Assembly: GCA_044892525.1 (NCBI GenBank)
Contig: CM097886.1
Location: 15,004,001-15,068,000 of the forward strand
Origin: Schmidtea polychroa
Taxonomy: Eukaryota
Length of the DNA: 64,000 nucleotides
Reading direction: 5' to 3'
Part shown: positions 1 through 64,000 of the stretch, piece after piece
Layout of the letters: each line of letters begins with the position of its first letter
Position numbering within the stretch: the first letter of the stretch is position 1
Notes under the pieces: model-generated
Database searches by the model: none
Seen by the model: the letters and a program-made list of their open reading frames with translations, nothing else
What the model was told of the DNA's origin: nothing
Translations under genes and position numbers: made by a program

Positions 1-1049
1 CGAAAAATAAAAGTTTTTTCCTTTATAGAACTGATTGCGAAAAGGAATTGTTAAATAAAGTTCAGCCTTATTGTAACTGTATAACTTTTGATTCAGATAT
101 AAACCAAATATTTTACGACTGTGTGTGACGGTGTTGATTTGTATAAATACCTGAGACCCATTCTATTATTATATATCATTCCATATTTTTTGTGCTTTAT
201 TAATTTATATGCTCTTACAGCGGTGTATTTCAGTGGAACGGTGTATTTTGTTTTCATTTGGTAACGAATTGATTTGTAAATATTGTGATTGTAATTACTA
301 ACTGGAAAATATTTTCACAAATTTAAATACACTGTGAGTGCTGTTTTGGTAAGCTTTAAATAGATATGTATATTTGTTCTCTCATTTATTGATTTATCTG
401 ATGTTTTAAAATTTTAATGAAAAACTAACGCTAGATTTGTATTTTCAATACTGCCAAATTTTTCATTGTATTTAGAATATATAAATTTTTTGTTTTGAAA
501 TCTTCATATTTTTTGTATTAAGCTACTCAATGTCTTAGGTAGAACTTCTCAAAGGGGGGGGGGAGTCACAAAAATTTAGAAAGCTGTAAATATTTGAACT
601 CTAACTTTGAAATATAGATTTTTAGAATTTTTTAATTTTTCCATCCGAAGTGCCATAAACGAGTTAACTCGCTATACTTTGATTCTTAACCAGTGCTCCA
701 CCTAAAAATTAAATTAAAGTTATGATATATTAATTTTGTAAAAGTTTGTGATCGTATTAAACGTCACTATTTGAACATAAATTTTTGTGTACTTAGAAGT
801 AAATATGCTATTCGGTTTTTTTATAATTGAATCGGTTTTTAAGAAATATTAAAAAATTGATTGAGGAAGTATCTTGCGTGCTTTCAGGCTCAAATATCAC
901 ATTAAAATTTTAAGAATAAGTATTGTTGTTTTTAACAATTAAATTTATTTATTTAGTTTATATTATTGTTATATATCATTGTTATTTAATTTGAATAAAT
1001 ACAAAATTTGCCATTAAAATCAATATAATTATTGGAAGTGATATATAAA

Positions 1050-3240
1050 TTCTGATGCTCGGGCTTGTTATTAGGATGTCGTCCAGATAAGCGATTGTGT
1101 TTTTATTGTTTGGTCCATGAATCGTTGGAATGTGGCTGGGGCGTTTCGTAAACCAAAAGGCATTCTATTGTACTCGAACATTCCTATCGGTGTTGTTATT
1201 GCTGTCTTTTTGACGTCTTCTTTTCTAATTGGTATTTGGTAATATGCTTTTTGCAAATCTGTTTTTGAGAAGTATTTGACGCCGTTTATTCGGTTTATTA
1301 TGTCTTTTATTATAGGTAATGGGTAGCTGTCTGGTTCTGTTATTTTATTCAGAAGTCTGTAATCGCCGCAAGCTCTCCATTCGCCATTAGCTTTTTGTTT
1401 TAGCATCAGAATTTGAATGTCTGACTATGTTGTTTTCCAGTAGTTCTTGGAAAATTTCTTTTGTGATGTTTGTCTTTTGTGGGTCTAGTTGTCTGACCTT
1501 TGAGTGTACTGGGTTTCCATTGTTTATGATGGCGTGCTCGGTTGAATGATTTGATTTTCCGTCGAAAGTTACTGGTTCGCAGAGTTTGTCGTATTTTGTC
1601 AGAAGTTATTTCAGGTACGTGTTCAAATGTTTTGATAGTTTTAATATTTGGTGTGCTTGTTGGTTTCTCTGTCTGTTGTGAGATTTTTAATTAATTTTTT
1701 GTTTCTGCAGTCCACCATTAAGGTGTGCTAGAAAATCAGCTCCTATTATTAATTGTTGTACTTCTGCGATTGTGAATGACCAGTTGTATTTTTGTGAATT
1801 TATTGTTAAGGTTAGTGTGTGTTGGCCGTATATTTTTATGCTGGAGCCATTTGCAGCTGTTAGTGATTTTTCTGTTGTTTTTGCGTTTTTGTAGATGTAG
1901 TGGGGTAGTAGTGATATTACAGAGCCTGTGTCAATTAGAAAATCAGTGTTATTTGTGTGCACCAAAAATGTATTGTTTTCGTCACTGAATGTGGGTGCTA
2001 TCAACAGTGACGGTTTTAGTTTTCCTGTTCAATCTTGTGATATGCTTTGTTATATGCTTTGTCGCCGAATTTGTTATGGAAGTAGCAGTAGTTTTTGTTG
2101 ATAAACTCGCTTCTTGATTCTTTTTCTGGGCTGTTGTTTCGGTAGTTGTTGTATCGGTTCCGGGAGTTTGATCGGTTTCTGTAGTGATTGTTTGGGGATT
2201 GTCTGCGGCTGTAGTTCGATTATAGTTTTGTCTGTTATGATTATTTGATAGTTGGTTTGTGTTGAAATTGTTTCTGTTGAACAGGTCACTGTTTTCGTTT
2301 GGATTGAAATTTTGCCTGTTGTATTTCTCTTTTATTTCGGCTAGTTCCGCTTTTATTTGTCTATTTTCTACGAATATTTCGTCGAATTTACTAATAAAAA
2401 TGTTTATTAGTTGGTTTGTTGTTTCGTTTGATTTAGTATTTTGGTTGTTTATCTGGTTGTTGTAATTTGTTTTATTTCTATTGTAGTTTTGGGTACTACA
2501 AATTGTAGGGTAGATTTCTTCCTTTATTTTGTCAGCTAAGTCAGCAAGTGTTTCGACATCAGCGTTGCTGCTAGGGCTAGGATTCGTCTGATTTCCGGTG
2601 GCATAGCGCGCATGAAGAATTCTTTCACCAATTAGTTGGAACCGGAGTTTGTTATGTTTCGCTGTAAATACTCCAGTTTTTGTTTTAATTGTCGTAGGAA
2701 ATTTGTAGGCTGGTTGTCCCCTAACTGTCTATTGTTGAGGCATGACTCTCGCATTTGCCTTTTGTTGACCTTGTTTTTGTTGGTCAGTATGTTAGACAGT
2801 TTTTTAAAAGGGTCGTCGCCTTTTGATATTTCATCAATTTGATCGGCGATTTCGTTTAATTTGTTGCTTGGTAGTACCGCTATTATGTTGGAGCATAGGG
2901 ATTTTGTTGATTTGACTCCAGATAGCGTTAAGGTTAGTTTCGCGAATTCTAACCATTTTTGTGGTGTTCCGTTTTCATCTGTGAAATAGTTGGGGATGTT
3001 TGTTTTCGGATTTATTATTGAATTAATGGTATGTGTGTTTTCTGTGATGGTGTTTGGGTTGTAGTAGTAATTAGTGCTTTCCGAGGTTTGAGTATTTTCG
3101 TAGTTGTTGGGTATTTGTGGAATATTTGTTGGGTTTATTTGATTTGATGCCTTTATTTGATTTGTTGCTGTTTTTTGATTGATTGTAGTGCAAATAAAAT
3201 AATAGTTTATTTGAAGGATATGGCCTACTGTGTTCGGCAA
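1050..3240 (-). mobile_element. Degenerate Ty3/Gypsy retrotransposon fragment (gag - protease - RT), truncated just after the RT active site
   Basis: Gag-like ORF 2632-3240 (P..W..F, LGD.QPT.FL), protease FLIDTGSVISLLP (1687-2004), and RT WRACGDYRLLN / FSKTDLQKAYYQIP / MPFGLRNAPATFQRFMD (1071-1406). A YLDDIL motif lies in a shifted frame at about 1069-1092. Frameshifts are present; no RNase H or integrase. Confidence 0.9.
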
Positions 3241-3478
3241 ACAGTTTCACTAGCCTTTATCGTTCTATAATAACCATACTGAAAGGTTTCGTAATTGAAA
3301 AAAACGTCGAATGAGAGTCTCTATGTGTGTTATTTCGGTGATATTGTATTCCATACGTGTAATATATTCGTGTTAGTGAGTGTGTATGTGTGAGGAAATC
3401 TGGAGAGCCCGATAGATGTGGCGGGACAATCGGGGTGCGTGTTGTGTAGGGATGTTATGACTATGAGTAAACAAAATA

Positions 3479-3637
3479 AAATTTAGACAGTGATACAACG
3501 AAATCACAAAAGTATTATTAAAATAAAATTAGTTATATGAACAAACGAATAAAAACGAATAAAAACACAATTTAGATAGTATTGCAACGAAATCACCAAA
3601 GTATTATTAAAATAAATTAGTTTTATGAACCAACGAA
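3479..3637 (+). repeat. Diverged tandem duplication (two copies of about 70 bp, period about 90 bp)
   Basis: aatttagacagtgatacaacgaaatcacaaaagtattattaaaataaaattagttatatgaac recurs as aatttagatagtattgcaacgaaatcaccaaagtattattaaaataaattagttttatgaac. Confidence 0.65.
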
Positions 3638-4026
3638 CAATGTAAAACTCCAACTTTATTTAAAAAAAATTGTAAAACCTTAGAGAGGGAACGAATGTTA
3701 ATAATTCGTTAATTTCGGCGAATTTACTTTATTGGATTAATTCGAGAATCTTCTTTTGACGTTTGAAAGAAATAACGGATGGTAGAATAAATATTGTAGA
3801 ATGAATTTCTTTTTGATTGAAACATTGGGATAAGATTTTGACTTTCAGTTTTCTTTTTTATTGAATTTTTTTATTTGTCGATATTTGTATAGCGATAATT
3901 TACCATAGTAAATTATTGCTATATTGTATTTTTTTATTCTTTTTCCATTGCGACCTGCACTAAAATAACAAGGCGTCGCAAAACCTTGTTTAAAAATAAA
4001 TAAAATATATAACTGTACATTACAAT

Positions 4027-7000
4027 TAGGGCTTGCAATACCGGGATCCCGGAAACCGGGATCCCGGTATTACCGACATTTTTAATACCGTTCAATACCG
4101 GTATTAATGACCACTTAATACCGGTATCCGGTATTAAATTTTTTTGCTGTAAGTTAACATTCATATCATTTTTATTTAACTATTTTATTTTTTATAAGTA
4201 ATTAGCATATGTTTAGGTGTTGTCATGTTTAAAGATTAAATCTAATTTTGAAATTTACGTACAGGTGGCCCATCTGAAGTAATTTGTTTTTTTTACATTA
4301 AGAAAGAGCCTTTTTGTACGTTAATTTTTCTAATACTAAAAAAATACTAAAAAAGACACAAATTCACATAGCAAGCCGTTTTTATGGGAAATTATTGTTT
4401 TCTATTTTTCCAAATTTTCAATATTGAAGCTATGTTTTTTATTTTATAAAGAATAGTTAGTTAGTTCAGTTGTAAAGTTTTTGAAAATTTAGAGAATTGT
4501 GTTTGTGTATAATATAAAAGTTAAAAAATATTTAAAATCATAATTATAATCATTAATTCAATTGATAAATAGCTGATAGGTAAAGGTAAGTTAAAAGTGT
4601 GAAAATTAATTATTGTATAAGTAAAATTTTTATTTTCTATATATTTATATAGATAGCGGCGCTATCATAGCGCACTGCTGCGGGTTTTTTAAAAATTAAA
4701 AATAAATAAAGAATAGCAAGATTTCTGCCGTTTTAATAAGTGGGTACAAATATTCAAAAAATTCTGTAATTTACTTAGTTAAAACGCTGTTTTTTTTAGC
4801 CATGGAAAACTATGTTTTTGAGGAAAAATCAGCTGATGAAAATTCCGTATGGTTCTATTTTCTTCGTGAGAAAAAGGGACAAATTTCAAAATGTAAGAAG
4901 TGTAACAAAGTAATAAAGACGCAAGGAGGTAGTACAAGTGGTTTGCATACCCACCTAAAGACACTCCACCAAATTAATTTAAAAAAAAGGAATGCTCCGA
5001 GCTCCAACTTTCTGATTGAAATTGAGCCAGAACCATCAACTTCTAAAGTGAACAAAGTTTCTAGCGGGAAAATAACAACATTTTTCGTTTCGGAAACGGA
5101 CAATTCTTTGTCTGCAGTTTTAGCTCGTATGACGGCATGTGACGGTTTGTCGTTTAACATATTTTGCACTTCCGTGGATATCAGAAAAGGTTTAACTGCC
5201 AGAGGGTATGAAAATATACCAAAATCTATAAACTCTATAAAAAATTTAGTTGTGCAGTACAGTGAAAAAATTCGTGCAAATATGATTAAAGAGTTAGAAT
5301 CTCAAATTCTTTCGGAACAACGATTTAGTCTTACATTTGATGAATGGACATCGGTAAAAAACCGATGTTATTTAAATATAAATGTTCATGCTGGCATCAA
5401 GAAATTCTGGAACCTAGGATTAGTTCGCGTGCAAGGATCATTGCCTGCAGAAAAGTATGTTGCCCTCGTTGAAGAAAGGCTTAAATTATTCCAAGTTTCT
5501 TTAAATAAACACATTTTGTGCATTACAACCGATGGTGCATCTGTCATGACCAAAGCTGGAAAGTTGATTTGTGCAAGGAAACAACTTTGCTTAGTTCACG
5601 GAATTCAATTGGCTGTCATTAAGGTTTTATATATAAATATGATACACCAAAATTTAGAAAATGAACATTCTAATTGTAACGAAGATGATAACCAGTATAC
5701 AAGTGATGAAAATGATAGTGATCTTGATGATAATAGTTTATCCATACTTCAAGAAAATAATGCAATTGACTGTTTAATTATTCATGAACAGATAGGTCCA
5801 TTGATTAAAAAAATAAGAAAGGTTGTGAAGCTATTCAGACGTTCGCCAATGAAAAATGATAAAGCTTTACAGAAACATGTTAAAGAACAATTTGGAAAGG
5901 AACTGAATTTAATTATAAATTCTAAAACACGTTGGAATAGCTTACTTGCCATGTTAGAACGCTTTGTCCAGTTAAAGAACTGCATACAAAAGACTTTGAT
6001 TGATTTAAATTTAAATGCCAAAATATCATTTTCGGAAATTGATTTTTCTTTAGCATCATCAGTTATTTCAGTTCTTCTTCCAATCAAATTAACTGTTGAA
6101 GCTTGTTGTCGTCAAGATGCTACTCTTCTTAGCGCAGACGCAGCTTTACTATTTATGTTTAATCAATTGACAGAACAGAATACTGCTTTAAGTAATGAAT
6201 TCAAAGAAGAGCTAATTAATCGTATAAAACAAAGGCGTACTGATTTATCGAGTCTACTACAATACCTGCACAATCCTACTGAATCAGCAGATGACGACCA
6301 AAATGAAATTTTTAATCGAATTAACAACGCAACAATCATAAAAATAATTATAAATTTATTGGAACGCTTATATACTATCGATGTCATCGATATTGAAAAC
6401 ATAGGAGCCTCTTCCATCGACGTTTCTGAGTTATCTGCTGATTCTGAGCCAGAAATTCTAAGTTCGATGACAATGAAAGAAAAACTAGAAATGGCAATTT
6501 CCAAGAAAGTTGATGTAATGAATACTGCGAGTGGAATTTCAAAAACGATGAATTCTAAAGTACTTTATAAAGTTATAAAACAGGAACTAGCATACTTCGA
6601 AGTAGAACATATTAGAGGAAAATATCTTCAACTAGTATATGACTGTCTTATGTCCATACCACCAACTAGTGTCGAGTCCGAAAGAGCCTTTTCAGCAGCA
6701 TGGCTCTTGTGCACAAAAATTCGATCCAGCTTAAGCGACAAAACTCTTGATAGTTTAACATTTTTGAGGGCATATTTTAAAGCCAAATCACAACAATAGG
6801 ACATAGGACTTATTATTCTTATATATTATTAATTATATTATTACTCTTTTTTTATTTTATATTTTTTTTGTCTTTTGTGACACTTTAAAAAAAAAGTTTA
6901 TTGTTTCGAATTATTCGTTATTGAATTAAATATTTTATTTTCTTTATAAATATTTTTTTTTCTATTTTTTGCGGTGTAGTTTTGCTTTTTTTTTCTTAAA

Positions 7001-7089
7001 TACCGGTATTAATACCGGGATCCCGGTATTAATATAATGAAATACCGAAATACCGGTTTTGAAAATTTGATCCGGTATTGCAAGCCCTA
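4027..7089 (+). mobile_element. Full-length autonomous hAT DNA transposon (3063 bp)
   Basis: Perfect 18-bp TIRs TAGGGCTTGCAATACCGG (4027-4044 and 7072-7089), perfect 8-bp TSD ATTACAAT (4019-4026 and 7090-7097), subterminal ATACCGGTAT/CCGGGATCCCGG palindromes, uninterrupted transposase ORF. Confidence 0.97.
4802..6799 (+). CDS. hAT transposase, 665 aa, ZBED-like
   Basis: BED finger (WFYF...CKKC...GSTSGLHTHLKTLH), catalytic motifs LTFDEWT, ITTDGASVM, C..H.IQL, TRWNS, and C-terminal dimerisation motif PPTSVESERAFS. No stops. Confidence 0.95.
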   Translation: MENYVFEEKSADENSVWFYFLREKKGQISKCKKCNKVIKTQGGSTSGLHTHLKTLHQINLKKRNAPSSNFLIEIEPEPSTSKVNKVSSGKITTFFVSETDNSLSAVLARMTACDGLSFNIFCTSVDIRKGLTARGYENIPKSINSIKNLVVQYSEKIRANMIKELESQILSEQRFSLTFDEWTSVKNRCYLNINVHAGIKKFWNLGLVRVQGSLPAEKYVALVEERLKLFQVSLNKHILCITTDGASVMTKAGKLICARKQLCLVHGIQLAVIKVLYINMIHQNLENEHSNCNEDDNQYTSDENDSDLDDNSLSILQENNAIDCLIIHEQIGPLIKKIRKVVKLFRRSPMKNDKALQKHVKEQFGKELNLIINSKTRWNSLLAMLERFVQLKNCIQKTLIDLNLNAKISFSEIDFSLASSVISVLLPIKLTVEACCRQDATLLSADAALLFMFNQLTEQNTALSNEFKEELINRIKQRRTDLSSLLQYLHNPTESADDDQNEIFNRINNATIIKIIINLLERLYTIDVIDIENIGASSIDVSELSADSEPEILSSMTMKEKLEMAISKKVDVMNTASGISKTMNSKVLYKVIKQELAYFEVEHIRGKYLQLVYDCLMSIPPTSVESERAFSAAWLLCTKIRSSLSDKTLDSLTFLRAYFKAKSQQ

Positions 7090-9290
7090 ATTACAATAGT
7101 AAATGATGATAATCAGAAGATAATAATTCCGCAGAAGATAGCGTCAAAAGTCGTACAGCATATGCACAAAGAACTCTGTCATTTAGGAGTTAAGAAAACA
7201 ACAAATTATATGAACGATTATTTCTTTTGGATACACATGGTGACCGATATACGAGATATTATAAAAAAATGTGATATATGCATGAAAAGGAAAGTTTTAA
7301 CAAGTAAAACAGCTGAATATTTAATTCCTAGAGTAATAATGAACTCGATTGAACAAATTGTAATCGATATTGCTCATATGAAGGAAACCAGAAACCGAAA
7401 CCGTTATTTAGTAATAATAATGGATCAGTTCAGCAAGATGGTTAGTTTAACGCCTACTCAGAACGAAGATGAAAAGACTGTATATCGTGTACTTTAACAC
7501 AATTGGATATACAAATTCGGTAAGCCAGCTTACATTGTTTCAGTTAGAGGTAAGGTTTTCGAGGGGAGTAAAATCAAAGAGTTAGTTGATAATTTTAACA
7601 TCGAATGGATATTTACTTCGCCTTATGATCATAAGTCTAATGGTTTAGTAGAACGGGAACTACGAACAGTTCGTGATATGATCGTGACATTTTTGAGTGA
7701 TGGTCGAACTGAAGGGTGTTGGAACGACATTATGCGAAATTTTGAATATTCCCTAAACTCAACAATACAGAATTCTACGGGATTTTCACCAATGGAAATA
7801 CTATTTGGAAGAAAGGTTAATATACATGGAAAGAATTCATTCATAGAAAGAGATGTGAAAGATACAGAGGTAACGGAAGAAGAAAATAATGTAATAAGGA
7901 AAGTAAACGATTCATAAAAAAAAGATTTTGCAGAATAGAAAGAGACAAAATACAAATACTCACATAAGATGAATGGAAATATGATATTGTTAGTTATGAT
8001 AAAATGCAAGGCCGACCAAGTATAACTATTAGAATACAAGACCAGAATATGGAATGCTTGTTCGATACAGGAGCTAGAGTAAATATAATGAGTTGGAGCA
8101 AATTTGAGAAACTTAAACTAACAACAACGGTTAATTCGTTGAGATGTGCAAATAATAGTGTTTTAGAATCGAAAGGTAAATTAGAAATAGGAATAAATGG
8201 CAGGAAAAGAAGGGTAACGTTTACGATAGTAAGATGTATGACTCCAGAGGTAATTGGTGGTATAGAGTTGCATAAAAAATTTGGTATGCAACTAAAGTTG
8301 CCAGTAGAAGAGATGGAGAAAACGAAGCAAGAGCACATATGCAGTATCGAAGCCAAATTTGGGAAGACAATAACGGAGATGGGACGATTTCAAAGAGCAA
8401 AGAATACTTTAAAGATAAATAACCCGATACTACTAAACATTATAAAAAAGAATCAAAGTGTTTTTATGACTGATAAATGGGACATTGGCTGCACAAAGCC
8501 ATTGAAGCATAAAATAGAAACTTAAGGAAAACCGCTAAATATTCAACCTTGACAACCAGTCAACTTGTAAGGTAAAATAGATGAAGCGATAAAAAATTTA
8601 TGGGGAAACAATATTATCAAAATGTGTAATTCGCCATGGGACACTCCATTAATATGCGCCTGGAAGAAAGAAATGCAAGATATCAGATTATGTCTTGATT
8701 TCAGGCAATTAAACCTAGTAACAGAGACAGGCATTCCCTATCCGAATATAGCAGAGATGTTAGATAGATTGGGTGAAGTAAAGTATTTCAGTTCGATAGA
8801 TCTTGGAAATGCATATTATCAAGTAGAACTAGAAGACGAATCATAGTTAAAAACGGCGTTTTTAACCAAATCAGGTCAATACTGTTTTAACAAAATGCCA
8901 TTTGGAATAGCAGCGGCACCAGGTACATTTCAGGAACTGACGGGAAAAGTATTAACGGGTACAAGATATGCAGCGGTATATCTAGACGATATTTGGATAT
9001 TTAATGAAACGAGCAATCATTACTACGAAGTCTTAAATGAAGTGCTGGATAAAATTGGAAAGGCGGGTCTTAGGATAAACCCTGAAAAGTGCCATATCCT
9101 TAAAGAGGAAGTCAAATCTTTAGGTCATATAATCAACAAAGATGGAATACAGGCGGACCCGTCAAAGCTAGACGCGATTATATCATTTGAAAAGCCAAAA
9201 TGTGTTAAGGATCTGAGAAGCTTCCTATGAATATGTAATTACTACAGAAGATTTATAAAGGAATACGGAAAAAAGGCAAGAGTTTTAACA
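7090..9290 (+). mobile_element. Degenerate Ty3/Gypsy pol remnant: integrase, then protease, then RT
   Basis: HHCC (HKELCHLGVKKT...CDIC) and core integrase (VIDIAH, FGKP.YIVS, SNGLVER, TGFSPMEILFG) at 7090-7917 in one frame with one stop. Protease CLFDTGARVNI (8004-8525). RT SPWDTPL, LCLDFRQLN, SSIDLGNAYYQ, MPFGIAAAPGTFQ, YLDDIW, ending at LRSFL(G)ICNYYRRFI. Confidence 0.9.
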
Positions 9291-9951
9291 ACAAAAAATT
9301 AATTAGGACTGACATATGCCAGAGACATTCTTGGAAGAAAAAATTTGCCAGTGGATTTCTTTTGTAATGCAGAATGTGACCCACAAATTTTTAGAAATAC
9401 TTTTTCCAGGGGTACTTATATGCCGATATTGAAATACATACGAAGCGGACACGTAGTTGCCAACTGACTACAGACAAGTTTGCATTGGCGTCCAATAAAT
9501 ATAGAACTCTTTCGTGGAAAGTTTCAGGAAGTATTACAACGCTACTGAAAATCTTACCATTCACGAACAGTTATTCCCCACAAAGGCCTGTTGTCGTTTC
9601 AATCAGCCAATCGTCAAACAAGCCTCCGTACCGTATGAATATTTCAATGACGATTAGTAATGAATTTAGTATACAGTCGGGTATACAGTCGGTTGTCTGA
9701 AACAGTCGTGTTTTGCTTCAAGGCGTTACCCCGACTACAGAACATCACTATTAACGATAACACTGCCTGAAAGTCAAGCTTCCTTCTCTGAGTCATGATA
9801 GGTAACACCCCTTAGAACTCCAACAATAATTTGATTATGGTCCATCGTATGTAAATACTACCAGTAATCATTCTTAATTTTATATTATTAATTATTTATT
9901 TTATTTATTACTTTATTATTTTCGAGTTGGCAGATTTTTTTGTAAGTCACT

Positions 9952-10016
9952 TGAAAAAGGCAGTGCCGAAAATTTTTGAATAAAAAAAACATCGATATAT
10001 TTATTGATTTATAGTC
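9952..10016 (+). repeat. Dispersed ~65-bp repeat, copy 1 (copy 2 inverted at 36267-36330)
   Basis: tgaaaaaggcagtgccgaaaatttttgaataaaaaaaacatcgatatatttattgatttatagtc matches the reverse complement of 36267-36330 with about 6 differences. Confidence 0.7.
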
Positions 10017-12132
10017 AAACTTTTTAATAAATACAATATCAATTGAAAGGAAATCAGTAGGGAAATTTGAAAAAGTTCATATAATATATATAACTTGGTT
10101 ATTTTACATGGCGTCACGAACTAGTTTAGACTTTGCAAAATAAGTTTACACTTCCACGTCTTATCGAGATGTTGTCTAGTGCCTTACATAGATGATGATG
10201 ATTTAGGGAAACTAGCAAACATTTCAAATTTAGTTCAAATGTAAAATATATTCCATAAAGCAACTTTTAAGTTGTAACTTTTTTCTAAAAAATGCATCAG
10301 TGTGGGGAATTTTCATCCAAAACACTCCCTTTGACTACACCATTGACTCTACAATTATGTTCAATTCGTAATTTAAAATTTAAAATCAATTTTTTAACTT
10401 AAAATTATGTATGTCTTTCATTTTATTTATTCAGTGAACATAGAAATTTCACAATAATACTCTTTAAAATATAAATTTAAACAGGATTTTAACAGTTTAA
10501 AGTTTTGTTTTAAGTTTCACTTTGTATTTGATATTTAATGGTTTATATTTAAAAACAAAAGCAATGTATCAATCGTGATCTGTAAGTAATCGTAGTTGTG
10601 TTTAATCAATATCAGAAAACCTTAATAATCTCAGGTATGAGTATTACTGTATGATAAAATATTTTTCAATAATTTCATTTTTTATTTAAATTTAATAAGT
10701 TACCTTTAATATAAATTATGATATTCATTCTACTTAATATTCGCAAAACATAAGTAATAAATGAAGTTAACTGAATTATGCAATATAATAGAATATTATC
10801 CTTTGTATGATACGCTTAATTTTATCTGGTATGCAACTGACCTTACTAAATAGTTGCAGTATGTTCACGTGTTACTTGGTTCTTCAGCAGAATTTCATTC
10901 TCATAGTTATTTACAAATAATCTATGATTTTCCCTTAAATTAGCACCATCGAAATATAAAAAAAGTTTCGGTTGCGAATATATAGATTAAAGATAATTGT
11001 TAAGTTTATTTAAATTTTAGGAGTGTTGAATCTGTCGAAAAAGAACCTAATGTCATAATATACTGCAAATCTAAATGACAAATAAAAAATTTTACAAAGT
11101 AAATCTGCAGTATTTCACTCAATCACATTTTGATATTTGGATTTTGTTCTAAGTGATTTCACATTGAATTCAATTGTTTATTAAAATTGAAAGCAAATGT
11201 TAAATTATATAAGTTATCTAATTAATATAGTATTTCTTTAATAGGAAGTTCCGAGAAAATCTTTAAAAATTTTTATTTAATTTTGTTATTAACCAGCTTA
11301 AACACCACAGATAATAAACCATAATATATATCATAGTCAGTGGAGGTTTATTCCGCAAGCGGATATATACGTCATACTCATTATCTGAAAAAAGCAAAAC
11401 AATAAATAGAATACAAGTTGATTGACACGACCTCCACTAACGCCATATTGCGGATATAAGTTCAAGTTCGCTATAAGAAAATTTCTAGTTACTTAGCTCT
11501 TCGAACAACTGGAAAATAAAATCCTTGAAATATTTGGTAATTATATAAGATCCAAGAATTGATAGTTGGTAAAATATGGTATGTAATAGAAAACTTGTAA
11601 AGACCATCTGCGAGAATTTGATTTGACACTACATTCTCTTCCATACTTGTTACAATTACTTGGCTGGTGGGAGGTTGATATTGAAAATATTGTAGATCGT
11701 TGTAACCAACGCAACCTATCAAAAAGGAAATTATGTTAGTAATCGGATCACTTTGATACGCGTTGCCTAGAACCATTAGTCACGCACCAAATGAATGTTA
11801 GTCAGCGAAAAGCGAGCACACTATTGGGGTACTGCTAATGTTCTAGCGTACCTACTGGTCCACGCACTGTTGATGGGCGGCAAGCGCCCGGTCTCTTTTA
11901 TTTCTATCCCCTTAACGCAAACTATTTGGCTATCACGGAAATACACATTCGCGCTATTATGGTTCTTTCACAGCCAATAATAGAAAACCCAGTTTATCTA
12001 AATTATACATTTATTGATGCTTCATAAAAATTCATTTACAAGATATTTGCTTATATTAAATTGAATATTATAATTTGCAAAATTAACCGACTTGTCATAA
12101 AGAAAATAACCTTAAAACAAAATATTTATTTT

Positions 12133-15100
12133 TTAGTTATCAATGTAAAGGCTAGAACTAGAAATAATTCCTCTAAAAATACATTCTTGAGTTTGTTGAA
12201 ATAAAACTGCTGTTTCAAAATCTAGCATGACCTTTGCTGCAGATTCACAATTTCGAAGTAGTTCGTGAAGTCTTTGTAAACATCTAACAATGTCTCCACA
12301 TTGCGTATCTGTCACTTTTACAATGTCCGAAAACTTTGCCCCTGATGCCCACATTCGTATTGATTCTGCTAGACCGCAATTTATCTGAATTTCATGGCCA
12401 ATTATATTAAACTTTTCTTGAGATTTGTTTAGCTTAAAAATTAATAAATATTTTAAGATCAATACAAATAAGTTTTTACTTCGGCTACAATTTTAAAAAT
12501 TTCAATCATAATTTTTTGTAAAGATGGAGGGTTCTCTTTAAAATTGAATTCAGATGTTTGATTATTATTAGATTTCCCTTCAAATATTATGCATGCTAAT
12601 GATGCTGCAATGTCACATGGTAATGCATTTTGGAATATTCCCGACAGAATTATTTCCGTCACAACAACTTCATATGTTTCAATTTCACAAGCAATTCTAC
12701 CTTTTAATTTAATTGTGTCTGCTTTTGGATGTATAAAATTAAATTCCTTTAAAAAGGCTACTTTATTTCTATATTCAGGTAAAAATGCTAGGTTTTCATC
12801 TGATAGATTTTTTTGTAACTTATCAATTGTTACTGTCGTTTTTTCAATGACATCAACTTGTTTGATATGACTATTTAATGATTGGCACTTGGCACTTGGG
12901 TGAAGTAATAATGTACTCTGGGAACTTTCATAAGAAATGTATGTTTGAATAAGAGATTTCAAATGAGAATCCTAAAGAAAAAAAGATAACTGTAGGTTAA
13001 AATAACCGTTTAACTAACCTTTATATTGAGTTCTTTTTCATAGTTAGCCATTTCAATGGATTTACAAACATTGTCACAAATAGAGAGCATAGCATTTTTC
13101 ATTTCAAGATTACCCTCTATCCACTGTGACCAACTAGTCCTACGAAAAAATCTTGTCATCCAATATTTCTCTAAATTTTGTACATTGATTTTTATTTTCG
13201 TATTACATATTTTTTTAATATCATTAAGCGTGACTGTAAGAATTTTTGGATAGACATCATGTATCTACAGAAGGTTTGTGATTATTAATCAGAGTTCAAT
13301 GAAAAAATGATAACCTTTCTACGTTCCTCTTTATCATCAGGTCGTATTGGAACCAAAAGATCATCTTTTAGTGATTCATTTTCATCTTTTTTGTTTTCAT
13401 TAATCAATAGATCATATGTAAGGATTTTGATTTTGAATTTATTATTGTCCGTTGTCTGGTGAATAATACTTAATATGATTGAAGGTATCAAATATCTTCT
13501 TTGACTATCGATACCTGATACACCAGATGAATCGAGAATAACTATTCGACCAGGAATTAAAAAATTTTGAATTTCTTTTTTATTTTCGATTATTTGATTA
13601 ATATTTTTTCGTATTAATCGATACTCTATGCTTTTCTAAAAGGGTAATCAAGTCAGAGTTGATGTTCGAATTGAGAATTGGGATACCTGATGGTACAACA
13701 TCACATCCTCAATTTGACAATCATTGGTAGTGCATTGTAAACCAGTACCGTTGAACAATTTTAATTGATCTGACAATCTTTGATATTCTTGGCAGTTGTT
13801 GTCATATTTTTTCAATCTGTCAGCTTCAATAAAACTCTGTCTAATCATGTTCTAAATGATAATTGTTAAAATATTTCAAACATTTAGTCGAAAACCTGAA
13901 TATTAAATTGTTTGTTTCTATATAGACTTAAAATCATGTTATATGAAATTTTGAATTTAGATTCCAACTGTCCAACAGATCCTATTAGAGTTTTTTTCAA
14001 CTCGTCTTGGGAATATATAATTGTTCCAGGTTTGATTATAATTATAACATTTCCAATTTTGTCAAGACCTCGCCTGCCTGCTCTACCAGCCATTTGTGTA
14101 AATTCTCCTGCTAGCAGGAGTCGTTTCTTTAAACCATCGTGTTTTTGAATGCTATCAAAGACAACCGATTTAGCTGGCATATTCACTCCTACTGCAAAAG
14201 TTTCGGTTGCGAATAAAATTTTGACATACCCTTGGGAGAAAAGTATCTCTACTATCTTTAATAAATTTATTTATCAATAACCTTTTTAAAAGAAATTAAT
14301 TTGTACTTCTTTTAATATTGGAAGTAATCCTGCATGATGCATACCAAGACCTCTCATGAGCATTTCTTGCATCTCGATAACTTGAGGCAATTTTTTATCT
14401 GATGGATTGTGCATTTTTTTGTTAATTATTTCTTTGAAATACCTTTTCACATTATTTTTTTCAGCTAATATATTATTTTATTTCCATTAACTATAGTAAT
14501 AAATTTACTTTCATTTAAGAGATTAAGAGATTTCAAATCATTAGCTGTACCTTGAATTCTGTTTCGTGAAAATAGAAAACAAATTACGGGCAAGTTATCC
14601 GCTTCTTTTAATAGCTCAAACAAGGCCAACCACTGGTTATGATCTTTATTTGCAGAATTGCAAAATCCAGTTTGTTTAAGTTTCAATTCTAAATTGAATA
14701 AATGATAATACAAAAAGCAATTTATTTCATAGCTTACCGGGATTTTGATATTTAGGTTGTTTTGAAGAAGATTTCACTATTTTATTTGGTTGTTGATTTG
14801 AATTTGATGGTTTTGATTGAAATTTCTTCATAGATTTTTCATTATTCATTTTAATTGCTTCTTCGGCTTGTTCATAACCTGTTATTATTTGTTCAATATC
14901 AATATAAGTAACCACTTCTAAAATTTTACCTTTGATTAAGAAATTTTTGTTGTTATCCATCACTCGAAACAATTGATCTCTGTTGTATCGGCCAGTTCCG
15001 GTAAATAAATACATTTCTAGTGGTACCGGTCTTTTGGTGGTGCTGATAATTTGAATTTGTGTATCGCGTATTCTACCAAGCCATTCTGCAAATTCCATCG

Positions 15101-16221
15101 TGTTTGGAACTGTTGCGCTTAACATTACCAATTGAATTCTCTTCGGTAAAAGGATCATGATTTGTTCCCAAATATGACCACGGGAATCATCATTCAAATA
15201 ATGGACCTGTAGTTATTAGGTTGAAAGGAAAATGACAAATTAAATGTTTACTTCATCCATTATGACTACTTCCAAGTCTTGGATGGTGGGACAGCTATTC
15301 TTCAGCATGTTGTGAAGAATTTCTGTTGTCATAACAAGGATATATCGATTAGAACCTGTTTTTATATCGCCAGTTAGCAATCCAACATTTTCATTGCCGA
15401 AAGTAACTCTAAATTACTTAAATTAATGAAAGACAATATTATAATGTACTTAAATTCACGATATTTCTGATTTGAAAGTGCTTTAATTGGGCTAGTATAA
15501 ATAACACGAGCACCCCTGTTATGACACATGGCGATTGCATATTCGGCCACAACAGTTTTACCCGCTGACGTGTGAGCAGCCACAAATACTGATTTAGAAT
15601 CCTCCAAAGCTAGAATCGCTTTTTTTTGAAACATGTCCAACTCAAATGACCATTCCCATGCAGGATTAGGAATAAGCTCTTTAAAAGATTTACATGGCTC
15701 GTTTAAAATTACCTAAAATATGATTAACTTGCAATCTTTTAGAAAGATTAAATTCACTTGACGTGCGTAAGGTTTGTCCATATCTCTCTTGAATAGTTTT
15801 AAGTGATAGTTAGATTCCAAGTGTAACTCTAAATTTTCATTTATTTCTTTTTTTGGAATTTCATTCGAGTTCTTCAATATGAACTCATTAAAAGCTCCTG
15901 TGGGAATGCCTTGATTCATAAAATCGGGATTAGTAAGATATGGTAACTGAACAAAATTATTCGATAAATTTGTGGAATTTATTTAAAATCAATTAGAATT
16001 CTTCAATGGGTAATAAAATTTATTTAAATTAATAATTTTTTCACCTTTTCTATGATATTTGAATTGTTTATATCATTTTGTAAGAATAACGGTTGAATTT
16101 TCACTCTTGGGAATTTTAAGGACACAATGCTTGTATCTTGGAAGTTAAATTTTATCGTATTTGTATAGAATAATGACTTAATAGAGTCCAAGTTTAAGGG
16201 ATTGCAATATTGATTGAGCAT
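12133..16221 (-). CDS. SKI2: Superkiller RNA helicase SKI2/SKIV2L (DExH), multi-exon host gene
   Basis: Spliced translation gives [116 protein letters not shown] and [10 protein letters not shown]...SLY. Frame-preserving GT-AG introns: 15713-15757, 15409-15449, 15207-15251, 14879-14929, 14689-14737, 14465-14508, 14256-14306, 13852-13895, 13636-13686, 13265-13314, 12972-13018, 12433-12479. The first intron is unresolved (possibly 15947-16044). The long N-terminus and VFVAAH motif favour Ski2 over Mtr4. Confidence 0.92.
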
Positions 16222-17167
16222 AATTTCTATTTAATATATTAGCAGAAGATGAATATTTAAAATAATTTTTGAAATTAAATAGTTAACATAGAATGTCATT
16301 TGTAATATTAAATATTTAAACAAGTTAAATTTCAATAAATTCACTGAAGTCTTAAAATTCGGTACTAAATCAACCAATAGAAATAGAAAATTTTAAGGTT
16401 TAATTAAAGTCTCTAAAATAATAAACAATATTAACTATTCATGTTCGAAAATTTGTAAATGTACAGCCAAAGTTACAGATAACGAGTCTCACTCGTTGTC
16501 TATATAAAATAAATGTATTCATCATAAAATAACAGTAAAATTAAATAATTTCCATATGTTAAAAATGTTCAAATACATCGGAGCCCAAGGGGTTAACTAT
16601 ATTTTTGATGAATTTTGGTTTAAATGAAAAAATTAATTGCAAGAAATTAAGAATATTTAGATATCAGCAATTATTATATAAAAATTAGTCGCAGAGACAT
16701 TCAGTTCTAAAAAAAATTGTAAAGCAAAAACTATCCTAAAATATCCTAAAAAAATTTTTATATGCAAACTAGTTTCTTGTTAGGTGATTTAAATATGAAG
16801 AATTCTGACAAAATTATAATTAAAGGTGAAAAGCATATGAAATTAAAATTGTTACAACGTAAAATTAATGAAAGACTCAATGTTACCTATGATGTATCTG
16901 AGAATAAAAAATACTTGACTTTTTATATCAGGTCGTCCTAAAAGTGACTTTTTTTTATGGACCTGAATTTTTAAAACATATACAATTTATTGTGAACATT
17001 TAAATAAGATTTTCTTTAAAATATTATGATATGTATACTTTTCTGTTCAATTTTATTTTTCTAAAAAGTCTTAGCAGCTAGTTCTTAAGTATAATTATCT
17101 CGTTTTCTGATTATATATATTGAAGTTGGTGAACCTCTTATTTATTTAAGATTATAATGAAGAAATT

Positions 17168-17741
17168 GGTAGCCGACGAGTTTTTTGAAAACGAGTTTAT
17201 CGAAAACGAGTTTATCGAAAGCGAGTTTATCGAAAAATATTATTTTTAAGGAATTAAAAATTTTTAAATTTTTTCTTTATATGCAGAAACTTAAAATGTG
17301 TTTATAATAGCATTTGTTGCAAAAAATTCGTTTTAGGTAAAAATATATTGAAAAAGGGTTAATGCAAAAAATACTGAAATAATGAGGTTTAAGATAAAAA
17401 ACACTGAAAATTTTTCCTAAGAATAACCTGCAACGGGTTTTCCGCAGGTTTTCATTAATTGTGGGAAATTCCCTTCATTTATGCATTTTTTGATTTTGTG
17501 TTAATAAGAAAGGGTTTTTATATTTTTGAATTTAATATATATTCAGTTATCAAGTAGTGCGGTTATTAGTGATAATAATTTAAATATTTAAAAAATTAAT
17601 TTGAAAATGGATTTATTAGTGAAAAAGGAAAACAGAAAAAAAATTGATAAACTCGTCATTCGATCAATTGATCATTCGATAAACTCGCTTTCGATAAACT
17701 CGCTTTCGATAAAATCGTTTTCGATAAACTTACCGGGAATC
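17168..17741. mobile_element. MITE/foldback-like element with inverted arrays of a 15-bp subunit
   Basis: AAA(A/G)CGAGTTTATCG x3 at about 17188-17235 and its reverse complement x4-5 at about 17645-17730. Candidate 8-bp TSD AAGAAATT at 17160-17167 and 17742-17749. Non-coding. Confidence 0.55.
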
Positions 17742-17840
17742 AAGAAATTATACACAAATCCTTTAAGATGAGGGTTCATTACAATTAACAAATATAATAT
17801 ATTAAATAATAACAATTAAAATCTGTAACAACTATACTTG

Positions 17841-20360
17841 TGTTGGGCTAGATCCCGTGATAACCTAAATTTTCTATAAAATTGAACTTGCTATAAAATA
17901 ATTAAATGAAATCCTGTATTAACATATAAATTGGGGTAGTCAGCCAAATATAAAGAAAAATAAAGAATAAGAGAGAAAAATAATAGAATAAAACAAACGT
18001 TAAAAACAAAAAGCACTTAAATAAAATAAATAATAAATAAGTCGCAAACAGAAAAAAATCCAAATAGAAATAATTAGAGAGAATAAAAATAAATTTCAGA
18101 AAAACAAATTAATAAGGAAGCAAATAATAGTCAACAAAAACAATAAATAAAAACAAGGAAAGAATAAAAAACCAAGTTACAAGCAGAACGACCATCAGGA
18201 TCCAACAAAGGCAGGAGAAAATAAGAAAATTAAATTATTTAATAAATTATCAAATAAAGAGATAAATAACCTAGAAAAAAGAGTTAAAAAGAATAAAAAT
18301 AAGAAAAAAGAACTTCACACAATAACTGAATCCTGATTGGACGAAAATTACTAAATAAGGAAAGCACTTGACTGATTCCCACAATTCTAAAACTTTTCAA
18401 ACAGGTTGATCATTTGGGAACTAATTCAGCACCGATTGTATCAATTCATTTCAGTACTCGATTTTTGTATCACTGTATCGCCATAACTTTTCAGCATCGA
18501 ACAAGGACGAAAAATGTAAATTTGGTATATTGTTTAATTTTTATATACAAGTATTATCATACGTAGTTTATTTTGATAAAAATATTAATCTAATGCAAAA
18601 GTCTCTTTTCTCTTCACTGTAAAAATTATTGATTTATATTTATTAAAAATGATGTTGCGATTCAGCGATGACACCGTTCGATGATTATGTCCAAACAAGG
18701 ATGACTAGAATGTAAAAAGCCGAACAAGAATAAATGAAAAGAATAGTGGGAATTCGTGAGAACAATTTGAATTCCGCCAGAGAAGGGAAAAGATAGATAT
18801 ACAGATGCGGGAGAGAAATTCGGAAGGATATTAGAATATACCTCAACATATTGAATTAAATGCTCGATGCCAATTGGAAATAGAAGGCAAGGGACATTGA
18901 TATTGGCGGGATTTTGAGGTTGTGATTCGACAATTGAGAAAATTACTCTGAGAATTCAATGAGTTAGGAATGTGATTCATGAGCTGCGACCATTTGGGAA
19001 TGGAATTAGTTGAGGGAAGCGAGCATGAAATGTACGGTTAGACTGAACGGAAGTGCTAACGAAGGAGGTGTTAATTGTTATTGAGGTACGAAGAACTGAT
19101 AGGTATGATTTCCGTCCTGAGAGGGGTGTGATCGCTGGAATCGAGATTTTATTTATTATAATTTGTTTTATTTTAATTATTTATACATAAAATGTGATAT
19201 CACCCGATCGGGATGGTCGTTTGGGGATTGCTGACACTTGTGTCGGTAGTAACCAGATGATTCTCACAGATGGCGATGGCGGAGTCACGACATTGATTTG
19301 AGAGCGGCAAAGTTATGCATCGGAGTTGATTTTCAGCGAGCAGCAGTTCCCCATGGTAGTAATGAATTCGGGTCGGAGAATATGAGAGCCAGAGTGTTCT
19401 ATATTTCCACCATGATTACGACGATATAATTCCATTAGTACTGAGGTGACAAAACCACGATCACGCTTGATTTCTGTCGACAACACTTATTCGAATCTAC
19501 TTCTTCGCGAGAAAAATTCAACACTATCATCATTGAATGCCACTTCCTTGTACTCGACTTACTCCGTTCCGACCAATCGATTGTCCTCGACGACATGATA
19601 AAATCAACAATCGCTATATCACCACTGTGGCGGAATAAACATTGTAATCGTTATTTGCGACGATCATTTTGCATCTCCTTGAGGTAGAAATCGGTAGAGC
19701 ATCCGGTCGTCACTAGAACTATGTATAGGACTTCATTAAAATCCATCCTGTCAGTTTTGTAGGATCTCCACTTCCCACCATCGTAAATGTTTATAAACAG
19801 GAAATTTGACATCATCTAGAGAGAACCGACAAATATAAACAATTAAATTGAAATCGCGATGGATTATAGTTAATTAGTCGGAGCCGAGGATAAACATATG
19901 AAAAACGTTTACTTTGAACTAATCGCAGATCCAATCTGATTATCTATTTGTTAAGAGATCCACTACTGATGCAGTGCAAGTCAATTCGTAAACTAAATAT
20001 ATAACTTCATAAGACCGATAAGTGAATTGACCGAATTAGTCGATGTCAAGTTCATAATTAAAAATTCTTAGTAATATAAATCGGGAGAAGAAAAGATAGT
20101 TCTAAAGATAAATGTTATAAGGTAATGATTATACAGTATCAAGCGGGAGGAACCGCTCGAAATCGTGTTATCCGCCACTCATTTTGCTTAACTTTGTATT
20201 AATTAATTCTCGGCCAAGTATTGATTAGGAAAATGATTCTCGCTATGAGTGAATTCTATTGTCATGGGTACACATAAGGGAGATCATTGTCAAGTCATAC
20301 TGGATGTTTAGGAGAAAGTCCATCATGGAACAAATAACATCACCCCCTAAGCGCCCAACA
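17841..20360 (+). mobile_element. TGTTGGGC...GCCCAACA insertion E1 (2520 bp), solo-LTR-like or non-autonomous
   Basis: 8-bp terminal inverted repeat TGTTGGGC and perfect 4-bp TSD CTTG (17837-17840 and 20361-20364). A-rich tract at about 17950-18330, then GC-richer decayed-ORF-like sequence. Confidence 0.75.
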
Positions 20361-23229
20361 CTTGAAACTTCGTAATTATTAAAACAGAACAATGGAAGTT
20401 ATTCAAACATTTTTTCAAAAATTATTAATCAAAATTACTGCTTTATTTGTTAAAATAATAACCAACTCGTTTCTCGAATATTTGGAAGTCATAAAATCTC
20501 ACAGATCTGAGAATCATAATATATGAATGGGTATTTTACATGCTGTAGAACCAATTAATTTTCGGATTCTATTTTATATTTCTTGGTATAATTTGTTAAA
20601 ACAAATAATAAATTCTTAACGCAACCTGAGACGTTTCTTTCAACTCATATATACTTCCCAGTACTAGCTTAGGCAATTTCCAAATAATTTTTAGTCTCTT
20701 TTGCATCTAAATTCGCATATCCTTTACCTTCTATTGACACCTAAATTATGAAGTGGGGTTGTTTCGGTTCCTCTTTGAACATGACGCTTTGAACGCAACA
20801 TATTTAGTAATATGGATCGTCACATCACAACCATTTCATATTTTTTCATATTGAGCAGACACCAAAACAAAAGTCTTTAAAATCGATATAGCTCAATTAG
20901 GAATTTACACGAAATACTTTAAACATGGATAAAATTCTAATATGGTTACATTTGATAATTTTAGTTGAATCAAATGTCATTGGGCTCTTGGGATAGTATG
21001 AGTTCAATTGTATACGAATACCTTTAATCTGATTTGCACCTTGTTTTTGAATAAATTTATTATTATTGATGTTAAATGCTGACAAACTAGCTTTAAAATG
21101 TATGATATAACTTTTTATGAACTTTTTTATAAACTTAATATAACTTAATAAACTCTTGTGAATTATTTATGAAGCCTAGTAGTTGTCTCAAAAATCTCTT
21201 GTGGTTATTAGTTTTTATTCATTTTTCATTTGCGGGCTTTAAGCCCGAGTTGATATACGCGTAAAAAACCAGGTGGTTCCAAATCCCAATTTTACATCTA
21301 TTTATAACATAAATGATAATCACATTTAACAGCATAGACAAATAAGAATAAAAAATTACCTATCGTGTTAAAACCACTTCAAATACTTATTTCAAAATTT
21401 ATATTTTTTGCAATTAGGTTCACTTAAAAAATTGATAGATTATTATAGAATTGATAGATTATAACTAAACATTTAAAAAAATCGTTAAAGTTTTTCAGCT
21501 TTAATCTACAAGTATCAATTTTCTTTATTTCCATTTCAGACTATAGATCAATATTTTTTTTTATTTAATACGAATACCAGTCTTATTTTCATATAAAAAT
21601 ATTAATTTAGATTTGTGATTTCATTATCTAAAAATAACAAGTCAAATTGATTATTGAATTATTTATTCTACGCTCATCAATTATGAGAGCTAAAAATACC
21701 ATAACGTACCAATTAAATTACAATTACACTGATTATTGTTTTTGATATAATAGCTGATATTACACTGTAACTTCATTAGGCTTCAAACACTACATCGATT
21801 ATTTTGCTGATCACTTCAAACATTTTTTTCTTGATTGTGTAAAATTGTAGCACATCTTCATATTAAAGATATTGAAAAACATTTCATTTAATAAAATATT
21901 ATAAATTTGAAAGTTTATTTGCATTATTGGGTTTTGTGGATTTTTAAAATAATGGCTATCATTTGCAATAGAAATATGAAATCCTAATTGAAGGTATTAA
22001 TGTTGATAACTGGCATATCATTTACCTCCAATTCAAAGGTTTGATTAAATGTCCAAGTTAGATTGAGAATATTAACATTATATTTTATATTTTTAACAAA
22101 TTATTTCTAATACTAAATTTTGAAAGAATACTTCAAATTACTTTAATTCAGTAAATATGATATTTATACAGTAAATATTTGATAAATGTAAATTTGTTAA
22201 AATGTCAATATCATTAAATTTACCAAATTTAATAAAAATATGTTAAACGTCCAAGGAATCAAATTTAATGCGAAAGCACTCACTTTACAAAAGAATACAT
22301 TTTAAATTTCAAAGAATTCGTTTAACGGCTAATTTAGCAATAATTTCTTTTAAAATTAGTAGTTATAAATACTTTTTTGTAGATTAAGGTAGATTATTTG
22401 AACACATACTATTTGTAAATATCATTTTGAAGTCTTTATAACATTTCTAATAGTGTTTAGTTTACGACTTTCTTATGCCGTTGATTTTGTCTAAATGTTG
22501 CTAAATTTGTAAATATATTTTATTACGATACGTTACTATAAGTTGCGTTTATCGAGAATTATGAATTAATAAAAGTTAAATTTATCGGAGCTGTATTTAT
22601 CAGGGAGTTGTATTTAACAAAGTTTCATTTATCAAGCATTAATTAAGTTAATTTAAATAAATGAATATTGTAAAATATTGATATACTTATTGAATTTATT
22701 GAAAATATTGATGGTTGAGTTCATTAGTTTGCCAACATTTAGTACAAAGTTATCGAAAGCATAAAGCTGCAATGAAAATGACACATGATATTGACAAAAG
22801 AAGTTGGCAGAAGAACTGCTTTTGACAGAAGATACATTTTTATTCTCAATAGTAACGAATTAAGATTTATTCCATATACTGCTGAGTCAAGGCTAAAATT
22901 GGAGATTGAAGAGGCTGATTTAAAGCAGATAAGAAAGGAAACGGAAATCTACTGAAGGAAAATGGTACTATGACTTTACCGATAATAAGGCAATTGGAAT
23001 TAGTGATGAAATTAGATGCTGTGATTAGATATCGCTGAGATACAAAGACTATTGAAATATAAAAACGAAAATAAAAATTAAAAATCAACAAAGTTTTAAT
23101 TGTATGTATTAACAGATTAACGATCTCACCCGAGTATACTCGGGCAATAAAAAAAGAAAATTTGATATACCTAAAAAATACTCGAGCAAAATGCATATTA
23201 AATATAATGGAGTTCTGTGCTGTCCGTTT

Positions 23230-24219
23230 TGTTGAGGATACCTAAATAATAATTTATAAAGAAATAAATAAAATTACCTGGGGGAAGATCACCATGACAA
23301 ACGGGACGATCTATAGAAACTCAGAAAAGAAAACGGAAGTGAAAAGAAATTAAAAATGAGAAAGAGAAAGGAAATAAAAGTTATGAAACAGGAAAATAAA
23401 AATCAAGGTCAGTACTAATTAATTAGTACAAAAAGGAAAAGGAATTTTGAAATCGGGAATAAGGAAAACAACAATATCTTTATCTCGACAGCTTACCAGT
23501 GATAATATTATTGATGGGAGAAGGCGGTAGAACAAAAAAGGGAAAGGGAAAAACAACTTGACAGCTGTCAGAGATAAAAATGGGACAGTCGAGGAAAGCA
23601 GGAGAAGGAAAATGGAAAAACACTTGATTATCTGGAGTGCCACAAGAGAAGCGAACTATATAAGGGAAAACTTGTGAACATGAAAAGACAACAAAATTAG
23701 AAGAAAAATTAGAGACAAAGTGACGCGAAATTGAAAACGATTTGGAAGACGATTTGAGAGATAAAATTATTGGAGAAAATTAGACGTTGGACGAAACGTT
23801 GTCGGACAAACGATTGCCAAAATAATTGTAAGGAAATAATTGTGGAAAATAATTATTGGAAAAGAATTGAAGAAAGAATTAGTTGAAAAATAAAACGAAA
23901 GAAGTTATTTGATTATTTGAATAAAGTTGTGAAGGAAGTCGAAGAAAACAACCAGCTCAAAATTCCAGTTTATAAACCAATCAGTAATTTGTAGTCTTTT
24001 AATCCGGTGTTATACACAAGTGCGATTCCTCACCGAGTGTTGTAATAAGCATTGTATAGTCACCAAGCAGAGTGTTGAATCTATTGCCAGTGTAAAGAGA
24101 AAGATTATTTGTGATTATCAATAAAGATTTCTGTTGTCAAGTGTTATTTGTGAATCGTATAAAGACACGCTTGGAGTCAGAGTAACATTAAATTTTATCA
24201 CCAACTCAATAACCCAACA
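23230..24219 (+). mobile_element. TGTTG...CCCAACA insertion E5 (990 bp), probable solo LTR
   Basis: Ends TGTTGAGG / ACCCAACA with 4-bp TSD GTTT (23226-23229 and 24220-24223). A/G-rich 5' part, AATAAA near 23918 and 24121, no ORF. Confidence 0.72.
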
Positions 24220-24399
24220 GTTTCATTTTGTTTCCACCAGAATATACTCGTTTACAGTTTATATACGCCCAGAAAAAATTTCAGCCAAGTTGCCATATTT
24301 TATTATTTTTTCAAAATGTAATACTCGGGCATTCCATTGAGAAATTCAGTTGTCAAAAAATTATTTGTTGAAAAGAATCATCCGAAATTGGTTCCTGAA

Positions 24400-25601
24400 C
24401 AATTCTTTGTATATGACACAATCATGAAGTAATTAGAAATCAAAGCGTGTATTTAACTTCATAGATGCTCCCGGAGGTGCAGGAAAAACTTCTCTCATTT
24501 CAATCATTTTGGCAACCATACGATCACAGAATAAAATTGCATTGGCAATTGAATCATCTGGAATTGCCGCAACACTTTTAGATGGAGGTCTCATTTTATT
24601 ATCTAATGATTTTCATCAAACTGCCAGTTATTCCACGTTCAACATAGGCTAATGAAATTAATGACTGTCTCAAATTATCAGTTTTATGGAAAAATGTAAA
24701 GATTTTACTTTTGTAAACCAATATGCTTGTTCAACTACAAAATGATGCATCTGCCCAACGTTTCGCAAAACAATTGCTGGATATTGGGAAGATTGCAATC
24801 GACAGATCTACACAATGTATCATATCGCCAGGAAAATTTTGTAAGATGATGTCAACTAAAGACGAATTGATTCAAAACGTTTTTCCAAATGTTACTCGAA
24901 ATTACAAAATTTTTGGTGGCTCAGTGCACGTGCTATACAATGATGTGAATGCCATCAATTTTAAAATTCAAAATGGAATACCAGGCGAAGCGACAACATC
25001 GATACCGAGATGAATCAAGACGAAATTGACAATTACCCAACGGAATTCTTGAATTCACTGGATTTGCCAGGTATTCCACCGCACATTTTAATATTGAAAA
25101 TTGGAGTGCCTATTATTCTTCTCCGAAACATCAATCCACCACAACTTTGTAACGGTACGAAACTTTAGGTAAAAAAAATTATGAAAAATGTCATCGAAGC
25201 CACAATTTTGAATGGTAGATTTAAGGGTGAAGATGAACTGTTACCACATATTTCAATGGTCCCAACACATATGCCATTTGAATTTAAACGTTTACAGTTT
25301 CCGGTCCGACTCGCTTTCGTATGATCGTAAACAAAGCACAAGGAAAATCGCTGCAAATATGTGGAATAGATTTGGATAATCCGTGCTTCTCGCATGGAAT
25401 ACTGTAAGTGACCACATCACGTATGAGAAAACATTCCAATTTATTCGTATACACACCAGACAAAAAACAAAAATTATTGTATATCCGAAAGTAACTCGAA
25501 TAAATAAATAGATTGTATTAAAATGAATAAATAAAATTCCATTTGTTGTTTTAATTTTTGTGTACTCGGATTTCCTTTCTTTTGAGATCGCAGTAAGCTA
25601 G
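24400..25601 (+). mobile_element. Helitron 3' remnant (PIF1-like helicase pseudogene)
   Basis: [66 protein letters not shown] and NKAQGKSL, with stops and deletions. Probable CTAG 3' end at 25598-25601 followed by T. Confidence 0.9.
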
Positions 25602-28600
25602 TAATTTAATAAAAAGTATATTTATTAATTAAAAAAAAATTTATAAGAAAAATTAATAAAAATGAATTTAGTTACTCGCATTTTACATAACTCGCATTGT
25701 CCCATCCGTACAATATTTTTTATTTCAGTTTTTCCTTAGTGTTTGAATTTTACTTCATACTTCACTAGGCTTCATAAAATGTGTGGTTAATTTTTCAATA
25801 ATATTTGTTGTTTTTGATATTAATTTAATTTTGTTCAATAAAATGTTGTTTAAAATAAAATCATTCTTGGGACCATGATTTGGAAGAAATTCTTAGGGTT
25901 CTAATAAAGTTAATAACCATATAAAAACAATAAAAAGTCAAAAGTTGAAAAAAAATCGGGCTGAATAGTATGAGTAATTTGTGACTCACGTGGCCGTTAG
26001 TTTTAATAAAAATTATTATAAGTATACAAAAAAATTAATATTACTTTCTTTATCCTTTGTATGGCGCATTTCAACAAAAACTAGAAAAAGATTATTTTTC
26101 AATTTTTTTAAACAAAAAATTTACATATGTTTTGACCATTACTAATGTGAAGTATGTAATTTTATTTTTTCCTCATTATTTCTGTGACCCTGGATATAAT
26201 TTTCTGGCTAACTATAATTCTAAAATCTGATTTTAGTTCGATTTTATTGTGTGATTTAGTAGTGTGGTTCATCTGAACCAGTTGTTGAACTATTTTATTA
26301 CTTCTACTACCTCTATTTTTCGCGCCAGATAAGGGGCATACGTACAGCGGATTTAAAAAATTTTGCGGTGGGTACCATTGTTTCTCTCTAGTTCGAGGTT
26401 TAACATCGATATTTATTCATTTTATAAACTTGCTTCTGTACGAGCATTTCACAATCTTTCTTTTAGAGATCTTTCATTAATCTTTTATTTTAAAACTCAC
26501 TGCTCTAGGCTGTGCATGAATGTATACTATTTTTTGTTGGGAAATGCTGGGCTAATTTCGTTTTGATCTGGTCTTGTAATATCCAGTTTAGCTTTTAACT
26601 CATGGATTCTTTTGGCTAAGATATTTTTATTTTTAACTCAGTCAAATTTAGATGGAAAAGTCCATGTTGTTGAAGCCATATTATATATAATAATACTGAT
26701 TTTTTAATTTGATAAATCAAATCGAGAATATACGGATTCTAGTACAATAGTATAAATTACCACTTAAACATTTAATAATATTGTTCAGTATATTTTAAAC
26801 ACAAGTGTGGGATTGTTCAGAAGTAATAATAGAATCGAAACTTATTGATGGTAGTAATTCATTGTGATCATTTATATTCGAGGCTTTGACAACCGATTAT
26901 TATTGTACCAATATTTTCTCAATAGAATTAAAATATACGCTGGCCGAAATTTTAATTTTCTCTGATTTCATGATATTTGTGAAAATAGCGATATCCATTA
27001 TAATATATGCATTTAAAAGCCCATGTTTTTCCATAATTTGAAATAGCTTAGAATTCCTTAAAATTCCAGATTTATATAATAAGCCAGCCAGTTGCTGCAC
27101 ATAGCTGCCATTTCTGTTCTGCCGTGGGTTTTCAAAGTAGATACACGTATTTGTGGCTTTTCCCAGTCATAAATTTTCCATGTTTCCACATCGAAACCTG
27201 GAACCCAGTTTCATAAAAAAATTTTGGCCTTGTTTAAATATCGCTGAATAATTTCGTCTATAATTTATCAAGTCAAGCATTATAGCTGCCATTACCATGC
27301 TTAGAAATCCTTTAAATAAGTAATTAAAGGATGAGATATATGAGCTTATATTAGCAGCACGCGCTCATACCATATTCCTGTCATTATACTAGATTTTTGT
27401 TCTGAGAATGTCAAAGTGCAATCTTCACGAATACTATTTTTTAATATTTCTATTTGCTTAACGGATAGATTTTTCCCTCTCAATTCTCCATGTTTTTAAA
27501 CTTCTAATTTGAATTTATTTTTGTAATTTTAAAATATTTTGTTTATTGATGAATATGGAAGGTTGAAATTTATGTTGGCTTGTTTTCTAGTCAATTTATT
27601 TGAATCCAATAATATAATAATAACATTCTTAGTTTCAATTGTTATTTTCTATTGTATTATTTTCTATAATAAAGATTTTTTCTAAAATTTTAATGACATT
27701 TAGTTATACCATTGAATTAAATATTAATAATATTGAGCTGAAAATCTATGCTATTGGACTATAATATTAGAAAGTATTTGAAATTATTAACCTTTCACAT
27801 TAATACTAATAAAATAATTTATTATTATCAAATGAAAGAGATTATTTGTATGGGATTCGTATAATGGATTTTTACTGGAACGTTTAAATCAGGTCTATCG
27901 ATTACATCGAAAAAAAAATTAGTGGTTAGTGTTATATGGATAAAGTTTTATTTATAACCACAGTTTTATTGAAATTTGATAACAACTACAAAAGGGATGG
28001 AAATTGATTTACCATATTCTGTCAACAAAGTACCATTGTTGGAAAAAATTGACATACTCAACTTTTACCAGTATAGTTTGGATATATTATTGTGAAATTT
28101 CAGAGCAAATAGAAATTAATAATTTGTTAAATCCATTCGAAGCATTTATCACTTTGAACTATGAGAAAAATGTGTATGTAGCTTGACAATTGACAACGAA
28201 CTATAAATATCTTTGGACAATTAGACAACATGATCATCAAATAAATGCAACTCAAAAGATTTATAATCTAATACAAATTTGCATTTGGACAAAAGAGTGG
28301 AGAAATTTTGTTGAAATTAAACCGATGATAAACGAAATCCATGTATATAAGAAAGCAGGAAAACAACAGAAAGTCAAAGTTATTTTTCAAAACTATACAA
28401 TTGAGACATTGAATAACAGGAAATCTTTTGTCAAATACGAAAACTTACAAGTAAATATCACTTACAGTCTTTCAATAATATATTACTAGAAGCTCTTTCA
28501 TGATAATGGAACCTATACGAACAATCAATGGTCAAAAATAAAGGCTCAATATAATATATCTCAGTAATAAAACCGATCAAATTCAAATAGAAATCAACAA

Positions 28601-29183
28601 TAACCAAGTTATTGTTTCATGCAGAGCTAAAAACCGAGAAAGAGTAAATAATAAGATTCAGGTAGTGCTGGATGAATATTAGTCAAGAGCAAAACTCAGT
28701 CTTCAAATCTTGGAAAACGGACTCAGTGTTCGTATTGTCGCTACTAAAACTAGAATTCTCATAAAACACTTTCTAGCATATTCTATTCTTGATCAATCCA
28801 GACACACAATGTCGTTGGTATTTGTGACGTCATGATGTAACTAATATATCTAGACCAGCGCTGTCCAACTTATCATAGCCCGTGGGCTATATTTTCTTCA
28901 CCAAACATTTCGGGGCCAAGAAGGTTGATGAAAAGTCAGTTTAGTAAATTAAAAAAATATTTTATTTATACTAAAAAGAAAACTTTAAAATATTCGTATT
29001 ATATTAATGAGAACATTGTGACCGTAATTGTTTTGAAAATTTGGTGAAAAAACCTTTTGCAATAAAGCATTAAATTTCTTTCAGGTGAAGTATTTACGGG
29101 GTCTGAAGTTCTATTTAATATTTATAAAATTCAATTTAATATTTATTAAAGTTCAGTTTAATATTTTTAAAGACTTATTCTTA

Positions 29184-29575
29184 ATGACAGAGACAAGAAA
29201 TTAAATATCAAATTGCATAAGGAAACTTATTATTCAAAACTATATCGACCTAAAATCAACAGAAGGAATATCAAGAATTTTTAATCTTCTCGAAGCCTCA
29301 ATTAGAAGTATTGTTCGAGTTTACAAGACAAGAGTGAAGGACGCATTGAAAAAAATATTGTAGGTGGAAGAAGAAATTATAAAATAAATGATGAGATTAA
29401 AATCTTTATACAAGAAAAGGTCTACGAGAAATGTGATATAACTCTCAAGGCTCTATCAGAAAAGGTAAAAGAAAAGTTTAAAGTGACTGTTTCTACAACT
29501 GCGGTCAATAATTCTTTAAAATCACTTCTTTATAGCTTTAAAAGATTATAAGTTGTGGCAAAAAAAGAAAAAGTG
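29184..29575 (+). pseudogene. N-terminal HTH part of an IS630/Tc1-like transposase
   Basis: Frameshifted reading ISRIFNLLEASIRSIVRVYK...GGRRNYKINDEIKIFIQEKVYEKCDITLKALSEKVKEKFKVTVSTTAVNNSLKSLLYSFKRL. Ends abruptly against the opposite-strand Tc1. Confidence 0.55.
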
Positions 29576-29577
29576 AT

Positions 29578-30340
29578 TTTTTACAAATCCCCGCAATGTT
29601 CAATTATGTTAATATCTGGAGACTGTGCTGGCCATTTCATCTTCGTAATTCTATTTTCTTCAAAAAATTTTCTTGTAATCTTACTTGTATGTTTCGGATC
29701 ATTGTCTTGTTGGAAAACAAAATCACTAAGGTTCAATTTCTCGACAGAAGGTAGTAAATTTTCCTGTAAAATTTTAATATATTTTAGTGAATCCATTTTT
29801 CCTTCAATTTTACATAAATTTCCGACTCCATTTTCTCCTATACAGCCCCAAACCATAATACTCCTTCCATTGTGTTTGACAGTTTTTAAAGTACATTTAT
29901 TTTTTAATCTTTCACCAGCTCTACGCCATACATAGGTAATCCCATCACTATTAAACAAGTTTATTTTTGACTCATCAGACCATATAATCTTTTTCCAATA
30001 GCTTTTAGCCCTCATAATAATTTTTTTTGCAAATTCCAATCTAGCTTTTTTATTCTTTTTTTATATAAAAGGTACTTTTTAGGTCTCACCCTACAAACTT
30101 AGCATATTTTTTCACTTTTTAAAGAAATAATCTTTTTAAACTTGTTTTCGACTTTGTTAGCTAGTTTAGGACCCGATGTAAATCTATCTACTTCAATTAT
30201 TTTTTTAATTCAGCTAATTCTTTGTCGGAAAGTGACCTTTTTCTCCCAGAATTGCTTCTTTTTGATTTAAAATCTTGTTCAGTGTATGTATTTAATATAT
30301 AACTAATACATCTTGGGGTTACATGTAGTAGTTCAGCCAT
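29578..30340 (-). pseudogene. Tc1-like (DD34E) transposase, 3'-truncated
   Basis: WKKIIWSDESKINLF, TVKHNGRSIMVWGC, FQQDNDPKHTS, WPAQSPDINIIEH. A frameshifted N-terminal SGRKR motif lies upstream. Confidence 0.9.
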
Positions 30341-31064
30341 TTCATTCCTTATTTTTTGCATCTAAAAATTGAAGCTCTTTCATAATCAGAAAGTGACTTT
30401 CTAAGTGACATAACCCTTAGTTTAAAATTTTAATATATAATAACAGATTTTAAAAATGGCGGGATCAAATTTTACTATTAATTAATAAATATTACATTTA
30501 TTTTGTCCGAGCGATTTTGATTAAGCTGTTGGCGTATGTGGGGAAAATAGAAAGTATACATACATAGTTATCATACACGTCAAGCATCATGATTCCGCTC
30601 AGACCATTCCCGCACACACTCCAGATGATCATTCACAAATTCCCACGTATGAGCCCGTGGTGATGTTCCACGTTGGTGCTGCTCACACGGGTTGGAAAGA
30701 GTTAGCAGGTGAGCCCCTGTCTTAGGACTACTCCTAACCCTTTCTCGGGTCGGGTTCCATGGCGCCCTAGAAGGTCTTACCCGGTTCTTTGCACAAAAAT
30801 TCAGTCCGACCCTGGTCCAAGGGGACGACATTTAAGCCTCTACTACACTTTCAGGATCCTGCTCTTCCGCAATTCAACCATGGCAATTCATACATTCAAT
30901 TAGCACAATCAAAAAAAAATAGAACAGTTGTATTATATCGAAAACATCAAGATACATCCATCATTACGTAAATACATATAAAACATTAAGGATTAGACAC
31001 AAGATGATATCAATTTTTAAGTTTATTCGTAATGGCAGAGAATCGAGACCCGAGAAGAAGTTTG

Positions 31065-31826
31065 CTACGAGAATGCTTCTCCTTCTGCAAGCATCTCGTC
31101 GATGTCAACCGGCAATCGTTGGTTGGAAATGTATTTAATGCCTTCTGCCGGAACGATGCGAAAGATTTCCTTTGTGGGAATTGAGTGACTAGACGATATC
31201 TCTTTTATGGTGGATTTGGCTGCAGATAGTGACGCTTCGAGTGCAGCCATTGCCTCTCGGCGTTTCTGATTTTTCTCGGCCCGGGTTGGCCGTTTTCGTT
31301 TGCGAGATGGAGGAGGGTTGTCCGTGTTCGAGGTGACGACAGGAGCCACTAGGATTGGAGCTAAGATCGGATCAGTAGGTCCACCCACCAAAGGTTGATA
31401 ACCAGATAATGATGGAGCCGGGACGGGTGGTAGATATGAACCATGTCCTTGGCAGTTTGTGGTGGTCGATTGAGATACCTGATGATGAAGTGGGAAGACA
31501 TTTGTATTCTCCAAGACGGGGAATTCCCGTACCCGCTTGGCCAGTTCCGCCTCCGTATAAACCTTGTGGAGGGCTTCGGACTGGGCTTTAATAGTCAATC
31601 GTTGGTTTCGGCTCTCCTCTAGGAGGCTATCTCTGCAGTGTTCTAGTCGGAGGATCTTACTCCGCTCCTCCTTCATTTGTGGCGGGGAGAACCACGTACC
31701 CTCATAGAGATCGATTCTCTTCTTCAATGCCCCGATGTATAGGTGAAGTTGTGCTATGTCGGCATTTTTATCCGCACACGAGAAGCACGGTCGAAGTTCC
31801 TTAGTGTTGCTGGAAGATGTCGTCAT
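31065..31826 (-). CDS. Orphan 253-aa protein (CxxC, coiled coil, Pro-rich linker, basic NLS-like KRKR motif) inside E2
   Basis: Uninterrupted ORF, visibly more GC-rich than its flanks, with AATAAA about 35 nt after the stop. A homologous decayed copy lies at 61557-61910. Confidence 0.7.
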   Translation of the reverse strand: MTTSSSNTKELRPCFSCADKNADIAQLHLYIGALKKRIDLYEGTWFSPPQMKEERSKILRLEHCRDSLLEESRNQRLTIKAQSEALHKVYTEAELAKRVREFPVLENTNVFPLHHQVSQSTTTNCQGHGSYLPPVPAPSLSGYQPLVGGPTDPILAPILVAPVVTSNTDNPPPSRKRKRPTRAEKNQKRREAMAALEASLSAAKSTIKEISSSHSIPTKEIFRIVPAEGIKYISNQRLPVDIDEMLAEGEAFS

Positions 31827-34274
31827 TCTAGAAAATCAATCGGTTTTATATCGAGTCAGGACATTTATTTTCGAATGATATAGTCGAGTTTAGGACACAA
31901 GCTGGCCATCTTATCCATCATCTCACCCAATGACAATCCACAGATCTCATCATCCATCTCCGTTTACTGGCATTCCACTACAAACATTCAAATTCACTCA
32001 TACAATCGTTTACGAAAAAGGAACGGGGATTTGATTAAGAAACGCCTCTGATCTAGGTCCACTTCCTTATCATGTCGTTATTCTCTAATTTTTTCATTAC
32101 TGTCTCAGCTTTCTATCGATGTAATGACTTCAAAACGAGACTAAAATCCCCGACAACTTATGGCTAATTATATGTTAATCTACGCTAGGGGAATTATAAT
32201 AAGAAAATTTAGTTAGAAAACTGAATATTAAATTAAAATTTCCAGTGATTTAAATTATACGCGGAATTTGTCGTCATGGAAACATTTATTTAGTTGTACG
32301 TTCTGATTGGATAGCTAGAGGTGTCAATCTTCCGATCGCAATTATAATTGTGCATTAGCTGTTATTTTCGAGCAACTGCCTATACTATTGGAAGAGATTA
32401 TCGCTTGTCTAGTAATTTGGAGAAAAATTCCAATTCCTCACCCTCGTCCATTGAAAATTTATTTCTGAAGAAAATCCATGTACTCACGTGATCATTACAT
32501 CACTAGCATTTCCTACCAAGCCGTAGATTCATTTGTACACCGCGCTACGTGGGAGTGACAGAAGTGTGTGTGTGTGTATACTATGACAGAATAGAATGGA
32601 TTACATAATCGACTTTCCGGCAAGAAGTAGTAGACAAATTGGGCATCCGATTTATCAGCTCAAACAACCGACGATGTAGCAGAGTGCGGAGTAAGTTGAC
32701 TTTGTTATCAAATTTCATTTCATGATGTTGACTCAGGATAATGATTATTAGCTGGTTCACTCGACTATTCCTACCCACAGAGCGATATATCATCAATTTA
32801 ATTTAACATTATCCGATGACCCTGTTGGCTGACGGTAACTGGCTATTGCAGATCAATTGAATACGGTTATCGTTGACGATAATTTCCCTCGACCTCATAG
32901 TAAGTATTCCTAAATTTTTATCGTACCGTGTTTACCTACCCGTCAGAGAGATTATTCCCTGCTGGTGACTGTGGCTCAAAGACAGAAATTCGACATTCAA
33001 GAGTACATCGATGGTGGATGTAACTGCTAACAACTGGGTGACAGATTTATAAGAAAAGAAAATCGAATCCCGCAGGAGGTGAAGACATTATACAATATCT
33101 CTGACTGATTCGTGAAATGGTGATGGTAATGCCTCCGAAAAATGCTCTAACGACGACCTGACTGTCATAAGGATCCTCTTTGCCTGCGTGGATTACTATT
33201 AGCTCAATGTCAATATCAAATGTCTATCTCTGTCTAAATTCTTGGCCATTTCTAAAATTCGTTGACACAGATTTTTTTGGAATTTTCGCCATAAGAATGG
33301 AACTAATCGCAGAACGATCGCACTCGGTGGAAATAATTTTACTCCGCCAACGCATCTCAACTACTAAGTCTCTTCACCCCTGATGACACACCCAAGAAGG
33401 CATTCATTTCTGCCGCCATTCTTGCACCGTCATGAGGGACCAATCGACTTATTCAACTTCAATATCTTTAGCATCATGTATGATTATAAAGCAATAAAAT
33501 CATGAACAAATAAATAAATATAAAAATTCTTACCCGGCAACCATATCATCTGGCATCCAAGTATGAGTTTTGTTTTTCATTTTAACCATCAAATTAGCAA
33601 ACATAAATAATTAATAAACCAAAATAAGTCACCATACCTAGAGCTTCGAAAAATTGGAACGAATTGAATTTTAAAACTGATCTCGTAATAAACTAGTCAC
33701 TAGTCGTTCGGTAACTTCGTGTAAATGTAAGTTCTGGAATCTCTGAAGTAATGCTTGTGAGTATGGTTCTGTGGAATATCTGTGATCTGTAATTGGTAAT
33801 CTGTAATCGTGAAAAATCAAAGTGGGTTAACTTCTTAACAATTTTACCTGTAATCGTGAAAAATCAAAGTGGGTGTCTTCTAATTTTTCACGTTACATAT
33901 ATAGTATTTTTCGTCCAATAAGGACGCAGCTTGTTTGTAATTTTCTATTTATTATTATTTTTTTATGTTTTTATTATAATGTATTGGGTTTTAATAACTT
34001 AACTCATTTCTTATTATTATTTTATTTATTTTTCTTATTTTTCTTATTTTTTCTCTTATTTTCTGCGGACTTATTGTTATTTTAATGTAATATAATTTTT
34101 GTTTTAATTAAACTTAGAAATGGTTTTATTTTTTATTTATTTCTTTAACTTTCCCGTTTATTGGTATAAGTATACAATAGGGGGGCCACTTTTTTATAAA
34201 TAAAGATATATAGATATAAATATTTAAATATATTAAAGTAATTAAAACATAGTTACGTTTATATTTACTTGGTA

Positions 34275-35177
34275 TTACACACCACCAAAATCATATTTTT
34301 CACGTATTTGATTGATTAATACATCAAACGCACGCTCATTTCGACAAAATCTTCTTCTCCACATGAATTCATCTAAGTACGAAGGAATGAAGCTACATCT
34401 AGTCCCAAACATATACTTAAATTTCCTTTTACATAAGGCCCACGAACCTTCTATTCCATTGGTGTTAACGCCGGTTAGGGGATCAATAAAGTGTTCCGAG
34501 TGATTCACCCACTGGTGTACATACGGTCCCAGTCTAGCTAAAGGTGTAGATGCATTTGGGTTTCGTCGGGGACCACCAGTATAGGTCGAGAATTCATCGG
34601 TCCAAATAGTCGTTCCCGGAAGTACAACACGCGAAAAAATCGGAAAAATTTCTTTTTGGGTCCTATTATCAACGAATTCAAAATGTACATTCTTCGTAGT
34701 ATAGTCTAGAATTCCGAAAACCCACCCACTGCGGGCATTCCGTCTCGGTTCGCCACGATTATGCAGCAAATTCATTAACTTGGACTCATCCGCTTGCACT
34801 ATATGATCTACTCCACCAAACAATAAAGGTTGAGATACTAACTTCCAACTGGCAATATCTCTGAAATACTGGTACCATTGAATTATAGTTTTTTTGGAAA
34901 TATCGGTGAAAAGCTGAACTTGTTTAATGGAGCATTCCGCGCCCCAAAAATACATCAATAGAAAAAGCTCACGAATATGCAGTTTTGAATTACAAAAAAA
35001 ACTCCCGTTTGTAATTGTTTGCTTGATTCGATGAGGATTTACGCGTGCCCGACTCCGGCAAACAAATATATATTCATTCACGACTTTGGAATCTTTAACT
35101 AGTTCCATAATACGCCCGCATCTCGCGCAGGTTGGATCGGCTCGTAACAAACCTACACTTTGGCAATGTCTTATCAA
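34275..35177 (-). CDS. Merlin/IS1595-family DDE transposase, at least 300 aa
   Basis: N-terminal CxxC, GSFF..SKL, GGVDHIVQADES, WVFGI, GTTIWTDE, VNHSEHFIDP.TGVNTNGIEGSW, SYLDEFMWRR. No stops; the true start may lie in or next to the N gap. Confidence 0.9.
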   Translation of the reverse strand: MIRHCQSVGLLRADPTCARCGRIMELVKDSKVVNEYIFVCRSRARVNPHRIKQTITNGSFFCNSKLHIRELFLLMYFWGAECSIKQVQLFTDISKKTIIQWYQYFRDIASWKLVSQPLLFGGVDHIVQADESKLMNLLHNRGEPRRNARSGWVFGILDYTTKNVHFEFVDNRTQKEIFPIFSRVVLPGTTIWTDEFSTYTGGPRRNPNASTPLARLGPYVHQWVNHSEHFIDPLTGVNTNGIEGSWALCKRKFKYMFGTRCSFIPSYLDEFMWRRRFCRNERAFDVLINQIREKYDFGGV

Positions 35178-35213
35178 AGACAGTGTGTCTCTTGAAAGTT
35201 CATATATTTGCTT

Positions 35214-35612
35214 NNNNNNNNNNNNNNNNNNNNNNNNNNNNNNNNNNNNNNNNNNNNNNNNNNNNNNNNNNNNNNNNNNNNNNNNNNNNNNNNNNNNNNN
35301 NNNNNNNNNNNNNNNNNNNNNNNNNNNNNNNNNNNNNNNNNNNNNNNNNNNNNNNNNNNNNNNNNNNACATCTTTTAAATAAGGATATNNNNNNNNNNNN
35401 NNNNNNNNNNNNNNNNNNNNNNNNNNNNNNNNNNNNNNNNNNNNNNNNNNNNNNNNNNNNNNNNNNNNNNNNNNNNNNNNNNNNNNNNNNNNNNNNNNNN
35501 NNNNNNNNNNNNNNNNNNNNNNNNNNNNNNNNNNNNNNNNNNNNNNNNNNNNNNNNNNNNNNNNNNNNNNNNNNNNNNNNNNNNNNNNNNNNNNNNNNNN
35601 NNNNNNNNNNNN
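35214..35612. other. Assembly gaps (N runs 35214-35367 and 35389-35612)
   Basis: N characters flanking a 21-bp island, in the 5' non-coding part of the Merlin. Confidence 1.
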
Positions 35613-36855
35613 GGCCCCCCTATTGTATACTTATACCCGTTTATTTATTTCACTTTTTTGTTCATTCTATTTTTATTTTATCCGCTGTGTGTCTTAAATC
35701 GTTTTATTTCTAAATCTTAGGGGTTTATTGGGTTTTATTTGGTTGGGTTACTTATTCTTATTCTTTTGTTAGTATTTTACTGTTCCTTCCTATTTACTAA
35801 TGAGATATGATGGTAATTTATATATTTCTTATTTTCATTTATTTTTCGAGGTTTACCTTTCTATTCGTTCCAGTTTTCTCCTCTCTGAAATTTAGCCCAA
35901 CAAAGCTTTTAAAATTGCAAAATTTTGCCAATATTGCATGTGACACAGTCGATTAACCTTAAAAAATATATTAAAACAGAATATTAATTCAAATTCTTTG
36001 CTTTTTCCTCAGCTGTTTTAAAAATTTGATCCTTCTTATTTTGTTGAATATCAGTTAAGGTTTCTGATAAAGATGAATTTATTTATTGTGGGAAACCGAT
36101 TTTTTTGAACAAAATTCACATTTTATAATAAAATTTGAAATATTTTTCAAAAAAATGCGCCCCTTAGCCTAAGGTGAATGCCATACTTGCCACCCTCGTT
36201 CCTAGGTTGTATATATACACACATATATATAATAAATATAATTTTATTTATTAAAAAGAGGTTGAAGACTATAAATCAGTAATATATCGATGTTTTTTAT
36301 ATTCACGAATTTTCGGCACTGTCTTTTTCAAGGGAATTTTATATTACTTTATCAAAAAAGTGTAGGTACATTGTTGAGTTGTAATTATTGTTCGGCAGGA
36401 TAGAACTATAAATCTAACTTTACTAGTTCTTGATCAGAATAATAACTCAACACATTAACTTTTTATTATTACTACAAATTCCGATTGTTCAAATTTTCAC
36501 CGATACAAATGATCCTTTGCTTGATAGTATGGGAAGGTAACTCTAAGGGAAACCACCTCAAGTAATGAAACTAATCTGATTAAATCAAATAGTAATCTCG
36601 GTCTTTTTCTTTTCAAAACCTCTACTTTGGCTTTTCATTATTTGCTCGGTTTTTTCTTCGACCAAAATGGTAGTTTGACCAAGTTTTTGGTTCATTTTGT
36701 ACAAGGCTCTTCTAGCGCCAGTTACTTTAAAATTGAACGAATCGCTCAAGATTAGCTAAATGTTTCTTCAAATTTAATTTATTTTGGTCTTAGTTTGACA
36801 AGCTGACATTTCGTTTGTCAAGCTTCGGGATCTATACCATTTTCGTTTTAAAATG

Positions 36856-36945
36856 AGAATAGTAAACTTCAATATATAAGAATAGTAAATTTCAATTTGA
36901 GAATAGTAAACTTCAATATAAGAATAGTAAATTTCAATATGAGAA
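36856..36945 (+). repeat. Minisatellite, four 21-23 bp units
   Basis: AGAATAGTAAA(C/T)TTCAAT(A/T)T.. repeated in tandem. Confidence 0.75.
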
Positions 36946-37279
36946 ATTTTATTTTGATTTAAAACAATTAATTTTGATACAAAATATTTGAAATTCAATT
37001 TATTAATATATAGTTCCTATATAAATTTGTTTTTTAATTAATTAATTTGTATTATCTAAATAACCTTGTCTAGGGATCCAAAATCGATTTTTTATTACTA
37101 TACTCGTATTCGACTCATCATTTACCACCCATTCATATCTATTTCCCCAGACAATATTATTGGCATTTTTATGGTCACTTTTATATTTTAATTACTTAGT
37201 TCATTATTTTGTGTTTCTACATTAATTTTAAAGAACCCCAGGAAAACTGTAGTAAAATGTACTGTAATTACATAACTTG

Positions 37280-37720
37280 AGTGTGAAACAAATGTACAAA
37301 AGCGTGCAGATACGATAATACATGAGCTTTTTATATATTCATTCATTGCACGCTGTACTTTATGACCAACTCACGATATTTCTTAACTCCAACTTTCCCA
37401 CTCCAGTGACTCCTTGCAAGAATGTTGCGTTATGCATTCGACTGTCAATCTGAAGTCATTCGATCAATAGCCACAGTTCCATAATACCATCCTTCGACAA
37501 TGTATATTGCACGTACAATTACGTCGCCAGCGGCTTAATATTGATTGGAAAGGTACAAACACTATGATTGTTGCCTTTTCCTTTAATATAAGTATGTTCA
37601 AAATACGACAGCGGCACATTTATCTTGTCACGATAAGGCAGGCCAGCGACGCTTGTGTACAAAATTTTTTTCGGTCGCTTCTTGGGGTAAGGAAAACTAA
37701 TTGGGAAATAAAGAAGAAGC
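37280..37720 (-). pseudogene. MULE transposase C-terminal remnant
   Basis: LSYFEHTYIKG...FPI, a frameshifted IVEGWY, and terminal LSYLHAFVH resemble MULE YFE.TY / N..EGWH / YL.AIAH motifs. Confidence 0.45.
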
Positions 37721-37753
37721 AATTAAGTTTTATTATTTTTTATTTTCATAGCA

Positions 37754-37960
37754 TTAATTTAATTGACATAAAACAAGCTCTTCTAGCTTTTTTTGAGTGA
37801 ATTCAGATATAATATCATCCATATTCAAATTGTCAGCCATATTATGTTCTAGTGATATTAAACTTAATTTCCAAGTCGTTCCTCTAACATTGTTGATCTT
37901 AGATAATTTTAAATCTTTTTTAACTTTGAAAACCGTAGACTGCATATTGTTTTCCAATTT
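37754..37960 (-). pseudogene. hAT (ZMYM1/Tip100-like) dimerisation-domain remnant
   Basis: KLSKINNVRGT...LSLISLEHNMADNLNMDDIISEFTQKK resembles KLKLIKNYLRST...LALLSIE...D.II.EFA.KK. Confidence 0.6.
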
Positions 37961-38186
37961 TGTCGCGGTAAAATCTTAAGAATTTCAAAATGTGACGGCA
38001 CAGTAACTCTAAAATATGTTTAAAAGAATATTACTTGCCTATAATACACTGTAAAATAGTTTATTATAATAATAATTTTCAATTTATAATAAAATAATAT
38101 TTACTATAAAGTCACCAGAATGTTTATTGATTACTAATTAATTATAAGAATACATTTAATGCGAAATTTGAGCTTATACTCCAGAA

Positions 38187-41100
38187 CAGTGGTTCTTAAC
38201 CTTTTCAAAGACACGGAACACAATGATGTATATATTTTTCTTGCGGAACACTAACATTAAAAAATTTGAATTTTGGTATTTAGCAAGAACTTAAAATTAA
38301 TGAATAATAAAAAATCGAATATAATTTTCAACAAAGATATCTTAATTAAAATTATAAAGGATAAATTATTACATAGTTTTAAAAAATAAATTCTGAAAAT
38401 GAAATTAATCAAATAATGAACATAAAAGTTCGTTGATACAAATAACAAAAAAATCTTTAATGAGAAATTTGTGTCTGGTGATTCTTTCATATTTGAATAT
38501 CAAGTCTGATTTGAGATAGAGCTCATTTCCTCTTCTATATTATTAAGTCTTTCTCTTTTCTTGGTTTTTATGTTGGGTAATGTTGAGAAACCCAACTCGC
38601 AAAGATAAGATGTTGAAAAGTGTATTATAACTTTGAATGCCTTTCTTGATAAAGCTGGGTATTCTCTTTGGATAGAAATCCAAAATTCATTAACAGTTGC
38701 TTCTAAGGATACGGTCTGTTGACAGAGAAACTAATTCTTCTTCTTGTAAGGAAAATTTTGCATACGATGTATCAAAAATGGTGGTCATACAAGTGCGCAC
38801 GCTGACAAATATACTCACATAGACAAATGCGCACAAAAGAATAAAAATATGAATTTACAGTAAATAGTTTTATATTAAAATTGCATGCATTTATAATAAT
38901 AAATAAATAATAAATATGTACAAAATAAATTTTTATTTATTGCATTTATTGTCACATTAATTAAATATAAAATAATTGAAAAACCTCAAAAATTGACAGA
39001 CCGCCACTGATAATACCTGCATATAGCAGGTATGTTTCCTGTCTCCCGTTTTTGCTTAATCATTTTGTGTGCACTTTACTTCAATTATAATAACAGAAAA
39101 ATATAGCTAGATTATGACCAAGAAATTAATTGAAAATATTGACCAAAAAGAAATATAAACTCACTTCTTCCTTATTGCAAATTAGCTATTCGCCTCAAAT
39201 AGTTCAGCTTGTCCGGTTCTTCTTGATACCCCTGTAATTATTAGCTGCTTGTTCATGTAGGGCTTCATATTTTCTTTGCTTCGAATCTGGTTGCTCCATT
39301 CTAGCTTTTTCCAAAGTGTGTTTGTGGCATGCAAGATACCTTTCGAGGCTTTCCAGCAATATCCAGACACTTGGAAGGTTGCAATCGAAGATTAAGTTCA
39401 AAGTATTGTGTAAACCTTCACAACAATTAGTTGTTTTTGGGGAATTTTCCATTGCAGCTTCATTATGATTCAAAATTCTGATAGAAAATTGTGGCTCCCT
39501 TCCAACTGCACATTCGATGTATTTTGAGAAAAAGTATGCAATAAGTTCGTTGAACTTTTCATCGTCCGGTAATGTATTTGCTAGTGCACCAAAAACTGGT
39601 CTTACATAAATTTCTGGCACAAAAGTCAATGCAGCAAGTGATTGCTTCGTATTGAATTTCCAGCCCAATACTATTGACTTTTCTAATTATGCTTTGGCAT
39701 AAGTGAAAGTAACAACCTTTCATTACCGTATTTGAAAAAAAACGTTGACAGTACTAATACAGGCATTTTGAAAGTCTTTTAATACTTTACGTGGAGCCAG
39801 GCCTGGGATGAAATCCTTCAACATTTGCAACATTTTTATGTATATTGGTAGATTTTTTCTTTGCAAAAGAAAATATACACTCAGAGGATATGAATGACCA
39901 ACTTTAGTGTGCCAGATATAGTTGGAAAAACATTGTGGAAACTTTATCAAATGTGCCATCTCCATATATAGTTTCCTTATCCAATGACTGAAGTAAATCC
40001 TTGTCCCCAATTGCTAAAATTCTATCCGGGTAATCTTCTCCGGAATCAGTTTGTAATAGGTGTGTATACTTTTCAAGAATAGAAAAATCACAAGTGATCG
40101 GGTGCGGAAGATGCCCATCTTTTCTGTGTCTCAATAAAGTTTTTGTCATCGAAGATTTTTGCGGTAGATAAGCCAAAATATCATTACTCAGGCCAATCAT
40201 CTCGGTTCCTATCACGTTTTTTGCAGTAGCACCTACATGCTGGATATTATCCTTAATATTACTCATCACAATGTTGGCTTTGGCTTTTTGTGGACAGGAA
40301 TCATGCGAATGGGTACGTGTTTGTACAAAATTATTTCTATCTGTTGTGGCAATATCCTTGCAGTTGAAGGATTTTGATTCTCTGCATTTCCATGTTACTA
40401 TACCAATCGTCTTGTTTTCTCTATCTATTATATTAAAATCCAAGTTATGTCATCACTGCATTTGTGGTTCTTTGAATATTCCATGTAATCCTAGCATTTT
40501 TAAAATTAAAAAAAATACATTACTTCGGGTTGACAAGTTTATCTAACTATTTTATCTAGTCTTGTGCGCACTTGCCATTTAACCATCAAAAATGTATCCA
40601 TTCATAAAATTTTACATTTAAAGATGGAAAATAATTTTCAATTTTGGCTTCTAATAATGTTAAATGTTTTGTTATATCAGGAATGATTTCGTCGTACTTT
40701 TAATTATGAAGAGAATCAAACATATTTACTCTATTTTTTTGCATTATAAGAATTTTCCAAAGACAATTTTTCTTCTTAACTGCTGACAATTTGTCGGTTG
40801 ATGTCAAAATATTTTCATTTGATCCTACAGTGTTTACTTCATTTAAATATTTTAAAATATCAGTTAAATATGCCAATTTAGGCACCAAATATGATTTTTC
40901 AAATAATTTACAAAACATTATTTTCGTTTTAGAAAAAACCCAACAATTCATTTTTTAGTTCCAATATTCGACTTAATACTTAACCCCTTGATAACCATCT
41001 TACTTCACTGTGTAACAGCAAACATTCATACTGAACTTCCATAGATTCATATAGTTGTTTAAAAATGCGTGTTTTCAAAGGTCTTGACGTGATGTAATTT

Positions 41101-42649
41101 ACTATGTTGACAACTTGGTCTAATACAGGTTTTAATGCTTCTGGCAATGTTTTTGAAACAAGAGATTCTCTGTGTAAAAAGCAGTGCGTAGATATAATAT
41201 TTGGGTTTCTAGTTTTGGCAAGGGAAAAATCCTTTAATCGAGCCTGCCATTGATGGAACACCATCTGTACAAATTCCTACGCATAAGTCCCATGATATTT
41301 TAAAATTTTCTAAATATAATGTAATACAATTAAAAATATCACTTCCTGTTGTTCGTTCAGCAAATTCTCTACAGAATAAATATCGGTTTACTATTTCATT
41401 TTCAATAATAAGACGAACAAACCCCAGTAAATGAGGTTTGCCGCTAATATCTGTAGATTCATCAATTTTTAAAGCAAAAAATTGGGTTGAAAGCTTTTTT
41501 GTAACTTTTTCTTCAATATTATCTGACATGTCTAATCCTTTTTTTAATTTTATCGTCAGAGGGAGGAATTTTCGTAACCTCTTTTTTTGCATAGCCAAAC
41601 ATAATTTCAAATATTTCGCAACATGTCGGTGAAACAAGGGGCTCGGCAATGGTATGCGGTTTTAGCTTTACTGCAACTAATTCGGCTACTTTATATGAGG
41701 CAATCTGATTGTTTTGCATTCATTTCCAATATTCTTTTAAAATAATCTGCACTTTTTGAAGAAAGACTAGGGTGCTTCGTATTAAAATGCCGTTTCAACA
41801 TTGCATGAGTCATTGCGCTATTAGATAACTTTTTACCATATACAATACATTGCGGAATTCAGCATTCTTTTTTAACTGTCCATGTAAATCCAAAACTTAA
41901 ATATTTGGTCAAATATTGTCTGTTAATTTTTCTTATTTTACTGCACATTACTGTGTTTTCGGGATCTTTATTAGATTTTTCTGTATCAATTACACGGCTT
42001 ATACTTCCACTTGTACGTGGTCCATCATTATTAATTTCTTGAGAACCGCATTTTCGTTTTAAAATTTGTCCATTCTGAGCTATAAGGTTTCTAAATTTTC
42101 TATATTATTCGAAAATTAATTGATGATTAAAATATTAAGATAAAATTGATATTAGATTGAACGAGGTATTTTTCTAGTAGTCAATAATATATTTACCTGA
42201 TTTATGAAATAATATGTAATAGCAAATGCAAATGCTGTTTTAAAAATATTGATTTTAATAAAGAAAAATACAACTTTTAGAAAAAAACTTTTGTACATAA
42301 ATACTTGACTGTCGTTCATCAAAAATCAAATGATTCGTTCACAACCTACGACTTTTTTGTGTTTTTTTAAAATAAAAATTTCCCTTCAAAGTAAAAAAAA
42401 GAAACAAAATTATTTATACACAAAAATGAATGATATGAAATGAAACACATGTAATGAATAAAAAAATTCTAATTGGATTGATCTAAATCGCATATCAGAA
42501 TACTTCATACAAAAAGATAGGCCAGCTTTGGAGTAGAAAATTCAAATTAAAAAAAAGGAACGATTTTTCGTTTTCGTATCTTTCTTAAGTTTCTAATTTT
42601 CAAAACATTTAAAATTGAAATTTCGCGGAACACCGGTTAAGAACCACTA
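38187..42649 (-). mobile_element. Charlie/Buster-type hAT (ZBED5/FAM200-like transposase pseudogene) with nested MULE
   Basis: TIRs (C/T)AGTGGTTCTTAACC and 8-bp TSD CTCCAGAA / CTCTAGAA (NTCTAGAN-like). Fragments KPHTIAE, FALKIDESTDIS, CTDGVPSMAG, THCFLHRE, EVRWLSRG, LAYLTDI and FSTSYLCELGFS. Confidence 0.92.
38780..40584 (-). mobile_element. MULE/MuDR transposon (FLYWCH + MULE domain pseudogene), 1805 bp
   Basis: Perfect 9-bp TSD ATCAAAAAT (38771-38779 and 40585-40593) and imperfect TIRs sharing CAAGTGCGCAC. Protein fragments TWKC...C...HSH, IYGDGTF, YFLLQRK, LAALTFVP and KTTNCCEGLHN. Confidence 0.92.
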
Positions 42650-42659
42650 CTCTAGAATC

Positions 42660-43500
42660 TTAAAATCTAGAGTCTAGATAAATACTGTATAATACAAACT
42701 AAGCGCAGTATTACATTATACCAATGCTTCCGTTTAGCATCTAATACACGTTGTTGGATGGCATTGATATATTTATTGAATTAGATTTATTTAAGGTAAT
42801 TCAATTTTTTTTCATTTTCATAATTGAACCATACTTTTTAAATGCCTGGTTAACGTTAACAATAAATGCTGCTAATCTGAAAAAACCGATTGATTGGATA
42901 AGTTCTCCTTGTTATCGCCAAAACTTTTGCAGCAAAAACAGTAAACAGAATTATTGTAAATAGAGTAAACAAGCCAATCTCCATTTTGGATTTACTGAAA
43001 GTAATAGTTTTTTGAAAATTTTCTTCCATATTCAGACGTCGGAAGATCAAAATTTTTAACTTCATTTTGTCCTTATTCGATTAAAATTCGAGCACAGAAA
43101 TTATTTATTTTTTGGACCACATACCTGAACCATCTGACATTAAATTTTTTACCGAATCGGAATTTTTTTTGCTTAAAATTTCATTACAATTATTTTCATT
43201 TTCATCACTAGATATGGATAGACCTTTTTATCATTCTCCTCCTTATTGTTATCATCAGTTATATTATTATTACTTTCATAAACATGTTGAATTGTTAAAT
43301 TATCGATATTTTTTACATCATACTCAAAGTTTTGGGAAGTGTTCAGACTGCTGGATGATGCTGAATCATTTGATAAATCAGAGCTGCTTTATTTTCAAAA
43401 TATTGATGAAGCGGATTTTTCATTTTTTTCTCCCGTTAATTTTTGTTTTTTATACTGAGTTGCCGATTAGCGTTTGGTTTTTCATTCCAACATGACAAAG
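42660..43500 (-). pseudogene. ZMYM1-like hAT transposase N-terminal remnant (TTF zinc finger)
   Basis: Frameshifted GRKFSKNYY...WLVYSIYNNSVYCFCCKSF and KRKHWYNVILRLVCIIQYLS, ending at the Charlie insertion site. Confidence 0.65.
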
Positions 43501-44479
43501 CTAAATAATAAAATTATTTAGAATTAATTACAAATATTAAAATATAAAATTTAATATTAATATTTTATTTTAAATGTTAACCAATAAATAAATAAGTGGC
43601 TATTGAAATGAAATATATACTTCTTAACATGTATTATCCAGCTGGTTTTATTGGAGTAATAATATTTAGATGTGTTTTGTTATCTTCAGGTAAAATATTT
43701 TAAAATGAAATTAATTCATATAATTTTATTTATTATTTATTAATAGTAATTTGGAAAATATATATTTTACACTTTTACTATGTGTTCAAAGTTATAAATT
43801 AGTTAAAATGCACTTGAACAGATTAAAAATCATACAAATAATTAGTTATACAATTTACACATAAGAGAGTATAAATTCGTTTTATCCTTCTCATTTACTT
43901 GCCAAAACATAATGATTTCGTTTCCTTTCGGAGTTCTATATAAGGAATAAAATAATGTGCAAAAGCAAGACTGGTATAGTATGAAAAGCTTCTAAACAAG
44001 TGCAGTTATACAAAATATAAGGGGAACAAATTGATTATTTGCATAAGTTAAGCTTATTACAATATGTAACAAAATTGCTGTTGTAAATGTTTTTCTTTAT
44101 TTATTTTTGTTGTATATACAAATGTATATAATACGTATAAAGTTGTGACCTTAACATTTTAGATGTGTTAAATTATGTATTAATATACAACGTAAACATT
44201 TTATAAAACCAAAACAACAATAAATGTTTATATTTTTCTTTGGGCACTAATCTAAATGCAGTACATGTACTACAATACTTATTAAAATGTTGGAGGATTG
44301 CTTTATTACAATTAGAATTGTAAAAATTTCATTAGATTTTAGAAAAACAAACAAACTTTTTGTTTATTTTCAATTTTCAGTTAATAATTTAAAATAATAG
44401 GTAAAAAAGAATTAGTTTTTGACTGCCTTTTGGAATCGACCACCTAGGTACGGTGCACACATTACACACACTAGACGCG

Positions 44480-44680
44480 TCCTTGTGATCAGTTATGGTT
44501 TCTGTCAGCAAACACCTCATCCACATCATCCACTGGAAGGTGTGCCAAAGCAGATGAACATCATACACTACCCGAAATCTACCGTCATTGTCTTAATCAA
44601 ACTCATTAACTTTTCTAAGAACTCTTGCTAAGATGCAAATGATCTCAACTTGAGAAGTAAACAATTACCTTTGCATGTCA
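44480..44680 (-). pseudogene. Short MULE transposase remnant
   Basis: SALAHLPVDDVDEVF resembles MULE LALAFLP..DV..AF; a degraded HLSKS..RKVNE lies upstream. Confidence 0.35.
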
Positions 44681-44791
44681 AATTTGGATATAGAACTGCT
44701 GGCTCGATTTCATGTAACTGAGGAAAATGAATCTTTTTTTATGATAATCCTTTTCCTCAATTAAGTTTTAAGTTCTGTCATTACTTTATAG

Positions 44792-47397
44792 CAGGGATGG
44801 CAATTACATGGCACGCGTGCCAAACTTGGCACGCAGACAAAAAACTTCTGGCACTCTAAGAAATTTAAAAAAAGAAGTAGAAAAAATTCTTATTATAAAA
44901 TAATTACTGCTTTTTAAAAAAAAATTTGGACCCAAAATTTTAATCAACGGCTTTGAATTGAATTCTATATTTTTTTCTCTAGTTGGCTTTGCGTTATTAA
45001 ATAACGCAATTAATTATTAAATTTAGTTTATTTTAGCACTTTGATAAAAACCTATTTGCCAAAATAACGGTTATTTTGTACATACGTATATGGTTGTGTT
45101 ATAATTCTTGTATATTCTTACATCAGTTTTTAGTTTTGTTTTAACTTGTGCAGTTCAATAAAATTTGTGTTTAATTTTAAATAAAATTTATTTTTTGCTG
45201 AATTAAAATGGTACCAAAAAAACCAAAACTACAAGATATTCGTAGCTTTGTACTCTCTTGGACTGCTGATTACGGTTTTGTTAAACATGGAGATAAAAGT
45301 CGGTGCGGTCTGTGCTCTGAAATTATTGTATGTCGAAAGTCTTCTATTAAGCGACATTTTGAAACCAACCATAAAGAAATTGCCGAAAAAAATATTGAAG
45401 AAAGAAAAGAACTAATTTCTCAACGATTAAAGATAGCTGAAAATCAATCGAATTCATTATCAAAATTTGTAAAAACCAACAGCAATGTTACAGAAGCTAG
45501 TTTTGAAATTTCTTATTTGATTGCTAAGCAATCAAAACCATTTTCTGATGGAGAGTTTGTAAAAACAGTTATGTTAAAAGCGGCCGAAAGTTTGTTTCAA
45601 GATTTTAATAATAAAGAAAAGATTATTCAAAGAATTCGAGAAGTCCAGCTAAGCCGAAATTCAGTTAAAGATAGAATTTTAAAAATAAGTGCGAATATTT
45701 CTGATCAACTTTACAACGATGTTAATAGCTGTGACTACATTTCAATTTACCTCGATGAATCAACAGATATTAAGTCATCTGCCCGATTAGCAATCATTGC
45801 ACGTTATCCGAAAGATAATGAAATGCACGAAGAACTTTTAAAATTAGCAAATATCCCAGAAAGAACAAGAGGTAGTGATATTTGTGAAGTTGTATTCAAT
45901 GAATTAAACAAACTTAAAATAAATATTAAAAAAATCATTTCTGTAACGACAGATGGAGCTCCTAATATGACTGGACCAGAGATAGGTTTTGTTAATTTAT
46001 TTCAAAACCTAGTTGGTCATCCAATAATAGGCTTTCATTGCATTATTCATCAGCAAGTTCTTTGTGCAAAATTCGGAACTACCGATTTCAAAGAAATATC
46101 AAAACAAGTTAATAAAATCATAAATTTTGTAGTTGCACGCGACATGCATAAAAGACAATTTAAAAAACTTTTAAATGATATGGATTGCGAATACGATACT
46201 CTCTTAATGTGCAATAGTGTACGTTGGCTAAGTCGAGCGACATCCTTAGAACGATTTGTGAATTGCTTGGAAGAAATTCGACTTTTTTTACACGAATTCG
46301 ACAGGGATCGTTTTAAAGAATTATATGATACAGAATGGTTAACAAAATTAATGTTTTTACCGACGTAACATTACATTTAAACGTTCTTAATAAAAAATTG
46401 CAAGGACGAGGAAAAACAATTGAAGTTATGTTTGGATTGATAAAGGGGTTTGAAATTAAATTAGATATTTTTGCTAGAGATATCGCATCTGGAAAACATA
46501 ATAATTTTCCGAAACTTAAAAGTTTTTTAAATGAATCTACAATTTTCAAAAAAACTAATTGGAATTTTAATTACGAATTTTCTAAAGTTCTTGAAACTAT
46601 AAAAGAACAATTTTCAAATCGATTTAAAGATTTTAAAAGAATTGATAGGCTGTTGAAAATTGTAAATTATCCGGACTTATTCGATATACAGGATTTCGAT
46701 AACAACCTTATTAATTGGATGAAATTAGAAAATTTAGAAATGCAGACAGTAGATTTGCAATCTAATCCTATTTGGACACAAAAATTTGTGAATATGCGAA
46801 AAAATATAGAAGAATTGGAATATCATCGATTGTCACAGGATGGAGAGTCGGAATGCCGCATTGAAAACTTGATATTGGAAGTGTGGAATAGTATGCCAGA
46901 AGCATTTGCTTCTGTAAAAAAATTAGCAATCGCAATGTTAACCATTTTCGCATCCACTTATTACTGTGAGTCTTTTTTCTGTACTTAATCATGTACTATC
47001 AAAGACAAGAAACAGATTAACAGAAGAAGACTCAGCAGCTTGTATTACCTTACAATCGACAACATACCATCCTGATATTAAAAACCTTGCAAGTAATATG
47101 AAGCAAAAAACTTCTAACAAAATTTAAGAATTTTTTTATTAAATTTATTATTAAACTTTATAATTTTTTTTACTATTTCTTTATATTGAATAAATATTAT
47201 CACATGAACTCAAATATTGAAATTTATTTCTGTTTTCTTGTGAATAAAAAAATGAATAAAAAAATGAATAAAAAAATGAATAAAAAATGTATATATAGGT
47301 ACATATAACAAATAAAAGTTACGAGGGCACGCGAAAAAAATTGAATTTAAATTTAGTTTATTTTGGCACTTTGATAAAAACCTATTTGCCATCCCTG
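44792..47397 (+). mobile_element. Full-length hAT (SPIN/GTF2IRD2-like), 2606 bp
   Basis: 12-bp TIRs CAGGGATGGCAA and perfect 8-bp TSD CTTTATAG (44784-44791 and 47398-47405). Confidence 0.95.
45208..47120 (+). pseudogene. GTF2IRD2/SPIN-like hAT transposase with two frameshifts
   Basis: C..C...KRHFETNH, KPFSDGEFVK, LDESTDI, TTDGAPNM, HCIIHQQVLC, VRWLSR and STYYCESFF. Frameshifts near 46360 (MFLPT vs (F)TDVT) and near 46980. Confidence 0.9.
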
Positions 47398-48609
47398 CTT
47401 TATAGGTTACTTTATACACTGAAATCCGATTATGTAACTTTCTCGAAACCACTTTCTTTACGAAATTCGACAAAATCTAATCAATAATGTAATGATGTCA
47501 ATATTTAATCAAATTTTCGATAATTACAGTATGGTTGTTATCTAAATCTGAATTAAATGACGTCATTTTCCAAATTTCCAATGAACATAATCAATACAAT
47601 CAACATAACATCCTCTTACATACTTATTTTCCAAACTTTTTACAATAATCTTAGAAGTTCAAATACACTAACTTTCATACTGTATTGTAGTGTTTTTCAA
47701 TGGATATGACGTGAATTTTATTGGCTAAACAACAAAATATAACCGTGAAATATTTTAAAAGGATGTTACAATAACCTGTTTTTTGAAAAATATTTACAAA
47801 TATTAATAACAGAAACTATAAACAATTTCTTAAAAATAAATTCTCTAAATTTCATGATCGATATTATTTTTAAACTAGCGAAATGATTAAAATTTTGATT
47901 TTTGAACAGTTAAAAAAGTACAATCTTGATACACTTTTAAATTGAAAATTTATTCCTATAAATTGCTGCAGTGCTGTGACAATTTTAAAATCCTGTTTGA
48001 CGCGTTCTTTATATGTGGTAAAATCGATTTAATATTTCTAGATCAATTGCTATTTCTTGTTCTTACTACATGAAACTTGTTTTGACGTTGGGATTTAGTT
48101 GAGTTATGGATTCTCAACAAAACATTATTTATTTTGAAAATTAAACTGTAATAAAGTTGGTAGGAACGAAAAATTGTTCATATAATTTGATTCTCTTGCT
48201 TAATATTAAAAATTAAAATCAAAGCTGCAATTTTGATTTCTCTACATATTTAGCAAAGTTTAAATAATCATGGGTAATCATTTATGGTTATAATACATTT
48301 GACATTACCGTCATCTAGATTGAAATTTCACCATCACATTGGTAAATTTTTAATATCGTTTAAAATGAACAGTTTAATTTGATTTTCAATAATCAGACCA
48401 TCAAGATTAAAATATGTTTTATCACTAAAATCTATCAAACCTAATTATAATTACTGAGCTATATATATTTATAAGCAATTTAATACTATGTTGCGCGTGT
48501 AATATTTCCGTGCAAATACTATTTTGTCAGTTTCTTTGATTAATGTTTAATTGAGATTTACTTAAAAGACAGCATCAAAATTTGAATAATCTTTGGGTGA
48601 GGTTATTAA

Positions 48610-48822
48610 CCTCTTAAAGGTTTACCCCGTATATATACGGGCAAACTGAATATGGATTTTTGGATTATCCCGTATATATACGGGCAGGCTTCATATTAAA
48701 TTTAAATGGAATTCTGTGCTTCTGTTTCGTTTTAGATTATCCCGTATGGATTTGAAAAATACTGGAAAAAAATACGACCTTTTTTGAAACGTTTCCCCCG
48801 GAGAAATGGGACCGTTAAGAGG
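48610..48822. mobile_element. piggyBac-like MITE (213 bp)
   Basis: TTAA on both flanks (48606-48609 and 48823-48826), TIR CCTCTTAA(A/C)GGT, two internal CCCGTATATATACGGG palindromes. Confidence 0.7.
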
Positions 48823-48989
48823 TTAAATTTTGCGATCGTATATATATACTTAAATTTTATACTGTATTATAAATAATTTAATATTTTATTCATATGTATT
48901 ATAAATATTTATTTTAATCGTGCCCATTTCTATAGCACATATAAATATTATATTATACATACCATTTTCTCATATATATTCATATGTAT

Positions 48990-49680
48990 GCCTACAAGGT
49001 TGTTTTAATAAGTTGACAGACTTCTTTCAGCGAAATCCGTAAAGATTATACTAATTCGATCCAAAAATATTATTAATAATGACTCGATGACATGTTACCG
49101 ATATTATCTTCATTGAACTCATTTATCCAGAGATTTTCTATTTGCTGGCCTCACACTTCTTCTTAGGAACATACAATGATAAAGGAGTTTTATCAACAGT
49201 AATGATATTTCTCAGGAATTTCTCACCTTGTTCATCAAAAATGTGAAAGTTTTTTTTCTGGTAGAATTCCCCCTGGTTTTCACACATACCAGAAGATAGG
49301 AAACGTGGGACGAACCTGCCAATCTTTTTACGCCATATTCATTCACGATTGCATGCGTTTATTCGTACTCGCATTCAACAACTACGGGATATCCTAGATA
49401 GTGATTCTGTGTTTTACCTTCACAATTTGCAAAGAATCCTCTTTTTTGATCAGAAATTTCACAAGGAGAACCAATTTTCTCATTATCAAACACTGACTGG
49501 CGACAATGTTTGAAATGGCTAATCCAATCGTAGATTGTGATACGAGATGAGTATATATTTCCATAAGTTGCATGTAATTGATTCTATATTTGCTAACTGT
49601 TATCATCACACGAAACAAAGAATTTAGTCACTTCGAAACTCGACCGGATGTAGCGTGATTTGAGGAATTGAAAATTTGAT
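48990..49680 (-). pseudogene. Mariner-like transposase remnant
   Basis: KKIGRFVPRFLS (WVP..L-like) and KFLRNIITVDKTPLSLYVP (ITGDETW..Y.P-like), with many stops. Confidence 0.5.
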
Positions 49681-51602
49681 CTCTCATGGTAGGTGAATAT
49701 TAAAATAAATGATATTTTTGTAACCATTGATAATATATTATGATTTCACTAGATTATTGTTAAAATATTATTTTTTATGTGGCAGTTCGGGTACTTATTG
49801 AACCCACCATGTAAGTGTCGTTTTTAATTTATAACGACATAAATGACGAGTTACTTCATTTGAAACCATTAAGTGTTTCAAATTTTCACTGTTAGAGAAT
49901 ATATTTTCTCTTACGCACATAAGCTGACTTTATTTCTTAATATTTCTTAAAAATAAACTATTAGAGATATTCTAAAAATCTTACACCTAATTAATATATA
50001 ATATAATTTTAAATTTTATGTGGGAAAACATAATTTTTATTTTAATTATCACCGAAATCTATAATTTTTTTGTTCACTTTTGGTCTGTTTATATTTTAAC
50101 ATTTCATTTATTTTCATTTCGATTAAAGATCAATTTGTGTTACATAGGGTAAAAATTGATCTTTCTTATAATTTTTTTAATAAATTTCGGAACTATGATA
50201 GTATTAATACGATAAAAATTTAAATCATAAAAATTTTGTATAATTTTGTATAATTATTTAAAACATAAATTTTATTAATAAGTATTGTCTATTATATTAA
50301 AATTTTAACGATGGGAATACATATTCCTTCTGAGAAAATTACAAAGAAAATTTGAAATCCTCTAATACTGTGATGCCCACAATATTTTCAACAAGTACCA
50401 AAAAAAATTTGAAAGATACTGGATCTCTGCACAAATTACACACAAGAAGGCGATAGTTCCTGTGCAACCCACCGACTTAACTTAAAAAAAAACAGAAAGG
50501 CGATATAGTTTATTATTTGTGCCGGATTTATGAATTCGTTCTTGATTAATATTCACTAGCTTTATCACAATAAATTTACCGATAAACAGGATAAAATGTA
50601 TCCTCTAATTCTTCAAACTTTGTCGTTCAAAAATTGGAATCCACTTGTCAAACAATTTCACCTTATTTGCGCTCTTTTTATAAGAACAAGAAAACTCTGA
50701 TCCTTTTTTGATTCGTTTATCTCCTTAACAATTTGCGAGTGGTTTCTCTGGGATCTGATTTCTGCTGTAAATCTCAGTGTCCTGATCGATTTATTTGTTT
50801 AGAGATTATTCTGTCGGATTATAATTTTAAGATATTTTCCACGAAATTCTTAGTTTTCCAAATGCACTCTAATGTTGTCCTTTGACTTAAATTAGCTGAA
50901 TATTTTCCTGTATTTGTTGTCAATGAACACATTTTATCGGCCTCCAGCACAAATTTTGGGGCTTTTATATGAAAATTTAATTTTTGTAAATATGGTAAAA
51001 ATTTGAAAGTTTGTTAAGCATGTGAAAAATAAAAATTTATAAATATAATATTTTTATTATCATTTTTATATAATTTTAGTATTTCTTAATATAACTTCAT
51101 TAAGAAGTTGAATTTGCTTGTTTCAAATAATTTGGATAATGTTTTAGTTTTCGTTAATAAATGGTATGATAATAATGACAATAATAGTTAAATAATTTCA
51201 GTTGGATGGACAAAACTCAAGTCAGTAATTTTAAAGGTAATTGTTCTGTTTGTACGTTTTATGTTCTTCATAATGTTGAGGTACCACTATTTGAGATTCT
51301 AAACTTACTGGTTCTTTTATATATGGTATTACTATTATCACAAATGATCCTTCAGATTCTAAGTCAAGGGTTCTTTCAAATTTTGATATCAAATTGTGCG
51401 TGTTGTGTTTTTGTTATATGTTATGTAGTGCGTGCTATATTATGAATACAAAAAAAGATTGTGTTAGACTTTGTCTGACTGTCTTATTTTTAAATCTCAC
51501 GCAGATTAACTTCACAAGATTTAGAAGCTAAATTTAATTTTTGGACGTACTGATTGATTTTACCGCTTATTTATATAAAATACTTGAATTATTCTAACTG
51601 CA

Positions 51603-51738
51603 TTTTTTTCATCTGTTCTTAATGATTTTAATTTTCTGATTAACAGTTGATTTCTTCTTAATTAAACTAAATTTTTTTCAGCTGTTCTTAATAATTTTAA
51701 TATTCTGATTAACAGTTGATTTCTTTTTAATTAAATAA
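51603..51738 (+). repeat. Tandem duplication (two copies of about 68 bp)
   Basis: tttttttca(t/g)ctgttcttaat..tttaat..tctgattaacagttgatttctt..taattaaa repeated twice. Confidence 0.7.
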
Positions 51739-51752
51739 TTTTCCAATTTTTA

Positions 51753-53870
51753 CAGTGGCGTAACTAGGGTCTGGCGCCCGGGGCGAGTCAAAATTTTTCG
51801 CCCCCAACCTCAATTAATTAGATTTTTTAAATAAAGAAAATACTAATAGTTGGTTGTGATTACTGAAGATATCAGAAAGACATAATAACTTCATATAAAA
51901 TTAAATATACATTAGAGAAAAATTTCTTTTAAATTTTATTATATTTCATCTTATTTATATTACAAGTTAATTCTCCTTGATTTTACTGATGCAAATTTAT
52001 CAATTACTTCATCAAAATTAAATTTTTCCGTTGCCTTACGTTCTATACTTAATAATGCGAGATCACTCAGCCTATCTTGTCCCATTAATGCTCTTAAATA
52101 AGATAAAATTAATTTAAGCTTACTGAATGAACGTTCACAACTGGCAATCGAGATTCCAATTGTAAGTAGAATTTGAAGAGACGTTCTCAAACTGGGGAAA
52201 ATATCATCTCCATATGACACAATAAATTTTAGAAGATCCAATGAATTTGTTGGTTGTGTATCTTTTCCGCTCATCAAAAGCATTCTGCAATCTATAATGT
52301 CATTAAACAACTCTTCACCACTAACATCAGTATTATAGAATTTACTAAAATATGTGCAACTTTCTTTTAAGCCCTCAACACTCTCATTACGTAAAAGATT
52401 TTTAACATATAATAAAAATCCAAATTTTGAATTTAAATTGTTAAGAGCTTCAAATCGACTGTTCATTTCTTGTATTAATATTTCAATGATGCTTTTTAAC
52501 ACACTATCAGAAGCTTGTTCTCCTATCCTTTTTTTACTCGACGAATTCTTCTCATAATTTGAATGTCCCATTCTGTACATTTTTCTTGAGCAAATTCTAT
52601 AGCAGCAGTACATAAATTTTTACGCGTTTCAATTAAAGTTTCTTTAAGTCCATCTAAATCAAGCGCTGCGTCAAAAAATTCATTTTCGGATCTTGTAATC
52701 TTTTTTGAACTCGATCAATTTTGTTCAAAACATTATGCCAAAAATGAATCAAACCAAGAAAATTAAAATTTAAAAAATTTTGTAAAATGATTTGGGCTTC
52801 GCTTCTTGATTCTGTTGTTTGATTGGAGTCTTCAGAAAGTTCTTCAAGAAAATCAATGATTTCATTGAGTTGCAAAAAAATTACTTTTACAGCTTCAGAT
52901 CTTGCACTCCATGTTGTGGTTGTTTCACATTTCCAAGATAATTGTACAGCATCTTTTAATTTTTGTAGTCGTAAAGTAGAACGTGAAAAAAAGCAAAAAT
53001 TTTCTCAACAGAGCCAAAAAATGTCATTACAATTGGATCAGTTGCAGCTGAATGTAGTCCAGCCAGATTAAGGCTATGATTGTCGCAATTTATAAATAAA
53101 GCGCGATGATTCAAATAACAAATTCTCTTTTGAAGACCAGGAATACGCCCTTTCATAACTGCTGCGTTATCGTAGCATTGAGAACGACAATTTGAGATAT
53201 CTAAATTATCCAATTTTAATGAATTAATAATTGTCATTTCAAGTGTTTCAGCATCTTTTGCTTTTAGTTCTATAAATCCAAGAAATGTTTCTTTAATTTC
53301 AACATTTTATTTTCAAAATCAATGTCGATATAACGAATTACTTTTGCTAATTGTTCACGATGTTGTAAATCAGGAGTGGAATCAAAGAGCATCCCAAAAT
53401 ATTTATTTTTTCTAATATTGTTGAGCAAATCATTCTTCACTGTCATCGCAAGTAATGAAATCAATTCATTTTGAATAGCTGGTGATAAATAAGATGGAGA
53501 TCCAAGATTCTTGCGACAATTCTGTAAATGCGATGATAAAACTATTTCATATTTAGACAATAATTCAACCAGACTGAAAAAATTTCCTTAATTGTGCATG
53601 TTTGCATCACTTAATGTTTCAATATGCCCTCGTAATCCTAAATTTTGAAATGCCAGATATTGAATGCACGATAAAAAGCGTTTTAATATATCTCTCAATC
53701 GATTTCGTTCTGACTGAATTTGTTGCTCTAAATTCACATCAATTACAACACATTCATTTAAGCTTCATTCAGTTTCCTAAGGCTAATGTATGTATATATC
53801 AGTTATTAGCAAAGGCGTCTTTAGAAATTTGTCGCCCCTGTGCTATAAACTATAATGCGCCCCTAAAAAC
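51753..53870 (-). mobile_element. Degenerate ZMYM1/Tip100-like hAT, only the 3' terminus recognised
   Basis: Terminus CAGTGGCGTAACTAG at 51753. Fragments LGLRGH, LFDSTPD, SQCYDNAAVMKG, CDNHSLNL, SETTTTWSA and SIASCERSFSKLKLI...RLSDLALLSIE. Confidence 0.88.
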
Positions 53871-54648
53871 AATTTTTACAAAAATATATTATGTTTATTA
53901 ATAATATTACACATTATTGCATATACATATATTAATATTATATATTACATCATTTTATTTCAATGACTAGGATGTTTTATGTTTTTCCTAGGAAAAATAA
54001 AATTTTTGTTCCGGTATACAAAATTGAAAATGTTATAAAAAAAAGCTTACTATGTGGTATTTTAGTATTAATTTATTTTTTCTTTTTAATATATACTGAC
54101 AGCTGTATATTTATTAGAATTTCATTTCTGCTTATTGAATATCAAGACAGAGAATTTGCCTTTAATTAGAAAAGATTTTTACTTAATTAAAAATTTGTCT
54201 TTTTATTATCATTATTAATTTATTTAAAATATTTTCCCCCTATATTAAAATGTTAAATGTATTACTAAAGAATTATATTAAAATCACACATGTACGCTGA
54301 CTAAAAGAATAATCAGAATAAAAATAAAGCATACCCAAAATAAATAAATTACTTCATGCAGTATTTACAATCATTCAAAATATAACACTGTGAAATAAAA
54401 TACAGAATATAATAATAAATATATAGCATAATCAATAATAAAATAGCCAATTGTTAATATAGCATGTTCTATACAAGATGGATTGATTGATTTTGACTCG
54501 GATCTATCGCCTATCTTCGACACATACATTAACACTATATTTTCTGGGCCCCGTCCTGTATGTGAATGTGGTGATGGGCCTACCCTCATCATCCAACACA
54601 ATGTTATATGAAAAGATTTGACTTGCCAATTAATGGAAATAGTTTTTT

Positions 54649-55009
54649 CCCCTTGAAAATCTGAGGGAGCAGTTACAAATTTCGTTTCAAGCCGTACCGA
54701 TATCCGCAGCAGGCCTCCAAGGCGAGCAGCCTATAGTCTTAGAACAATTTAGGTAAGGGAAGTCGGCAAATTAGATCCGTACCTTCGGTAAAAGGATTGG
54801 CTTTAGGGACCGGGTATGATGAGCTTAATCAAGAAGTCGATTGAATTGGAATTGGGCTGTTTTGATTCTGTTTGGGGCAACCTGAGATGGAGTTGAAATG
54901 GAATTTCTTCGACTTGATTGATGGGCGGATTAGGCTATGATTTGTGAGTTTTCGGATTCATGGTCGTCATTGTGCAATTAACGGTCAACCTAGAACTGGC
55001 ATGGACTAA

Positions 55010-55043
<34 letters not shown>

Positions 55044-55074
55044 CGATGGCTGGTGAACGACTTTGACACAATGT
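54649..55074 (+). rRNA. Dispersed, diverged 28S (LSU) rRNA gene fragment
   Basis: CCCTTGAAAATC, GCCGTACCGATATCCGCAGCAGG, GTAAGGGAAGTCGGCAAATTAGATCCGTA and AGAACTGGC...GGAATCCGACTGTCTAATTAAAACAAAGCATTGCGATGG are conserved eukaryotic LSU segments. Only 426 bp long, with substitutions at normally conserved sites. Confidence 0.92.
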
Positions 55075-55273
55075 AAAAAAAATTAAAGTTTATTTTAATA
55101 CAATAAAATCCTATATAATAGGAATTACAACAATTAAAAAGAGCTGGTGCTCAATCTTTCTTCTTTTATAATTTTTATTTGATAATAGGCATCTTAAGCT
55201 ATAAAGTTTAAAATCGTAGATATAAGTGTAGTATAATAAATTGCTGGTATGTTCCCTTAAAATGTGATAACTT
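55075..55273 (-). mobile_element. Short 5'-truncated copy of the RLE retroelement 3' end, inverted
   Basis: The reverse complement matches 56670-56850 (last ORF codons, 3' UTR, T-rich tail) with about 10 substitutions and one indel of about 20 bp. Confidence 0.88.
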
Positions 55274-56850
55274 CCTCTAATTAATGAAGAAAACCTATAT
55301 ACCTATCTTGGAGTAGATATAGATATGAAAAGAAGCTACGACATCGATAAAAAACTAAATGAAGCTTTAATGGATACAAAGGATATAATGGAAAGTAATT
55401 TACATCCATCACAGAAGCTATATGCATATAAGATATTTATTTATTCAAGACTTATCTTTTGTTTCAGATACTGTATCCTAAACCATATGGTTTTAAACAC
55501 TGATAGGAATAGATCTGTGCAAATGAGAGATAAACAACTTGGATATGATCAGAAAATAAAAATAATGCTAAAAGATATGGTCAAGGATAAATTTCAAAAC
55601 ATGAATAATTACATTTATGCCAGTTGTAAATATGGAGGATTAGGAATAACCCAAGCTATGAATGAATACCTGATTCAAAGTGTGGTTCACTTTTTGAGAA
55701 TGCTCAATTCTAAAGACATTGACTTTAAGAATATGATTATAAATGAATTAATATGCTCCAGATGAAACGGATCATGTATTGATATTGCGATCAAATGGAT
55801 GAATAGGGAAACTACAGTAACTGGTATGAAATAATCCATTTTGCTCAAATTTAGAAAATCAGTTGAACGAATAAAAGAAAAATTCAGCATCTTGATACGT
55901 CTAAAGATTCTTGATGATGAATTCGTCTTGGAAATAAAATATGAAGAAAGATTAAGAATTATGAATAAAGATAATATGGAAGAAACTTGCTCAGAAATAC
56001 ATGACCTCATGAGCTTGATATACGTAGAAAGATGGCAAATTATGGTCTGCCAGGAACATATTGCAAAACGTCGGTGAAAGTAACTATGCGTCAACCTTCA
56101 TATAATCTGACTGCCTGACAGATCCACAATTTTATTTTTTGATTAAGGCTAGAAATGATATGCTGAACCTGAAATATAGCCCATTCAGACTAAAAGAAAA
56201 TCTAGATATTATGTGTAGACACTGCAAAATAATTGCAGAAACGAAGGCGCACATATTTAATCATTGTACTGAAAAAATAAATGCCAGAAGATTAAAACAT
56301 TCAAATGTCCTAAAAGTTGTTGGTGAATTTTTTATGTCAATAGGTATAAATGTGGATATCGAAACCTCTCCCATTGGAATTGAAGCCACACTAAAGCCTG
56401 ATTTATTAATCAAACCACAGAAAAAAGCTATTTCATATTATCGATTTAAAAGTACCATATGAAGATAATGAAAATTTCAAAAATGCAAGAAAGAAAAACT
56501 TTGAAAAGTATCAACATATTGCCTCACAGATTGGTAAATTAAATTGATGTCTAACAGTGGTCTCTGCACTAGTAGTGGGAACACTTGGCTCATGGGATCG
56601 AGAAAATGACTATATTGGTAAAGATAGGCTTATCAAAACAGGAAACTAAATGCCTTGCCGAATTATATCAAGTTATCACATTTTCAGGGAACATACCAGC
56701 AATTAATTATACTACACTTATATCTACAATTTTAAGCTCTATAGCTTAAGATGCCTATTATCAGATAAAAATTATAAAAGAAGAAAGATTGTTGTATTTC
56801 CTATTATATAGGATTTTATTGTATTAAAATAAACTTTAATTTATTTTTTT
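55274..56850 (+). mobile_element. 5'-truncated RLE-type non-LTR retrotransposon (NeSL/R5/Utopia-like)
   Basis: RT end YTYLGV, thumb YASCKYGGLGI, CCHC knuckle CRHC....ETKAHIFNHC, RLE motifs LKPDLL / IIDLKVPYE / EKY / VVGTLGSWDREND, and C-terminal SSYHIFREH with stop at 56704-56706. Several frameshifts. Confidence 0.9.
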
Positions 56851-58290
56851 ATCGGTACGTAGACGAAGAAAACAATATATAAATGTTTTGGATTAAATCG
56901 AAATAATAAACAGCTGCCGAACAAGTCTCCTCAGCGATTTCCAATTAAATTTAGGGAGTGACTTGAACATGGAATAAAAGTGGCAGATTGGTTTAAATTC
57001 TTAATTCCAGCTTGTAAACCATTATACTTGCCAGCCATTCTGGCTGCATTGTCGTAACTTTGCCCACCGCAATTTTTTAGATCCTATGACAAATTTATTA
57101 ACATTTTAATAATAGATTCTTCAAAATATTTGGACTCGTGACTCTTAATTTCCAAAAAGCCAAAATATCGTTCTTTTGCACATTCCTCTTTGTCAACGTA
57201 TCTTAATATAAACGTTAATTGATCTATGTGTCTTACGTCTGGCGTAGAATCAACAATCATTGAATAGTACATAGCTTCTTGAACCTCTGAAATTATTTTC
57301 TCTTCCTATCAAATTAATAAATTCAACACATGTCGTGTGAGATAAATAATTAACCCTGTAACTTCCAACATTACCATATCTCTCTATGTGATTCTTAAGA
57401 AAATCGTCAAACTGGGCCAAATATTCTATGCATGTTATAAAATTTCCTTTTCTATGTGAGTCAACACCTTCTCGGTGTCCTCGAAATGCTATACCCAAAC
57501 TAGCTAGCAATTTGATTGTTGCCACAATTCTTTCAAAACTTCTCGCCAATATTTTTGTTCAGCTTCAATTTGTTGAACTAATAAGGAATCAACGCGTCCA
57601 GTTGTTAATAATCTTTTTTTAACGTTAACATTGAAGAAAAGTGGTCTTTAGACAATTCATGTTCTTTTAATGCACGATTAATATTTTTCCAGTCATTAAA
57701 ACCAGTTGTAAATGTATTATTAGAACGTATAAAAAGTTTACAAATATAACTGTAACACATTTACTTTTTTCTGAAAAAACTAACCACTCGCGAAATTCTT
57801 TTCTGCCGTTTCCTTTAACACAATAAAAATTATTATTTGAATTATTTCTAAAATAGCTTCTATCTTTATGATGATATTTAACTTTTAAATTCATTATATC
57901 CCCGATATAATACAAGGTTTGTTAAGTAAATAATTGCTGGTCATTTTTTCTGATATTGTCAATGGCCATAGAGCAATATCTTTGGGGAATTCATTTTCGC
58001 TCTCTATTTTTTCACTATCGCCTGGTCCTTCCTCTTTCTTATTTACATTTTCGGAATTTTCTCTTGTTTCTGTTATAACCTGTTGAGCATATTCTTTCGA
58101 GCAGTGTGGCTCTTCAACTTCCTTTGTTTCCGAATCTTTATTTGTTTTGTTGTCTGTTGTTAAAAATTTTAACATCGCTTTTTTTGATTGCGTAATATTA
58201 ATTCCTGTCGTTTTCATTTGTTTTTTTTTGCCCCAGGCATGTATGTTCGTTTCATGGCTATAATAAAATAAAAAATATAAATACATAACC
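56851..58290 (-). mobile_element. ZMYM1-like hAT transposase pseudogene, 5' half, cut at the RLE junction
   Basis: FPKDIALWP, EWLVFSEK, LGIAFRGH, KGNFI, MIVDSTPDVRHIDQL, GQSYDNAARM and CSSHSLNL. It reads FSSSTYR right up to 56851. Confidence 0.88.
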
Positions 58291-58920
58291 CTTTAACCGG
58301 GTGGGTTAAAATAAACCAATACTCTTATGATGTCAACCTAAGCTTTTAAAGTACACAAAACTCAAAAATATTAAATTTCGAATATTCGATGCAAAAACAA
58401 TCTTACTTTTACTACCCCCTCACTCCCCACTGGGGAATCCCCAGCAACCTAAACAATCAATCTAAGCTTTATTATCAATAAATAATAAACAATTAGGAGG
58501 ATGGGTAAATTAATAGGTTTTTTTTGGGTCTTAATTTTTTTATTTTATCTCTTAATTTAAAATGTAAAAAAAGAAAAAGAGAATGAATTGTTACTATTTT
58601 AAAACACAAGTTAATCCAAAAAAATATAATCCAAAATACCGCTTTATTCTTAACTATTTTTTGAATGTTTATCTGTTTATTAAAAGGAAATGATTTTTTA
58701 AAATAATAAATAAAAAGATATCAAATAAAAAATATATAATAATTTAATTTGTTAAATAAGAAATTAAATAAACTCTTCTACTAAAACCATACATTGCTTC
58801 ATATATAAATAAAACACAAATAATTTTTTTAATTATGAAATTACTTGCAACCTTTATCTTTAGACAGAACCCATTTTTTTAAATGTGCTTATATTTAATT
58901 TTTAGATATATATTTATTGA

Positions 58921-58950
58921 TATATTTATATATATATATATATATATATA
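58921..58950. repeat. (AT)n microsatellite
   Basis: About 11 perfect TA units. Confidence 0.75.
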
Positions 58951-59916
58951 AACAATCTAAATTTGCTCTAAAAAGTTTTGTATTTATATATTTAATTACA
59001 TTGTTAATTACATAAGTTAACTGCTATGTTTATTCCACTTGTGTTTTTTTATTTTTTGTATTAATTTATTTTTTTACCTTTTAAATTATGGGTTAAAATC
59101 AGGTGTGTGGAGTCGTAATAAAAAGTACCAAATCCGACTCTGACTCCAACTCCGACTCAAAAGCTAAATGAATATGTACATATTTATAAACATGGTGACA
59201 ATTAATAATTAATAGAAATGAATCAACATAATATAACATTTTATTTATTTTTATCAATTATTTTAATAATAAACAAAACTTTATAAAATAACAAAATTAA
59301 AAAAAAATTAATCTGCATTATTTGTCCTTAGAAATAAAATAAGCTTCAATAATATCCGGCTTCATTGATGCTCTCGAATTGGATCTGATGATTCTGAGTG
59401 GAGAAAATAACCGTTCTACGGAGACTTGTGTCGGCGGCAATGCAGTCGCGTTCAGAGCAGCCTCTTGAATAATCCCATGGTATCTATAATTTGCATCGTT
59501 TACTGCTAAATTTGAAGAACGGTCAAATTTCTCTACCTCTTTTAAAGCTTGGTAAAAGTCTATTTTAAATTTACCTAAGATTGTTGTAGTTTTCCTATAC
59601 TATCTAACCCTAAGCAACGACGCTTGGACTGCTCTTGCTCGTCCAAATATTTTTCAAAATCATCTTCTACAACGGCCCCAGGAATTAGATTTGATGAATA
59701 TGAAGATGTAGCAATACGTTGTTCATCTTGCAAATGGCTAATTCATACAAAGCATCTTTAGCTCTAATTTGACGTACTCCGGTAAGTAACACTCGGACCA
59801 TAGGATCAACGTAGATACCCGCTCGTAAGATATCCTAATTTCTGTGTATATCAATATGGCATCAAGTTTTGGTGCTCTGCAAGAAACCACAACACTCCGT
59901 ATTTTTGCAATTAGTC

Positions 59917-60957
59917 TGTTAGGTTCGATGGGTATGTCTTCGAACTAACACAAAAATGTTCTATCTGACTCCAAGTAAATAATTTATGCGCGTAGGTAAT
60001 CAAATAAATAAATAAGAGATATGTTTCAAATATTTATTTTCAATTAAAAGTTAGTTACACGTTTAAATATGTATAAATATAGTTACACCACGCTGCTTTC
60101 TCTAAGTATAGAAAACGGTTATTCAAACCGCCCTGAAGAGTGTTACTAAGTATCAAGGCTGGCCCTAAATGCGCCAACAGCCCGATATAGGTGAAAGGAA
60201 AAGAGAACGGGACAATCACCAAAATTTACGCTATAGAATTAACCCAGAAATTGGTTAATTCTTTTTAATAAATATTACTAACGAGACAACACAAAATTCG
60301 TGCTGACGTCAGGATATCCCCTAAATTTATTTAAAGCAAATAAATCCTTTATAAATACCTTTACAATTATCCAAATATTAATAATTAAAATATTGATAAA
60401 ACTAACTGATATTCCTTAAATAGTACTGAAGAGAGTTTTAATAATTATTCCACAAATTAACTATCGATTTGATATTTCCAATAATTATCACGATTTCTGT
60501 AATCCAACTGTCTATGTGCACAGAAATAAATTCCCAAAAATTTACGAAACTAATTTTCTTTCAATCGATACGATTCTTATCACTTGACGAAACTTGATCG
60601 TTACTATAAATATAATTGGTTCCTAATTTTAGTCACTGCGGTTTTTTCTCACTCCTATCTTCGTCCCTTCATCTAATTTTTTATCTGCTATTTATACCAA
60701 TTTATTTTACGTAATTCTATTAATAGTAATTGTTTAATTACTATTTTTTTTTATATATTTCAAATAATTCCTACAATTCTATTTTTAGTAATTATTTATT
60801 ACTAATTATGTTTTAATTTTAATTTTAGTATTTAATTTCTATTTTTGGTAATTTTAAAATACTATTTTTATTTTAATCCTAATTTTGGTAATTAATTATT
60901 ATTTTATTTATTATCTAATTTCGAACGTTTATTTCCGGTTCCTACTGAACCCCAACA
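59917..60957 (-). mobile_element. TGTT...AACA insertion E3 (1041 bp)
   Basis: Ends TGTTAGGTTC / GAACCCCAACA and perfect TSD AGTC (59913-59916 and 60958-60961). A-rich 5' tract on the minus strand. Removing it restores the hAT frame HASRLIAKIRSVV. Confidence 0.85.
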
Positions 60958-61267
60958 AGTCGACTAGCATGATATTCTCCCAAGCTATCACGAATTGCGA
61001 GTTGCAATGTATGCACAGCGCAGCGCATGTGGTGTATCTGGAAAATATCTAAAGCATTATCCACAAATCCATCTAAATTAAAATTATCATTAATTTCTTC
61101 TGAATCTTCATTTTCATACAAATTAAATGCTGCTACATCTTCATTAAGCTTCTTTACAGTGCTGAGCATATTGATGGCATTATCGGTCACAATGCATAAT
61201 ATTTGTTCCTTATTGTTACAAAATTCTGTAAGAACATTCATAACTAGTTCTTGCAAGTAACTGCTTG

Positions 61268-62732
61268 TGGTGGGTTACTGATGATCAAGTATTTTGCTTT
61301 TTAGTGCTGTTTCCAGCGTAACCCAAGATACAGCATTGTCTTACCACTTGATACCTGTTGAGTAATTAACGTTGGTACTGTATCAAGCGGGTGAGCACTA
61401 TAATTGTCGGGTACTCTGGTCCACGGACTACCGTTAGAAGGTATGTGTCCGATTTAATCAGGTCCCTTACTGTAATTGTTTTCCCAAACACCCTTATACA
61501 AGCTTTCATCAAATGATCATAAGTCACAGTAGCACATACGTTAATTTATTAAAACCCTAAGGTGCTGGAGTAGATTTTGTTTTTTCTGGCTTCTCTTGTT
61601 CTGCCAACCAGGCTCTCTTCAATTTTTCGCGGGTGTTTCGCCCTAACCGTTTGCGCTTCGGTTTAATTGGTGGATATATTTCGGCCAGCTCTATGTGCAA
61701 TAAGCGAATCTGAGCTGCGGTAGTCTCATTGATGAATTTCTGGTTCAACTTGACTTCCATCGTGCGGATCTGCATCTTTAGCGCACGGATTTCCCTTTGA
61801 TCCTGCTTTGTCTGGGTCTGGAGTTGTAAGATCTGGGCCGTCCGTTTTTTCATCTCAGCCTGACTATATCAAGTACTTTCGAATTCGCGGCACTTTCCTT
61901 TGAGTATAGCATTGAGAATAAAAAAAATTATTGAGTTAAACATAGATTATAACACATAAAACAAATATAAATCAAAGAACGCTTACTATTATTCCGAAGT
62001 TTTTCAGGTAGGTTTTACAGCAAAATAAAATTTGGCATAAAGTGTTTTTGTGATTAAAATGCGTTGGTATATATACCTATTTTTGTATGTGCAATTACAC
62101 GTGTATGTGTTGATGTATTAAAACAAACTCGAATTCTTTTTTAGAATTTTCTATTTTCAAATTTTGATGATTTTAATGGCAATTTTAGTGCCATAATTTT
62201 TATTTTTAAATTTTTATTCTTTAATTATTTTTTGTTAAATTTTCCTCCACGATGGATTTGGGCAATTCCAGAACATTCTACATTAAATTAAAGTTACTTA
62301 TTATTTTAATATTGTTTTGTCTAAATTCTTTTTTCAAATTTTTATTTCTAAAACTAATTTATTTATTTTTATTAAATTTTGCTGATTTACATGGCTTTTA
62401 TGATGAATGTCACCATTTTTATGAACTGTTCTGGAATTTCATCTAGAATTTAGTATTTTACTATCTTTCGGTGTCATTGGAGTCTGTTTTTTGTAATTTT
62501 ATGTTTCTCTGTCGTATTTGAGTTAGTTTTCTTGCAATACTTCTTGCATTTGTGAGATTTTATTTAATTTCAGTGTTTTTATTTTCTGTTGTGTTTTCTT
62601 AATTAATATTGTTTATTTGGTGTTTTGATTTTTATATTTAGCTAAACTTATTGCTAAGCATGTGTGCTATGTACCAACACATTTCGGTCACAAAATAAAG
62701 TTTTGGGTCTAGAAATCAGTTCTAGCCCAACA
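61268..62732 (-). mobile_element. TG(G/T)TGGG...CCCAACA insertion E4 (1465 bp)
   Basis: Ends TGGTGGGTTA / TAGCCCAACA and TSD CTTG/CTCG (61264-61267 and 62733-62736). Removing it restores the hAT frame EAHDTSSYLQELV. Its first 12 nt (TGTTGGGCTAGA, minus strand) are identical to E1. Confidence 0.85.
61557..61910 (-). pseudogene. Decayed, internally shortened homologue of the E2 orphan ORF
   Basis: LKGKCREFEST*YSQAEMKKRTAQILQL aligns without gaps to E2 LKKRIDLYEGTWFSPPQMKEERSKILRL. The KRKR..R motif is shared, and AATAAA follows the stop. Confidence 0.65.
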
Positions 62733-63471
62733 CTCGTATCATGCGCTTCAGTATTTCGTTCCGCCAAAGTTCGTCTAACAACTTTTTTTGTCATCAAGGA
62801 ACTGGACGTTAATTGCGACATAATTATGGCTGTGATGGGTACATCCGTCCATCTTCAAAAAAAGAAACCGGCCACTTAAAAAATGTGTGAGCATATCCTT
62901 CTGCTGTTTTGCCTCTTCTACCAAATTTTTAATATTACTTTCTAAAGAAATGCCAAATTCTTGAGCCATTTCGTCATTTAAAGTGACAAAAGCAGAAGAG
63001 AAAAACGCTAACGGTAAATAATTTGAAACCACCATTTCGATGATGCAGCTCCTGAATTTTTCAGCAGTCATAGCCACAGTAATATATTCAGACTTAAAAA
63101 ATTTGATTACAGATGCTTGACATGAAGAACTTGGTGTACGTTCAACTTAACGTTCACACGTCTGCTTATCCTTTTCATTAACAGTTTTGAAAACATTTGG
63201 ATGATAACGTTGTAGATGTCGATTTAAATTCGATACTCTGGTCTGGGAACACTAGTTCCTTCTCCAGAATATGCACTGATATTGACACCACATTTTTCTT
63301 TCTCACCATTTTTTGTCACTTGGCATATGTAAAACTTATCATCAACAGTGACTAAGATATATTCATAAACTGACGATCTCTGCTTTTGCTGCCTATTCTT
63401 ATCCATGGTCAAGTTGTTAATCGCTGTTTCAAATAAATAAATTTATTAGTTGATGAAAAAGTGTATATTGG

Positions 63472-63570
63472 TAGGGTGATCATCTGCTGGTATTTTCAAG
63501 GGACAATCCTGTATTTTCATCAAATGTCCCGTGTCCCGCTTTGGGCAAAATTTGTCCAGTATTTTTCAAA
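63472..63570 (+). mobile_element. Possible hAT-type MITE terminus
   Basis: TAGGGTGATCAT...GGGACA...TGTCCCGTGTCCCG resembles common hAT subterminal GGGACA/TGTCCC repeats. No partner end seen. Confidence 0.3.
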
Positions 63571-64000
63571 ATGTTAGAATTTTTATATTTTTTCTTCCAC
63601 TTTAAGCCAATTTTCCAAGGGGGTGGCAAATCAAAAATACCTACTAAGTTTTTCATTCAAATTTTAGCAAATGAAATTTTTTGATAATTGAAATTGAAAA
63701 TTCCTTAAATACTAGCCTAAATGGGCGATCATTAACGAATAACAATCAACTCGAACACAATTATGGCCAATCAAATATCACGTATAACAGCACATTAGTT
63801 GGAACATCTCAGTCTACTCTAACTCATTCTCAAGAGTCAATCAATAGTCATGCAATCAGCTAATACTTCTTATTAATCAGGCTCTATAAATCAATCTCAG
63901 ACGAACAAAAGTTAGTGTTATCTCTCAAGGACCAACAGCTTTATCCATTCCCCATTCACCATCACCAACATTTCATACCGGAAATACACAATCAAATTTA

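Follow-up and report, generated by a model that had tools for sequence, protein, structure and literature searches.

A conserved gene within the LTR of giant, Burro-type Ty3/Gypsy elements in the planarian Schmidtea polychroa

The E2 insertion is almost certainly a solo LTR of a Burro-type Ty3/Gypsy element. It is found in the window, which is the whole 64,000-nucleotide stretch of Schmidtea polychroa DNA that was analyzed (GCA_044892525.1 CM097886.1:15004001-15068000). We are equally confident that the 253-codon open reading frame inside E2 is a real gene. The gene, which lies wholly within an LTR, is the apparently new part; Burro-type elements are already known from planarians. A literature search, whose reach ended short of the primary Burro papers and Repbase, turned up no account of a Burro LTR that contains a gene, and an earlier description may exist. 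The full proposal, that the gene is transcribed and spliced from the LTR promoter and encodes a nuclear activator of its own element, has about an even chance of being correct.

Five insertions in the window, one of which contains a nested transposon and another a gene remnant, are solo LTRs of related Ty3/Gypsy families:

17841..20360, plus strand: E1, solo LTR from a related family of large LTRs, with a CCAAT motif as in E2 and a long-range helix
23230..24219, plus strand: E5, solo LTR (0.99 kb); rare siblings are followed by an E3-type primer site and gag-like remains
30527..35902, minus strand (element sense): E2, solo LTR left by a Burro-type Ty3/Gypsy element of ~30 kb, assigned from its ends, TSD and siblings
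34163..35637, minus strand: Merlin (IS1595-like DDE) DNA transposon inside E2, 1,475 bp, with 25-bp TIRs and the 8-bp TSD CGTTTATT
59917..60957, minus strand: E3, solo LTR (1.04 kb); the parent is a 14,794-bp (14.8 kb) gag-env-PR-RT-RH-IN element
61268..62732, minus strand: E4, internally shortened solo LTR; LTRs of the E4 family reach ~6.1 kb
61560..61868, minus strand: short, distant member of the LTR-gene family in E4; an in-frame stop immediately 5' of 61868 breaks it

The first-pass annotation described these insertions as one enzyme-less family with TG...CA ends and 4-bp TSDs. Such ends and flanks are present at all five intervals, with exact duplications at E1 (CTTG), E5 (GTTT), E2 (AAGC, at 30523-30526 and 35903-35906) and E3 (AGTC); E4 has the TG...CA ends, but its flanks (CTTG/CTCG) are inexact and its end reads TGGTGG. 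The proposed shared polarity is real as to the A-rich tract that follows the TGTTG end (48-58% A in the first 400 nt), but GC content rises later in only four of the five, E5 being the exception, and the polarity is the ordinary orientation from U3, the A-rich promoter region, to U5. A single family is not what the sequences represent: their DNA is similar only in short patches, mostly rich in A, the best of which is 68% over 146 nt between E1 and E2. Instead, E1, E2 and E4 form one group of large LTRs with a common ORF family. No LTR gene was found in E3 or E5.

Within the window alone, chance could account for the loose pairing of TG..CA ends with TSDs (3 of 155 pairs against a null mean of 1.2, P=0.13; the motif used missed E5, and the E4 flanks are inexact). 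Genomic siblings prove the insertion boundaries. An exact 4-bp TSD, and none longer, borders all 11 E2-type LTRs that lack an internal flank, these being 11 of the 23 LTRs with both ends found among 27 loci, and eight of nine E5 siblings likewise have an exact 4-bp TSD. E2-type sibling LTRs are 4.0-4.2 kb long (22/23), and E2 exceeds them because of the nested Merlin; once this is subtracted, ~3.9 kb remains, as had been estimated. E2 is without ~233 bp that its siblings possess, and the deletion point is at 33566.

Merlin, or IS1595-like, transposons have an ISXO2-like DDE domain, TIRs that start with GG, and a TSD of 8-9 bp. The nested insert includes an IS1595/ISXO2-type DDE frame (E 1.3e-13) whose readable part spans 34278-35210, the rest being masked by N, and as judged from its predicted DDE domain, TIRs and TSD it is a Merlin element. 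The earlier statement that no insertion contains a transposase is thus incorrect for E2.

The parent of E2 is represented by a 22-kb copy in which two 4,124-bp LTRs, differing at 7 positions, enclose gag, env and pol, with a CAAG TSD around the whole element. A second copy has a 21.6-kb interior and measures ~29.8 kb including its LTRs, and LTR pairs are spaced 26-27 kb apart. The check suggested in the first-pass annotation, for paired direct copies with a primer site, gave exactly this arrangement and established its reading of E2 as a solo LTR of a very large retroelement. The primer site lies 7-8 nt behind the LTR, matches the genome's own tRNA-Pro(TGG)+CCA at 18 of 18 positions, and is found at 104 LTR-primer-site junctions. 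Before the 3' LTR, the position of a polypurine tract, a purine run is absent, and a conserved GC-rich, self-complementary tract ends in GGAGTGATT in 12 of the 12 junctions listed. The enzymes that E2 seemed to lack as a family trait reside in the internal region that recombination took out. The solo state would have come from recombination between the two LTRs, as is established for LTR biology, and the 233-bp deletion and the Merlin insertion would have followed in either order.

Pfam searches of the interiors detected gag, CCHC, fusion glycoprotein, PR, RT, RNase H, integrase, ankyrin, RING and MATH domains. The order PR-RT-RH-IN occurs within one 2,400-aa frame, and an env-like fusion domain (PF24664, E 1e-72) lies upstream of the protease, with both in one frame. 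A match to Bcl-2 is weak (E 0.049). These features resemble those of Burro/GYPSM1 elements in planarians (PMC6431247), which are ~30 kb with an interior of up to 25 kb, present in many copies, and encode a gag with CCHC knuckles, a Bcl-2 domain, an env-like fusion domain between gag and protease, PR-RT-RH-IN, and accessory ankyrin, RING and MATH/TRAF domains. In contrast with Burro, MATH here is part of a RING-TRAF-MATH frame downstream of pol. Burro1 has a BIR domain and one unbroken ~4,900-aa polyprotein; no BIR match was detected in the frames scanned here, and all four E2-type interiors examined are broken or deleted. The Burro-type label rests on architecture, with the named elements Burro1-4/GYPSM1 compared by their description in PMC6431247. 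The text of that review names no gene inside the LTR, whereas the LTR described here contains one.

The LTR-internal gene is located near the 3' end of E2:

31065..31826, minus strand: LTR-internal gene (253 aa) with a CxxC, a helical domain at ~16-101, a low-confidence linker, a basic helix and an acidic tail
31257..31307, minus strand: basic motif (residues 174-190), kept in divergent families and arginine-rich in database homologues
31068..31115, minus strand: acidic-hydrophobic C-terminal motif (DIDEML / FDLDE type), a predicted activation motif

That a giant LTR might hold a protein-coding gene had been proposed at the outset, and the E2 ORF (31826-31065, minus strand, 253 aa) bears this out, as purifying selection on it is strong. 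The 192 pairs with dS>0.2, drawn from 23 distinct intact frames at 30 loci, have a median dN/dS of 0.07 (maximum 0.17), a median dS of 1.07 and a median dN of 0.077. Changes relative to one divergent copy number 28, 11 and 116 at codon positions 1, 2 and 3. A 30-nt coding motif has 798 exact matches in the genome, corresponding to at least 798 gene copies, whereas the control has 0. In other families, siblings of E1 and E4 among them, relatives of the gene (34-100% identity) occupy the same LTR position; frames with 34-46% identity are in other LTR families, several of them ~1.1-1.35 kb before a CCAACA end. A fixed position near the LTR 3' end is common to these families. Private and shared variants do not differ (P=0.35) and do not separate selection before insertion from selection after it, so selection might be confined to replicating elements, with solo copies possibly silent. 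Bootstraps in the protein tree are unsettled, and the tree serves only to show the diversity of the family.

The ORF is deleted in E1 itself, and siblings of E1 retain it. The direct match of the E4 frame to the family is weak (E 0.09; a second comparison gave a probability of 4.7%), but frames from E4 siblings at 61-65% identity match the family profile with E-values of 5e-9 to 4e-7. Because no copy of E1 or E4 joined to an interior was seen, their assignment as LTRs is made from the gene family, promoter or ends that they have in common with the others. A recurring flank for the E4 3' LTR was sought among 100 of the 251 matches listed, and only a duplicated region emerged. Two loci 32 kb apart were considered as the LTR pair of one E4 element and rejected.

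Eleven database homologues of the domain were found, at least nine of them fused to unrelated host domains. Such chimeras would be expected if gene models captured an LTR exon that has a strong acceptor. Of 13 HMMER matches, P0002 and P0013 are repetitive proteins matched in a different stretch and were dropped as chance. A word-indexed search with the single protein recovered 0 of 700 candidates; an alignment-based search scored 8,000 and gave four matches, three already known and one a new protein. None of the word-indexed, HMMER and alignment searches found a host homologue, and the phage collection has no match to the family.

The E2 LTR also contains conserved promoter, splice and RNA-structure motifs:

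33896..33919, minus strand: predicted promoter at the end of the A-rich U3, formed by a CCAAT box (ATTGG) and a TATA box
33843..33897, minus strand: inverted repeat or 5' hairpin that ends at predicted splice donor 1 (GT 33847-33846)
33637-33636, minus strand: second donor GT
33525..33566, minus strand: 3' arm of a long-range RNA helix, whose 5' arm and loop were removed from E2 by the ~233-bp deletion at 33566
33363..33440, minus strand: conserved covarying RNA stem-loop inside the predicted intron
31828..31845, minus strand: predicted splice acceptor (pyrimidine tract and AG), one base before the ATG
30527..30830, minus strand: U5-like block, conserved, at the LTR 3' end; its GTAAG donor (GT 30780-30779) is invariant

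The CCAAT motif is present in 22 of 23 LTRs, TATA in 21 of 23, and a donor at 500-900 in 22 of 23. The inverted repeat at the start site folds at z <= -3 in eight of ten subfamily copies. In 23 of 25 gene copies, which are related to each other, a YAG stands no more than 3 nt from the ATG, compared with 184 of 1,244 other ATGs. No conserved AATAAA follows the stop (8/23 have one within 150 nt). In the long-range helix, 14 of 30 pairs are compensatory, a count matched by none of 500 shuffles; in the smaller stem-loop the count is 7 of 22, which 89 of 500 shuffles match and which is not beyond them. Both structures were derived from the same alignments on which the compensatory pairs were counted, and Rfam gave 0 matches on a sibling LTR. 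When contigs from four presumed-RNA runs are aligned at 80% likeness to a sibling LTR, those of three runs include parts of the ORF. Among 15 of 33 joints listed in these contigs, none connects exon 1 to the acceptor, and no clear GT..AG joint is seen. The arrangement of sequence motifs suggests that the gene is probably spliced from the LTR promoter.

Pfam places the protein in no known family. A PDB sequence search gave no solved relative, its sole match being actin from the host-derived tail of a homologue; Foldseek returned no match at E <= 0.001 in its pdb and viral sets, and all matches in Atlas are below 0.9. Long helices are predicted at residues 16-101 and 182-213, and the structural model is weak (pLDDT 63, pTM 0.29). 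In a homodimer prediction with zinc, a control scored above the LTR-gene protein. The acidic-hydrophobic tail is present in 17 of 20 frames; its likeness to acidic activation motifs and to Tat/Tas is putative.

These modules make it fairly probable that the protein is a nuclear regulator of its own element. Within this reading, transcriptional activation takes the larger share, itself somewhat short of an even chance, and RNA export a small one. Transcription would start just behind the TATA box, and a short noncoding exon would be spliced across ~2.2 kb to the AG at the ATG, with the RNA ending in a U-rich stretch behind the stop. The protein might oligomerize via its helical domain, while the basic helix would bind the LTR at the start-site inverted repeat, as DNA or nascent RNA, and the acidic tail would recruit the transcription machinery, as Tas or Tat does in complex retroviruses. 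On this model, every intact solo LTR would constitute a gene complete in itself that could act in trans.

Alternately, the protein might resemble Rev, Rex or Rem, binding structured RNA of the LTR intron and letting unspliced genomic RNA exit the nucleus or be translated, which we consider rather unlikely. Rem itself is made from a spliced mRNA, has an arginine-rich motif and acts on a structured element (PMC2661877), and homologues of the planarian protein also carry an arginine-rich motif. One homologue among the 13 HMMER matches is weakly matched by Pfam REV (E 0.0013, 19.1 bits), but the score falls short of the 22-bit cut-off and reflects composition, and the E2 protein itself gives no such match. 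No nuclear export signal was identified. Two covarying helices lie between donor and acceptor, and LTR length is held at 4.0-4.2 kb (22/23), so the intron would be retained in the copied RNA; however, the helices have no Rfam match, the smaller one is the structure not beyond shuffles (89/500), and the acidic tail suits activation better.

An about equally improbable explanation is that the gene encodes a host-directed accessory factor for anti-silencing or cell survival, perhaps expressed from the 3' LTR via a long splice from the U5 donor. That GTAAG donor is invariant in ten of ten subfamily copies, and the element bears other host-directed domains, including RING, Bcl-2-like and TRAF cargo (PMC6431247). 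Burro1 is reported to protect stem cells via an IAP, as cited second-hand in PMC13465017, and MMTV sag, mostly in U3, is served by several promoters (PMC4667437). However, a conserved promoter and donor lie upstream of the gene in the same LTR, the basic and acidic modules suggest work linked to nucleic acids, and the word-indexed, HMMER and alignment searches gave no host homologue.

Ginger/TDD elements encode an integrase-like transposase without RT between terminal inverted repeats. That the insertions are non-autonomous, cargo-bearing relatives of these, as the first-pass annotation offered on account of the TG...CA ends and 4-bp TSDs, is exceedingly improbable, because their siblings are direct repeats around gag-pol interiors with RT and a primer site, which refutes it for E2 and E3, and the terminal inverted repeats are only 7-10 bp.

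The preferred reading, a nuclear regulator encoded by the LTR, has partial counterparts elsewhere. LTRs are normally noncoding, with MMTV sag as the classic exception, and according to PMC4667437 sag is likewise an LTR coding gene under purifying selection that is kept mostly in solo LTRs. In contrast, Sag is a superantigen of a betaretrovirus and its gene is mostly, not wholly, in U3 (same source), whereas the planarian gene lies entirely inside the LTR, downstream of a predicted promoter and a predicted intron, its product is predicted to be nuclear, and the two have no sequence link. As with Tas, Tat and Rev/Rex/Rem (PMC2661877 and PMC7828637), a spliced mRNA and a basic or arginine-rich motif are predicted, along with a start-site hairpin, structured intron RNA and an acidic tail. 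Unlike those regulators, the protein belongs to a Ty3/Gypsy element and has no significant sequence or fold similarity to them, and the genes for those regulators are internal or overlap with the 3' LTR. The extra ORFs of the plant Ty3/Gypsy elements Grande, RIRE2 and Retand are also conserved, of obscure origin and in some cases nuclear (PMC7264820 and PMC11963269), and have been proposed as regulators akin to retroviral accessory proteins (PMC7264820). However, they are internal and mostly antisense between pol and the 3' LTR, whereas the planarian gene is in sense orientation inside the LTR.

Self-encoded regulators of expression are a hallmark of complex retroviruses, and for LTR retrotransposons they are so far a proposal (PMC7264820). 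It is a tentative idea that a Ty3/Gypsy lineage evolved a circuit of the complex-retrovirus style entirely within its LTR, consisting of a promoter, an intron containing structured response elements and a Tat/Tas/Rev-like gene. If this is true, hundreds of solo LTRs would be self-contained regulator genes and not dead scars, and they could act in trans to drive giant elements that bear env, and influence the host's transcriptome. The conserved gene would account for chimeric gene models that join its exon to unrelated host genes, and it is an alignable marker for LTR evolution. It would also give direct access to how cells produce and export the RNA of a 30-kb, intron-bearing retroelement, and it would turn hundreds of solo LTRs into candidate genes in animals in which Burro1 reportedly matters for stem cells and regeneration.

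The TG...CA ends and 4-bp flanking duplications that the first-pass annotation reported are present at all five intervals, as a direct check of the window confirmed. These insertions and the principal features within them are as follows.

17841-20360: insertion E1
23230-24219: insertion E5
30527-35902, read on the minus strand: insertion E2, a solo LTR
31826-31065, minus strand: 253-codon gene inside E2 (the LTR gene)
34163-35637: Merlin DNA transposon nested in E2; its inverted ends are 25 bp long, it is flanked by an 8-bp duplication, and it holds a DDE frame of ISXO2-like type
59917-60957: insertion E3, a 1,041-bp LTR of a 14,794-bp element
61268-62732: insertion E4

Loosely matched TG...CA ends with duplications do not occur inside the window more often than chance predicts (3 of 155 pairs, P=0.13), so proof of the boundaries was drawn from genomic siblings, the other copies of each LTR, sought in the organism's own genome (781 Mb in four large contigs; the window is about 30% GC). 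The proposal that the five insertions form a single family does not hold, because their DNA similarity is limited to short, mostly A-rich patches.

E2 is the solo LTR of a giant element. This had been one of two readings offered earlier, and it is borne out by LTR pairs that enclose a gag-to-integrase interior and a primer site. Close siblings of E2 are 90-96% identical, 4.07-4.17 kb long, and have the same ends. At G000:C1:23.14-23.16 Mb, a 13.8-kb interior lies between two E2-type LTRs that have 7 differences in approximately 4,120 bases, and a CAAG duplication encloses the whole element. A copy with 99.8% identical LTRs is a young deletion derivative that has lost about 7.8 kb across gag, env and protease. 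A further copy has an interior of 21.6 kb and measures roughly 29.8 kb overall. Four apparent LTR pairs were fetched, comprising two true elements, one duplicated solo LTR and one solo LTR split by an insertion. The splitting insertion, of about 15 kb, has inverted ends beginning AGTAGT and many ORFs, and presumably resembles Polinton/Maverick elements. Both ends were located for 23 E2-type LTRs (from 27 chosen loci), 12 of which are next to an interior; the remaining 11 all have an exact 4-bp duplication. Three ORF copies spaced about 26.4 kb apart occur at G000:C1:72.65-72.70 Mb and again at C2:107.32-107.37 Mb. At the first of these loci the middle LTR adjoins interior on each side, which implies tandem elements with common LTRs.

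The element reads on the minus strand of the window, which makes U3 the side with the TGTTGGG end and the A-rich tract. The primer site lies 7-8 nt past the 5' LTR, an unusually long spacer, and is identical at 18 of 18 positions to tRNA-Pro(TGG) plus CCA of the same genome. This tRNA also occurs as a tandem array with a 475-bp unit (G000:C1:130.90-130.95 Mb), and its 3' motif has 2,164 matches genome-wide. According to Pfam, the interior comprises a RING frame, gag, CCHC knuckles, a weak Bcl-2 match, a fusion glycoprotein, protease, RT, RNase H, integrase and ankyrins, followed by a RING-TRAF-MATH frame and three unnamed frames. The RING frame between the primer site and gag has a TTTAG acceptor 2 nt upstream of its ATG, and may be reached by splicing from a donor in U5. 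No purine tract was found ahead of the 3' LTR at the LTR-interior junctions, and a conserved, GC-rich, self-complementary tract lies immediately before that LTR. The same five bases, TGATT, border both junctions. The domain architecture is the same as that of Burro/GYPSM1, giant Ty3/Gypsy retrotransposons of planarians (PMC6431247). Judged by its predicted domains, the parent of E2 is an element of the Burro kind, by architecture and not by identity to a named Burro family. Burro1 is reported, as cited in PMC13465017, to protect stem cells through an IAP.

E2 itself is 5,376 bp long including the nested Merlin, which contains both of its N runs and sits within U3, some 240 bases ahead of the CCAAT box. 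Approximately 233 bp of sibling LTR sequence is missing from E2, and this deletion takes out one arm of the long RNA helix described below.

The LTR gene is real. A search of the genome with the E2 protein gave 7,018 candidates; the best 148, which were scored first and so form a sample tilted to intact copies, have 80-100% identity and, with few exceptions, a length of about 253 codons. For a set of 23 different intact frames (30 loci, of which two with stops, one frameshifted and four with a shifted start were excluded), dN/dS is 0.07 at a median dS of 1.07 (192 pairs with dS above 0.2), which shows strong purifying selection on the gene along the element lineage. LTRs of different subfamilies can be aligned over the U3, the ORF and the final 300 bases, and not over most of the middle. 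A 30-nt coding motif of the gene occurs 798 times in the genome versus 104 LTR-primer-site junctions, so that about three-quarters of gene copies would lie outside full elements, a rough estimate since the two patterns differ in tolerance. Private and shared variants of the gene do not differ, and hence the selection does not tell whether solo copies have a role.

Relatives of the gene with 34-46% identity are found in further LTR families, several of them about 1.1-1.35 kb ahead of a CCAACA end. A HMMER search of 1.84 billion proteins gave 13 matches beyond the source genome, and the N-terminal domain is common to 11. At least 9 of these 11 are gene models joined to unrelated host domains, and could reflect either errors of gene prediction or genuine exonisation of solo LTRs. 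The host domains include transporter, CRAL-TRIO, subtilase, actin and phosphatase.

The E3 parent has gag, fusion protein, PR, RT, RH and IN in a single frame and an ATTT duplication, and its RT-RH-IN is 30-47% identical to that of the E2 family. This 14.8-kb "mini-Burro" has an env-like domain between gag and protease and two unnamed frames downstream. E5 siblings are mostly solo, with an exact duplication in 8 of 9; 3 of 25 matches to the E5 pattern are followed by an E3-type primer site, and one of these has gag-like remains. E1 shares the CCAAT motif and long-range helix with E2, and the LTR gene is present in four of five E1 sibling regions fetched and lost in E1 itself. E4 is a shortened copy from a family whose LTRs reach 6.1 kb. 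It has a frame of 103 aa, interrupted by an in-frame stop, that shares 61-65% identity with the frames of its siblings; the sibling frames retain the GTW motif of the LTR-gene family (family-profile E of 5e-9 to 4e-7), and the direct match of E4's own frame to that family is weak. No interior was found for E1 or E4 in their own genome.

Further features of the window were assigned mostly by resemblance.

1071-3246 (-) and 7063-9230 (+): decayed gypsy-like gag/pol pieces, with a protease at 7968-8522 confirmed by Pfam
4706-6799 (+), 45202-46988 (+), 51960-53587 (-) and 57250-63146 (-): frames or fragments of hAT-like transposases
12133-15712 (-): host gene of several exons that encodes DExH helicase motifs, which we take to be SKI2-like
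17166-17743: MITE-like element with 15-bp subterminal repeats, adjoining E1
55075-56847: inverted arms of about 190 bp around a non-LTR retrotransposon-like fragment

E3 and E4 appear to be situated among pieces of one hAT-like element.

Predicted expression signals occur in E2-type LTRs across subfamilies. Near position 500 there is a CCAAT box in 22 of 23 LTRs and a TATA box in 21 of 23. An inverted repeat downstream of the TATA box (folding z at or below -3 in 8 of 10) ends at a predicted splice donor, at 33847 in E2, where a second candidate donor lies at 33637. A separate donor, GTAAG, is invariant and lies within the last 300 bases. In 23 of 25 copies a pyrimidine tract and AG, the latter at 31828 in E2, lie at most 3 nt from the ATG, versus 15% of other ATGs (27 loci entered, one without the motif and one without Met). 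Contigs of four presumed RNA runs, aligned to a sibling LTR, covered parts of the ORF in three runs and gave no joint from the first exon to this acceptor among the 15 of 33 joints listed. Two RNA helices, positioned downstream of the inverted repeat and its donor and derived from the same alignments in which compensatory pairs were counted, are a long-range helix (compensatory change at 14 of its 30 pairs across 15 copies, against 0 of 500 shuffles and at most 5 in slid controls) and a stem-loop (7 of 22 in 16 distinct copies), whose pair count is not above shuffles and whose cells and score are. No conserved AATAAA was found behind the stop (8 of 23 only), which leaves the R of the LTR undefined.

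The encoded protein has no Pfam family, solved relative or fold match in family, PDB-sequence and fold searches. Its parts, in order, are as follows.

N-terminal CxxC
16-101: predicted long helices
low-confidence linker
about 174-213: basic helix
acidic-hydrophobic tail, present in 17 of 20 frames

The accessible sections of PMC11410931, PMC8532177 and PMC13238120 do not mention the LTR gene, and no published account was found in a search whose scope lay outside Grohme 2018, Lee 2026, their supplements and Repbase. The giant element is already known, and the gene within its LTR is real and possibly undescribed.

The LTR-gene protein is most likely a putative activator of its own element, a reading favoured by the basic binding helix and acidic tail, which we take to resemble those of Tas, Tat and acidic activators. 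Alternatively, the protein might act on the intron helices in the manner of Rev; an arginine run replaces the basic motif in homologues, and one homologue has a sub-threshold Pfam REV match. A host-directed, Sag-like role is a further putative rival, and MMTV sag is a precedent for a gene in an LTR (PMC4667437, in part). Properties of Rem and Tas are described in parts of PMC2661877 and PMC7828637, respectively, and extra ORFs in the interior of plant elements have been suggested to act as regulators (PMC7264820; also PMC11963269). The LTR promoter would yield a short spliced mRNA that encodes this protein, unspliced read-through RNA would be the genome of the element, and the protein would exert its effect within the nucleus, on the element from which it came.

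What the first reader, a model, noticed from the sequence alone, without database searches (positions are those of the whole stretch)
31065..31826. Unrecognised coiled-coil/basic protein conserved between two family members (E2 and E4)
Seen: the intact 253-aa ORF in E2 has a homologue in E4 (61557-61910). ALKKRIDLYEGTWFSPPQMKEERSKILRLE vs ILKGKCREFEST*YSQAEMKKRTAQILQLQ gives 10/30 identities without gaps, and the TGA at 61869-61871 sits exactly over the W. PPPSRKRKRPTRAEKNQKRR vs PPIKPKRKRLGRNTREKLKR conserves the basic motif. Both ORFs run in the same direction relative to the element ends and are followed by AATAAA. Inference: similarity kept at protein level despite nucleotide divergence suggests past selection on an element-encoded nucleic-acid-binding or nuclear protein, such as a Gag-like factor, transactivator or silencing antagonist. 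I cannot assign it to a known family.
Basis: partly seen in the sequence, partly recalled or inferred. Interest (0 to 1): 0.75.

Follow-up and report, generated by a model that had tools for sequence, protein, structure and literature searches.

The report
Spliced gene inside giant retroelement LTRs
This open reading frame is a conserved gene that giant Burro-type retroelements carry inside their long terminal repeats in over two thousand genomic copies; some copies have lost the intron in front of it exactly, and its predicted coiled-coil dimer and basic tail likely regulate the element's own RNA, as HIV Rev does.

Summary
The ORF is real and is not Gag. E2 is a solo LTR (30527-35902, minus strand, 4-bp target duplication) of a giant Gypsy-type element with env, matching published planarian Burro elements. 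The ORF lies on the sense strand inside the LTR. E4 is a deleted solo LTR of a second family. The E2-E4 match alone is not significant, but genome copies prove homology, and a third family bridges the two. The core motif occurs 2,324 times (control 0). dN/dS is 0.07-0.2. A splice acceptor precedes the ORF. In both families I found LTR copies lacking exactly the upstream GT-AG intron, and in family 2 splicing creates the ATG. The N-terminal domain is predicted to be a parallel homodimeric coiled coil. A basic motif is conserved and is arginine-rich in distant relatives. The element is about 95% settled. The function is inferred: a Rev/Rex-like RNA regulator (about 0.4). No export signal is conserved, and transcription was not shown. 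No Pfam or PDB match. I found no paper on the gene but could not read the two original Burro descriptions.

The parts
30527..35902 (-). Solo LTR of a Burro-type Gypsy element, family 1 (E2), TGTTGG...CCAACA ends
   Evidence: 95-97% identical to other solo LTRs; same sequence forms both ends of about 26-kb elements with a primer-binding site after the 5' copy
30523..30526 (.). 4-bp target-site duplication AAGC (other copy 35903-35906)
34163..35637 (-). Merlin/ISXO2-like DNA transposon inserted in the LTR upstream of the putative promoter, with an 8-bp duplication; not part of the gene
   Evidence: DDE_Tnp_IS1595 E 1e-13; duplication and 25-bp inverted ends
33896..33921 (-). Putative LTR promoter: reverse CCAAT box and TATA box (inferred)
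   Evidence: Same position (LTR nt about 490-530) across family-1 subfamilies; start site not mapped
33801..33847 (-). Predicted 47-nt mini-intron (GT...AG) bounded by a direct repeat
   Evidence: Donor and acceptor kept in the subfamilies printed; absent from copy L141
31828..33637 (-). Long intron (GTATGG...TTTTCTAG), 1,810 nt in this copy
   Evidence: The equivalent 2,168-nt GT-AG stretch is exactly missing in family-1 copy L141; coordinates
31065..31826 (-). Terminal coding exon: 253-aa protein
   Evidence: Open in 140 of the 150 best-scoring copies; dN/dS 0.07-0.2
31560..31787 (-). Residues 14-89: conserved core, predicted parallel homodimeric coiled coil interrupted by TWFSP
   Evidence: W45, P48, E71 invariant in 35 sequences; dN/dS about 0.015 in codon columns 26-50 and 76-100; dimer score 0.62 vs best control 0.01
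31257..31304 (-). Residues 175-190: basic motif RKRKRPTRAEKNQKRR (RNA-binding or nuclear localisation, inferred)
   Evidence: 10 R/K in 17 residues in all 22 genome copies aligned; up to 11 Arg in distant relatives
31022..31027 (-).
   Evidence: 25 of 70 family-1 loci have AATAAA within 200 nt of the stop
30929..30934 (-). AATACA at the position-conserved hexamer site; more likely poly(A) signal (inferred)
   Evidence: AATACA, AATATA or AATAAA about 85-165 nt after the stop in 69 of 70 family-1 loci; AT-rich context, no cleavage site mapped
30643..30745 (-). Two conserved RNA hairpins near the LTR 3' end (putative U5)
   Evidence: 15 of 36 pairs change on both sides, 0 of 500 shuffles as high; single-sequence z-score -0.35
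30775..30784 (-). Conserved splice-donor-like GG|GTAAGA downstream of the putative poly(A) site
   Evidence: GTAAG invariant in 21 aligned LTR ends; use not shown
61268..62732 (-). E4: internally deleted solo-LTR relic of family 2 (intact LTRs are 4.9 kb)
   Evidence: Matches both ends of intact family-2 LTRs at 70-77%; ends located
61557..61904 (-). E4 remnant of the homologous exon, with a stop at 61869-61871; acceptor and first codons deleted

Best explanation
The ORF is the last exon of an intron-containing gene inside the LTRs of giant Burro-type Gypsy elements, and its product is predicted to dimerise through a coiled coil and likely binds the element's RNA through its basic motif, acting like Rev/Rex/Rec to let unspliced full-length RNA persist and leave the nucleus. 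Shown: LTR location and orientation, three homologous families, purifying selection, and exact loss of the upstream GT-AG intron in some copies. Inferred: transcription starts after the TATA box near LTR nt 540 and ends just after the ORF. The repeated R region would then be about 3 kb, and every LTR, solo ones included, would be a complete small transcription unit. Inferred further: the short spliced mRNA is made first. The protein would then favour the long RNA, which must keep the LTR introns (nearly all copies retain them) and read through the first poly(A) site. The structured block near the LTR end is a candidate binding site. I put the gene itself at about 0.95 and the Rev-like mechanism at about 0.4.
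For: Gene: LTR of elements with gag, env, PR-RT-RH-IN; dN/dS. Acceptor: YAG 0-1 nt before the ATG in 29 of 29 family-1 loci printed, YAG|TG in 35 of 39 family-2 loci. Intron loss; family-2 splicing creates A|TG. Mechanism: homodimer prediction 0.62 vs best control 0.01, runs agree in at least 96% of contacts, pLDDT at least 82. That mark was reached by 21 of 30 solved pairs and 0 of 23 single chains; in eukaryotes by 17 of 29 pairs, but only 1 of 7 without an older relative. Basic motif in all three families; Arg-rich in 7 of 13 distant relatives. Covarying hairpins. Rev-like proteins are described as coiled coil + arginine-rich motif + export signal (PMC5568270, passages), and MMTV Rem as made from a doubly spliced mRNA (PMC2661877, passages).
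Against: No leucine-rich export-signal pattern is shared by the three families; the 2 family-3 proteins have none. The motif in this genome is mixed Lys/Arg and fits a bipartite nuclear localisation signal equally well (recalled consensus). No sequence link to Rev, Rex or Rec in Pfam or PDB. The hairpins lie downstream of the likely poly(A) signal next to the primer-binding site, where packaging or priming structures are expected anyway. 7 of 30 LTR ends sampled by primer-binding site belong to a class with no such ORF, so the gene is not needed in cis by every element. Start and end of the transcript are unmapped.
Confidence: 0.4

Rival explanations
1. It is a transcriptional regulator of the LTR (Tat-, Tas- or HBZ-like): the dimer binds promoter DNA or a 5' RNA hairpin through the basic motif and sets up feedback on the LTR promoter.
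For: Parallel dimer plus basic region. An inverted repeat follows the TATA box in several subfamilies. Family-2 LTRs carry a second selected ORF ending in an AT-hook-like motif.
Against: The basic motif is 25-85 residues C-terminal of the coil, unlike bZIP proteins (recalled). No activation domain is conserved; the family-2 protein ends soon after the motif. In the window's subfamily the inverted repeat is different and starts only about 12 nt after the TATA start.
Confidence: 0.25
2. It antagonises host silencing or signalling: a nuclear coiled-coil decoy that binds a piRNA, chromatin or immune-pathway protein, with the basic motif serving only for nuclear import.
For: The same elements carry TRAF/MATH, BIR and ankyrin genes. 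Burro elements are PIWI targets (PMC8532177, passages). Thousands of solo LTRs could supply it in trans, and one LTR class lacks it.
Against: The core is almost invariant within family 1 (dN/dS about 0.015), which is not the fast change expected in an arms race. No host homologue was found.
Confidence: 0.17
3. It is a particle or integration-complex accessory protein (Vpr-like or nucleocapsid helper) that packs with the very long RNA or carries the DNA into the nucleus.
For: Basic, predicted oligomer, conserved in elements of about 26-33 kb; covarying leader hairpins could be packaging signals.
Against: Expression from a separate short spliced LTR transcript suits an early regulator better. 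Gag already has zinc knuckles.
Confidence: 0.13
4. It is a Gag fragment, a captured host gene or a chance ORF.
For: The direct E2-E4 match is weak. No transcript junction was seen.
Against: dN/dS far below 1, also in copies sampled without regard to the ORF. Conserved splice sites and exact intron loss. No Gag or host-family match.
Confidence: 0.03

Closest known systems
Burro / GYPSM1 giant Gypsy-like LTR retroelements of planarians (PMC6431247, passages of section 7; Grohme 2018 and Jurka 2007 not seen)
   Same: 26-33 kb elements with gag, MATH, env-type fusion protein between gag and protease, RT-RH-IN, ankyrin, and TRAF and BIR accessory ORFs; thousands of copies.
   Different: The passages read describe the polyprotein and accessory ORFs but no gene, intron or second ORF inside the LTR. 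The figure was not visible.
Rev-like export proteins: HIV Rev, HTLV Rex, HERV-K Rec, MMTV Rem (PMC5568270, PMC2661877, passages)
   Same: Small regulator from a spliced mRNA; predicted coiled-coil oligomerisation; basic/arginine-rich motif; structured RNA in or near the LTR.
   Different: No sequence similarity detected; no conserved export signal; whole gene inside the LTR rather than overlapping env; host is a Gypsy-type element of an invertebrate.
MMTV superantigen (sag) and HIV nef: ORFs in the retroviral LTR (LTR location recalled; sag named in PMC2661877)
   Same: A protein-coding ORF duplicated in both LTRs.
   Different: Those lie in U3 (recalled) and are membrane or signalling proteins. 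Here promoter, introns, exon and poly(A) signal all appear to sit in one LTR, probably in a very long R.
Hepatitis delta antigen (HDV_ag PF01517)
   Same: Coiled coil plus basic RNA-binding segments (architecture recalled); appeared among nearest named Atlas clusters at 0.77.
   Different: Score is at chance level for that tool, it did not reappear for the core domain, and there is no alignment.

Membership tests
Burro-type Gypsy LTR element | LTRs with TG...CA ends, 4-bp target duplication, primer-binding site | tested here: met
   family-2 LTRs end in CCA
Burro-type Gypsy LTR element | Giant size (about 25-35 kb) and polyprotein gag-MATH-env-PR-RT-RH-IN-ankyrin with TRAF/BIR accessory ORFs | tested here: met
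   LTR pairs 26-33 kb apart; Pfam on pieces of one family-1 and one family-2 element
Burro-type Gypsy LTR element | Sequence identity to the named Burro-1 to -4 references | not testable with these tools
   References not held; Grohme 2018 not available
Gag | Capsid/Retrotrans_gag domain and zinc knuckle at the start of the polyprotein | tested here: not met
   No Pfam hit at E<=1; Gag is encoded separately
Rev-like export proteins | Expressed from a spliced mRNA | tested here: met
   Conserved splice sites and exact intron loss in genomic copies; no RNA junction seen
Rev-like export proteins | Coiled-coil oligomerisation domain | tested here: met
   Prediction only: 0.62 vs best control 0.01
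Rev-like export proteins | Arginine-rich RNA-binding motif | tested here: inconclusive
   10 R/K in 17 residues but only 4-6 Arg in this genome; 8-11 Arg in 4 distant relatives; binding untested
Rev-like export proteins | Leucine-rich nuclear export signal | tested here: not met
   One pattern scanned; none shared by all three families; other signal classes not tested
Rev-like export proteins | Structured response element bound by the protein | tested here: inconclusive
   Covarying hairpins exist; binding and position in the RNA unknown
Rev-like export proteins | Sequence homology to Rev, Rex, Rec or Rem | tested here: not met
   No Pfam or PDB match
Rev-like export proteins | CRM1-dependent export of unspliced RNA | not testable with these tools
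   Needs experiment

The most novel reading that the evidence does not exclude
A Gypsy-type element of flatworms independently evolved complex-retrovirus regulation. Each LTR is a self-contained, alternatively spliced regulatory gene (in one family two genes) encoding a Rev-like RNA adaptor, so thousands of solo LTRs can supply it in trans and are not inert.
Probability: 0.33. Interest if true: 0.85.

Novelty: new variant of a known kind. Interest (0 to 1): 0.66.

Why it matters
Solo LTRs are normally treated as non-coding leftovers. Here at least 2,324 LTR copies keep the core motif of a strongly selected protein, and many appear to keep a promoter, introns and a poly(A) signal. It offers a testable answer to how an element of about 30 kb gets an intron-retaining RNA past its first poly(A) site and out of the nucleus. 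Rev-like control is described for vertebrate complex retroviruses; an independent version in an invertebrate Gypsy lineage would be notable. RNAi and in situ tools exist for planarians. The exon also seems to contaminate gene models: most distant hits are fusions with ordinary host domains.

Tried and rejected
Word-indexed homologue search with the protein: 0 of 700 candidates; with the 35-row alignment: 1 of 7,995, already known. Pfam: nothing at E<=1; the family-2 protein has only sub-threshold generic coiled-coil hits. PDB by profile: 5 hits, best E 0.45. Atlas: best 0.83 and 0.88, below the tool's 0.9 lead level. Rfam: nothing in the window at gathering score, nothing in 30500-34200 at E<=1. 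Expression: no RNA holder listed. Contigs of runs only guessed to be RNA (X7, X8, one sample) cover the ORF of related copies at depth about 5, none crosses the predicted intron, and I laid no silent control stretch, so they are no evidence either way. A junction pattern for family 2 was at background (33 matches vs 46 control); 2 of the 20 loci examined were true, both from one element. A pattern joining the first mini-exon directly to the ORF found 0. A second family-1 pattern gave 5 matches vs 5 control: 1 true intron-less LTR, 1 ordinary acceptor, 3 unrelated. Hit P0003 (repetitive, matches the linker only) was dropped from the alignment. Family-2 LTR ends show little covariation (2 of 58 pairs). 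Earlier scan notes: one irrelevant hit by sequence, none by words.

Full report
Observation. The ORF at 31065-31826 (minus) is open and encodes 253 aa. The direct match is not significant alone: tblastn E=0.023 in the window, and profile E-values of 0.1-0.3 that a reversed-sequence control beat. Homology had to be shown through other copies.

What E2 and E4 are. The protein has 150 scored matches of 7,010 candidates in its own genome, at 80-100% identity; 140 of these 150 have no stop, though they are the best-scoring and so biased. Many occur in pairs about 26 kb apart. These pairs are the two LTRs of one element. E2 is a solo LTR at 30527-35902 with TGTTGG...CCAACA ends and the duplication AAGC, interrupted by a Merlin-like transposon at 34163-35637. 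In full elements a primer-binding site follows the 5' LTR, so the ORF is on the sense strand, ending about 540 nt before the LTR end. E4 is a deleted solo LTR of a second family with 4.9-kb LTRs about 30-33 kb apart. Pieces of one element from each family carry zinc-knuckle, fusion-glycoprotein, protease, RT, RNase H, integrase, ankyrin and TRAF/MATH domains; Retrotrans_gag was hit in the family-1 element and BIR in the family-2 element. This matches the published description of planarian Burro/GYPSM1 elements (PMC6431247, passages). The host is therefore inferred to be a planarian. The ORF is not Gag, and a three-family profile found no copy in six internal 10-kb stretches.

Family. I sampled LTR ends by primer-binding site, taking the first 30 of 1,061 exact sites. 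Seven were family 1 (4 intact, 2 frameshifted, 1 partial), 13 were family 2 (11 with the open exon), 3 were a third family (all intact), and 7 were a fourth class without the ORF in the last 1.5 kb. In the two class-4 copies examined further the LTR is about 1.6 kb and has no profile match. Profile comparisons: family 1 vs 3, 100%; 3 vs 2, 96%; 1 vs 2, 95% (E 3.5e-8); reversed control 0.25%. The motif TWFSPxxM occurs at 2,324 places, and 0 for the control pattern. A search of 1.84 billion representatives gave 14 hits; 13 carry the core and one repetitive hit was dropped. Nine of the 10 looked up are unnamed single gene models, most apparently fused to ordinary host domains. Their LTR context could not be checked.

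Selection. Pairwise Nei-Gojobori estimates used 47 of 50 family-1 loci and 27 of 45 family-2 loci; copies with stops or split hits were dropped, and 17 duplicate loci were skipped beforehand. dN/dS by distance bin is 0.20 falling to 0.07 in family 1. In family 2 it is 0.47 in the 5 closest pairs, then 0.17 falling to 0.08. Synonymous sites saturate in the top bin. Codon columns 26-50 and 76-100 give about 0.015 and the linker up to 0.24. Changes private to one copy are 87 synonymous to 53 non-synonymous, dN/dS 0.20. Copies sampled by primer-binding site, independent of the ORF, give the same picture, for example dN 0.10 at dS 0.98.

How it is expressed. A pyrimidine tract and YAG lie 0-1 nt before the ATG in 29 of 29 family-1 loci printed, although the upstream sequence diverges. 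Family 2 has no ATG there; 35 of 39 loci have YAG|TG. Family-2 LTRs have a donor ending in A at nt 737. One 33.6-kb element has both LTRs lacking exactly the 3,357-nt GT...AG stretch, which creates ATG. In family 1, copy L141 lacks the corresponding intron. Its two halves match relatives at 91-100%, only 1 of 40 scored matches (itself) spans the junction, and in a close relative the halves are separated by 2,168 nt from GTATGT to TTCTAG. Exact intron loss in two families is best explained by reverse transcription of spliced RNA. A CCAAT and TATA pair sits near LTR nt 490-530. A hexamer AATA[ACT]A further down is present in 69 of 70. From this I infer a short U3, an R of about 3 kb holding the gene, and a U5 of about 400 nt. 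This is not mapped, and the intron losses would also fit a gene in U3 spliced from read-through RNA. The sequencing runs gave no usable evidence on transcription.

Protein and RNA anatomy. Residues 9-116 are predicted to form a parallel, in-register homodimer over residues 14-89. The score was 0.62 against a best control of 0.01, runs agreed in at least 96% of contacts, and pLDDT was at least 82. The mark was reached by 21 of 30 solved pairs and 0 of 23 single chains; in eukaryotes by 17 of 29 pairs, 1 of 7 without an older relative, and 0 of 30 single chains. This supports but does not show dimerisation. After a variable linker comes a basic motif with 10 R/K in 17 residues in all 22 genome copies aligned; in distant relatives it becomes almost pure arginine, such as RRRPNRNRRRRERRR. 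Its likeness to the HIV Rev motif is from recall. No export-signal pattern is shared across families. Near the LTR 3' end two hairpins covary in families 1 and 3: 15 of 36 pairs change on both sides and 0 of 500 shuffles reach this, though the structure was derived from the same alignment. The single sequence folds no better than shuffles, and family 2 shows little covariation.

Mechanism. The element must make a long RNA that keeps LTR introns and passes the first poly(A) signal, while the same promoter can make a short spliced mRNA for a dimeric basic protein. That is the logic of Rev, Rex, Rec and Rem (PMC5568270 and PMC2661877, passages). I commit to a Rev-like RNA regulator at about 0.4. 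Rivals are an LTR transactivator (0.25), a silencing or signalling antagonist (0.17) and a particle accessory protein (0.13). It fails membership of the Rev-like family on homology and on the export signal, so the claim is 'works like', not 'is'.

Novelty. The element type is known. I found no description of an LTR-encoded gene in it in seven literature searches (listings and abstract starts) or in passages of PMC6431247, PMC8532177 and PMC11410931. Grohme 2018, its supplements and Jurka 2007 were not available and may show this ORF. No Pfam, PDB or Atlas assignment exists. Verdict: a new variant of a known kind, interest 0.66.

Noticed in passing
L163:2608-2970 (-), L081 LTR nt about 3380-3745: Family-2 LTRs hold a second ORF of about 120 aa inside the long intron, with its own acceptor, a helical acidic stretch and a terminal PRKRGRPRK (AT-hook-like, recalled). 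dN/dS 0.21 over 34 pairs of 27 copies; no Pfam hit.
   Followed up: partly
L176:6807-8450; L148, L155, L157, L162, L167, L172, L175: A fourth, young LTR class (about 1.6 kb, 98-99% alike) with the same primer-binding site and no LTR ORF; may rely on the gene in trans.
   Followed up: partly
window 33801-33870: Mini-intron flanked by a 20-25 nt direct repeat, and an inverted repeat just after the TATA box whose sequence differs between subfamilies.
   Followed up: partly
window 33367-33454 and 33528-33537: A non-coding island inside the long intron is conserved across family-1 subfamilies, with donor-like sites; possible alternative exon or RNA element.
   Followed up: no
window 31775-31787 (residues 14-17): CxxC at the start of the predicted coil in families 1 and 3 but not 2; two copies in a parallel dimer could bind one metal ion.
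   Followed up: no
window, between 33563 and 33566: This copy lacks about 233 nt of intron present in its closest relatives.
   Followed up: no
window 11000-15300 (-): Exons of a host Ski2-like RNA helicase gene (motif reading from recall; ORFs at 12459-12971, 13884-14270, 14727-15212).
   Followed up: no
window 4037-7092, 45017-47391, 55075-56847, 17166-17743: Several DNA transposon relics with inverted ends, hAT-like ORFs at 4706-6799 and 45202-46988, and a decayed Gypsy pol at 7063-9230.
   Followed up: no
P0002, P0004-P0006, P0008-P0014: Public gene models appear to fuse this exon to unrelated host genes (transporter, protease, phosphatase and others): annotation artefacts or exonisation.
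   Followed up: no

What the first reader, a model, noticed from the sequence alone, without database searches (positions are those of the whole stretch)
54649..56850. Head-to-head RLE retroelement pair: a 200-bp 3' end inverted against a 1.6-kb copy of the same element
Seen: 55075-55273 is the reverse complement of 56670-56850, so the element body is bracketed by ~190-bp inverted repeats made of its own 3' end. The two 5'-truncated ends join directly at 55273/55274. The outer flanks do not match each other: 28S rDNA on the left, a hAT transposase cut at FSSSTYR on the right, and no TSD. Established: L1-type twin priming inverts 5' sequence but does not duplicate the 3' end. Inference: two independent target-primed reverse transcription events, on two different DNA ends, were joined at their 5' ends. 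That would be retroelement-mediated bridging of a rearrangement between rDNA and a euchromatic locus. A transcript across it could fold into dsRNA.
Basis: partly seen in the sequence, partly recalled or inferred. Interest (0 to 1): 0.7.

Follow-up and report, generated by a model that had tools for sequence, protein, structure and literature searches.

The report
Head-to-head retrocopies carrying ribosomal fragment
Two broken copies of a flatworm-type jumping gene sit back to back with a short piece of ribosomal DNA attached, most likely the dead leftover of one botched double insertion of a kind already seen for human LINE-1, rather than a junction with the ribosomal gene array.

Summary
The structure is real as described: 55075-55273 is the inverted 3' end of the element at 55274-56850. 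The arms differ at 7 of 178 aligned bases plus a 21-nt indel, so they are two copies, not a fold-back. The element is a decayed NeSL-clade (R5/LIN-type) retrotransposon. Its poly-T end joins antisense 28S at exactly the published target site of planarian LIN24_SM/LIN26_SM. The right copy cuts a hAT transposase at FSSSTYR; about 1 kb of that gene is missing from the window. But the 28S is only 425 bp (54650-55074) and joins non-rDNA on the left, so this is not the rDNA array. Best reading (0.36): one complex insertion in which two element RNAs were copied from two DNA ends and joined at their 5' ends, one RNA carrying read-through 28S. Short-read contigs match the body exactly, but no listed contig bridges any junction. 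The same architecture is published for human L1.

The parts
54643..54648 (-). T6 run on the + strand, one base from the 28S start; reads as an A6 tail on the strand of the left copy. Candidate poly(A)/priming remnant.
   Evidence: Sequence; 0.4-0.9% of positions have a T6 this close; noticed after the fact; interpretation is inference
54650..55074 (+). 425-bp 28S rDNA fragment, outside an rDNA unit; differs from the major rRNA at 6 or more sites
   Evidence: Rfam RF02543 E 1e-37; rRNA loose ends at 54650 and 55074, and six listed differences
55075..55273 (-). Left copy: last 199 nt of the LIN/R5-type element (ORF end, 3' UTR, T8 tail), joined to antisense 28S at the LIN24_SM/LIN26_SM target site
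   Evidence: same junction in PMC4640811 S6 Fig
55274..56850 (+). Right copy: 1577-nt 5'-truncated, decayed NeSL-clade element: end of RT, thumb, CCHC knuckle, PD..D endonuclease, 3' UTR, T-rich tail. In-frame stops at 55763, 55832, 56545; frame changes near 56065-56115, 56432-56437 and probably near 56625-56660
   Evidence: tblastn of relatives, stops, relatives carry Peptidase_C48 + RVT_1; contigs with 0 differences over 55412-56827
56670..56850 (+). Right arm of the inverted repeat (part of the right copy), lacking 21 nt present in the left arm
   Evidence: X4 contig 56263-56827 has 0 differences and 0 gaps
56851..58050 (-). 5' part of a decayed ZMYM1-like hAT transposase, cut after FSSSTYR; C-terminal ~346 codons not found in the window
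54599..54649 (.). 51-bp unassigned non-rDNA spacer between a high-copy repeat end and the 28S piece; the left outer flank of the composite
   Evidence: loose ends at 54598 and 54650; no match to hAT C-terminal halves

Best explanation
A single, old, complex retrotransposition event of a LIN24/LIN26-like element. One element RNA was reverse-transcribed from a nick inside the hAT (right copy, 1.58 kb). A second RNA came from a copy sitting antisense in 28S rDNA and had read 425 nt through its tail into the 28S; it was reverse-transcribed from a second DNA end at 54649 (28S piece plus 199 nt of element). The two incomplete cDNAs were joined at 55273/55274, and at least 1 kb of target DNA was lost or moved. 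The 28S piece is thus a 3'-transduced passenger, not the rDNA locus. Shown: anatomy, two distinct copies, family target site, truncated hAT, non-rDNA left flank. Inferred: simultaneity, RNA origin of the 28S piece, priming at 54649. The locus is a dead relic with no evident function. Together with the template-jump rival, 'one event, 28S carried in as RNA' has about 0.53.
For: 28S ends after 425 bp against non-rDNA. Left junction equals the LIN24/26 junction. In S6 Fig of PMC4640811, 5 of the 14 LIN24_SM rows with a 28S flank leave the 28S after 25-28 nt, one into an A-run, none into a new T tail (my count by eye and my reading as transduction); 7 of 30 LIN26_SM rows have A-rich tails and 22 of 30 are off the 28S site. 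A6 on the left copy's strand one base past the 28S end, chance 0.4-0.9%. Arm divergence of 7/178 is compatible with both arms decaying 1.4-2.7% each since one event. The family seems small (summed depth 107-229 against about 20 for exact contigs in X1; a rough guide only), so two unrelated insertions side by side are unlikely. Opposite-orientation two-template insertions are described for L1.
Against: No empty site or reciprocal junction could be examined (no genome). No listed contig bridges any junction. The T6 was noticed after the fact, the genome is about 70% AT, and a C that does not match the rRNA lies between it and the 28S. 425 nt is far longer than the 25-28 nt flanks in S6 Fig, which could also be insertions into 28S-like sequence; the paper's main text has no 'transduc'. 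Arm divergence fits two older source copies equally well. Loss of 1 kb or more of hAT means the two ends were not a clean single cut.
Confidence: 0.36

Rival explanations
1. One reading: two simultaneous target-primed events on two DNA targets, one a 28S sequence already in the DNA (an orphan fragment, or less likely the array followed by a second break 425 bp upstream) and one the hAT, were joined in trans, making a deletion, inversion or translocation.
For: Left junction is the exact family target. Flanks do not match, no TSD, hAT 3' half absent from the window. Same outcome described for L1 bridges.
Against: Needs a pre-existing orphan 28S or an extra break, since rDNA stops at 54650. No reciprocal product seen, though none could be searched for.
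Confidence: 0.22
2. One priming event plus a template jump. The RT primed in the hAT, copied 1.58 kb of element RNA, then jumped to the 3' end of a second RNA: an rRNA precursor from a unit with an antisense insertion (28S followed by 199 nt of antisense element). That RNA is complementary to the 3' end of the first, which could have held it in the complex. The whole 2.2 kb is then one cDNA strand and 54649/54650 is its 5' junction.
For: The 28S piece has the same orientation as the right copy. 28S/L1 chimeras are 50-482 nt and 83% in sense, ascribed to ligation or template switching (PMC13174262). R2 proteins jump templates and add extra RNAs at 5' junctions (PMC11371274). No clear microhomology is needed and at most 0-3 nt is possible at 55273/74. 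The arms can form a -229 kcal/mol duplex.
Against: Needs Pol I read-through into the antisense element ending at about 199 nt, not shown. Does not predict the T6 at 54643-54648. The arm differences show no clear editing pattern.
Confidence: 0.17
3. No special mechanism: two separate insertions (one in a 28S fragment, one in the hAT) or a DNA-level filler copied from an inserted rDNA unit, brought together by later deletion, possibly favoured by the instability of inverted copies.
For: The region is a mosaic of truncated, decayed transposons. Arms differ by 3.9% plus an indel. Internal inversion junctions from nested or fragmented elements are common in Drosophila (PMC5932611). Instability of inverted repeats is recalled knowledge; my search for it returned 0 papers.
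Against: Two copies of an apparently small family would have to lie close by chance, or the deletion be very large. No homology at the central junction.
Confidence: 0.17
4. Assembly artefact: a chimeric or fold-back read joined unrelated loci.
For: No listed contig bridges the four junctions, and none is listed for the left arm. Residual depth that could be the window's 28S allele appears at only 2 of 6 variant sites in the DNA-like runs (54803: 20 in X1, 40 in X4; 54929: 11 in X1).
Against: Fold-back copies would be identical; 7/178 differences at 0.1% error has P about 1e-9. The left arm ends at a biologically exact target site. Body and flanks match contigs of two runs with 0 differences at similar depth (17-26). 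The central junction has no repeat homology for a misjoin.
Confidence: 0.08

Closest known systems
LIN24_SM and LIN26_SM (R5/LIN lineage, NeSL clade; Schmidtea mediterranea; Kojima & Jurka 2015, PMC4640811, S6 Fig)
   Same: Poly-T 3' end, antisense insertion at the identical 28S position, off-target copies inside other transposons; the last 30 nt resemble LIN26_SM by eye.
   Different: The sequence further upstream in the 3' UTR differs, so this is a separate family in a host whose 28S differs from the S. mediterranea row. No head-to-head pair is shown in the parts I read.
L1 bridges made of two inverted, 5'-joined L1 copies (bioRxiv 10.1101/2024.08.27.596794) and two-template opposite-orientation L1 insertions (PMC11702581)
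   Same: Two 5'-truncated copies, inverted, joined at 5' breakpoints, a tail at each outer end, non-matching flanks.
   Different: Those are somatic or cell-culture events of an APE-endonuclease element with reciprocal junctions resolved; here an RLE element, an old decayed locus, a 28S passenger, and no reciprocal junction in view.
[quoted passage not shown]
   Same: A 50-482 nt 28S piece at the 5' side of a truncated element, mostly in sense; here 425 nt in sense to the right copy.
   Different: Here an inverted element 3' end at the family's own target site lies between the 28S piece and the element, and there is no TSD.
R2 snap-back 5' junctions (PRINT, PMC11371274)
   Same: Antisense element sequence at the 5' junction of an RLE-element insertion.
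   Different: Snap-back copies the same cDNA and would run on into the primed flank (the hAT); here the inverted arm runs into 28S and differs from the other arm.

Membership tests
NeSL clade, R5/LIN lineage | RT followed by CCHC knuckle and PD..D/E restriction-like endonuclease | tested here: met
   Window frames align with relatives over RT end, knuckle (CRHC..H..NHC) and PD..D region; Pfam itself gave no hit on the three window pieces
NeSL clade, R5/LIN lineage | Ulp1-like protease upstream of RT | tested here: inconclusive
   That part is absent from this truncated copy; 4 of 5 relatives scanned carry Peptidase_C48, at only about 26-33% identity to the window piece
NeSL clade, R5/LIN lineage | RT phylogeny inside the R5/LIN cluster | not testable with these tools
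   Only the last RT motif is present and no named Repbase proteins were at hand; relatives are unnamed
LIN24_SM/LIN26_SM-type 28S targeting | 3' end joined to antisense 28S at the published site | tested here: met
   (one copy only)
LIN24_SM/LIN26_SM-type 28S targeting | Poly-T 3' tail | tested here: met
   T8 on the left copy, T7 on the right
LIN24_SM or LIN26_SM themselves | 3' UTR sequence identity | tested here: not met
   By eye against S6 Fig rows: only the last 30 nt resemble LIN26_SM; LIN24_SM does not match
L1-type twin priming | One RNA, one tail, non-overlapping inverted 5' part, TSD | tested here: not met
   3' end present twice with two tails, no TSD
Snap-back junction | Inverted arm copied from the same cDNA, continuing into the primed flank | tested here: not met
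   Arm continues into 28S, not the hAT, and holds 21 nt that the other arm lacks
Two-RT bridge of a rearrangement | Two tails outward, 5'-5' joint, mismatched flanks | tested here: met
Two-RT bridge of a rearrangement | Reciprocal junction or empty alleles of both targets | not testable with these tools
   No genome held; single read-laying run used
rDNA array junction | rDNA continues outward from the insertion | tested here: not met
   28S ends at 54650 against non-rDNA

The most novel reading that the evidence does not exclude
An antisense-inserting rDNA retrotransposon captured the rRNA read-through transcript of one of its own insertions because that transcript base-pairs with the element RNA's 3' end, and its RT jumped onto it. 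That would be a sense-antisense-guided route that scatters rDNA pieces and builds element-derived inverted repeats, and it predicts recurrent '28S + inverted 3' end + element' composites in planarian genomes.
Probability: 0.17. Interest if true: 0.6.

Novelty: new variant of a known kind. Interest (0 to 1): 0.3.

Why it matters
If the junctions hold, it is a natural, apparently inherited example of a restriction-like-endonuclease retrotransposon making a two-template insertion with loss of 1 kb or more of target DNA, an outcome described for L1. That bears on how rDNA fragments spread, on structural change in flatworm genomes, and on rare by-products of R2-type gene insertion tools. As a single decayed locus it cannot settle the mechanism, and it has no evident function.

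Tried and rejected
Whole genome: none held, so no genome-wide count of composites, empty site or reciprocal junction. Rfam at gathering threshold gave 0 matches for the window and missed the fragment that one search found, so it is weak evidence against other rDNA in the window; a BLAST of 53901-55074 found no second 28S copy. Expression: no RNA holder listed; the run guessed to be RNA (X7) has no cover in 55112-55412 and only a 12%-diverged piece in the body; neither is evidence either way. Element relatives by word index: none. Metagenome scans for the family: none. A first hAT search used the wrong frame and found nothing; repeated correctly. hAT 3' half or terminus in the left flank: not found. 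The 3' UTR folds no better than shuffles (z 0.19). Twin priming and snap-back rejected (see membership test). Reading the A8 after the 28S as the poly(A) of an rRNA pseudogene rejected: it is the element's T tail at the known site. Using the 28S differences as a clock dropped: all six are transitions and the four that are paired in the window's own fold keep pairing, so they may come from a minor rDNA variant rather than decay. Scan look-ups by sequence, place, relatives and words found nothing on this DNA. Literature: searches listed no head-to-head case for an RLE element, judged from listings and the passages read; the library lacks most subscription papers, and the original R5 paper (Burke 2003) was not read.

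Full report
Observation. 55075-55273 (199 nt) is the reverse complement of 56670-56850 (181 nt), with 7 substitutions in 178 aligned bases, a 21-nt indel between two ATTG words and a 3-nt tail difference. The left arm abuts the body directly at 55273/55274. If the left arm ran on, its next bases would not match the body, and at most 0-3 nt of microhomology is possible, judged from the residue that precedes this point in relatives (7 of 10 have I-P). No target-site duplication was found.

The element. 55274-56850 encodes the end of an RT, thumb, CCHC knuckle and PD..D endonuclease, in three aligned frames with stops at 55763, 55832 and 56545. It is dead. HMMER found 68 relatives, the best at 32-33% identity; 4 of the 5 scanned carry a Ulp1 protease before the RT, as NeSL elements do (PMC4640811, passages). 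The relatives are unnamed. The decisive link is the junction: S6 Fig of Kojima & Jurka 2015 (parts 1 and 2 of 3 read) shows planarian LIN24_SM and LIN26_SM ending in poly-T joined to antisense 28S at the same base as the left copy here. This site lies roughly 90 nt upstream of the R2 site (R2 position recalled). LIN26_SM is loose: 8 of 30 rows are at the 28S site, the rest in other transposons or elsewhere, and 7 of 30 have A-rich tails (my count). An off-target copy in a hAT is therefore ordinary for this lineage. One search shows one more family 3' end joined to non-rDNA (joint to 55074 in X1 and X4). The host looks like a triclad flatworm from this match and from scan notes; I did not identify it further.

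The flanks. On the right, a ZMYM1-like hAT transposase is cut after FSSSTYR. All 57 of 120 relatives matching my motif continue with W, the 29 long ones by a median of 346 residues, and that half is not in the window; hits of the C-terminal halves fall on other hAT copies only. On the left, the 28S runs only from 54650 to 55074. In the run guessed to be RNA, 19 contigs continue differently before 54650 and 21 continue as rRNA after 55074. Left of 54650 lie 51 unassigned bases, the end of a high-copy repeat at 54598, low-copy DNA and another hAT. So this is not the rDNA array. The piece differs from the major rRNA at six listed sites (822 further rows over the whole 9 kb were not shown). All six are transitions and the four paired ones keep pairing in the window's own fold, so decay and a minor rDNA variant are both possible.

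Is it real? I laid 4 of the 16 listed runs, all as short-read contigs. X1 and X4 (one study, possibly the source of the assembly, so not independent) match the body with 0 differences over 55412-56591 and 55412-56827, including the right arm's 21-nt gap, at depth 19-25, like the flanks (17-26). X5, from another study, has contigs about 1-2% different over both flanks and body, compatible with an allele but not proof. No listed piece bridges any junction or covers the left arm; 32 pieces were shown and 8173 not. Residual depth that could be the window's 28S letter shows at 2 of the 6 sites. A fold-back artefact is excluded by the arm differences (P about 1e-9) and by the exact target site; a misjoin is unlikely but open (0.08).

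Mechanism. Any model must bring together two element 3' ends, a short 28S piece in its native junction, and loss of 1 kb or more of hAT. I favour one event with two RNA templates primed from two DNA ends, the left RNA being a read-through from a 28S-resident copy (0.36). For it: the 28S stops abruptly; an A6 follows it on the left copy's strand (chance 0.4-0.9%); 5 of 14 LIN24_SM rows with a 28S flank leave it after 25-28 nt, one into an A-run (my reading, not the authors'); arm divergence fits a common date; the family looks small (rough). Against it: the A6 was noticed afterwards and one unmatched base intervenes; 425 nt is much longer than those flanks; no empty site was seen. A template jump onto an rRNA read-through transcript explains the same sequence with one priming event (0.17). 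Sequential insertion plus deletion has 0.17. The sequence alone cannot separate these.

Comparison. The head-to-head, two-tailed architecture is published for L1: tumour bridges (10.1101/2024.08.27.596794, passages and section 9) and two-template insertions in culture (PMC11702581, passages and section 7). PMC7058536 (passages) describes single-L1 bridges. 28S/L1 chimeras of this size are known (PMC13174262, passages), as are template jumps and snap-backs for R2 (PMC11371274, passages). PMC5035012, PMC2718515 and PMC5932611 were seen as passages. Searches listed no head-to-head case for an RLE element; bioRxiv supplements were closed and may hold closer L1 examples. It works like a two-RT L1 bridge; it is not twin priming or snap-back; its element is of the LIN24/26 type but is neither family.

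dsRNA. The arms could pair (-229 kcal/mol, perfect runs up to 45 bp). Whether the locus is transcribed is untested.

Verdict. A real, correctly described oddity; a new variant of a known kind; a single decayed locus with unverified junctions and no evident function. Interest 0.3.

Noticed in passing
run contigs of X1 and X4, joint to window 55074 (table 5c): Another copy of the family ends at a non-rDNA site next to a high-copy repeat like the one near 60049. Both off-target 3' flanks seen (this one and the hAT) begin ATC, while the 28S flank begins ACA; only two cases.
   Followed up: partly
window 54548-54598: End of a high-copy repeat; 69-76 contigs per DNA-like run leave the window at 54598 with varied flanks. 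Its end resembles an LTR terminus (recalled motif).
   Followed up: no
window 51960-53750 (-): A second, distinct ZMYM1-like hAT transposase, 5'-truncated and frameshifted, about 1.4-2.7% from deeper contigs; a very high-copy short repeat adjoins it near 53860.
   Followed up: partly
window 54714-54929: 28S differences from the major rRNA are all transitions, and about 5% of the depth in the RNA-like run lacks the major letter at 54714 and 54723; a minor rDNA type is possible. Two rDNA types in dugesiid planarians is recalled knowledge.
   Followed up: partly
window 4706-6799 (+): Unbroken 697-aa frame with BED finger and hAT dimerisation domain, possibly a young or domesticated transposase.
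   Followed up: no
window 12133-15712 (-): Intron-split helicase gene with DEAD and DSHCT domains, SKI2-like (name recalled); the only clear host gene noticed.
   Followed up: no
window 1071-3246, 7063-9230, 29581-30060, 34275-35200, 39204-40449, 45202-46988: Fragments of LTR retroelements (RVT_1, rve_3), a DDE_3 transposase, an ISXO2-like transposase, a FLYWCH-bearing element and a Spin-like transposase.
   Followed up: no
window 35214-35367 and 35389-35612: Two runs of N, 378 bases in all.
   Followed up: no
window 59900-60230: Very high-depth short repeat (8,000-40,000 in DNA-like runs) inside a further decayed hAT-like sequence on the minus strand.
   Followed up: no
PMC4640811 S6 Fig, LIN24_SM rows: 5 of 14 rows with a 28S flank leave the 28S after 25-28 nt, which looks like unremarked 3' transduction.
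   Followed up: partly
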